Under the pieces are notes generated by a model. That model saw nothing but the letters and a program-made list of their open reading frames with translations, was not told the DNA's origin and searched no databases. Shown here one piece after another: positions 1 to 64,000 of a stretch of DNA of 64,000 bases. Both the position numbers and the translations under genes were made by a program. Numbering within the stretch: position 1 is the first letter of the stretch; the number at the start of each line of letters is the position of its first letter. The stretch is from Blastocystis sp. Blastoise (Eukaryota; Protista; Bigyra: Opalinata): the NCBI GenBank assembly GCA_039096225.1, contig JBBPEB010000004.1, positions 992,001 to 1,056,000 on the forward strand. The letters are read 5' to 3'.

Positions 1-644
1 GGTAAAAGAATAATTGAGATATCAATTTGATGATGAGGGTCACAATTGCATATAGGTATAGAAATAGAAGCTAGATAAATAATGATTTATGAACTCTTGT
101 AAATATAATTGAAAACAAATAATTCTATTGAAAATAGGATACAACTAATTATTAATCAATGCAATGAATACAAAAATAAATATAAAAAATACTCATAAAG
201 TCATTGTTTAAGTCTTGATACAATAATATTTTTGAAGGGAGACTTTCATGGACAAATAATTGATTTGGTCTATGATTATTCAAGATTATAGGAAATATTC
301 CATATATTGACAATGGCTAGAAATATATTAGGATGCTAAATGACTGAAAATGTACTTTTGTAATCGAGAATGGACAAATATATAAATAAGTCTGATTCGT
401 ACTTTTCTTATATCCAACTGTAGAAGGATAATAAATAAAAATAATACTATGTACATACATAAGAATTGACCGGTTGCATCAAAATTGATGAATATACAGT
501 CTTTTAGAGATGACACTGACGCTACAAGTTGATCAAATGAGATATATATTTTCTAGCAATAAGTAGATGAAATAATTGACATTTATATACTTTAAATTTC
601 TTTAATCTCTCAGATATTCTTTTTGTAACGGGTGTGAGAGTCAT
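1..644 (-). CDS. Hypothetical multi-exon protein, 3' end outside the window
   Basis: ATG at 644 gives MTLTPVTKRISERLKKFK, then a GT-AG intron, then KIYISFDQLVASVSSLKDCIFINFDATGQFL; further GT-AG-bounded exons run to the window edge. No family recognised. Confidence 0.5.
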
Positions 645-887
645 ATAAAGAATATTATTTGTATTATTTATTAAACTTGAGTTGACGAAAAATTTATTTT
701 TTTATGTCCTTCATAGTTGAAATACTTTTATATAAAAATTCTATTAATGAATACATCATTTTATTAAGTGATTTACTAGAAGATTATGCAAAGCAAAGAC
801 ATAGAGTGTACAAAACAGTGAAAACAAAAGCAATATCTATAGAACATAATAAAAAACAGCAAGAGATGAGTAAAAATAATAATAAAA

Positions 888-1525
888 TTATTTTGGCTTT
901 TCTACAAGAACATCAAATGTTAATAATTGTTTAGAAAGATCAAAAAGAGCAAAAGATCGTACTTCTAAATCATCTACAATACCAACTCCTTGCAAATAGA
1001 CTAAATTATTAAGGCTTAATACTTGTTTCATCTGAACTTTAACTTCACTAAAACACGGCTTATTATTTTGTTGCTTGTAACTTATTAAAAAAGAATAACT
1101 AGAAATATATATATATATATATAATATATATATAATATATAAAGAAATATATATATATGTAGACATATGTATATAGAAAAAAATTATATATATAGACAAA
1201 AAATTATATATATGAAAAAAATATACACTCCACGAGGAAATCCATATCCATCAATAGGTGTGTAGCTCATTGAAGTAATTTGAGGAGGGGTTGATTCTGT
1301 GTAAAACGTTGCTTGATTGCCACCATTGACAACATTGTAAATAAGTCCAAACCGAAACTCATTTGGTGTTGATCTTGAGTCAGAATAGAATTTATCGATC
1401 ACTGCAAGATTGTCTATCAATTTCTTATTCAAGGAAAGGCAATGAGATTCCAATGATGTATATAAACTATTTGTTAATGATTCATAGTATGCATCGCTAG
1501 GTTCCCTATTATTTTCCATGTCCAT
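888..1525 (-). CDS. Hypothetical protein, 2 exons, ~165 aa
   Basis: ORF 1184..1531 (MDMENNREP...GYGFPRGV) splices in frame through a GTATAT...TAAG intron to YKQQNNKPCF...VEKPK-TAA of ORF 888..1199. No family recognised. Confidence 0.65.
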
Positions 1526-1875
1526 ATTCAATATATTCCTGCTTTATAAGTGAAAGATTAGCTTGTGAAATGATACTACAATTTTGAAATTTTTTTTTGT
1601 TTTGTTTATTATTTTTGCGAATTTTATAGTAAAAAGCTCATTCATGTGTTTTTCAATACACGGAATATTTTAAATATACAAATTTATAAAGATATATTGA
1701 TTAAGAGAATTCTTTGGATCCAATTGATTATGACACATTAAAATTTGTAGATTCAAACAGTCTTTATGAACAAAAGACCATAAATATGATGTTGTTTCAA
1801 CAATATGAAAACAGATATTGAGACAAATATACGAAATAATATAAAATAATGTATATTTTTAAACAGAAAGAATGG

Positions 1876-5146
<3,271 letters not shown>

Positions 5147-6452
5147 GCCTAGAAAATTAAGAAAAACAAAAAATATGTATATCCTAAAAACATCGATTTT
5201 GATTGTTAAAAGTATATTTAATTTCTTTTATATAATTAAGAGCTTCTTCTAGAAATAAAATGAACAAAACTAAATGGTACATATAAAAAAATTAGAGAAA
5301 AAGAGAATTAATGGACATATGAACACTAAATCCATTATAATAGATCTTATAAGAAAAGAATGAACATATATATAAAGATCATAGAAAGCAAACAACAATG
5401 ATTACAACAAAAATAAAATTATTTAGAATGTTATCCGAATAGACAACATAACCATTCTAAATAAGAATATATACGAAGACACAATTTGAACAAAAGCATA
5501 CGAAAAAGATAAGAAAGACAAACATAAAAAATTATTAGAGGAATAAATAGATATATACAGTACATAAGAAATGATAATGAATCGTATTAATATATATATA
5601 TAAACATTACAAAAAAACAAAAGAATAATAGTTTAGCTATATATGAATATGTATTAATGTTTATATATATATCTATATTAAAATATAAAGCATAAGTAAA
5701 GTTTATAGATGATTTTTGAATTAATTATAGTTATATATAAAATATTATTATGTAGCAGATAAGTGAAAATGAAAAAAAAAAAAATAAATAATAATTATAA
5801 AAATCATAGATAAAACAATATTTGTATAAATATGTAGTAATTTATACAAAGATAAAATGATTGATGTTAGAGTAAGACATACTTGATATATAATGAAAAT
5901 AGAATAATAATGAATTAAAACTAGATAAAATTTTAAAAATTAATAAAAGTATATATATTTATTAATGTTTATTATAGTTATAATATTATATATATATATT
6001 TAGAAAAATATATATATAAAGAAATAGATAACTTAGTAAATATTTAAAAACAACTAAGAATGAAGAGAAGAAAAATATATAACTATATGAATGTATCTAT
6101 AGATACATATATAACTATAACATAATAAATATATTTAAAAAAACTATAAATAGCAATAGAGAGCTTAGTTATAAATGATAGATAAATTTAATATAAAATC
6201 GATATTTATAATTTGATATCAAAAGGAATAATATATATATATATATATAGAATCAAGAAAAAGAAAAAGAAAACGAAAACAAGAATATATAAACAAAAAA
6301 GAAAACAAGAAAACTAACAAACTAACATAGAGTAAGACTAACAGTTGTATTATTCATATATGTATATATATATCTTAAATAAATATATATATACAAAATA
6401 ATACATATTAAAGTGTTTCTAGAATAAATTATATATATATAGATGTATATAA

Positions 6453-7935
6453 TTAGTTACTTAAACACGGAATATCTACTTGACCTTTTGTTGTATACCA
6501 CATTGATGTATACTCACGAATATCCTATATATATATATAGAATCATATAATAATAATAAGTAATATAATAATAATTTATGTATAAAGTAGTAGAAACATA
6601 AAAATAAAATAATAAATAAGTAAATAAACAATATATATATACATCAACATCTTTGATATATTTAAGTATTGACAAAAGCATAAGTAGTTCATCATCAACG
6701 CGCTCTATAGAAGAAGAAGAAGATGATGAAGAAGAAGAAGAAGATGATGATGATGAAGATTCTAGAGAAATATGAGATGCAGATCGTAGAGATTGTTCAA
6801 AGGAAGAAACTAATAAGTAATTCGATATATAAGAAGATGAAGAAACATAAGTATCAAGAATAAGGAATTTCTTAGGATTTAAATGAAAGATAGATAAATG
6901 TTTAATAAATTCATTTGAATAATGAGATGAGGATTCATTGCCAATAATAGCCAAGAAATACTCATAACAATTTATACATTCCAAAATCTGTTTAACTAAC
7001 TATATAGTATAGATATATATATAGTTATATTAAAGTATATAATATATAATTATTAACTAATAAAAATACCTATTATTATTAATAATAAATAAATATAATA
7101 AATATATATAATTAATAAAAAATCAACACAAATATAATAAATATATATAATTAATAACATACATCTTTACTATGACTTGAGTATATAATTAAATTATAAG
7201 AGTTACTTAAAGTAGATAAGAAATGATCTAATCCGTTACGTTTCTGTACATAATACGTACAGAATCCATTCTTTGTTTTGATCTCACATAATGTATAAGG
7301 AGTTGAAGGTTCACTAGTACATACATTTACTAATAAACCTAAAAATCCCATGATTATCGTCTTCTTTGGAGAATTCACTAGTAATTGTTGAAATTCATGA
7401 ACTACGGTTGGTAAGAAGATTAAAGGAGAACTATCATCTTCACCTTCTCTAGATTGATCAACCTGATTATTTGGAGATGATGAAGGTGTAGAAACACGCT
7501 GTATAATATATAATATATATATATATATATATATAAATAAGAAAAAATAATAATTATTCATTAAAGCATAGACTAAAACAAATAATATGACATTCACATA
7601 TCATATGAAAATAATGAATAAGATATAAAATGACAAATAAGTCTAGTAAGAACATGTATCTACACAAGTTATAGAAAAAAAGAGAATAACGTAAAATAGT
7701 TACATAAAAGAAGACGAGGAGAAATATATACAGAGATTGGAGAGGCAGATGATAAGAAAAGAGAATGCCAGTCTTGACAACTATCAGATATAGAAGAGTC
7801 GAAAGATGATCTCGATGATTTAGATCGATGGAATGTACTTAGCCTTGAATATACATTCGGATCAAACGTTAATATATGACTGGCGGAATCAGCACTATTG
7901 GAACATTTATTTAATAATTCAATTTCAGAGTCCAT
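6453..7935 (-). CDS. FCP1/SCP (NIF, HAD-fold) CTD-phosphatase-like protein, probably catalytically dead; 4 exons
   Basis: KKTIIMGFLGLLVN (family KKTLVLDLDETLVH), YVQKRNGLDHFLSTLSNSYNLIIYSS, FIKHLSIFHLNPKKFLILD and DDELLMLLSILKYIKDVDDIR. Three in-frame GT-AG introns; TAA at 6453-6455. Confidence 0.8.
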
Positions 7936-8899
7936 AACAATATAGTAAAAGAGGAGAAACCAGTAAGATCTCAAAGCACAAATGTGAGTCTTATTTCTCA
8001 AAATAAAATGAGCAATGGTATGTTACAAAAAAAACACCTTTTATTCTGAATCAATCGAGTTGAATCAGGACATTATTTGTATTGATCCTTATCAATTGGG
8101 TCCTACCCTATTTTTTTGAATACTTTTGTTGAACCAATAGAAACGGCAACTTTTTATTTCTTACCTATTGGACATAGAATACAAATAAATATTCTTGCAT
8201 TTTGATTGGATCACCATTGAACCTCCTCGTCAATAAACAATTCATACTATCTCCTTTCATTTAAAAAAAATGTGCTATTTTCTGATTTAGAGGTTATATT
8301 CTCATCATTGCAGCATATAACACAACATCAACAAAATTTCTAACATTATTATTACTATGAAAAAGTAAATATATATAAAAATAAGACTATGAGCAAAGAA
8401 CGATTGTTTTCCAATGATTATCATGAGCTGACTCAGAATAGATAGGTGATTTAAACAACTACAGAATCAAAATAAGATTCTGGTAATAAAACAGAGAAGC
8501 TAGTTCTTTTTTACAATAATAATAGAATAGAATATCGATATTTTTGAGTACAAGAATAAAAGAATTCTTGGAAAGCACACAAAGATTAGAAAATAAATAG
8601 TTGAACGTGAATAGAGAGAAGTAGATACCAAGTTTTTGTTTTTGTGTATATAAGGTTTAAAATGGAATCAAATTATAGAAGAAAAAATGAATTAGATAGA
8701 TAAGATGATCAACTAATATAATATTTAGTATACGACGTCATAACTATGGAAAATAAAAATTACGTCAGTTTTTGTTCTAAACGATAATAACGTTGAAAAA
8801 ACAGAAAAATACCTGTTTTTGATTATAAAACCAAGGTTTTTCTTGAGATTGTTTTTTTCCGTATTCATTCTAAATATTTCATTCTTAATTGATTGTATT

Positions 8900-11800
8900 A
8901 TGCGTATTTCAAAGCTTTCGATTATATTCATTTGCTTATTTATCTGTATAAATATATTTATATCTATTAATTAATGAGAAAATCACAATTCTTTAGGTTT
9001 TGCTTCTGCTAATCTTCGTCGTCTTCAAGATGATGATGATGATGATTCTCAAGGTAATGATGCTGATAAAGCCAAATGTAATGGAAATGGATTTTATGAT
9101 AGTGAAAAACAAAAATGTGATTGTGACCAATATTTTGGAGGGAGTGACTGTTCAAAGACATGTCTTTATGATATAGATGGTGATGGTACTTATGATATTT
9201 GTTCTGGACATGGTACTTGTAATAATTCTACTTATGTTTGTACTTGTGAGTTTGGTTATATTGGTGAAGGATGTTATCATCAGTGTCCTACTTCTAAGGA
9301 TATTGATGGAAATGAAGCTTTATGTGGTGGAAATGGTCATTGTGTTATACAAGGTGAATATGAAGAACAAGCTGCTGTTTGTCAATGTAATGATGGTTTT
9401 TCAGGAATAAGTTGTGAACAAGGTTGTGCTTATGGTATAGGTGATGATGGTCAAAAGAGTGTTTGTTCTGGTCATGGTATTTGTGGCGTTGAAATTGATG
9501 AAGAAATGCAATCAGTTCATACATGTTCCTGTAATAATGGTTATTATGGTGAAGATTGTAGTCAATTCTGTCCAGGTCTTACTGTAGAAAATGGTATTAC
9601 TTATGAATGTAGTGGTAACGGTGTTTGTAATCGTAAAACATTCGAATGCACATGTGAAACTGGAGTCAAAAGCTTAAATACTACTACTTGTATGATATAG
9701 ATTTTTTTTTTGTTTATAATTCTTTTTTTTTTATTATTATATTGTTTTATTTGTTATGTTATTTGTTATTTTTTATTTTTTTTTTATTTATTTTATTGTT
9801 TAATTTATTGTTTAATTTATTGTTTAATTTATTATTTTATTATTTTATGATTATATATATTATATATATATTATATATAATCTCTAGGTGCTTGTTCCGA
9901 TGACGCTAGTTCTTGTCATGGAAAAGGTACCTGCAAATCAGCATACGGATGCAAATGCTTAAATCAAGGGTATATATAATGATTATTATTGTTATTGTTA
10001 TAATATTATAATTATAATATGATATTATGGTTAGTATATTATAGTTATTATTAGCGTATATACATAATTTAGATTAATAATAATAATAATTGCTATTATA
10101 TAGTACTATTGGTAAATGGTGTAATGCCTTTTGTGATTACAGAGAAGACTGTTCAGGAAATGGATTATGTGATAAGTATATATATATAATCATAATCATA
10201 ATCATAATCATAATCATAATAATCATAATCATAATAATATATAATAATATATAATAATAATAATAATTCTATATATAGTGAGCTCTTTTTAACAACAAAA
10301 GAATGCCGTTGTATTCGTGATTTCTATGGTGCTAATTGTAGTAAGGAATGTAATAACGAAATATGTAATGACCATGGGTCCTGTGATTCTACAGGTATAG
10401 TTATATATATTATATTTACTTATACTTATGATTCTACTTATTATTATTATTTATATACTTTTCTTCTATTTATTATATTTATTATTATTATTTATATATT
10501 TTTCTTCTATTTATTATATTTATTCTTATTATATATTATATAGGTTCATGTGTTTGTAATGACGGTTACAGCGGAGAATTCTGTGACACTGGATCTGACC
10601 CTATTCACGTAGAAGTCACATGGCTTATTCTTATTATTGTTCTTCTCATTCTTATTATTGGATATATGTGCTGGAAGAATTATGTATATTATTATATATA
10701 TAGAATAGTTTTTTTAATATATTTATAAATAGTATATTAATTATATTTATATAGTCAAGAGAACCCAAATATAAGCTTCAACCAGTGTATATATTTATAT
10801 ATAATATATAATATATAATAAAACTATTTAGTAGTCGTCCAATTGTACATGACCCTCAGAACACTAAAGGATTATTGGCTCGTGAAGATGACGTACCAAG
10901 GGAAGAACCTGCTCGTACTCCTATTCTTAACAGTATATATATATATATATATATTCATTTAGTGTTTTTGTGTATATATTTATATCTTTTTTAAAAGTAT
11001 AGTCTGTTTTATTTAAACTTGTTTAAATATATTTATTATAATAATATATATATATATAGATATTGATGGATGGACTTGTAATGCTTGTACTTATGTAAAT
11101 AGAAAGGAAGATACAATATGTAAGGTGTGCCACTCTGAAAGAGAAGAAAAGGTATGTTATGTATTATATTATATTATATTATATACTATTATATTATATT
11201 ATATATATAGAAAAAGACAAAACGTGCTATTCGTCATCAAAAGGATATTAGTGTTCCTGAAGATTCCCATGAGAATACTCAAGAAGAACCCTCAAGTTCC
11301 TTAAATTTCCAAGATAGTGATGATGAATCAGATATTAAGATCACTCGTAAACGAAGAGGGCGTAAAATTGATATTGATGCTATGAATGCTCCTTCTCCTT
11401 CTCCTGCTGATGCTACTACTACTGCTACTACTACTACTACTGTTAATACTAATAATAATAATGATAATACTACTACCAAGGATAATACTAATGATGCTAC
11501 TACTACTATTGCTACTAATGAGAATACTGAATCTAATAATGAAGAACAATCTACTGCTCCTATTGATTTATGGTCAAGTGATAATATCAGATTATTATGT
11601 CAACTTATTAGTCGTTCGGATGATTCTATTAATCTTCTTTTGTCGTATACATTACTTACAGAAAAAACTGTGTCTAATTTCAATACTGAAGTATATATAT
11701 ATATCTATATTAATAATAATGGTATTCTATGTATATATATATACCTATATTAATAATAATGAAATTCTATATATAATATATATAATATTAATAATAATGA

Positions 11801-12123
11801 AATTCTATATATATATATATAGATATCTGCTCCTGGTTATGTTCATTTAACACCTGCTGTTCCTTCTTCGAATGAATTTACTACACATGATTCTATTATT
11901 ACTCAATCTATTACTGTATTTATAATCATATTATTATATAGAATAATCATTATATTATAATATTAATTATACAATAATGATTATATAACAATTATATATA
12001 TTTCAATGTATATAGTGTTCTCCTTCAGAAGGTAAGCCTATTAAGTTACGTATAAAACTAACATATACATTAAATACTGAAGAAATCACAGAATCTTCAC
12101 CTTCTTTGAAATTAAACTTCTAA
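8900..12123 (+). CDS. Type I membrane protein: signal peptide, ~8 tenascin/teneurin-type EGF repeats, TM helix, RanBP2/NZF zinc finger, low-complexity hinge, gamma-adaptin ear (GAE)-like domain; 12 exons
   Basis: All exons join in frame through GT-AG introns. Motifs: MRISKLSIIFICLFICFASA; repeated CSGHGxC...CxCxxGYxGxxC; WLILIIVLLILIIGYMCW; WTCNACTYVNRKEDTICKVC; VSNFNTEISAPGYVHLTPAVPSS...ITQSITCSPSEGKPIKLRIKLTY; TAA at 12121. Confidence 0.85.
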
Positions 12124-13311
12124 TTATTATGTATTCTAGAAGTATATAAATAGGTATTTCTTTTCATTTTTACATATTTCTAAGTTTGTCTCTTTTCATC
12201 ATTATATTGTCACTTATGTTGTATGTAATATATATGTATCAATATTTATATACATTATTATTTATTATTTTTTTAAAATATTTATATAATTATTTTCAAA
12301 CGATTATCATTATTGATTTGTTCAGTATATTTTGTTTGTTTATCATTATTTGCTTTTTAGTAATGTATAGAATTCATTATATGTATTCTTATGTTAACTT
12401 TTCACATCAAAAAAATGAACAAATAATAAGTTACACAAAAATGAAGAACTCTTTATAGTAAACAATGTATATGCTGGTTCTGAACAGTAAATAAAAATGT
12501 AATATATTTAAATGAGTATTAGTTAATTATTAAGGATTACTGAATGCTATTGTATATAGCTTATCGAGTAGACGAACCGTGATAAATGAAATAATGGATA
12601 TATAAACAGTTTTCAACGTCATTATTAATCATTAATATATTTTTTTAAATCCAAAATTGTACATTCACGAATATACAGATAAATGAATAATACTGTACAA
12701 TACATGGACAAATAAATAGAATCTAACTAATATTAAACGATGAAACATCATAAAACTTGAAAAAACAAGGATTATTCGAATAATCGGTATATTGTACAGA
12801 TATGACTTATTAATTCTAATCCTACGATTATTTTTGATATGGGAACTATTCCTACAAATCATAAAAATATTTATCTATCGTTGTATAAAGAAATTGTGTT
12901 TAAAAGGAATTCATTTAAATAAAATTATTCTTGAAATGCTAATACAATGTTTTGGTATTTATCTCTCTTGCTTCTTTTTGACATTACTTTGAGTTTTTAT
13001 CCAATTAAAACCACACAAAAGATTATCAACAAACAGGAATCAAATTTTTAGAGCTTCTATAATGATCTCTAGACATTATATTATAAAGCAGATTTAGAAA
13101 AACTTGAATAAATACACTAGATGCAATTCGTACATATAAAAATGAAAATGAGATTCTAGGCCCAATGAAGCTACTTCCGTGGTTTTATTAGAAACCTGTC
13201 TGTAATCATGGATTTATTCATGTTTCTTAGGATGACGCACCTTAAAAGTTAACTTCTTTTCTCTATTGCAAAACTCATAGATGTTTTTTGTTTCTGTGTT
13301 TTGTTTTTATA

Positions 13312-15063
13312 ATGTCACTTTCGATTACTGTATGCTTCAAATTGATAATTAAGTACTTATATTATATAGCGTTCTGTTTTTGAAACTCTTAAAACTGGTG
13401 AAGTTGTTCACAAGTTCATTTTCAGCAATGGATCCATGAAGATTACTATGCTTGATTTTGGTGCTCATATTTGGGATATTCAATGTCCTGATAAAAATGG
13501 TACTCTTGAAGGTATTACTCAAAGCTGTACTACTATTGAAGATCAATTAACCTTAAATAATTACTATGGTGCTACTATTGGAAGGTGTTTATATGACTTA
13601 TATTTAATTATTTATTATTTATTATTTGGAAATTTAGTTATTTGTTATATCATTATTATTTATTATATTTCTTTTTATGATAGTATATTATTATTATGTT
13701 TCATGATATCTATTTCTTGTAATGATATATAGATATGGTAATCGTATAGCTAAAGGTGTATATAAGATTGATGGTATTGAATATCATGCTCCTATTAATA
13801 ACGGGGATAATGCTCTTCATGGAGGTATTCAAGGATTTGATAAGGTATATATTTATTATATTTATTATATTTATTATATTTATTATATTTATTATATTTA
13901 TTATTCTTATAGAATTTATAAGAATTAAAGTAATTATTATAATATTATATATATATAGCATATGTGGGATACTAAGGTAATTATGGATAATGACCAAGTT
14001 GGTGTCGAATTTTCCCGTGTTTCTGCTGATGGTGAAGAAGGTTACCCTGGTGAAATGCATGTATATGATTATTTTATTTATTTATTTATTTATTTATTAT
14101 TATTTATTTATTTATTATTATTTATTAATTTTTATTATTTATTAATTTTTTTATATTAATTTTTCATTTTGTTTTTATTATTATTTTTTTGTTTGAAACT
14201 TAAATCTTATTTACTTTACACATTCTTTATGTTCTATTTATTTTTACTACATTTTATATCCTATATTCTTTATATAGATTACTGTTGCTTATACCTTGAA
14301 CCTTAAGAATGAATTATCTATTGATTATAAGGGTACTACTACTAAACCTACTATTATTAATATGACCAATCATACTTATTGGAATCTTACGGGTAATTGC
14401 AAAGATCAAATCTATGATACTGTATATTATATATCATCTATAAATATTTTGTTTATAATTATATATATTTATATTTATATATTTATAGGAATTATATATA
14501 AATGCTGATAAATATTTACCTGTTGAAGATATGGTATATATATATATAATTATCTTTGTTCAACTAGAATTCTATATATATATATTTATAGATTCCTATT
14601 AATCTTGGTACTCCTGTAAAAGATACTACTTTTGATTTTACAACTCGTCGTGCCATGGGTCCTAATGTTCGCGCCAGTGACGGTGGCGGTAAACCTGGTA
14701 TTGATCATACTTATATTCTTAATAAAGAAAAAGAAGGAGAATTATCTCTCTGTGCTGAGTATACTTTTATTGATTTATATATTATTATGATGAATCTGTT
14801 TATTATTATTATGTTTTTTTTTTATTTTTTTAAAATGTTTTTTTTTTATTTATTAAAATTTTTTTTAATTATTTAAAATATTTTCATATCTCAATATATA
14901 GGATACTTATATATATTTAATATTAATTATAATTATATATATATATAGAGCTTATGAGCCTGTAAGTGGTCGTCATATGACAGTATATACTACTGAACCT
15001 GGTGTTCAATTATATACTTCCAACTGGATCGATAAACTCCCTCCTTGGGCACCTGTATATATA

Positions 15064-15126
<63 letters not shown>

Positions 15127-15382
15127 AATTATTTACTCATACTTTTCTTTCTCTTATGTTTTTATTATTTAAATTAACTGTTTTATTATTCATTACTGTT
15201 TCAGTATCTTAAATAATATATTCATTATTCTTGATTTATATTATATCTATATATAGCATTATGCGTTCTGTTTAGAGACTCATCATGCTCCTAATAGCCC
15301 TAATGTTCCTGAATTTCCTACTACTCTTCTTCGACCTGATCAAACTTATCATACCCATACTGTTTATGCCTTTAGCTGGTAA
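13312..15382 (+). CDS. GALM: Aldose 1-epimerase (galactose mutarotase)
   Basis: Spliced motifs YYGATIGRYGNRIAKG, NALHGGIQGFDK, GEEGYPGE, PTIINMTNHTYWNLTG, SGRHMTVYTTEPGVQLYT and FCLETHHAPNSPN; all introns GT-AG and in frame. Confidence 0.95.
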
Positions 15383-15688
15383 ATCTATTGTTTAAACACT
15401 TATATATTCATTATGTATTACATTATCAATTTTTTTTTATTGTATGATTCTTTATTCGATTTATTGTAATGCTATTTGAAATGTATATATATATTTTTAA
15501 ATATATATTTTAATAATTATGTTTTGCTTGTTTTATCTTTTTATACAAGATGTTGTGTATTCAGTAATGACATAATAACAATATATATATCTTTCAATCA
15601 AAACACTTATCATAAAGACAAACCCATAATATCTATATACAAAAGAATAAAAATTAAAAAAAAAGTGATTCATAGTATTATCATCAAT

Positions 15689-15967
15689 TTAGAAAGAGTT
15701 TATAAGAATAACTACACTCCAAGAAACAATATATATATAAGCTATCAATCCACAAAATCTTCTAAATTTTGTGTCTCCCCAATATCCAATAAATCCAAGA
15801 ACCATATTCACAATAAATTGATATAAAATCATCCAAGCAACAGCTCTATTGAAGTGTGTAATGAAAACACCAATTATTGTACCCACCCAAGGGAATATTA
15901 TATTCAATATAAATATCCATAAAGCATCACTTGTAGATAAAATTGTAGTTTCCCAAAAAGGAGCCAT
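15689..15967 (-). CDS. Small multi-pass membrane protein, Stum/SPEC3-like; intronless
   Basis: 92-aa ATG-to-TAA ORF with hydrophobic helices. IFILNIIFPWVGTII resembles the LNxxxPGxGT motif of Stum/SPEC3 proteins. Confidence 0.55.
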   Translation of the reverse strand: MAPFWETTILSTSDALWIFILNIIFPWVGTIIGVFITHFNRAVAWMILYQFIVNMVLGFIGYWGDTKFRRFCGLIAYIYIVSWSVVILINSF

Positions 15968-17362
15968 AACTAAGAGATTAATATTTATTTTTGTTTATCA
16001 AAAGATCTAAAAAAAGAAGCACGACATTGAAGAACTTGAAATAAAGATATCTAATTTCGAAGTATTAAAAAAACGTAGTGCACAAAACATCAACAAATAT
16101 TGAAATTAATGTGCAGATATCATACTCATTTCGTGTGTAGCATTGTCACAAGTATCATTCATAGAAGAACAACAATTTTTTTCGAGAACACGAAATTTGA
16201 AATATTTATTCATCCTATTTTACCTCTCAGTTTCTTCTCTATGTATAGACTAAAGCAAATATATATATTAATAGTTCATGAAGAATAAAAGATGAAAATA
16301 ATATTGAAAAACAGTGCCTTCCCGAGTGTCTGTGACACTTGCGGCGACACTTTTGTGACACTTTTTTCAGCCATGCTTAATTCGGCTGAATTCGATAAAC
16401 TGAAGCCAGATTGTGATTTCTCTCACTGATAGGTACTTTTGACTATTTAAAGCTTTTTCATGGCTTATTTTTGCATAAGAACATTTTTAATCAATAATAA
16501 TTCAATAAATAAAAGACTTGAATACAAAAGAAGAATATTTCAGGAAAGTTTTATGTAGATTAATGATTTAGACTCAAAAAAACTATTAAGCATATTTTAT
16601 CAATGAATTGACATCTTTATATTATTCTAAAGTGTTATACAATATCAAAAACGTTTCTGTTTCATTCTAAGTCGCCATTTTGACAATAATGGGGTCAATA
16701 TTTTAGAATTTTTTATAGCTCTGTTCAAAGTGAAAGACCTCTTAAATTCATAAACATGTGTAAAAGTGAATAAAATGACATCTATGAGTCAAAACGACAA
16801 CCAAGTCAAAAAGTCAAAAAATTATTTTTTTACACTGAAAGAATGAACCGAGCCTATTTGTTTGGCTGAATAAAAGACCAGAGTTTTGATTCTTTTGTAT
16901 TTACGGGAATAATTTTCTTGTCCAAAACTGAGTCTGTTTATATTTTGTTATATATCAAAGCACAAAAAGATTTTAGAATAGTTTTTACATTATATTTTAG
17001 TATAATTAAAGGTTCCGCATCAAAAACTTTTGTCAGAAGTTTAAACTAAGCAGTTATTTTTTAGTATCAAATAAAAGTCGTTTTAAAAGTTGCTATTAGA
17101 GTAATTTTATGTAATAGAAAAGCATTTGAAGTTGAAAACAGTAGTTTTTAGACGAGTATATAAACAGATCAGAAAGTCAAAGAAAATGAGTTATTTTTGA
17201 GAAGCTAAAAGTAGTGGGATACAATAGAATTGTGTAAATAATGTATTGTCTGACGCGTTAAAACTAATAATCTTAATAGAATATCTCAAAAAAAAACTGA
17301 AGAATAAAAAATGTATTTTTAAGAATATTTTTAGTATTTGACTGAAAGATTTGAATTTAAAT

Positions 17363-17911
17363 ATGAATACATTTTTATATTTAATTTGTTGTCTCTATGT
17401 AGAAATAGAACTTATTACGAGGACTATAGATGCTTTTAAGCAATCCTAATGCTGTGTAAGTATTTATTTATCTAATATATCATATTATTTTACATTATTC
17501 TTTTAGATTCCCCATTTTGGATTTCCTCTTCCTTTCAAACAGTCTCCTTGGTCTATTTCAAATACATTTATAACATGGAATCGTTGATTTGATTCTTATA
17601 AGGTATTTTATCTAATTCCTTTTTTAATTCATTTAGGTTTCTTGGTTATTATTGTCTATACCTCTTCCAAATAACAAATCAAAGCAATATTGAAGGTATA
17701 TAAATATATCTATTTGTTTCTTTATTACATTGACACATTTTCTCTTTTTTCTTTTTTTCCTATTAAAATTATTTATTTAATTTTTATTTATTTTATTTAT
17801 GTTTTATATTTATCATCAATTTATATATTATATAGAAAATTTATTTCTTATTGCCATTCTTGAATTCTGTGCTTTTGTTTGCTAGTTAAAAACGAAAATA
17901 ACAAATTTTGT

Positions 17912-17970
<59 letters not shown>

Positions 17971-20900
17971 TCATCTATCTATCTATCTATCTATCTATCT
18001 ATTAGGGCATCCAATTGATATCTCCTACAGTATCAACGATTCCTTTGACTTCTACTACTATTACTCCTTCTGAATATCCTCTCTTCTTCACGAGTACTGC
18101 AGGATCTATATATCCACTTCAATTATTCCTTAATAGTCGATGTGGACAAATACCTATAGATATTGATCTCGAAAAACGAATTAAAATCACTTTTATTAGT
18201 GATCGAAAGGGTATATTTATTATTATATATATTTATTATTATTCTATATATATATAGTTCCATCTCTTCCTACATATACCTTCTCCTATCTTTCTTCTTC
18301 TTCTCTTTATTTATATTTAAAAGCTATCTATGTAGCTATATATGATATTTATATAACAGTAGATGGTATTCCTATTCATTATTCTCCATTTTTATCTGCA
18401 TGGACAGTAACTCATGGTTCTCTTCTTCCTTCAAATACTATTTTTATACCACCAAATAGAACTACTAGTGTTGGCATTATTCGTATATATTTATTTAATT
18501 AATATTTATTTAATAATATATATATATATATAGATGATTTTGAAATATATTTTCGTGATGAATATAATAATACAGTTCCTACAACATTATTTACAGGAAC
18601 AATTCTATTAAATACAGATCAATCTTATTTCTTTACTTCAAAAGAAGGTATTTATTTATTTATTTATTTATTATTATTATTATTATATATATATAGATCC
18701 ATTACATGAAAAATTAATATATCAATTTGTTTCGTATACTTCAGAATCTGTTTATTTTAGATGGATGTATATATATATAAATATTTATATAAATAATAAT
18801 AATATTTTTATAGTGTGAATGGTTTATCTGTGATTAATACTCCATTCCAATTATCAGTATATAGTGATGTTCCTTCTTATCTCTACTCTTCTATCTCTAC
18901 TATCTATTCAATTATTCCTTTATATAGAAGTGTTGATGTATATATATAATAATAATAAAAATAAAAATAATATATATAGTTTACATTAATAGTAAGAGAT
19001 CGTTATTATAATTTAGTGAATCAGAATAATTTTATAATAAAATTATATGTAACATCTTCAGAAGGATTTGATATTCCTTTATTTCCAGGGGAATCCGATC
19101 AATTCTTTAGTTATAGAATCACTATGGATTCTACTTCACAATATACATTATCCATTCGTTTCTTTCGTGAGATTTCTAATGGTCATTTATATGTACGTCT
19201 TCTAAATCAAGAAGAAGAAGAAGATATTGATACAATTAATTCTTATATATATTGTACTATTCAAAGTAGAATTAGTCCTAATGATTGCTCGAAAACTGAA
19301 ATCTATATATCCTTTTATTAGTTATTTTATATTATATTCTCTCAATAATAATATTATATATATTTCTTAATTCTACTTTTTACAGTCCTATTAGTTTTGC
19401 AGGCACATTAACGTATATGTATATATATACAAGAGATATATATGATGATGGATATTGTTTAGATAATCGAAGAGATAAATATAAAGTGTATATTAAAGGT
19501 GATGGAGAAGTATATATATATTTATTTAATATATTATTATTATATATAGTATACTCAGAAATCCTTTTATTCATTTTCAACATCTCCTTCTCTTGATATA
19601 TATACACAAGAATATCAATATACTTCTATTTGTCCTCTTTATACATTTATTCAATTACCTTCAAAAGTTAGAAATATAACTGTGAAAATAGATTGTTTAT
19701 CTGAAGATAATATTTGGTCCTCTTTAGAATGGAATATCACTACTATACCTTCTACTGAAATGTATATTAATTATTATTATTCTCTTATATATATATAGTA
19801 CATCTACAATAAAAGTAACTCATGATTCTCTTTATACTGCTGGTGATATTATTCCTATAAACATCAAATTCTTTGATATGTAATTATTTATTATTCTTTA
19901 TTTATATATTATTTATAGATATAATAATTCAGTAATTAATTTACAAAGTGTGTATAAAATATGTGATTATAGTTATGTAGAAGGTATATTTAAATATATA
20001 TAATTTGAATATAATTTTATATAGATCGAAATACTTATTATGATGTTATGAATCCAGATTCAATAAGTCTTCTTAGTACATGTTCTATACCTGCTAAAGT
20101 ATCAGGATTCCATAAGATTTCATTGATTACATTAGTTTCTGGAAATATCTATGATTCTTATCTAAGTAAATATATTTATATTTATAATATATATTATCTA
20201 TAATAGCTGTTGTTCCTGGTACTCTTTATATTGCTCATACTGATATTCATGGTACTGGAATTGAATTTGTTTCTTATTGTGATTCTACTAATATTTCTAT
20301 TTGTGGAGATATCTATATGAATTTAAAAGTATTTATTTATTATTATTATTATTATATATTTATAATAGGATGAATATTTTAATTCATTGAATGCTACATA
20401 TTATATTGAAGAAGGTGGATATTCAAAAGAAGATCCTTCTTTTTCTATATATAATCATGAAGGAGAATATATTGATATAGATATTCGACGAGCTGATACT
20501 TTAGAAGATACTCCTTTCACTGTAGATAAACATATACTCAATAATACGTATATTTAATATTATTATTTATATTTATTATTTATTTATAGTATTCATATTC
20601 ATTATATTGTTGAAATGTCTTCTATTATTGGTCTTACTGAATCAGAATATCCTTATTTATATATACGTCTATTCTTTCAAAATAAACAAGATAATCTATT
20701 CTCTAAAGATATTCCTGTTACTCTATCTTCTCTTCCTTATTCTCTATTCATGTATATATATTTTTTATTATTATTTTCAATATCTGTATAGATTAACATC
20801 TCCTCTTAAATTTCATGTATCATCGATATTAAATGTCAATTTAGAAACTGATCCATTCTTTTTATTTCAAATATTTGATGAAAATCAACATATTATTACG

Positions 20901-22641
20901 GGTCAACAATCTAATCTTAAATGGTATTCTATTATTATTATTATATATAAATATAAATGAATATATATATATAGGATAAATATAGATGAAGATTATTATG
21001 ATGGAATCATGTATATAGTTGAAACTACATCACCTGGTACTTATAAATATCCTTTTATATATATATATATTAATAATAATTAAACACTATTATTTTCTTT
21101 AATCTATATACAACTATACCTCATCTTCCTACTGCTCGTAATTATACGTTTATATTATTATATAATAATATGCCTATATTGGATATATCAGTGACAATTA
21201 CTACATTCACATGTTTAAAGTATTCTTTATTATCAACCTATTCAGGAACATTCAGTATGGGATTTGTACCTGAAATAAGAAGAGAATTAGATGTTATTGT
21301 TAAAGATATTCATAATAATGAAATGTATATTTATTTTTATATATTATTATTTATTATTATATAGTCCTATTCCTATAAATCAACAATTCAATTTAACTTC
21401 TTCTCCTCCTCTTCTCTATTCTTATACTCTCAATAATAATCATATCCATTTTCTAATAGATTCTCCTCTTCATCTTTCTTCTTATCGAGATCTATATACT
21501 ATTACTATTTCTACATCCTTTGAAGATCAACCCTATATAGAAATACTTACTACTACTGCTTATGCTTATCCTAATTTGAATCTTCTTGGATCTCCTTCTT
21601 ATTTACTTTGTCCTGATGAATTAACTACAGGAATAGAATTCAATTGTACATTTCATCCACGAGATATTTATGGTAATGATATTAACCCTACTTATATTCA
21701 ACCATTCTTAAAATCAACATTGATTGATTCTAAGGGTAATAATCTCAATGTATGTGATTTACCTTATTGTACAGGGAATAAGCCAGCTATCTTTATTTTT
21801 GATCATAATACTATTTATACAAAGTATATATATTATAGATATTATTATTATTATTATTATATAGAATGTATTATATTGATGCTGATACATATACTATAAC
21901 ATTTTCTCTTGAACAAGTTCATTATGAACAACAATTTCAATTGATTATTTCTCCATCAATTATGGACCCTCAACAATCATTTATTCATTTCCCTTCGAAT
22001 AATAATCCTATTCCTGTTCCTAATTATGAAGATTATGGAAAAAATGGTATTTATTATTTATTTTTATTATTATTATATATATAGAATTATTAGATGATGA
22101 AGGAATTAATAAAAGTATATATTTATATTATTATAGTTATTATTTATATATATAGCTTATATAGCTGGTAATCAAATTTTCATTCATGTTCATCTCTTTG
22201 ATATATCTTTTATATTATTATTTATATATATTTTATAATATAAATATTTTTTTCTTAATAATCACTCCTTTAATAATACAATAGAAGAAGATATATCAAA
22301 AGAATTATATATAGAAATATATAAGAATGAAACTCGTATAGAAACTGATAGGTATATATATTTATATTATTATTATAATTATTATATAGTTATGCAATAT
22401 TAATTTATGGAAATGTATATGTATTTTCTTTATATCATATTATATTATATATAGATAATAAATAGATCAGTTTTATTATTAACAGTATATACAAATGATT
22501 TTATATATATTATAGGACAACAACATTTTTATATAAAGGTATGTATTTATCTATATATATATTTATTTAAATTATTCATAGTTTTATAATTAGTTTATAT
22601 AGGATAGGAAAGAGTTTCCATATATATATTATAATGATTAA
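17363..22641 (+). CDS. Filamin-type Ig-like repeat protein (cargo of the element); multi-exon, 5' and 3' ends uncertain, possibly a captured fragment or pseudogene
   Basis: Recurrent repeat motifs YFRDEYNN, IVRDRYYN, AGTLTYMYIYTRDIYDDG, AGDIIPINIKFFDIYNN, HPRDIYGN, DGIPIHYSPF and PGTYKTIPHLPTARNY in spliced exons from ~18006. The segment at ~17507-17600 has stops in all three frames. Confidence 0.65.
19307..19383 (+). other. U12-type AT-AC intron
   Basis: ATATCCTTTT donor, TTTCTTAAT branch-like site, TAC acceptor; removal joins KTEIY|SPISFAG in frame. Confidence 0.88.
21047..21111 (+). other. U12-type AT-AC intron
   Basis: ATATCCTTTT donor, TTCTTTAAT branch-like site, TAC acceptor; removal gives PGTYK|TIPHLP in frame with ORF 21170. 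Confidence 0.88.
22203..22265 (+). other. U12-type AT-AC intron
   Basis: ATATCTTTT donor, TTTCTTAAT branch-like site, CAC acceptor. The intron contains an in-frame TAA; removal restores the repeat motif HLFD|SFNN. Confidence 0.78.
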
Positions 22642-23307
22642 TTTTTTACATATTATCTATTATATTATTAAAATTGTACTATGTCATATTTAATTATAAT
22701 ATTCTTCTTGTTTGGTAGATATTTAGAATTAGTTGATTTACAGATATCTTTTCTAGTAGAGAATAATAAAATATAAATAATTCAACATTAGTTTTTTATA
22801 AAAATATAATCTTTATTATGTTAATGATAGGTTGTAAAACGTTTCAGATATTATCTATTTTATTTATATATGTATAATAATCTATAATTGATTTAAATAA
22901 GACATGTTACACAAGAAATGTTTATAAATTGTGAATCTCATCTTAATAAATAACTATACTGATTATATATTTTTATTCTGTATAAGATTTATATCTTAAG
23001 CAGAATGCTATTTTATTAATATAACTGACAAATATATTTAATTGAAATCATAGTGTGTTAAAATAGCACGGTTTTATCTCTGTAACATCTAAATATATAT
23101 GTTGTAATTAAATAATTCATGCTAAAAACTATATAATATATTTATAAATTAATTGATAATCAAATAGACTTTTTGTAAAGAAAAAGAGTAATTTTATAAT
23201 TTTATTAACCTCTGAAAACAAAGAATTTTATATAGATTCTTATAATAGTAATAATATATTGACTATTATAATTCAAAAATAAAACAATACATGTAAAAAA
23301 ATAAAAA

Positions 23308-23380
23308 TGCCCCAGATAAGATTTGAACCAGCGACAATAACCATTATAACTATAGCGCTGACCAACTATACCAACAATTC
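23308..23380 (-). pseudogene. Degenerate tRNA-like element (A box, B box, oligo-T)
   Basis: 73 nt with canonical tRNA spacing. A box TGGTATAGTTGG, B box GGTTCAAATC, followed by TTTTT. The anticodon stem pairs, but the acceptor and T stems do not. Confidence 0.65.
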
Positions 23381-23663
23381 TCTCAATTTTTTGTTTTTAT
23401 ATAATATATATAATAAATTTAAATATAGCTAAATCTTCAAATTTTTATATTCATTATCTTTCATAACATTTATGTCAGTATAGACATGCTTAGAATAACT
23501 ATTAAATAGAAATTATTAATTTTTGAAAATAAATTGTCTATTGATGTGGTGATAATGAACTCAAAAAGAACACCTCAGTGATGTAAACGTTTTTTAAATA
23601 CTAAAAATGACGCAGAGTTGATTGAATCATTATAAATAGTTGTCAAAAAAATTTAAAAGAAAA

Positions 23664-23734
23664 TGTCCCCTATAAGGATCGATCCGTCGACCATGTAAAA
23701 ATTTTATGCGCATAAACCATTCGACCAAATACCC
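23664..23734 (-). pseudogene. Second degenerate tRNA-like element, initiator-tRNA-like T arm
   Basis: A box TGGTCGAATGG, GGTCGACGGATCGATCC T-arm region, TTTT downstream. Its 3' end CTTATAGGGGACA resembles CTTATCTGGGGCA of the first copy. Confidence 0.6.
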
Positions 23735-24215
23735 CTTATATAATATTTATCATCAAGTCATATAATAATTATAAAACCAGTGACTACTAACCTTTTTTTA
23801 TTTTTCCCTTTTTAAACATAAAAATAATATATTTTACAATATAAATATTATAAATGTGTTGTGTGACTTATTCTACATGTAAAATACATTTTAAAACCAT
23901 TTTTAAAGGCTATTAAAAAACATTTTGTCTGAAGTATTGTTTTTTAAAATCTGACTTTTGTTCATACTGTTGTTTTTTGTTTGGTTTTTGAAAATAATTA
24001 TTTTAATATGCTTTTCGTTTATTTTTTTTTATTACTAGTCAGGGTGTATCTGTAGAGTCCCTACAAGACTACTTCGTGATATTTAACAAAAACAAAAACT
24101 TTTTAATTACATTATTATTTTTTATAATATTATTTTAGAGTTTATTGACAATATTATTCATTATAACACATAAATAATACTATTTGAAATAGCTTAAAAA
24201 AAGTATATAAACAAT

Positions 24216-24612
24216 TGACTATTGTCACAAAATATTTTTATTTGTCACCCAACTTAACACGAATAGTCAAACATAGGAATCATACTTGTTGTTATTTGAT
24301 GACTTATATACTTTTCAGTCATGTATCTGTCACAACATGTGTCACAAAAAATATTTTATTTGACTTATTTTCAAATAGTCATACATTATATATCAAAATA
24401 ATACGTTTTTAGTCAAAAACTGTCACGTCATAATATAATAGTCAATGAATGAATTATCTTTTTTATGTCACCCGGTCCTTTTTTCATGAAAAGTGTGTAA
24501 ATCGACGTGTCTTGATGAGCTGAGTTTGAAAATATTTTTTTTATATTTTTAAAATTAAAAACAAAAAAGTTATTTATCATTTTTCATTTTTGTGTCACAA
24601 ATTTTGCTGACA
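24216..24612. repeat. Subterminal TGTCAC/GTCA motif array
   Basis: TGTCAC at 24223, 24243, 24328, 24340, 24421, 24466 and 24593, all on one strand; 17 GTCA/TGAC cores in ~400 bp. Confidence 0.85.
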
Positions 24613-25385
24613 ATTGCGACGCCGCAAAAAAAAAGGGCCTTTTGGAAGTCGCTGTTGAAAAAAGAAAAATTTCTGTACTTTTTTATTGAAGATTTCTTGT
24701 TGTTTTTAATACATAATAGAAATAGAAATAAAAATAAAAATATTGATTAGATTCTATGTGATACTTATATTCACTTCTCATAATGATTTCAACTTGTATA
24801 ATAAAATTGTCATTTTTTTGGAATGCTTTATATTTAAAAGAATAATGTAAATAAGTCAATGAATCTCTAACTTGGAGATGAACATGATATTAGTTATTAT
24901 ATCTCTTCAAAGCATCATTATCATTTTTTCATTTCTTCAAGTTAGTTATTGTCCTTTAATTTTGTTGTTTTCTGATTAAACTACGTTGTCTAAGGTATTC
25001 GCATTCATAATCTTACATTATTAAAAAAAAAACTGAATGACATCCAAATGAACTTATAATTTCGTTTTTATTAGGTGCATACCCTGATTTGGTCTGATTC
25101 ATAAATACACGACAGTAAAACTTGAAATATAAAAAATCTGAATAATAACAATCAACAATTCATGAAAAAAACAAAAACTCACTGGTATAAAAAAAATAAT
25201 CGTGAATATAAAATAACGAAAAAGTTTTTTGTTTTAGATTTTTTTTAATACTGTATAATCAATGAAGAATAGTCTATTTATATTAGAGAAACATCTATAT
25301 TCGTTCTGTAACTAATGTCACTTCGTAATTTTTTTCATCACAATATTTTTTGGAGTTGTTCAAGTTTTACTTTCTTTTTGTTATT

Positions 25386-26532
25386 ATGGAAATATGTCAG
25401 AAAGTTGGGGATTTTACGAAATTACCATGGAAAGATGAAATACTAGAATCAGAGAAGACTCATCTTTTTTCTGAGTTTTTTACATATTTTTTTTATTTGC
25501 AAGAATAATGAAACTGCTTCATAGCGTTTATTATTCTATAAATGGGCTATTATACGAGTCTTCTATTGAGGATACGTATTATGACAGCATAAGACTCTCA
25601 GAATTCTGCTCTTTTTTATGTGTATGTTTACTACACTTCTGTAACTTATTGATTTTATATAGAAAGTACATGGAATCAATGACAAACAAATTTCCTCTAT
25701 CAATATTGACCATAAGACGAACCCAAATAAGAATGCCTTGCTAAAAGACTTCGAGAACAATAAGAACAATAGATTATGTGTCGAAGTCAACTGTATTCCT
25801 TGTTTCTTAATCGTTAAAAACCAATTAAAAACAGTTATTTTCCTAATGCCAACAATGGAACTTGTCAGCATTAATTCAACCTTATATAAGGTATATAAAT
25901 ATTTATATATATATATATTCAACAATAATTTATGCATATATGTATGTTTAGCTGTTTAATATTCGTGAAAATGAATATTCTATTTTTGAAATGGTTTCTG
26001 GAACACAATTAACAAAGACTCATGTTGACAGTGCTTATCATAATGCTAAGTTACCTATTTTATTTGTAACTTATTCTGAAAAAATGGTTGCCAATGTATA
26101 TTTATTATTTTTATTATTTTTTTTGTTTATTATTTATTATTATTTATTATTTATTATTTATTATTTATTATTATTTGTTATTTATTATTATTTATTATTA
26201 TTATTTATTATTATTTATTATTATTTATTATTATTTATTCTTATTCTTATTCTTATTCTTATTCTTATTCTTATTATTTATTCTTCTTATTTTTTCTTCT
26301 TATTTATTCTTCTTATTTATTCTTCTTATTTATTCTTCTTATTTATTCTTCTTATTTATTCTTATCCCTATTATATATATATATATAGCCAATGGACTAT
26401 GACATGTATTCGAGGGGACGTCATGGAAGGGATAAACATCGAAATATGGATATGAACATGAATTTTAATCCTTATAGTAATACTCTTCTGAATAGCTCTA
26501 TCGATGCTACATCTATGTATGTGGAGTCTATG

Positions 26533-26573
<41 letters not shown>

Positions 26574-29500
26574 ATTTATTATGTATTATATATATAGTTC
26601 TATGAACGATTTGGTTTTAATTCGAAATAACTCGAAACCTATTGTTAATACTATTACTTGTTCGTATATATATATATATATATATATATAAAGAGTTATA
26701 TATTTCTTTTTTATAATAATAATATATATATATAATTTATTTATGTTTTTAGATCTTTTTCAACAGTAGATATGAAACGTAAGTTATTTATTGATTCTAT
26801 TATTCCTGACACGTGGGTTCATTGTACTCTGTACAAACCAAGCTATAGCTTTGATAACAACGTTCTCCCCACTAGAAGTATATATATATATATATCAAAA
26901 ATAAACTTTTTTAATTATCTTCTTTTTATATAATAATAATATATATATAGGTAATGGCTGTCTTTTCTCTAGTTTCTTTAAAGTATCTACTCAGAATAAT
27001 CAACATGAACAAAACTCCTCTCTCAATTCAACGGTTGAACCTTCTAATAATCGCGACAAATTATTAAAGTATATATATATATATGTAGTAATTATTATTA
27101 TGATCTTTTTCCTTAAATTGTTCATATAATTATATATATATAGTATTTATAAAGATAATGAATTCAATTTCAGTGTCCAAAAGAGAATTGTATGATATGT
27201 ATAATATATCTATATATAATATACTATATAGAATAATCCTATTATGATTTATGATGGTGTTAATCGTAATCGCCTCAGTGTTCCTACTCCTTTAACATTA
27301 TCCTTTTCATCCTTTATTAATTCTATTACTGTATATATTTATTATATTTATTATATTTATTATATTTATTATATTTATTATTATAATATTTATAATATTT
27401 ATTCTTCTTACACTTTCATATGTATTTGGTTATATAAATTTAATTATATTTTTTAAATATATATGTATATAATAATATTATTAACTATAATACTTATATA
27501 GTCTGTCATACCACATAATACGTTCCCTCTTTTATTTGTGGACAATTTACTATTAAGTACTTCTAGTTTCATGAGAATATATACTGGATCAATACCAAGA
27601 GATATTGGACTTTATAATGTATATATTATTATATATTATTATATATTATTATATATATTATTATATATTATTATATATATTATTATATATATTATTATAT
27701 ATTATTATATATATTATTATATATATTATTATATATTATTATATATTATTATATATTATTATTATATATATTATTATTATATATTATTATATATATTATT
27801 AATATTTGCCTTTTATATAGATTCCTATTTTTGACTGCTCTCAAATTGCGGGTATTGTTCCAAGTATATATATATATAATAAAATAAAAATAATAATAAT
27901 ATATAATTTATATATAGGTATTAAGCAATCATTATATTTTAATTATATCCGTTTGGATGGTATATATAATAATAATAATAATAATATTAATACAATAATA
28001 ACTAAATAAATATTAAATAAAACTACTTATATATATAGTTACATATTCTCCGTCTGCTTTTGGTGATATCACTAAATTCTTAAATAACTCCTTATATAAT
28101 ACTGCTGATAACTTAGTATTTACAAGTATGTAGTCGGAATATGTTTACTTATATTGATCCTATTATATATATATATATATAGTTTATATTGATACTATTA
28201 ATCTAATATATATATAGAATCGTCATCAATTATTGTGAAATATGATTATTATTCAACTAATAATAAACTTGTATTAAGAAAAGTTAGTCTTCCTTGTATA
28301 TATATATATATATTCTATACATAACAATATTCACTATATATATATATAGTGATGTTATTTGATACGGAGGGTATTACCCAATTCTTTAAAGGTCATTTTT
28401 ATGGGTTTACTAGGCTTTCTGTTCTTGAGATTGAAACTATAAATCAAAATAATGCTTATAGAGATTATATAATATATTTATATGGACGATATATATATAA
28501 CCGTTGTCCTAATTTAAAAATTATATATAATAAATCTGAAATTCAAAATTTGTCTCTTCTTTCTCATCAAATAACACGAGAAACACCATCTATTCAATTA
28601 TATATATCTGATTATGATTCTATAATTAACGATGAATCTATTGTCTTATCTACAGTTTCTCTTCCTATTGCTCCAAAACCTATTAGCTATGCTTCTTATA
28701 AACCTTGTATATTTGTACAAAATGTAAAGTCGATGGTTCCTGAGTGTCATGTTTTTAATACTTTATCTTTATATAAAATTGATGAAAATGTATATATAAA
28801 TAATACTTTATCTTCTTATGATAAATGTAAATTAGCTATTGAATATCCATCTATTTCTACTGCTTTTCTTTATGGATTACAGAATATACTTTCTTCACAA
28901 TATTTTGGTTTTATTGAAACTATTAATAGTTCTAGTATATCTAAGAATTATTATTATTTACCTATGATTTCTACTCAACAAGATCTTAATTATATTAATC
29001 AACCTTTATATACATATTGTATTTGTCCTCCAGATTTACCTACTGATTATTCATTATTAAATGATAATGCTAAACTTCCTACTTATAAAAATCAATGTAT
29101 AACTATAAATACCGAAAATAAAGGTCGTTTCTTATGTCGTGGTGATTATTTAATTGTTCATTCTTTTCAACCTCAATTAGTCTATACTATAGCTAATATT
29201 CAATATACTATATTACCTTATATGACTGTTTATCCTCGTCAATCACTTCCTTTTATGGTTGAAACATCTGAAACTAAACAAAGAATGAATATTATACGTG
29301 ATTGTATATCACATAATTATCCATTATTATTAACAGGTAAAACTGCTAGTGGAAAAACATTTTCTGTTGATATGGTATGTATACAAGGAGAAGTACCTAT
29401 TATACGTTTTAATTTCTCTCCTTCTTCTACTATTGAAGAATTAAACGGTGATATATCTATACATACAATTAATGGTAAAAGTGTATTCTTTTTTAAAGAA

Positions 29501-32500
29501 GGTCCTTTTACAGATGCTTTTGTTAATGGTAAATTATTATTATTAGATGAAATGTCTTTATGTTCTCCTACTGTTATTAAAGCTATTATGATTGCTATTG
29601 AATCTAAACAATTATATTTAGATAAAATAGATTCTTATTGTTTATTACCTATACATGAACAATTTCGTATTATTGCTACACAAAATCCTGCAGGAAGTGA
29701 TTATAAACGTCAACCATTATTAGAATCTATTTTAGATCATTTCCGTAGTTTATCTAATATAGGTGAAACATCTTCTATTGAGGATCCTTATCAACAAGAA
29801 CGTAGTATTATTCAACATCGTAATTTACTTAAATCAAGTGATATTGATTATATTATTAATCAACATTATGCACAAAATATGAATATACAAAAGAAATTAA
29901 AGACAAAATGTTATACTATTCGTGATATAAATCGTATACTTTCTCTTTATCTTTATAGTAAAGTATCTTTAAAGGATTCTTGTTCACTTATTTATTCATA
30001 TAATTCAGATTTTACAAAGATAAAATCAATTCCTAAAGAAATATCTTCTTTATCTATTCAATATCCTTTTGAAAAACTACAAGAAAAACCATGGTTATCT
30101 TTTTGTTATCGACTTGAAATGTTATTAAGAAGTGGTAGTAATATTATTATATATAGTGATGAAGAATATATAGCACGTAAATATTTATATGCTTATCTTT
30201 ATTTCTTAATGAAATTAAAGAAATATTCTTCTCCTGATCAATTATATAAGACTTTTTATTGTAGTAAAGGAATAGAAGCTGAACAATTAATAGGATCTAT
30301 GATATTACAAAAAGGAATATTACATAATGGTAAAGAAGGATTATTACCTAAATTTGCTATTTCTGAATTAATTCAATGTGCTCAACAAGGTTTATTATGT
30401 ATATTTGAAAATCTTGGTTATATGGATAGTAATTCTTTTGAAAGATTAAATCCTATATTAGAAAAACAAGTAAGTAATGAATTAAATTCTAAAAAATATA
30501 ATACTAATTTATTTGATACTATAAATAATAATAATGTTATTTCTTGTGAACGAAATGATTGTATTGTTCGTTTTGATGAATTAGGTGAGAATTGTGATGT
30601 TTTAATAGAACCTTCTTTTAGAGTTCTTGGCACATGCTCTAAAGAAGAATTAAATAATTTCTCTCCTGCTCTTCATAATCGTTTTGTTCTTTTAGAAATA
30701 AAAGAAGAAAAAGAAGATAAACACTCTATTACTTCTTCTTCTATGGAGATTGAAGAAGATATTTCTACAAAGAAATTATCATTACCTAAAAGTAAATATG
30801 AAGAAAATCCTAAGATTTCTGATGATAATAAAGATAGTTATTTTTCTTTATATCATAATAAAACTTTATTTTATAAAGGTCAACAAATTTGTTATACTGA
30901 TTTACTTTCTCAATATTATAATAATGATTTATATCCTCTTTATTATTTTGATAAACTTAATATATTAAAAGGAATTGATATGATAAATAAGATGAATATG
31001 ACTAATACTATGGAAAAAGATCAATTTATTACAGAATTTATATATCATTATAAAGAATATAAACAAAATTCATCATTAACTTCAAATATAGTTTATTCTT
31101 TATTTAATAAAGAAGCTGCAAATCGTAAATATTTATATACTTCTATTGTTAATGAATTATTATGTAATCGTTGTATATCTTTATATGGTGAGAAATCAAA
31201 TGGTAAAAGTACTGTATTAAATATATTATTAAATACTTTAGGTATAGAGAATCATAGTCGTATAGTATATTTAACTTCTGAAACAGATATTAATGTATTA
31301 TTAGGTTCTTATTCACTTTCTTCAGGTACACAAAATAATGCTACTTTCTTAGAAGGTTCTTTGTTATCTGCTATGAGAAATGGTGATGTTTTTATATTAG
31401 AAGATGCACAAAATATATCTATAGAATTAAAACAATCATTAGAACAATTTATTGATCCTTTTTGTAATCAATTTATATATAAAGAACAACATTATGTTAT
31501 TCATCCTTCATTTAGACTTTTATTTATATATACAAATCGTGAATCTTCTAATCATATAGGATTATTACCTTCTTTTATTCCTGATATATATATACCTTCA
31601 TTAACTATAGATGATTTAAAATCAATATTAAATTATAAATTATTATTTTATTTTTATGATTTACATATACCCTTACGTTTATTATGTATTATACAAACAA
31701 TATATAATAATATTAAAGATTTATTCCATATAAAGAAATCAAAAATACAACAAATATTTAATGATAATTCTATTAATATAGATAGAGATTCTATTTTCTT
31801 ACTCTATATATATTTCCATTTTATTCATCCTTCTCTAATTAATAGTAATGAAGAATTATTTAAAAATATATGTTGTTGTTTTTATCATCTATGTATATCA
31901 TCTGAAAAGAATTCTATAAATGATTTAATATCTTCTTTTAATTTAAATGAACTTCGTAATTCTACTACTATTCATATAGAAGATTTATATATATCTATGA
32001 AAAATTTAATTACTAATTTTATTAATAATACTATTCTATATGATGAAGCTAAACATACGTTAGCTACAGAATATATTACATTACCTATATTAGATACTTT
32101 AGGACCTTTACCTAAGTCTGAAAAGAAATATCAATGGTTTTTAAAAGTTTTATTTAAATATTGTTTATTACAAACATATAATCAAGGAATTTCTATAGAT
32201 TCTCGTGATTATTTAAGAATCCCTATATTATTATGTGGTTCTTCTTCTAAATATAAGTTTATTGATTATATATATAAGAATAGTATAGAAAAAATTGAAT
32301 TGAGTCGTAGTATAACAAGTGATTATTTATTAGGAAATGATATAGTTAAGAAACCGAATGAAATTCAAGAATTATTAAAATCCTTTAAAGATCCTTCAAC
32401 ATTGATATCTATGAATGAATCCAATAATAAGAATATATATACTATTTCTAGTCATTATTCTGCTTATCAACAATGGTATACAATGATTAAGACATTAGAA

Positions 32501-33239
32501 ACAAGTAAAGAGAAGTCTATTATGTTTTATAAACCTGGTCACTTATCTAGATTATTATATTTAGAGAAAAATATATTATTAGATCATTATGAATTATTAA
32601 ATGATGAAATAAAACCAAGAATAAAAGAATTATTATCAGATATATATATAAAGAATTCTTATAATTTATATGAAAATAATGATAGTAATAGTAATCTTAT
32701 TGATATACAAAATATTAATTTAATATTATGTGTTGAATCTGAAGATTATAAACAATTAACTCTTGATGATTATTCTATACTTATATGCTGTGATGATTAT
32801 TCAAAAGAAGAAAAATCTTCATTATTTCCATCTATTCCTTCTTCTTCTTCTATATTAGATTTATCTTATCATACATTACGTGTAGTAGAAGGTACTCAAT
32901 TTTTATTTAAAAATGGTTATGAAGATGCTCTTTATTATTATTTATTTATGTCTTCTGAACAAAATAATCGTAGACGTATATATAAGTATTATAAGCATAG
33001 TACTGTTTTAGATGATTTAATACCAGTAAATCCTGCAAAATATTCATCAGAGCATGATGTTTCATTTAATATGGATATATTAAAAAATATATTTAATGAT
33101 ATGTTTTATAATACTTTTATTTCTTTTATAAATAATGATCAGAAATCAGCAACTCCACTTGTTATTTCTCGTACTACTATACAAATACTTATATCTATAT
33201 TCTTAAGTTATTTTGGAGAATATAAACAATTTGATCAAG

Positions 33240-33275
<36 letters not shown>

Positions 33276-36200
33276 TATTCAATATTGTTCATTTTCCTGT
33301 TATTCTTGAAGGTTTACCAGGTGTAGGAAAAAGTGATTTAGCTAGAAAAGTTTTTGAATATTTAAATATTACATTTTTACCTTTTAATTTTAGTCAAAGT
33401 CAAGAAATATCTACTGTATTTGGTACAACTAGTTTTACTAGTGAATCTATTAAATTTAAACCTACAAAATTATCTTTATTATTAGATCCTTCATTATATA
33501 CAAATGATTCTGTTATTATAGAAAAAGATAGTTTATTAAAAAGGTCTAGTTCATTACATAGAACAAATAGTTTGACTACAAGATATAATATAGATTCACA
33601 AGATTTAGATATCAATATAAATTCACAGGAATCATTAGTAAATAATACATTCAAAACATTATCTTCTTCCTCTTTAATAGATAATGAAATACATTCATCA
33701 TCTTCAATAGGTTCTGTTACTAGTTCTAGTTATAATATTAATAAGAATCGTACAATTGGTCTTATTTTTGATGAAATGAATTTAGCAACACCAGAATTAT
33801 TAGATGAATTAGCTATTTTAATTCATTCTCTTTCTGAAAATACTAGTTATAGAATTCCTGGTCGTGATGAAAAGATACAATTACCTCGTATTATATGTAT
33901 AATTACTCAAAATCCTGCTTCTATGTCTACTTCTCGTGGTTTATTACCTCACTCTATTACAAAATTAGGATTATATCATAGAGAAATTGCATTTGATATA
34001 TATGAAATGATACATATTAGTTCTTCAATTATATTACCTATATATAAACAAAGTATACAAAATAAATTAAATAATAATAATAATCAAATAGGGCAATCTT
34101 CTATGTTGAGTAGTAATAAGAATAAGAAAAGAACACTTACTATAAAGAGAAATACAAAGAAAACGAAATCTTTATCTAATAATAATGATAATAATAATAA
34201 TGATAATACTAATAATAATGAAATAAAAGTATTTAAAGAAATGTTCCATAATATGATCGTAACTGCTATACAAGTAGGAGAAGAAACATCTATTCCTTTT
34301 ACTCTTCGTGATACATATAAAGCTAAATCTATTATAGAAAATGGAAATACATCTGTTGAAGTAGCTTTATGGTTAGCTATAGCTTCAAAATATCCTTCAA
34401 GTCGTCGTGAAGCATTAAATCAATTATTACATCTTGATGAGAATAGTGTTATTAGTATTAATTATAATCAAGAAAAACATAGATTAACTTTTGAAAGTCA
34501 TTTTAATACTTATTTAGATCATGTTAATTTTAATAGTGATTATATATCATTAACAGATCAAGAGAAATTCTTATTATATCAATTAGTATTTTCTTATCAA
34601 AGTGGTCGTTCTGTATTATTATATGGTCCTTCACCATCAGGAAAAAGTTATGTTATTACTCAATTATCTAAATTATTAAATAGAAAATATGTTACTATTC
34701 CTATTAATTCAGATAGTGATATTTCTATTTTAATTGGTAAGAATATTATTAATCAAGAAGCTACTCTTCAAAATGATAATGATAATAATAGTAATAATAA
34801 TATAATTGATACTATTCAAACTTCAACAAAAAATACTTCACCATCTTTTGCATCTTTTTTAGCTAATAATAATAATGATAATAATAATAATATAGATATA
34901 GATATTGATTCTGATTCCTCTTCTTCTTCTTCTTCTATTTCTTTATCTGAAGCTACAATACCAATAAATAAACAAGTTACTAAAACAAATCAAAGTTTAA
35001 CAAAATTCCGTTATGGACCCCTTTTAGAAGCCATGAAAAATGGTTATATTGTTATTATTGATGGTATTGATCAAGCTAAAGGAGATATTTTAGAATTATT
35101 AAATCCATTATGTGAAGAAAAACCAAAATTATCTATTCCTGAGATTGGTATTACTTTTGTTTATGGAAAACCAAGACATTCTAATGAAGTTCAAATACAT
35201 GAAAATTTCCGTTTATTTATGACTGCTACAAGTACAGTTTTAACATGTATTCCATTACCTTTACAAAGTCGTTGTATTATTCTTTCTACAACTTCATTAT
35301 CGAATTATAAAAATGTTTGTAATTTTTGTGATTTACCTTGTAATTATAAAAATCCTATTGGTAAATATATTAATAACGATATTCCTCGTACTTATAATTT
35401 CCGTACAATTAATCGTATTATATCAACTCATGATATAAATATTAATAATTATTCTGAATTAGAATTTAATACTATGATTACTGAATGTCAACGAGATCGT
35501 AATATGATTAATAAATCACAACGTTTTGTTGATATCTTTTTAAGCCATTTAAATGATTATTCATTATATATTAATGCTTTATCTTCTTCAAAGAATACAT
35601 ATTCTAATAATTTATTTTATTTATCAGAAATTATGCCGTCAAATGCTGATGCTACTTCTGAAGATGAATTATTATTATTAGAAAAAACGATTGTTGAAGA
35701 TATTTATAAATGTTTAAATCAATCAATATCTTCATTTACAAATAGTGAAATTAATAAATTTTCAAATAATATAAAATCATTATCTCAATCTATTTCATAT
35801 TATCCATTAACTATTCTTTTAGAATTATTAAAGAATTATAATGATGAAAATATATCTTTCTTAGGAAAAGAAGAAGAAAATAATGATTTATATTTAACAA
35901 ATTGGTCATTATTTTATAATTATTTATTCCAAAATAAGCATAAAAGTTTATCAACTGATTCATCACCTTATGATCAAGACGGTTATCAAATATTTATATT
36001 AGATACACCAGAAAAAGAATTTATTTTCTGTTATATATCATGTGATCAAGAATTATTTGAAGAACATAATTCTGATATTATGCCCTATTTTAATGATTTA
36101 ATACAATTATTATTTGATCGTATTTCTAGTTTTAAAGATATAAATAATAATAAATGTTTAGAAGTTATTCAGACATTTAGTGATTTAGTTATACGTTATC

Positions 36201-39200
36201 GTGATATGGAAAAGAGTTTAAGTATTATTCAATCAGGTGCTGTTGATAAACAAAGTTATCAAGCTAATATTAATGATCATTATGTTCATAACAATGATAA
36301 TGCTAATAAATTATTATCTTATTTTAATTATGATAGATTTATTCGTGAAGCTGTAAAGAAGATAACTGAAAGAGTTACTATTATAGAGAATGAAAGTCAA
36401 GATAAAGAAGATCAAGCCAATTCTACTATGTTAAATATAGATGATACAATAGCCATTAGTTCTACTATTAAACATACTATTAAACAATCTAAATTATTAA
36501 GAAATAAAAATAATAAGAAATATTTAGATGAAATTATTCGTAATAATTATGATATTTTAAATACAAATATATTAACAGATAGTACTAATAATTTAGATTA
36601 TATACATTTATCATATTGTTTATATTTATATAAATATAAGAATAATGTATATGGTTTCTTTGATGAGAAAGTAATTGATATAATAGAGTCAATGAGTATA
36701 TCTATTAATAAAATAGATTTAAATAATAAAGAATTATTAAATAATTTATGTATTTTATTAGAATATTCTATGAATATTAGTATAGAAAATAATCATAATA
36801 AATTATTATTTAATGATGATAATTTATTACATATTATTCAAACATATAATTTTTATATACATCGATTAATATCTTTACAAGATTTAGATAATAGTATACA
36901 TTATTTTATAAATAATAAATTATTTGATGAATCTATGATAGAACAAGTTATAGAGAAACGTCATTTAGATAAGAATAGTATACAATTATATTATTATTTA
37001 TGTCATTTCCCACTTCAATATTTATCTATATATCATTCTGTATGTTTTTATCCATCAATTCAAGATTTTTGTAATTCTGTAATAAATTATGAAAAAGATT
37101 TTAATAATTCTATTGAATTAACTATTGAATCTTCAAGAAAATATAAGAATTTACAACGTACAGATCGTTCATCTATATATACAATGAATCAATGTTTAAC
37201 TAAAGAAATAATTAATAATAATGCTATTGATATTGATATTGATAATAAAGATATTGATAAGAATATGCAATGTGTTTTTATACCTGGAAGTACATTAAAG
37301 ACTCAAGATATAGAATTTTGTGTTCGAATAATTGATATTGATCGTTATAATGATAGTATATCCAATATAAATATAAATAATAATAATGATAAGATTATTA
37401 ATATTAATCCACAAACTAATTTATATAAAGATATATATGTAATAAGTGATTTAGAACGTTTTATTATACAAGCTCCTTATTTATGTTTATTTGATAAATT
37501 ATCAATTATATCTCCTTATTTCTTTACTGATGAAAGTATTATTATTCGTGATATATTAAATACCAAACGTTGGACTGATTATATTGAAGAAGTATTAAGT
37601 TTAAGTAAATCATTTAATGATATATATACGAATATGAAATTATTAGAAGAGAAACATATGGAGAATCAATTAGAAGAAAAGAATAATAATATTCAACATA
37701 AAATAGATTCTATTAATGGTATAACTAAAAAAATGGCTTTATTAAAAGAAAACTATTTTAAAAAACTTAATAATTATATAGAACTAGTGAATGAAAAGAT
37801 TAAATATAATAATAATTTATATAAATCAAATGAAGAATTAATGTCTTTACGTACTATTTATATAAATATATATTCAACTTATTTATATCATTTTAGTTGG
37901 AATAGTTTAATGGATAATTCTATTGTTCAATTATATAATAGATTAACTAAAGAACAATTACAATCTGCTTATAAATTATTATTAAATTTTAATAATAAAT
38001 ATTATAGTATAACAGAACCTGTGAAGAGTTCATTTATGGAAGTTGCCTTTATTCCATATATGGAAAATGAATCTTATTTAACTTATACATTTGATTTATA
38101 TTATAAGAATACAAATATATTAGCACCTATACAAATGAATTTAATTCATGAAGAAAAAGATAATAATAAAGATATTGATATGGATAATAGTAATGATATT
38201 GATATAGATAATAATAAAGAAGATAGTCAATATATGATGAATAATGATTCACAAGAAATATTACCTTCTAGTTTATTAAATAATAATAGTGATAAGAATG
38301 ATGATAATAATGATAATAAGAATGATAATAATAATAATACTACTTATACAAATCATTCTATTGGTATATGTCGTTCTACTCCTATGAAATCTAAATTTGG
38401 TGTTCAATATCATATTATACCTATGCCTTCTTCTACTTATGATGTTCGTATACGTATATTAAATCGTTATTATAAAGATGAACAAGAAAATAAAGAGAAT
38501 TTTAATAATTCTGATTCTTATCCTTTCTCTATACGTTATCGTTATGTACAAATACCAGAAAATTATAATCATACTTCACTTGAAAATGAATGTATATTAT
38601 TACTTAATTTATTATTACAATTAAGTACTGATTTCTATGCAAAAAATACACAATTTAGATATGATTTAAGTTATTTTGATAAATCATTTAATACTGTATG
38701 TCAACCTATATCTATAAAATCAAATAAAGAAATGATTATTGAAAATGATATTAATAATAATTCTACAATAAAACGACCTTGTTTAGATATTCATTTATTT
38801 AATCAAATAGAAAAATATATATCTAAACAAGATATTAAATATAGATATACAAATGATTATACTGATTATTTACCTTTATATAAATATATTAATCCTAGAA
38901 TAGATGATATGTATCATATAGAAATACCTTCATTATTATTTTTAAGTCATTATTTTAATTCTAATGGTGTTTGTTCATTATATTTAATACCTAAGAATAT
39001 AACTATAGATATAAATGAATTTAATAATATAAATAGTGAAGAAGTATTATCTATTAAGAATTATCATTATTTTGATATCATTAATATATTAAACTATATA
39101 CCTGTTAAAGATGAATTATCTACCCTTGAATATGGTAAGCAAGAAGGATATGTTTTTACAGATAAAGAAAGAATAGAAGTTACTCAAATTAATAAATTAT

Positions 39201-42200
39201 GTAATGATTATATGAAATATTATGAAGAACGTGAAGTTAAATCTAAAGAATTAGATGTATTAAAGAAAGAATTAGAAACAATTAAAGAATTATCAATAGA
39301 AAAATCATTATTTGTGAATACAAATTTAATTGAAAATACTATAGAATTAAGTGGTCAATATAATTTTGATGAAAATAATAAACAGTCAAATATTAATGAT
39401 CCTGATATAGATATTGATCAATATAATATGAATAATAATATTATTAATAATTCAAAATTAACAAATATATTATACGATTGTATTGTTATATGTAAACAAA
39501 ATTCTATACCTTGTATCTTAACACCAATGTATAATAATCTTCCTTGTATTTATTTACCTGATAAATTAGATAGTTATCATGATAGTGATCTATATATACC
39601 TTTAATTAATCCATATAATTATCCTATACGTTTATATTGTGATACTTGTGATGTGACACTTTTAGATAAAGGTATTCATATACATATTACAAGTGATAAT
39701 AATAATAATATACATAATATACATAAACATATACTTGAAATATCTTGTGAAATGTCTACTATATTAGTATCTTTAATTTATAAAGAAAATAATTCAAATG
39801 AAATTATTAAAACTGGTATTGATATTGGTATATTTAATGATAATAATCAGCGTTTATTATATATACCTTCAAAAGAAGTATCTATTTATTATAAACAAAA
39901 GAATAAAACTTATAAACAAAATAATAAAGGTAATGCTGTATATTTTGAAGATACAGGATATATATTATTCTTTAATCAACAACCAAATCAATTATATAAA
40001 TTCTTTATATTTAATGATAATGGACATATTGAACCTTATATACAAAATATATATGAAAATGAAATTATTATTCAAAATAATATGTTTAATGAAGAACAAT
40101 TATGGAATAATTTCAAACAAGCAAAAACATTTATAGAATATTTTATTGCTTTAAAAGAATTGAAATTTACATTATTTACAAATACTATATATCATCAATA
40201 TACAGAATCTTTATATAATTATATATTAGAGTATAAATCTATGTTTTTACCTTCCGTAATTGATTTTATACAAGATATATTTTTAATTAATGATACATCA
40301 AATTCTTCTTCTAATAATACAAATACTACTTCAAATAATAATAGTATATCTACAAAATATCGATTATTCTGGACAGATAAAATAAGAAAAGAAAGTGTTG
40401 GTGTTATTAATAATTTTATGGTACAAGATAAATCAAATAATAATAATAAATTTGGTAGTCATTATAAATTAACAAAACGAGTTGAATCTGTAGAACAAGT
40501 TGATGATATAATGAAAAATAAAGAAAATGATACCAAGTTAGTCTATATGAATAAAGGTGATACAATTGATGATAGTATCAGTGCTACTGTTAAAGAGAAA
40601 GCAAAAGCATTTATAGTACAAACAATTATAGATGATGTTGATATTAGTGAATTAAATAATGAAAAGAATGAAGAGAAAGATAAAGAATTAGAAAATAGAT
40701 TAGTAGAAAATACAACTACAATTGGTTCAAATCAAGTTTATAGACAATATTGTAATATGTCTTTAGATGATTATGTTAGTGAATGTTTAGTTAATAATAA
40801 AGATTCTTTAAGTGCTGGTATATTAAAGACAGATACTATTATAGATATACATAAAGATGAAGAAAAGAATAATTATATGAATTCTGAAAATCGTAGAAAA
40901 GAATTAAAATATATTACTATATTAAAACCTATTATATCTCATTGGACAAATGAAATACGTAGTTCTGTTAAAAATAATCAATATCAATATAGAAAACGTA
41001 TTGTTTTAGTTATAGATACAAATTTCACACATAAAGAAAAGAAAGCACAATTCCGTACACTTCTTGGTACTATTATTATATTATTATGTAAAGAATTAGA
41101 TATACCGTTAGCTTTATGTTGTACAACTACTAGAAATCAAGGATTTATTATATGTACTGAAAATGATGATGAAAAATATAAGATAAGTTTATTAAATAGT
41201 TTATCAAAATTAAAGAAAGCATTATCTAGTCCCTTAGATTTATTTGAAACTGTTCAATTTAAGAATTATTTAGAAGATGATAATGGATTTATATTTATTT
41301 CTGATTGTTTTTCTTCTCAATTATTAACAGATATTGAAGGTGTACGTAAATATATTTCAGATCGTATTAATAATATATTATTATTACAAATAGTAAATGA
41401 TACTAGATCTTATCCTAAAGATGAATGTATTTCTAATGAAAATCAACAAAAAATAAATGAATTACTTTTAAAGAATTTTAATGATCATTGTATACCTATG
41501 ACAAATTCATGTTTATTTGTAAGTCCTATACCTTTATTTATAGATTTCTTCTATTCTAAAGAACCATTAACTGCTTTACAACAAAAACAAGTGAAAGTAG
41601 TTGTTAGTAAACCTCAATTTAATGCTGTAACTAATTTAATTGATTCTTTTGATTTAGATGTAGATCATTTAGTTACTAAAGATTATGTTGTTTCTGTTGG
41701 AGAATTAGATCAAAATATTGAAAAGATTAATAATTTACCTTCTATTACAAATGAAGATATGAATACTTATAATATTTATAATGTTACAACTAATTTTGTA
41801 TCTTTAGTAAATAGTAAGATTCATTCTAATGATTTATTTGAATCTTTAAATATGTTATTCCCACCTAACAAACCTACTAAATATATACCTTCAACAACAG
41901 GTAATATTATTAATTTTAAAGAATTTATAAATTATATTATAAGTGGTATTTCAAATGGTAAATTATTTAAAAAGAAATCAGGTAATAAAGTTCGTGATTA
42001 TTCAGTAAGTATTGTTATTGATTGTACTACAAATACTTTTTCTAATGTCAATAGAAGTCATAGTTTATTTACTTTATTAAGATTACTTAAAGGTATTGAA
42101 ACTTTAGAATTACAAAATATTGATATTTGGGTATGTAGAAATCAACCTATTAAGATTGCTACTGGTATTTCATCAGATACTGTTTTATCGAATAATATTA

Positions 42201-44566
42201 TTGGATTAATTCTTTATGAAACTATGAAACCTGTTCGATATAGTTGTTTAGCTACTAGTGTGAAATTTGCTTCTGCTACTGCTTCTTCTAGACCTAGTAA
42301 TTGTTTAGAAATTGTATTAACAAATGGTGTTGAATCCCCTATTGAAAGAGAATCCTTAAAGAAAGTTCTTCATTCATATAGTAATATACATTTTATTGGT
42401 GTTGGTTTAGGACTTTATTGTAAATATTATGAAAATATATTCCCTTCTTTTATATGGTCTACAAAATTTAATGATTTTAGTGATGCACTTACAAATTATT
42501 TACATAATACAGAAGAAAAAGAATGTAAAACTTATTATGAAATACCTGAAGATTTATTATTTTCATTAAATAATCAATCTTTATCATTAGTAGAGAAAAT
42601 GACTACTAGTATTCAAGATGTATATAGTGAAATCGATATACATAATATGTTCTATAATATGAAGACAGGTAATGATATATATGAAGGTCTGAAGAATATT
42701 GAAGGAAATGATCATGATTTAGGTATAGATGGATCTTTTTCTAATTTTAGTGTATTATTAGTAGTATTATATTTAAAAAGAGCTGGTAATGTAAGTGAAG
42801 AAAATACTCAAAATGATCCAAGTATATCTGAAGAGAATTTAAATAATGGACCTATAAAGAAATTAAAAGAAAAAGGATTTAATGTTACTACAGTATTTGA
42901 TTATTATAAAGCTATTGTTGAAATACAATCAGGTAAATATAGAGTATGTATGGTTACTTGTAGTGTTGGTGATGGTATATTAGGTAAAGAACAAGATGGT
43001 ATGAATTATTTTGGTTATCTTAAGGCATTTATTAGAAATCTTCGTTATTTCTATGAAAATGGAGGTGGTATATTTTGGTTATTAGATAATTTCCCTTGGA
43101 CATGGGAATTTGAATGGTTTATGGAAGACTGTAAAGATTTCAATTTGAAACCGAAAGAAATATTAGATACAACAATACACGTAGACGGTGGTAAGATAAT
43201 GACATTAGAAACAGAAGAAGATGCATCTGTTATGGATGAAAAGGAAAGACCTAAAGAAGGAAAATTTAGAAATAGTGGAGCTACTCAATATATTGGTGCT
43301 AGTTTTAAAGAGAAATTAGAACAAGGATTAAGATCTATTTATGAAGGTGAAACATTAGCTGTATTAAGAGAAGAAACTTTAGTAGCAAATGGATTTGAAG
43401 TATTTGCAAGAGAAACAGATGGTGCACGTGTTGAACCAAATCAAATGAAGTCTGAAAAACGTTATCCTGCTATATTAATTCGAGAAAGTATAAATGGTCG
43501 TGGTCGTATGATTGTAGATACTGCACAAAGTAAATTATATAAAGAATGGACAACTGATGGTACTCCTCGTTATATATCAAATGGAGTTATTTGGTTATTA
43601 AATTTAAATAAAGTATTGATGGATAATAAAGTATATCAAAATATTAATGCAGATTTATCTAAGATAGAATTACCTCTAGAAGTAAGAAATTTAGTTGCAA
43701 TGACAACAAATGAAAATAAAGATAGTGCTGATTTTAGAGGTAAAGTAGATATACCACCTCGTCTTATTGAGAAACCACAAAATATTATATTTACTATTAT
43801 TATGGATTGTACAAGTAGTACTATATTAGTACAAACTTCTTTAAAGAAAATTATTCTTGATACCTTAAAATCATTAGAAGATCGTCGTGCACAAGTTGAG
43901 ACTAAGAATAATTCAAGTGTTCGTTTCTTATTAGTAGGTTATCGTGATTATGATGATAATTCAAAGAGACGTATTGTATCAAGTGATGTAATGAATGGTA
44001 GTGATTATCCAAAAATGGCTGAATTATTGGATAGTAGAGAGAGTCCTTTTTACCCTTCAGGAGGTCGTTGTAGGGATTGTGGAACTGGCTGTGAAGATAT
44101 GTGTGGTGGAATAGAAAAAGCTTTAGATTTATTACAAGATTATAAGAATTTTAATCATATCGTTGTTTTACTTGGTGCTTCTGGAATGCATGGTATTAAT
44201 CCAAAATGTAATTTAAAGAAAAACGGTCCAAAAGCTGTTAATTCTGAATCTTTTGATTCAATATGGAGTCGAGTTGCTGATAAAGTAGCAGAATTTAATG
44301 ATATGGAAATCCATTGTTATCCTTTATGTGATGGTACTGTTACTGGTGTTCAACAAAGTGATATTCAAGATTTTATTACTTCAACGAATGTTGTATTTAA
44401 AACTCATTTACAGAATTGTAGAAAAGGTAATACATTTGTTAATTTAGAAAATAGAATTAAAGTGAATACTTCTTCTGATTTTAATTCATTATCTGAGACA
44501 TTCTCTAGAGAATTCTCAAATAGAATTAAAGATGTTTATGCACAAGTTATGAAGATGGAAAAGTAA
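25386..44566 (+). CDS. Giant (~5,900 aa) midasin-related protein: novel N-terminus, six AAA+ modules, long linker, two vWA-like domains, GATase-like domain, terminal vWA; 16 exons
   Basis: Fifteen short exons splice in frame to a 16,217-nt terminal exon (28350-44566). Walker A motifs GKTASGKT, GEKSNGKS, GLPGVGKS and GPSPSGKS, plus two degenerate modules; Walker B LLLLDE and LIFDE. Midasin-type pre-MIDAS segment TGNIINFKEFINYIISG...RDYSVSIVID. Terminal IMDCTSS...VGYRDY...GG...EDMCGGIEKAL...HG. Confidence 0.9.
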
Positions 44567-45369
44567 ATCATAATTTTTTTTTAAATATATTTTATATATA
44601 TGTTTTTATATATATATATTTTATTTATTGTTTTATTTTATATATTTTATTTTATATATTTTATTTTATATATTATTTTGTTTATATATTTTTTCTATAT
44701 TTTATATGTTTTATAAATTTTATTTTATTGTAAACCCTCTTGTTTTATGTTTTTTATTTTTCATTTTATTTTATAAATTTTTAATATATTGTTTGTTGTG
44801 CTATGATATATCAATCTTATAATATATCTTTATATATGATGACATTAATTATTATATTCAATACATTTATAAATTTTTTGAATGAAATAATCAACTACTA
44901 TAACATATTCTATTCATCTAAATATTGAGAAATTAAATTAATGAATAGATTTTTGTTTTTCTACAAGATTTGACTATAATTCATTTTTTTATAACTAAAT
45001 TTAATTCAACTCTCTTTTAAAAAGCTAGTTAGAGAATATTTAATAATAAGCATCATATGTATATTTGTAAATTTTCAGATTTACAAACAGTGAAAACGAA
45101 TTCTTATTTGAATATTATAGAAACATTTCATATATATGGAGTATATATGCTATTGATTATATTGATATATAAAATACTATCTTATATACATTATTAAAGA
45201 TAATATAGTTCAACGAAGTAAAAAATCGGAAGTTTTCGTTTCTTTTATCGAATTTGAGTGCATTAAGTTGAAATAACCTAGAATAAATAATGTTTAAAAA
45301 ATAAAAAAGTTTTTTACTATTCTCCTTATTAAAAAGTATTAATATTTGTTATAAAGAGTAATCTAGAAG

Positions 45370-46463
45370 ATGTCAGCAGTCGTTTCTTCAATAATAAGGG
45401 AGTTATGTCATTATTTTCCTTCATGTATGTTTTGGTTCACGTTACTTGAGTGCTAAATTTATGAAATATTAGTTTTCTTCACTTCTCAGCAAACTAATGA
45501 AGAAGATGAATCGTTAGTTGATCAAGAAAAGAAATCTATACAAACATTTGTTGATGGATTTAGAAAAAAGCACGAGAACTATTGTCCAGAATTTATAGCA
45601 GAACCACTTCGTGAAGCAGTATATATTATTAAGTTGTTTAGAAATCCTATTTCTTGATACTATTTTGTACATCTAGTTGAATGAATCATTAGCTGATCAA
45701 AAACCTTTAATTTTATATTTTCATAATAAATATCATGAGAATTCCGAAAGATTCTGCAAGTATTTTTTGTTGTTTATTGAATTTATTTTTGTTTTATTGT
45801 TATTTTTTGTTTTGTTGTTATTATTTTTATTTTATTGTTATTATTTATGTTTTATTATTATTAGTGAAATATTATGTGACAAGGATGTTTCAGAAACCAT
45901 TCATGAAAACTTTTTATTCTGGGGTTGTGATATAAGTACAGAATATGCTTTTGAACATGTATATATTTATTTATTTAATTGTTTATTTAATTGTTTATTT
46001 ATTTATGAATTTATCTTTTTATCTTGTTTTTATATGTATTCTATATAAATAATAATAATAATAATAATAATAATAAAGATGATAATAAAGATAATAATAA
46101 TAATAATAATAATATATAGTTAATGCGCCTTCCCCTTCCTTTAACTAAATTCCCGTGTATATATATAGTACGTAAATATCATATTGATAAGCCAACACGT
46201 ATTTATGGATCTATTCAAGGGTGCTCATGTATATATATATATATATATATATTATTATGTTTATAGCTATATACAGTTGTTTATTTCTATATATATATAC
46301 ATGTCCATAATAATCTTAATCTATTTGTTTTACTATTATTATAATTATATATATATAAAATAATCATGATTATTTATTGGATTTAACTCCTTCTTATTTC
46401 TCTGAGAAATTAATGAGCTTATTAATCGATGGAAATCAATCTCTTGATGAATCACTTGCAGAA

Positions 46464-46505
<42 letters not shown>

Positions 46506-47281
46506 CTATTCTATATATTGTTTTTATTATATAATAATGTTTGTATGAATAAGTTCGATATATATATATATATAGATATATCGAACTGAGGAAGAAAGAT
46601 CACTACGTGAACAACAGCAACAGGAATATCAAAATGCATTAGAGAGAGATAGAATACTTGTATATATATATATATATATATGTTGTTATTATTATATGTA
46701 TTAGTATTATTATATGATCCTCATATATAAATATATATAGGAAGAAGAAAGAAAGAAAGAAGAAGAAAGACAAGTATATATTTATATCAATCACTATTAT
46801 ATATATATATATATATATATTAATCTATTATACATTAATAATATATATTATAGAATATTATTCAAAAACAAAAAGAAGAAGAAGAAAAAATGAAACTTGA
46901 CGAAGAAAACGTATATATATATATATATATATATACATTTATTCATTAAATATCATTATTGTTTTTTATTGAACTATATTTATTTCTATATATATATATA
47001 GAAATATAAATTACATATTGAAGAAATCCGTTCTACTCTTCCTTCTCCTCCATCTAATGGTATTCTAGATATATATATATATATATAGAATCTCATGTTA
47101 TTAATAATTATTTTATTATGTATTCTTTCATTTTGTTTTTGTGTTTATTTTTTTATAAGATATACATATTCAAGAATAATGATTATATATATATATATAT
47201 ATATAGGTCGTGGTATACGTATCTCCTTACCGAATGGTCAGCGTTTTCAACAAATCGTCGATCCATCTATATCTATACAAG

Positions 47282-47318
<37 letters not shown>

Positions 47319-47643
47319 ACTATAATTTATAAATAATAATAATGCTCTATATATATATATACTATAGTTTATAACTAATAATATGCTGTATATATAGTAT
47401 CTATTTGATATTACGGATATATACCTTTATGATCATAATATTCATATTCGTGATTTTGAATTAGTTACAAATATGCCTAAGAAAACATTCTCTAGAGTAT
47501 ATATATATATATATATATATAAATTGATATTTTTTATTCATATTAATCTAATATTTTATATATAGAATGATACTGCAATTTTATTAAAAGATGAATATCC
47601 AAGTGGAAATATTGCTTTCTTTATAAAAGACCTTAATGCTTAG
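45370..47643 (+). CDS. FAF1/FAF2-like UAS-coiled coil-UBX p97 cofactor, no UBA domain
   Basis: FVDGFRKKHENYCPEF, KPLILYFH, ENFLFWGCD, ERSLREQQQQEYQNALERD, IRISLPNGQRFQQ and FELVTNMPKK; TAG at 47641. One internal exon lacks canonical splice sites. Confidence 0.85.
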
Positions 47644-48277
47644 TATTACTTGTATTTCATAAAATAAAAAAATATATTTATATTTCTTTTTTTTTTGATA
47701 TCTAAATATATAAACATTCCTTATGTTTTAGTCGTTATTCTTTTTTATCTTGCTTTTAAAATTAGTTTTGTTATGTTTTTTATTCCACATTTAAAAAACA
47801 TATTAGAAATTTGTTTCTACTTTTGTATTGATATCATTATATAATTAATGTATATAAGTCATTGACTTATAGAAATATAGTCATACGAGAATTGAAGAAA
47901 TAACTAGAACATCCAAAATTGATTTAACTATGATTGAATACAAATACTTTAGTCATTCCATATATAGGAAGCAGTTAACAATTCACATTATATATTTTAT
48001 TTTCTTCTTTTAATTAAAGAATAATCTATAAAAAAGCAGTCTTTAGTTTGAAAAATATATTTTTGATTATACCGCCTTTAGGAAGTTATTAGTTTCTCAG
48101 TATTATTAACGAAAAAATCTTGTTTATTTTCAAAAATACAAATTCAATCGTTTATTCATATTTATTCTACTTCTATAGGGTTGTAAGTGTCTTATACATA
48201 TTATATATATATTTATATCAATATTAACTATATATTTATGAGTTTAAAATTGTTTCTTTTTATAGATTTTCGTTACT

Positions 48278-51802
<3,525 letters not shown>

Positions 51803-52560
51803 TATATATATATATTATATATATACTTATTTATTGTATTAAAATAAGGAGTTATACTTTTTTTTTCCTTCTCTTTTATATATAAATATTTATTTTTTCT
51901 TTTTGTTTATAATATGTATACTCTTTAAAATTGTTTTATAATTAAATTTTAAACTCAATCTATTATATAACTCTTGCTGTGTTGATTACAACTTAATAAC
52001 TATTTCTATAAATATTGCCTTAGTTTTAAACACAAAACTTACATTTTGAAGTTCTAACCTCAAAGAACATTCAATAACGCTTTATAAATATTTCTATTAT
52101 CATATGTATACATTGTAGATATCATAATGAATTTATAACAAGTATTTTCAAATGATTTCCACTCAAATTTTGATTCTTTTTCAGTCATTAATATAAATCA
52201 TATTGAAGTGAACAATTCAACATTATCTGATTTTGGATTTCTTATTATCATCGTGAAACAACCAGCTATGAAGAAAGAATTGATAAAAAAATATTATTAT
52301 TTTTATTGGGTTCACATTTTTCGCATTTGCAAACTTGCATATTGACCTTGCTTAGACTATTTAATTTTAAATACTTTCAAAAAAACAAAGAAAAGATTGT
52401 TTCTAATTCTTATAAATTAAAATCATGAAAGTATAATATGTTTTCACTCATTTTCAATAAATTCTCAAGGTATTTCTAAAAAATTGAACTTTTTTAAAAC
52501 TTTTGATTTATAATTTTTAAAATATAATTTTTAATACTTTAAAGAATTTAGTGAAACAAA

Positions 52561-56502
<3,942 letters not shown>

Positions 56503-57132
56503 TACTATATATATATATAATGAATTACTCTTAATACATTTTCTTTTTGTGAATATTATAATATATCTATTTTATTATATCATTCTTAATATATATGTTT
56601 TATTGTAAATAAAAACATATAAACTGTGTGTTTATTCCGTTGTTAACTTTTATTTACATTTTCAAATACATTTTAAGTTTATTTGATTATTTAAAAATAA
56701 ATACTTTTTTCTTGTCCATATAAATGTTATATAAAAAACTAATGTTTCATTCAACTCATTACAAATAATTTTCTTTAAAATAACCCATTATTTCTAAAAA
56801 AAGTCAATCTCATTTCAAAAAAAATATTTAAAAGGTCACAATAAAGTCGTCTGTTTATGTATATGTTTCTCTATATCCATTTGTTATTTTAAAGTCGTCA
56901 ATAATTCGTTGGATATTTCTAATATTAAAGAATGTATTCTCAATATTGTCTTCCTTTTTTCCTTATATTGTTTCAGTTCAACAAATTATAGCTTTCTTGA
57001 ATCAAAACAATCAAGATTCATATTTCTTTTTAGGTTTCTTCTCTGTAGAAACTGGAAAAATACTAAAACCATTTTATTTTTTTAGTATTTAGTCTTCTAT
57101 TGTGTTTAAAAATATATAAAATTATAAAAATA

Positions 57133-58874
57133 ATGGATACGTATAATATTTCATTAAAGGATAGTTGTATGTCTCTTCAAAGTAGTTTGAAATGGTATAC
57201 AGAGTCCATCAAGTTAGTTTTGTCTTATTTAGAATCGACTTATTCTATGAGTCTTCGTTACATCAATTCTTCATGTGAATTATTAAATAAAGATATTCTT
57301 TATAATTTAGATATTTGTAATGATTCGAAAAAACATACGATTATTCATAATATCGATCAAAAGAATCAAATTAAGAAGCAATCAGATACTCTTAGAGATT
57401 CTAGAGATTCTCATGATGTTTCTATGAGTAATATGGATTCTAATGATATATCGAAAGTCACTTTTAAAATGAATGATCAAGAATATGTCTTCGATTTCAA
57501 TATAATTAATAGTTATCAAGGTAGTTTATTTTATGATGAAATGATGAAGAATGATATACATGAAGAATCTGTAGTTTATATAGATAATTCGAAAGAAAAT
57601 TGGTGTATTCCAATAATCGTTGATTATATGGAGAATAAGAAGATTTCAATAGAGAACTATAAATATGAAAAATTATTAAAGTTGATTGAATGTATAGAAT
57701 GGTTGAATCTTCCTTTACCTGCTGAGTTGATGTTCATAAGAGAAAGAAGAGATACTAAAAAGAAATATTATAATGAAATTGAAGATATATATATCTTTAT
57801 AAATGAGAAAGAAGATGATCCTCTTATACATTACTTGATAGAAAATAAATTATTAATGCCCTTTATAGAACATTATAATAATGGATATGTAGATTATGAT
57901 AATAAGAATGATGTTTGTTATATTCGAAAAACATATAAATATTTACAATATATGCATGAATTCTGTACTACAGGGACGTTAGTGATTCCAAAAGAACAAT
58001 TAAAATTAATACATCGAAAAGAATTCGAAGAAGAAATGAGTGTTTTTGGTGATAAGATATCGAATTGTTTAAATACTTTATTTAATCCTTCCTTAGAGAA
58101 CTCATGGATACTTGAAAAAGGAATGGAAAACTATTTATATGATTGGTTAGGAAAAGAAAAGAAATGGACTTTATTATTTAGGTATTTTTAATTTAATTTA
58201 ATTTTATATTTATTTATTTATTTTATATATGTTAGTATTAAAAAGTTATTTATATATTTTAAATGTATAATGTATATTATATTTGTTTTCTTTTAAAATT
58301 ATGAGTAATTTAACTATATTTTTCCTTCTTCTAGAGCTTCTGAACATGACTATAGTGCTGAAGAATTTCATAAATACTGTGATACTAAAGGAGAAACAAT
58401 TACTCTAGTTCAATATAAGAGTAAAAACAATTCTTATTATATATTTGGAGGATATACAAGTGTTGATTGGAATCCAAATACTAGAGATCTCTTAGGTATA
58501 TATATATATTATATATAATAATAATAATAATATATCCTTTATTTATAGGATATAAATATGATGCGAATGCTTTTTTATTTACATTAAGTAATAAATATGA
58601 TATTACTCCTACTCGATATCCTATATTAAATCCAAATCTTGCTATTTTTTGTAATATTCATAAAGGACCTCAATTTGGAGGAAGTCCATTAGATAAAAAA
58701 GATATGGCTATTTGTGATCAATGTCATATCAATCCTAATAATCATATTAATTGTATTTCTTATGATCATAAAAATAGTGATTTCAAAAATAATATCTTTG
58801 TAACTACTAATCAAAATGATCAATGCAATGATTTCATTGTCGAAGAATATGAAGTATATGGTGTAATTCAATAA
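57133..58874 (+). CDS. TLDc-domain protein with N-terminal BTB/POZ-like region; 3 exons
   Basis: TLDc: WTLLFRASEHDYSAEEFHKYCDTKGETITLV, IFGGYTSVDW, AFLFTL, GPQFG, FIVEEYEVY. Upstream VTFKMNDQEY...YQGSLF...IIVDYM...IEWLNLP resembles a KCTD-type BTB. Confidence 0.85.
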
Positions 58875-59410
58875 ATTTATTATTCATTTAGTTTTTCTTA
58901 GTTGCTTTTATTATTTATTTATTTATAAATCGTCCTTTTAAACTGTATAAATTATATTTTTCTTCATTTGTTTTGCTAATATCATTCAAATTATTATATT
59001 CATATTACTAATACTTATTATGGACATTCTATATAAATCTAGACTAATATAAATAGAAGAAATGATTCATTAATCATTACCTTCTTTAGAATGCACTGAT
59101 TTTAATTCTAATTTTAGTTTTATCCAACAATATAGGACTTTATAAAATAGAATCATTATATAAATTCCATATAAGTACTTCTTTCAATGAGAAAACAAGA
59201 ATATTATTTTTAATTTATAAATTTTCTTGTTTATCTCCTCAAACTGACTAATAAAAGAGCTTTTTCCATTATTATCTTTTATTATATATCTTTTTCATTT
59301 TATTTTCTATTATTTCATTGATCTATAATTAAATTTATTCTATTGCTTCTCTACTAATAGATAAAATTTGAATTCATTAAATTATTTATTTGTTAAAAGA
59401 CTTTCTTTGA

Positions 59411-62400
59411 ATGTCTATTTTCTTTTCCTTTCTCTTCTTACTTATATTATGTTTCAATCAAATTAATGCATATAGTATATATTTAATTATTGATTTGTAA
59501 AACAATATATGAAACTGATACTGTATAGTTTGTGTTGGATCTGGTGTTTATGAAATAAAACTTATAAAGAATTTTGGTGGAGATGCTTATCAAGAGTCTT
59601 GGAAGATAGAACGTTTGTATCAATCATTTTCAACAGTTATTTATGAAGATAAAGGTTATTATTCTGATCTTTCTGGATCTCAACGAAGTACATTGTTATG
59701 TTTATCGAAAGATAAAAATTATTCTATTACAGTTTCATCTAGGTATATTTATTTTTATATTTTTTTTTAAGTTTTATTTTTTATTATATTTTAAACTATA
59801 TTTTGTATTTTATTCTATTTCTTTAATTAATAGTAACAAATATGGTTGGGGAACAAGTTATGAAGATAATACTTTTATAGAACTGGCTTATAATGATATT
59901 GTTTTTTATACTATATATTTACCTTATTCTACTATTTTAAAGTCAAATTCTATGACATATCCTTTATCTAGTATGTTTAATATATTATATTTAATAGTTT
60001 TATTATATATAGCTCATTTTTATATAACAAATAGAACGGAATGGCATATTTCATCATCAATATCTTCTTCTTTATGGTATTCACCTAGCAATATAGATTA
60101 TTTAAATTGGTCATCTTCTTCTTCTTCTTCTTCTTCTTCTTCTTTTTCTTTGTCTTCTTCTTCTTCTTCTTCTTCTTTTTCTCCTTCTTCTTCTTCTGCT
60201 TCTTATTCTTATTCTTCTTTTTCTCCTTCTTCTTCTTTTTCTTCTTCTTCTTCTTCTGCTTCTTTTTCTCCTTCTTCTATTACCCATTATTATGTTACTG
60301 ATGTTTTTATTCCTGTGGATATAATATGGTTGATTTCATTGTCCTTTAAGGTTTCAGGAGGTATTCGTGTATATATTAATGGGAATGAACTCTATAGAAA
60401 GAATCTACCTTAGTATATATATTTATTTATATATTTACATTATATTTCTAATTCTATATGTTCTATGAATATAATTTATTCTATTTACATAGTAATATTG
60501 ATTCAAACACATTAGCTATTCAAAATAACGATATTTTCATTGCAAAGTATATATATAATATAATTTTATTCATATTTATTTTTCTTCTTATAGATTTCAT
60601 TTTCCTCTTCAATCCTTTCTAACAAACGATACTTATATACATATCGCAGTAGAAACTCATCATTATTCAATAAATCAAACTACAAATATATTTGAAGGAT
60701 TTTTATATGCAGATACTCAAATCGAAGGTATATTTATATTTTATTTATGTACTTATTTGTTTATTATTCTATAGAAACATGTTTTCCTCGTTCTATAGCC
60801 AGTACAATTACTTGTATAGATAATTCATCTTCTATTCCTATTTCTTATAATTCCTGTTCTTATCTGCTTCATGAAGATACTAATAATATATATATATCTG
60901 CAACAAATAACGTTTCAATTACTATCACTTTCAATGGACAACAGTATTTATTTATATTATATATTTTATTATTTATATTATTTATATTATTATTTATATT
61001 ATTTATTTATATTATTTATATTATTTATTTATATTATTTATTTTTAATTATTTATATAATTATGTAATTATCTTTATTATTAAAAATATATGATATCTAA
61101 TATATAGACAAGAATGGATTAATCGTTATAATATTACACTTCCTTCTTCTTCTTCAATGTTTCCTTCTTATTATACTTGGACAGTATATGGAATCTATGA
61201 ACAGCAAACACTCGTTAAATTAGATTATCAAGAACATATTCAATTCGATATATCTCATCAAACACAATCATTCTTCATCTTTCAAAATAAATGGAGTTTC
61301 AATCAATATCGATTCATTATAGGTATTTATTATATTTATATATTATTCTATATTATATATATCTTTTCAATCATCATTCCCATCTAATAATTTATTATAC
61401 TATTATTTTATATCTTTCTAGAAAATGATTTTCAAGATCTACCAATTACATTACAGTTTATTCAACTTCTTTCCTGTAATCATATTCCTGTTGAATCCAT
61501 ACTTCAATATTCACAAGATATTTATTATCCTCGTGTTTATTCATCACTTTCCTTATTACCTCTCTTTTCCTCATTTTCTTCTTTTCTTATTACAAATAGT
61601 TCTTTTCCTGAAGAAGTTAATGTATCAATTCATAAAGAAACAGGAAAGATTGAAGGACAAATGTCTATAGAAGGACACTTCTCTATAACAATTCAAGCTC
61701 TAGATACTATGAAACTACAGTATATTACTAAAACTTTACAATTTATTGTTAATAGTATATATATATAATCTTATATTTATTATTAAATACTAATTACATG
61801 TATATCTCTGTTTTCTATAGATTGTTCATTTCCTGATTATTCTTATATTTCTATATTACTTCATACAAATTGTCCTTTTGAAAAAACTACATTAATTCTC
61901 TATACACATGAGAATCTTTCTATTCCCTTGTTTATTCATGATTCTATTAATTATAAACTAGATCGATCCTATGAACTTTGTATATCTACTTCTTTAAAAG
62001 AAATTCATTATTTTCATTCACCTTTACTTTATTTCACTTCTTTCCTTCAAATTCATCTTCTTCCATCTATATCTACATTATCTACTAATAATACACTTCT
62101 TCTCTATACTACATGTAGAGGGAAATCTTCTTGTCAATATCTATTATATCCTCAATATCCTGTATCTTCTTCTTCTATTTGGACATATATACAAAAAACA
62201 CAAGAAATAAATCCTTTATGGACTACAATAAACTATAATGATTCTTCATGGTCACAACTCTCTTCTTCTTCTTCTTCTCCATTAATATCATCATCAATAT
62301 ATCTTTATCGATCTATATTCACAGTAACATCAACTTCTCTTCTTCAATCTATCTCCTTATATATATCTACTTCATTTCCATTCATTCTATATATTAATGG

Positions 62401-64000
62401 AATTCAAATCATACAATATGAATGGATATCTTCTACTAATAATCCAAATATTATGAATAAGAAATCTATTTCTAATGATACTCAATCATTCTTATTAACA
62501 CATACATATGATATTATTGAAGAAGGAATTAATTGTATATCTTTAGAAATCTTTATATCCGATATAAATACTTCTTCGTCTATTCTTCCTTTTGATTGTT
62601 CTCTTCTCCTTTTTTATCATGAACATATTATAGATCTTCTTTCTTTATCTACACTATATTTAAATAATCAAGTTGTTTCTTCTTCTATTCCTTCTACATA
62701 TTCTACAACATGTTTTTTATCTCCTAATTATCATGCTACTACTATTTATTCTAAACTTCCTTCTTATCTATTTGATCTTAATCTCTATACTTCATGGTAT
62801 CAACCTATGACTATTACTTTAGATCCAATTGAACTCTTACTTCTCTTTCATAATCATATTTCTCTTCATCATAATGTCTTATGTTTCATTACAAATCCAT
62901 CACAACCATTCTATGATCCATATCAATGGACACTCTATGGAGTTCTTCAAAGCCAATCAAATGGTTTATCTAATTCACAATATACAGATGATCTATTATA
63001 TCATTCTGAATATGATATTTATCAATCTACACTCAGTAGAAAATGTTATTATCTATTAAATAATACAAAATCTTATCAAGGATATCGACTTATCTTTGAA
63101 AAACCATATAATTCACTATATATACAATATATTTCTCTTTCTCAAATTGAATTTTTCTCTATGAATCTTCAAACAATAGAATTACCTCCTTTTGAATTAC
63201 CTAAGAATCGATATATATTCTTTTATCAAACAAAATATATCTCACCATTCTTCTATCCTTATGGATATCAAAATTATGAAATATCTTCTTCTGCTCTTCC
63301 ATTTTCTAATTTTAATTCTCTTCATGGATATTTTAATCCTTTTATATTATTAACATATTCTTCTCGACTTACTACTATTACAGCAACAAATCTAAAGAAT
63401 GAAATAGTATCAAATACAATTACTTTAGAATCTAGATATTGTAATGATGGATATAGTCCTCTACATTTATATGTATATATGGATGAACATTATTTAACAG
63501 TTACTTATACATTAAGATCTATATTGAATAATAATGAAGATATTCTTAATAAAACTATAGGAAATAATGATAATATCGATACACCTCCTATGAATATTTA
63601 TACAGAATCCTCTATATTATATCAATCCAAAGATATACTTCCTTCAGTAACTCTAGCGAAAGATTTTTGTTTAGATAATGGTATATATCAAATAGAAATA
63701 GAAGATTCTCAAGAAGAACCATGGATAAATAGTTTTATATCTATTCAAGGTATTGAACATTCATTCGTTACTATACATAAACCAAGAGGCAAATATTATA
63801 AATATATATTTAATTTAAATTATATTCTTAATTCAAGAGATTCTAATTGGAAATTAAAAGATATATCTACTTATCCTATAAATTGGAATACATTATCTTT
63901 TAATGATATATTATGGGATCGATATGATATTCAATTTAGTCAATCTATATATGATTCTCCTCTTCATTTATTTCGACATTCATTCACTATTACTGAACAT
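59411..64000 (+). CDS. Large secreted/surface protein with repeated galactose-binding-like/discoidin and putative Ig modules; truncated by the window end
   Basis: Signal peptide MSIFFSFLFLLILCFNQINA; GGIRVYINGNELYRKNLP; discoidin-like INRYNIT...WTVYG...KLDYQ...FNQYRF; He_PIG-like FPEEVNVSIHKETGKIEG. Modules appear to recur in the long exon from 61821. Confidence 0.7.
60110..60280 (+). repeat. Coding (TCT)n poly-Ser tract
   Basis: Degenerate TCT run in frame within the surface protein. Confidence 0.85.

Follow-up and report, generated by a model that had tools for sequence, protein, structure and literature searches.

The window, the whole 64,000-nt stretch of DNA that was analyzed, corresponds to C13:992001-1056000 in the genome of a tortoise-type Blastocystis (33.3 Mb in 34 contigs, GC near 23%, with long AT-rich introns). 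On its forward strand, a gene model of 12 exons runs from an ATG at 8900 to a TAA at 12123 and encodes 684 amino acids with no internal stop. All introns have GT..AG borders and are 45-198 nt long, the intron phases of the 12-exon model close, and the GC content of the introns is 7-16%, compared with 26-44% in the exons; the splice junctions were deduced from the sequence and from the orthologues described below. The predicted protein consists, in order, of a signal peptide, eight EGF repeats, one transmembrane (TM) helix, a RanBP2/NZF zinc finger, a low-complexity hinge, and a terminal domain of about 110 amino acids. The Pfam scan (24,736 families) was run exon by exon, so that domains split by introns were scored in pieces. 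The features of the gene are as follows.

8900-8945 (+), exon 1: ATG and hydrophobic signal-peptide core (hydropathy, gene model)
8997-9689 (+), exon 2: EGF repeats 1-5 (Pfam PF23106, E 4.3e-19, and PF07974, E 7.6e-16; five stretches)
9009-9050 (+), within exon 2: LRRL motif followed by an acidic run, behind the signal peptide (similar in L018, L022, and P0013)
9888-10394 (+), exons 3-5 (9888-9969, 10104-10175, and 10279-10394): EGF repeats 6 and 7 and the start of repeat 8 (Pfam, gene model)
10544-10683 (+), exon 6: end of EGF repeat 8 and TM helix at about 10615-10671 (hydropathy)
10755-10786 (+), exon 7: juxtamembrane micro-exon, counterpart of the micro-exon of the orthologues
10832-10932 (+), exon 8: linker between TM helix and finger (gene model)
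11060-11151 (+), exon 9: RanBP2/NZF finger at about 11068-11130 (PF00641, E 1.2e-6)
11211-11558 (+), first part of exon 10 (11211-11690): basic patch, then acidic, Thr/Asn-rich low-complexity hinge (Pfam, hydropathy)
11559-11690 (+), last part of exon 10: first third of the ear-like domain (hhalign to the AP-1 gamma ear, PF02883 match of L038)
11823-11915 (+), exon 11: middle third of the ear-like domain, with a conserved xSxP[KG]Y start (orthologue alignment; no family match alone)
12016-12123 (+), exon 12: last third of the ear-like domain, with a KP-hydrophobic-K motif, and the stop codon (PF02883, orthologue alignment)
12333-12340 (+): polyadenylation motif TGTTTGTT, 210 nt past the stop codon

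EGF families were matched by Pfam in exons 2, 3, 5, and 6 (best E 4e-19). The repeats of exon 2 are six-cysteine units with acidic loops, of the same type as in teneurin/tenascin-type EGF proteins (PF23106, PF07974), and the number of eight units was obtained by eye. Exon 6 encodes one strongly hydrophobic helix (Kyte-Doolittle 2.92 over 19 aa), which has a hydrophobic counterpart in six orthologues, and the N-terminus of the protein is also hydrophobic. Judged from hydropathy only, the protein has the layout of a type I membrane protein, with a signal peptide, EGF repeats, one TM helix, and a cytosolic tail. The Pfam matches, the hydropathy, and the count by eye together supported the signal peptide, the roughly eight EGF repeats, and the TM helix that a preliminary description of this DNA had proposed. 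The phase-1 intron after about 15 codons, which ends exon 1, was also present in L018 and L022, and the introns of exons 3-5 (two of phase 2 and one of phase 1) were found at matching places in L022. Acidic residues and an LRRL or LRLL motif lie right behind the signal peptide in the window (9009-9050), L018 (280-310), and L022 (1515-1545); this conserved motif is possibly one for pro-peptide cleavage and maturation or for export. Four other EGF-rich proteins (P0002, P0012, P0014, and P0016) were rejected as orthologues, as they do not have the tail with TM helix and finger.

Searches with the EGF exon identified the gene in eight further Blastocystis sequence types on gut-metagenome contigs: L018, L022, L025, L027, L031/L032, L034, L036, and L038. 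The contigs have a GC content of 29-57%, their introns are about 30 nt long, as is typical of human-type Blastocystis, and pairwise identity is mostly 68-82%. EGF repeats, TM helix, and finger occurred in the same order and on one strand in all eight types. The frame from the TM exon to the stop codon closed with introns of 28-34 nt at shared positions and phases in every one of the six types checked (L018, L022, L027, L031, L034, and L036). The equivalent of exon 7 in the orthologues is a 26-nt micro-exon encoding KxPRFAEK (phases 0 and 2), and two phase-0 introns in the region of the ear-like domain are common to the window and the orthologues.

These data bear on the case that the preliminary description had named against itself, namely a split into two genes. 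The adjacent genes would then encode an EGF-TM protein and a soluble adaptor made of finger, hinge, and ear. Such an arrangement would accord with the finding that an already-spliced transcript contig of the gene, crossing the junctions, was not found among metagenome contigs, and with the low complexity of the tortoise introns, which allows other splice choices. However, the distance from TM exon to finger is only 168-218 nt in seven orthologous types and is filled by two short introns and the conserved micro-exon; it contains no ATG in L018 and no polyadenylation motif in any type. Because the orthologue frames close, the micro-exon and the ear introns are common to the types, and this gap is so short, a split into two genes is very unlikely. 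The frame from the TM helix to the ear-like domain is, on this comparison, very likely one gene, and the proposed single gene with its order of domains was borne out by the in-frame 12-exon model and by the orthologue contigs.

The motif TGTTTGTT has been described as the polyadenylation motif of Blastocystis (PMC5608401). None was found between the TM helix and the ear-like domain of the window gene; the copy behind the stop codon is weak evidence by itself, since 5 copies are present on the forward strand and about 3.2 are expected. Of the words sampled from the gene, shares of 0.52 and 0.40 were present in two RNA-type runs (run X1 may be DNA), where 0.555 is expected for all exons plus the 3' end and less than 0.29 for either half of the gene alone. 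The word shares point to spliced expression of both halves, and say nothing on whether these form one transcript. Exon 2 and two pieces of the ear-like domain each matched a single locus in the genome, in searches that scored the best candidates only. The gene is apparently Blastocystis-wide and single-copy. In the flanks of the human types (L018, L022, L025, L027, L031, L032, L034, and L036), a protein kinase gene was seen upstream and Pam18-like and NFS1 genes downstream, in varying combinations; this synteny is absent beside the window gene, whose neighbour (from about 13350) looks like an aldose 1-epimerase gene.

The finger encoded by exon 9 scored 28.1 bits against PF00641 (zf-RanBP, cut-off 27). 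The fingers of L018, L022, L034, and L038 scored 30.8, 31.1, 32.7, and 36.6 bits, respectively, and that of L031 was marginally below the cut-off (26.9 bits). The frame W-x-C-x2-C-x3-N-x6-C-x2-C was kept in all Blastocystis types, and the window finger has the four Cys, the Trp, and the Asn at the fixed spacing of the RanBP2 type. Its PDB matches were the fingers of Nup153 (the best match), HOIP, HOIL-1, TAB2, TRABID, and NPL4. In the ubiquitin-binding subgroup of NZF fingers, the first CxxC is followed by Thr-Phe or Thr-Tyr and the second contains a hydrophobic residue (PMC11372445), and the window finger has T-Y and Val at these places. The preliminary description had called an NZF finger with this signature. 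A RanBP2 finger with the T-Y motif was confirmed in the window, but conservation of T[FY] failed in seven types, and the only other type to keep the motif was L038, with T-F. The dipeptide is T-M in L018, L027, L034, and L036, T-K in L022 and L025, and E-H in L031/L032. Ubiquitin binding by the window finger is plausible, and as a genus-wide function it is doubtful. The Blastocystis finger thus resembles NPL4, TAB2, HOIP, TRABID, and Nup153 fingers in its Cys/Trp/Asn frame and, in the window, in T-Y and Val, and differs from them in that it lies in the tail of a protein that crosses the membrane once, and in the variation of the ubiquitin-binding dipeptide across the genus.

Behind the finger, a polybasic patch of the PKRVRR type was seen in nearly all types (window 11211-11235, L018 1835-1855, and L027 4365-4385), usually directly after a phase-0 intron. 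It could serve in binding acidic lipids or as a nuclear signal. The hinge that follows varies among orthologues in both length and sequence. A scan of the hinges for the clathrin-box pattern found it in L018 only among the types scanned, and not in the window, and a scan of the tails for Tyr or dileucine signals found none that is conserved. Exon 10 yielded no relatives, either in a word search or in a larger search; P0001, a candidate relative of this exon, was rejected as an unrelated low-complexity repeat protein.

The patch also bears on whether the tail stays on the membrane. If the protein were a receptor similar to Notch or teneurins, with a tail freed by proteolysis as a soluble finger-hinge-ear adaptor or as a nuclear factor directed by the patch, this would accord with the position of the patch right behind the finger, with the conserved juxtamembrane micro-exon and the LRRL-type motif near the N-terminus, and with Nup153 as the top PDB match of the finger. 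However, no transcription-related domain was found, and basic patches also bind acidic lipids; we regard such release as quite improbable.

A homologous terminal domain of about 110 amino acids was found in seven of the eight orthologous types as well as in the window. Its only Pfam match in window exon 12 was PF02883 (Alpha_adaptinC2; positions 84-110 of 111, E 0.092, 13.5 bits). In L038, where an open frame naturally covers the first two-thirds of the domain, the only match was to the same family (positions 3-47, E 0.28, 11.9 bits). All exon pieces fall below the cut-off of 27.6 bits. The genome also encodes a complete AP-1 gamma-adaptin with its own diverged three-exon ear (L008 445-4638; G000:C19:585444-589637), and the first exon of this true ear scored E 0.15 and 12.8 bits. 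Weak PF02883 scores are therefore expected of a true split ear, as a genuine ear exon scores no better. A genome-wide PF02883 search yielded AP-2 alpha and beta-COP only; it missed the intron-split AP-1 gamma ear and may miss other intron-split ears too.

The first segment of the domain aligned in register with the AP-1 gamma ear exon (hhalign P 4.8e-4). In a shuffle test it gave z 4.6 and p 0.003 over 18 comparisons, which is borderline after correction, and it gave no signal against the AP-2 alpha, beta-COP, and gamma-COP appendages. The last segment matched the AP-1 gamma ear with P 0.015, and the middle segment did not match it (P 0.18). Structural searches were made with a partial model: AlphaFold of two-thirds of the domain, with intron-derived inserts, gave five strands at pLDDT 56, where the beta-sandwich of an adaptin ear has eight. 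Foldseek returned no match at E 0.001; GAE chains (gamma and GGA ears) made up 9 of the 43 weak Foldseek matches listed, and VIA-align did not single out gamma or GGA ears; the Z of GAE chains was only 2.8-3.5. ESM Atlas searches with two pieces of the domain gave nothing usable, and PDB sequence searches with each exon of the domain or with alignments of it found no ear.

These sub-threshold scores, the PDB searches, the absence of a significant fold match, and the borderline p value are what would be expected if the domain were another small beta-rich domain that resembles an adaptin ear by chance or convergence. We think this improbable: out of 24,736 families, two segments from two organisms both hit this one, and their matches are collinear; the genuine AP-1 gamma ear exon likewise found no ear in the PDB, and the length and terminal position fit. 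By sequence comparison, the terminal domain is probably a gamma-adaptin ear, with AP-1 gamma-adaptin as its probable source. The two have in common a C-terminal domain of about 110 amino acids behind a hinge, a probable ear (PF02883) in the window protein, with the first segment in register; unlike AP-1 gamma, the window protein has no adaptin trunk, its ear introns are at different positions, and the middle segment has diverged. The GAE domain of the preliminary description is made probable by the collinear PF02883 pieces and the register of the first segment; the scores stay below the cut-off and the partial model gave no significant match. Conservation among the types is highest at a Pro-Lys/Gly turn and in a basic strand. 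In gamma ears, residues of the Pro-Lys turn and basic strand presumably line the site for accessory peptides, and their conservation here is suggestive of accessory-peptide binding.

The exception is L031/L032, in which the gene ends about 80 codons past the finger and has no ear (L031 3408-3684; L032 7695-8200). The next gene, tail to tail, encodes a Pam18/Tim14-like J-protein. This lineage is abundant (clusters of 52 and 8 proteins), and the T[FY] motif is also gone from it. Since the ear is present in the tortoise lineage, which is distantly related to the human subtypes (PMC10690189), loss in L031/L032 is the simplest reading. In a tree of the large EGF exon, mostly unresolved and with long branches, the ear-less type fell within a group (95/89) to which neither the window nor L034 belongs. 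The ear is dispensable, since this lineage does without it, and co-evolution of finger and ear cannot be shown from one loss event.

GGAs have the layout VHS-GAT-hinge-GAE, and gamma and GGA ears bind AP-1 accessory proteins (PMC13581114). Like these adaptors of animals and fungi, the window protein has an unstructured hinge and a probable terminal ear outside AP-1, preceded by a possible ubiquitin-binding module. Unlike GGAs, it has EGF repeats and a TM helix in place of VHS (Pfam, hydropathy), no match to GAT, which binds Arf and ubiquitin, with the zf-RanBP finger in that position, and no conserved clathrin box in its hinge; and whereas GGAs are soluble and recruited by Arf, it has a conserved signal peptide and TM helix. 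The predicted protein is not a GGA in these four tested features, and its tail resembles the second half of one. The "built-in GGA-like adaptor" of the preliminary description was overstated, given the lack of VHS, GAT, and a conserved clathrin box and the complete AP-1 gamma with ear kept by the genome. The tail would be at most a module for the recruitment of accessory proteins, and one lineage does without it. Re-use of an ear has a precedent, as the GGA ear has been reported as a late gain, in opisthokonts (PMC3473312). The re-use seen here would have originated in a stramenopile, independently of GGAs.

Plant VSR/BP-80 receptors are type I proteins with EGF repeats near the membrane that are sorted by adaptor coats through short Tyr-based tail signals, and their tails carry no folded coat domain. 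Compared by description with these and other EGF-TM cargo receptors, the window protein shares the type I topology and the EGF repeats next to the membrane, and differs from VSR/BP-80 in having neither a PA or thioredoxin-like ligand domain nor a conserved Tyr-based tail signal. No PF00641 or PF02883 was present among the precomputed domains of 120 listed EGF relatives (175-733 aa), and the finger pattern was absent from 168 proteins examined; among the relatives listed from outside Blastocystis, neither finger nor ear was seen. The literature searched contained no protein of this architecture, in agreement with the preliminary description; searches outside Blastocystis were limited by a length window and by shared words. 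Keyword look-ups did not find the gene in a survey of Blastocystis trafficking genes (PMC5608401). Each of the component parts is known, and no described precedent was found for their combination.

We lean, by a little, towards a membrane-anchored sorting receptor or scaffold that recruits AP-1 accessory proteins. Its EGF-repeat ectodomain would have been joined to a RanBP2/NZF finger and to a copy of the hinge and ear of AP-1 gamma-adaptin, and the protein would cycle between the trans-Golgi, endosomes, and the surface. The ectodomain would hold a luminal or external ligand. The tethered ear would bind acidic-aromatic motifs of AP-1 accessory proteins, by analogy with gamma and GGA ears, and concentrate sorting machinery there, and the finger, where T[FYM] is kept, may bind ubiquitin carried by cargo or coat proteins nearby. 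Since the protein has no Arf-binding domain, no domain for cargo signals, and no conserved clathrin box, it would assist an AP-1/clathrin coat and not substitute for one. Tentatively, and with rather less than even confidence, the protein can be seen as an integral-membrane clathrin-adaptor module, a receptor with a functional gamma ear and ubiquitin reader that seeds the assembly of AP-1 accessory proteins from the cargo side.

The same single gene with the same ear-derived domain could also encode a surface receptor for adhesion or sensing, in which the tail was repurposed and its modules serve signalling or cytoskeletal anchoring. The teneurin/tenascin type of the EGF units, the shifts of the finger dipeptide through T-Y, T-F, T-M, T-K, and E-H, the strong divergence of the middle ear exon from AP-1 gamma, and the loss of the ear in one lineage all accord with this, and GAE-type folds reportedly also occur outside clathrin coats, for example in the BBSome (PMC7018513). 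However, the best conserved positions of the ear are those of the putative peptide site, and the arrangement of hinge and terminal ear is retained in eight of the nine types; we consider a repurposed tail unlikely, though to be taken seriously. The coat proteins on which gamma-adaptin ears have been described are soluble and are recruited transiently. If the sorting receptor is real, an ear that is permanently anchored in the membrane and joined to an ectodomain facing the ligand would turn round the usual scheme, in which it is the adaptor that finds the cargo. The gamma ear would then have been recruited independently for a second time, in parallel with GGAs, and, within the reach of our searches, this would be the first gamma ear on a transmembrane protein, with the ear-less lineage as a natural control. 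It would also illustrate a reshuffling of trafficking modules outside animals and fungi. The gene is conserved in Blastocystis, which is the commonest eukaryote of the human gut (PMC5608401). As the types differ naturally in whether the ear is kept and in whether the finger has the ubiquitin motif, the function of the domains is directly testable with small recombinant domains.

Other adaptins of the genome were also seen. Two of the beta-1/2 type (L007 496-3790, on G000:C22, and L005 3660-6669, on C31) seem to end in an acidic tail, and no appendage domain was visible in the frames read. Two are epsilon-like (L006 3198-6901, on G000:C24, and L010 1766-6420, on G000:C19); in the one on C24 the appendage is replaced by a tail of repeats rich in Phe, Gly, and Ala that contains DPF and DLF motifs, like that of an accessory protein. 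AP-2 alpha (L002 1105-2988, 890 aa) and a beta-4-like adaptin (L004 3391-5412, 731 aa) are encoded by long uninterrupted frames in this intron-rich genome.

What the first reader, a model, noticed from the sequence alone, without database searches (positions are those of the whole stretch)
16304..24662. 8.3-kb Pack-type hAT-like transposon that has captured an intron-containing host gene
Seen: TTGAAAAA immediately precedes CAGTGCCTTCC (16312) and immediately follows GGAAGTCGCTG (24654). The two ends also share TTGCGGCG at an identical offset, which is unlikely by chance in such AT-rich DNA. Motif arrays lie on the inner side of both ends. Between the non-coding arms is a ~5.3-kb multi-intron Ig-repeat gene and no transposase. 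Established: an 8-bp TSD, short YARNG-initiated TIRs and subterminal repeats typify the hAT superfamily; gene-capturing Pack elements are best known in plants. Inference: a non-autonomous element that mobilises genomic (unspliced) gene fragments, a possible route for expanding and shuffling surface-protein families in this protist.
Basis: partly seen in the sequence, partly recalled or inferred. Interest (0 to 1): 0.9.

Follow-up and report, generated by a model that had tools for sequence, protein, structure and literature searches.

The report
Gene-carrying hAT transposon shedding cargo introns
In a tortoise-gut Blastocystis, a recently multiplied cut-and-paste transposon carries a 4.4-kb middle slice of a giant surface-protein gene, and its otherwise identical copies differ by cleanly missing introns, which would be intron loss caught in the act if raw DNA reads confirm it.

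Summary
Confirmed as a real mobile element. The genome is Blastocystis sp. Rus-B/Blastoise. Window 16312-24654 has six copies, each with its own perfect 8-bp target duplication. Sister elements of 19-31 kb with related ends encode a hAT transposase, and ~190-bp MITEs share the ends. Corrections: the cargo is the same in all six copies and is not a whole gene; it is an internal 4.4-kb slice (codons ~710-1785, no start, signal peptide or anchor) of a >4,500-codon subtelomeric surface-protein family. The hAT ends are wrapped round a truncated Pack-CACTA element. New observation: three fully compared copies show zero substitutions over 8.3 kb yet differ by exact loss of whole introns, one of them AT-AC type, in a nested pattern. 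Other repeat families and host paralogues show the same. This needs a spliced-RNA template: biological conversion (~70%) or an assembly artefact (~25%); I obtained no read evidence. Pack-hATs are known in plants and frogs, so this is a new variant. The scan had noted sister elements on other contigs; the intron losses were not found in its notes.

The parts
16304..16311 (.). left 8-bp target-site duplication
16312..16423 (+). hAT left end: 11-bp TIR (16312-16322) plus subterminal hexamer repeats; 74-76 of 92 columns identical to left ends of transposase-carrying sisters
16424..18005 (+). left arm of a CACTA-type Pack family (starts with the CACT-purine terminus; ~75% identical to >30 loci); holds short non-coding exons and ends in a microsatellite intron whose acceptor opens the cargo
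18006..22435 (+). cargo: internal slice of a giant subtelomeric surface-protein gene; 23 exons in this copy, one stop-free frame of ~1,140 codons, first Met near codon 295, breaks off inside an exon
19307..19383 (+). AT-AC (minor-spliceosome type) intron
21047..21111 (+). AT-AC intron; exactly absent from the C13:1163042 copy
21365..21823 (+). fused exon: three introns (after 21449, 21579, 21720) exactly absent here but present in the C8 host paralogue and, in varying subsets, in sister copies
22203..22265 (+). third AT-AC intron (5' site one base off consensus)
22436..22544 (.). AT-rich filler of unknown origin
   Evidence: sequence only
22545..23271 (+). right arm of the CACTA-type Pack family (~70% identical to >30 loci), cut short before its terminus
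23295..24654 (+). hAT right arm with subterminal repeats and 11-bp TIR (24644-24654); last 70 bp identical at 69-70 positions to the C15 and C28 transposase-carrying elements
24655..24662 (.). right 8-bp target-site duplication

Best explanation
A young non-autonomous hAT element built in layers. (1, inferred) A CACTA-type Pack element took up a middle slice of a subtelomeric surface-protein gene at the DNA level, joining it inside an intron of its own arm. (2, inferred from anatomy) It lost its right terminus and came to lie between hAT ends, 112 bp on the left and 1.36 kb on the right. (3, shown by six TSD-bounded copies; enzyme inferred) A hAT transposase supplied in trans, most likely from the C15/C28 elements whose right tip is the same, moved the 8.3-kb unit repeatedly and very recently. 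(4, pattern shown, mechanism inferred) During or after this amplification, copies were patched from a spliced RNA or cDNA template, probably the element's own transcript, so that whole introns vanished exactly while no point mutation accumulated. The cargo is most likely raw material or a truncated transcript, not a working surface protein. Confidence is ~0.95 for step 3, ~0.8 for steps 1-2, ~0.7 for step 4.
For: Six paired copies with distinct perfect TSDs; related empty site with one target copy. Five sister elements of 19.0-31.2 kb with TSDs contain the transposase; hAT dimerisation domain E=5e-4, DUF4371 E=5e-9 in a paralogue. 14 of 15 MITEs with the same ends have TSDs. CACTA-type arms pair genome-wide, three pairs tested show 3-bp duplications, cargo differs among them. 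Nine host loci match the cargo at 91-96% with sharp edges. Zero substitutions among three full copies; all nine sequence-checked large indels among element copies are exact introns; states are nested across five copies; five more exact losses in other repeat pairs; 20 reverse-transcriptase ORFs in the genome; the family is present in RNA runs.
Against: All copies come from one assembly. Pfam hAT-domain scores for the partner transposase are just under the curated cut-off, the structure model was unusable and no solved hAT structure matched. The left end is only ~80% identical to the proposed donors. Host paralogues also show intron-sized gaps, so step 4 is not special to the element. Which locus is the RNA template is not shown.
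Confidence: 0.75

Rival explanations
1. The transposon is real, but the exact intron losses are an assembly artefact: RNA-derived reads entered a polishing step and removed introns patchily.
For: [quoted passage not shown] Losses occur in several expressed repeat families and host paralogues. The implied rate is extreme.
Against: Methods list nanopore racon rounds and Illumina DNA Polypolish rounds, no RNA step. From my own knowledge of these tools (not tested here), Polypolish drops alignments with large indels and POLCA ignores reads that map equally to identical repeats. The pattern is nested like a descent tree, and most introns of the same expressed gene are kept in all copies.
Confidence: 0.2
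2. Introns were removed by DNA-only deletion (slippage or end joining between AT-rich intron ends) during gap repair after excision, with no RNA template.
For: The introns begin and end in TA-rich runs; microsatellite length changes do occur among copies.
Against: Nine of nine deletions restore exact exon junctions, including an AT-AC intron with different ends; slippage between TA runs would leave remnants; rough chance per deletion 4e-4.
Confidence: 0.04
3. Single-copy gene with promoter modules and a coincidental 8-bp repeat, or segmental duplications.
For: The window is AT-rich and the 8-mer occurs 9 times on the plus strand.
Against: Six copies end exactly at the TIRs with unrelated flanks and different duplications.
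Confidence: 0.01

Closest known systems
Pack-TYPE transposons of plants, including Pack-hAT and Pack-CACTA (PMC8903248, PMC6379663)
   Same: Non-autonomous, short TIRs and TSD, host coding fragments with a recognisable parent, several copies per family.
   Different: Protist host; cargo of 4.4 kb with 25 intron positions, against mostly 1-2 kb for rice Pack-MULEs (PMC6431247); ends of one superfamily wrapped round a Pack element of another; transposase-bearing sisters up to 31 kb also carry cargo; copies differ by exact intron loss.
Animal Pack-TIRs, e.g. multicopy Pack-hAT-N8_XT in frog and Ssk-FB4 in Drosophila (PMC8277862)
   Same: Capture followed by repeated transposition with distinct TSDs; chimeric exon-intron structure.
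   Different: The frog hAT case carries 291 bp of UTR and multicopy cases are rare (4 of the reference set); here several young multicopy families coexist with intact-looking transposases.
ToxhAT (14-kb cargo-carrying fungal hAT; abstract of PMC12506042)
   Same: Large hAT unit moving non-transposon coding DNA.
   Different: ToxhAT carries a whole functional gene; this element carries a fragment without start or anchor.
[quoted passage not shown]
   Same: Exact loss, runs of adjacent introns, and in the five identical copies all six lost introns lie in the 3' part of the cargo.
   Different: Usually inferred between species; here it appears between copies with no substitutions. The C26 copy lost 5' introns, against a strict 3' bias.

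Membership tests
hAT superfamily | 8-bp target-site duplication | tested here: met
   6 of 6 copies, 5 large sisters, 14 of 15 MITEs
hAT superfamily | short imperfect TIRs starting pyrimidine-A-purine-N-G (consensus from my own knowledge) | tested here: met
   11-bp ends, 9 of 11 matching; pattern gives 118 genomic hits against 14 for the control
hAT superfamily | asymmetric subterminal repeats (PMC10368747) | tested here: met
hAT superfamily | transposase with hAT dimerisation domain and DDE core between related ends | tested here: met
   in sister elements, not in this one; PF05699 E=5e-4 (below cut-off), DUF4371 E=5e-9 in a paralogue, catalytic D, D, CxxH and E motifs seen by eye
hAT superfamily | that this transposase excises these ends | not testable with these tools
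   inferred from the shared right tip
hAT subgroup (Tip, Ac or Buster) | placement in a transposase tree | tested here: inconclusive
   only Blastocystis homologues were found; weak alignment to the Buster-like enzyme, E=0.07; Tip-like by resemblance only
Pack-TYPE element | no transposase, host gene fragment inside, parent elsewhere | tested here: met
Pack-TYPE element | capture at DNA level (introns kept) | tested here: met
   22 of 25 intron positions kept here, all 25 in the C20 copy by span
CACTA/EnSpm (inner element) | CACT-purine termini with 3-bp duplication | tested here: inconclusive
   met in three sibling pairs; the inner copy keeps only its left terminus
CACTA/EnSpm (inner element) | a CACTA transposase acting on these ends | tested here: inconclusive
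   four PF02992 ORFs exist in the genome; their ends were not read
Processed retrocopy | all introns lost, poly(A) tail | tested here: not met
   most introns are kept and the ends are TIRs
Minor (U12-type) AT-AC introns | AT-AC ends with 5' consensus and branch-point motif; removal keeps the frame | tested here: met
   Blastocystis is rich in this subtype (PMC10639083)
Filamin/Ig-like repeat protein (cargo) | profile match to an Ig-like or filamin domain | tested here: inconclusive
   no Pfam hit exon by exon; a short recurring motif fits filamin-type repeats; parent has a split Fibro_Slime match, E=1e-3 and 0.03

The most novel reading that the evidence does not exclude
In this Blastocystis lineage, transposon-borne gene fragments are converted by spliced RNA faster than they gain point mutations, so that a cut-and-paste element progressively turns genomic cargo into partly processed cargo; nested hAT and CACTA Pack elements thus form a gene-shuffling system in which RNA-templated intron loss can be watched and measured between identical copies.
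Probability: 0.55. Interest if true: 0.9.

Novelty: new variant of a known kind. Interest (0 to 1): 0.74.

Why it matters
Pack elements are described mainly from plants and a few animals; my paper searches found none for Blastocystis, and the genome paper reports only bulk repeat fractions. Here they are young, multi-kilobase, nested across superfamilies and paired with intact-looking transposases. The intron losses matter more: the mechanism of intron loss is still debated (PMC3652778), and human Blastocystis have streamlined genomes for reasons left open in PMC12129017. Identical copies at unique addresses that differ only by whole introns would let rate, tract length and template of loss be measured directly in a culturable organism. 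If it is an artefact, it flags a problem in a public assembly.

Tried and rejected
The 16.2-kb Buster-like hAT (about 19 copies) first looked like the autonomous partner; rejected because its own ends differ and it only holds a nested, truncated relative of this family. A 48-kb pairing on C10 was rejected, no TIR at the left hit. The 13-kb CACTA 'pairs' on C8 and C28 were rejected, one end is a 97-bp MITE. My first GT-AG-only gene model gave a false stop; AT-AC introns resolve it. Selection on the cargo: pS 2.3% and pN 0.6% against the C8 paralogue cannot be assigned to the cargo, since the true donor paralogue is unknown. tRNA-like units in the right arm: no ARAGORN or Rfam hit. Exon search of 1.8 billion representatives gave one short unnamed relative and one coiled-coil false hit. 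AlphaFold model of the transposase had pLDDT 35, so no fold search was run.
Full report
Observation. No long ORF lies inside.

Genome. The assembly has 33.34 Mb in 34 contigs. Protein hits are labelled Blastocystis sp. Blastoise with contig lengths equal to C29, C15, C24 and C18; this is the tortoise strain Rus-B (PMC12129017 Table 1; PMC10690189).

It is mobile. Both arms occur at 99-100% identity in six paired places (C13 twice, C17, C20, C23, C26), each bounded by a different perfect 8-bp duplication. The flanks of the C23 copy join into a related locus that holds the target once. Five copies are 8.27-8.47 kb; the C26 copy is 16.9 kb because of three inserts of another 2.86-kb repeat. Window, C13b and C17 copies, compared end to end, have no substitutions; C20 and C23 have none in about 4.9 kb of ends and score 100% in the interior tiles outside one intron-variable stretch. 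The amplification is very recent.

The family and its enzyme. A TIR pattern gives 118 hits against 14 for the control. They include 180-193-bp MITEs (14 of 15 read have 8-bp duplications) and five large elements of 19.0, 21.7, 23.6, 27.7 and 31.2 kb, all with perfect duplications. Each large one contains a member of one transposase family. The C15 and C28 enzymes are identical over the region searched, are annotated as 1,327 and 1,421 aa, carry a hAT dimerisation domain at E=5e-4, and a paralogue has DUF4371 at E=5e-9. Their last 70 bp match the window element at 69-70 positions and their left ends at about 80%, so they are the likeliest source of transposase. This is inference. The C15 element also carries cargo, an intron-containing piece of UTP20.

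The inside is a second transposon. From 16424 the sequence matches more than 30 loci at about 75%, which begin at a CACT-purine terminus and continue after about 1.55 kb into different host exons. Window 22545-23271 matches a partner arm found 5.6-24 kb downstream of those termini. Three sibling pairs tested have 3-bp duplications, and four CACTA transposase ORFs exist. In the window the right arm stops before its terminus. So hAT ends enclose a crippled Pack-CACTA. In five of ten sibling arms a start codon sits directly before a splice donor at the end of the arm; the window arm's last exon has none.

The cargo. Window 18003-22435 matches nine loci at 91-96%, all within about 110 kb of contig ends. 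The one read in full (C8) starts with a signal-peptide-like N-terminus, has a split Fibro_Slime match, repeats resembling filamin-type Ig domains, long Cys-rich tracts, one transmembrane segment near residue 4,100, and exceeds 4,500 codons in a local model. The cargo covers about codons 710-1785. It starts at a splice acceptor in phase 0 and ends inside an exon. With three AT-AC introns allowed, its 23 exons form one stop-free frame of about 1,140 codons whose first Met is near codon 295. It cannot encode an anchored or secreted protein on its own. Two RNA data sets, one an independent poly(A) gut metatranscriptome, hold the family's sequence, but I could not tell cargo from parent transcripts.

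Exact intron loss. The window's exon 21365-21823 is four exons in the C8 parent; three GT-AG introns are exactly missing. The same stretch spans 421, 461, 503, 503 and 548 bp in the five near-identical copies. Full alignments show that C13b lacks 20924-20974 and the AT-AC intron 21047-21111 but keeps the 21449 intron, and C17 lacks 21824-21864 but keeps two. The C26 copy lacks three other adjacent introns. All nine deletions checked at sequence level are exact. For the five copies the states nest: C20 has all introns; C23 lacks one; C17, C13b and the window each lack that one plus others, which needs at least five events against no substitution (95% upper bound 1.8e-4 per site). Host paralogues show intron-sized deficits by span, and five more exact losses appear in other repeat pairs, some inside the CACTA arm and one between two copies of the 16.2-kb element with no mismatch. 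Exact removal of both intron types needs a spliced template. Flanking exons show no paralogue alleles, which favours the element's own RNA, though a closer paralogue is not excluded. The genome holds 20 reverse-transcriptase ORFs over the Pfam cut-off. Whether loss is tied to repair of excision gaps is a guess.

Artefact risk. Everything rests on one assembly. Its methods list DNA polishing only, but one sentence and one step are ambiguous.

Comparison and verdict. It works like, and meets the tested features of, a Pack-type non-autonomous hAT. Such elements are known in plants (PMC8903248) and frogs (PMC8277862), so the class is not new. The protist setting, size, nesting of two superfamilies and above all the intron-by-intron processing of cargo make it a new variant. 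First-stage notes of this scan had recorded sister elements on other contigs and the AT-AC introns; a word search for the intron losses found nothing. Interest 0.74; about 0.55 if the losses prove artefactual, 0.9 if confirmed.

Noticed in passing
G000:C33:553467-569685 (L056, L057) and about 18 more copies: 16.2-kb Buster-like hAT with an 873-codon transposase frame, its own TIRs and 8-bp duplication, carrying a nested truncated family-A element with an intron-containing UTP20 fragment; copies are nearly identical.
   Followed up: partly
G000:C26:591314-608195, C34:594288-626887, C15:446104-472326: CACTA-type elements of 16.9, 32.6 and 26.2 kb with 3-bp duplications; contents not read.
   Followed up: partly
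L093 (G000:C23:633500-641300): Mosaic: part of a CACTA arm, then a UTP20-like fragment, a ~550-bp trinucleotide run, then the 3' part of the same surface-protein gene; the join again lies in a microsatellite intron.
   Followed up: partly
P0001, P0004, P0009, P0010 N-terminal 140 aa: The family-A transposases have an N-terminal extension that by eye resembles an ERCC4/Mus81-type nuclease motif; Pfam gave no hit.
   Followed up: partly
G000:C15:142940-163633: 20.7-kb stretch bounded by two identical right-type ends whose outer flanks are reverse complements: an inverted duplication rather than an insertion.
   Followed up: no
L020, L028, L033 and C26 inserts (L061, L062): Two repeats with hairpin 3' ends, Helitron-like; one 2.86-kb unit sits three times in the C26 copy of the element.
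   Followed up: no
window 28349-44566: 16.2-kb uninterrupted ORF with several AAA_5 domains in an otherwise intron-dense genome; would fit 3'-biased intron loss, untested.
   Followed up: no
window 15689-15967 and about 25400 onward: The element sits between two divergent genes, about 345 bp from a 92-aa membrane-protein ORF (no Pfam hit); it may affect a shared promoter.
   Followed up: no
window 23308-23734: Two tRNA-like stretches with box A/B resemblance in the hAT right arm, minus strand; no ARAGORN or Rfam support.
   Followed up: partly
L044:51-920: Tc1/mariner-like transposase ORF beside a hAT gene on C28.
   Followed up: no
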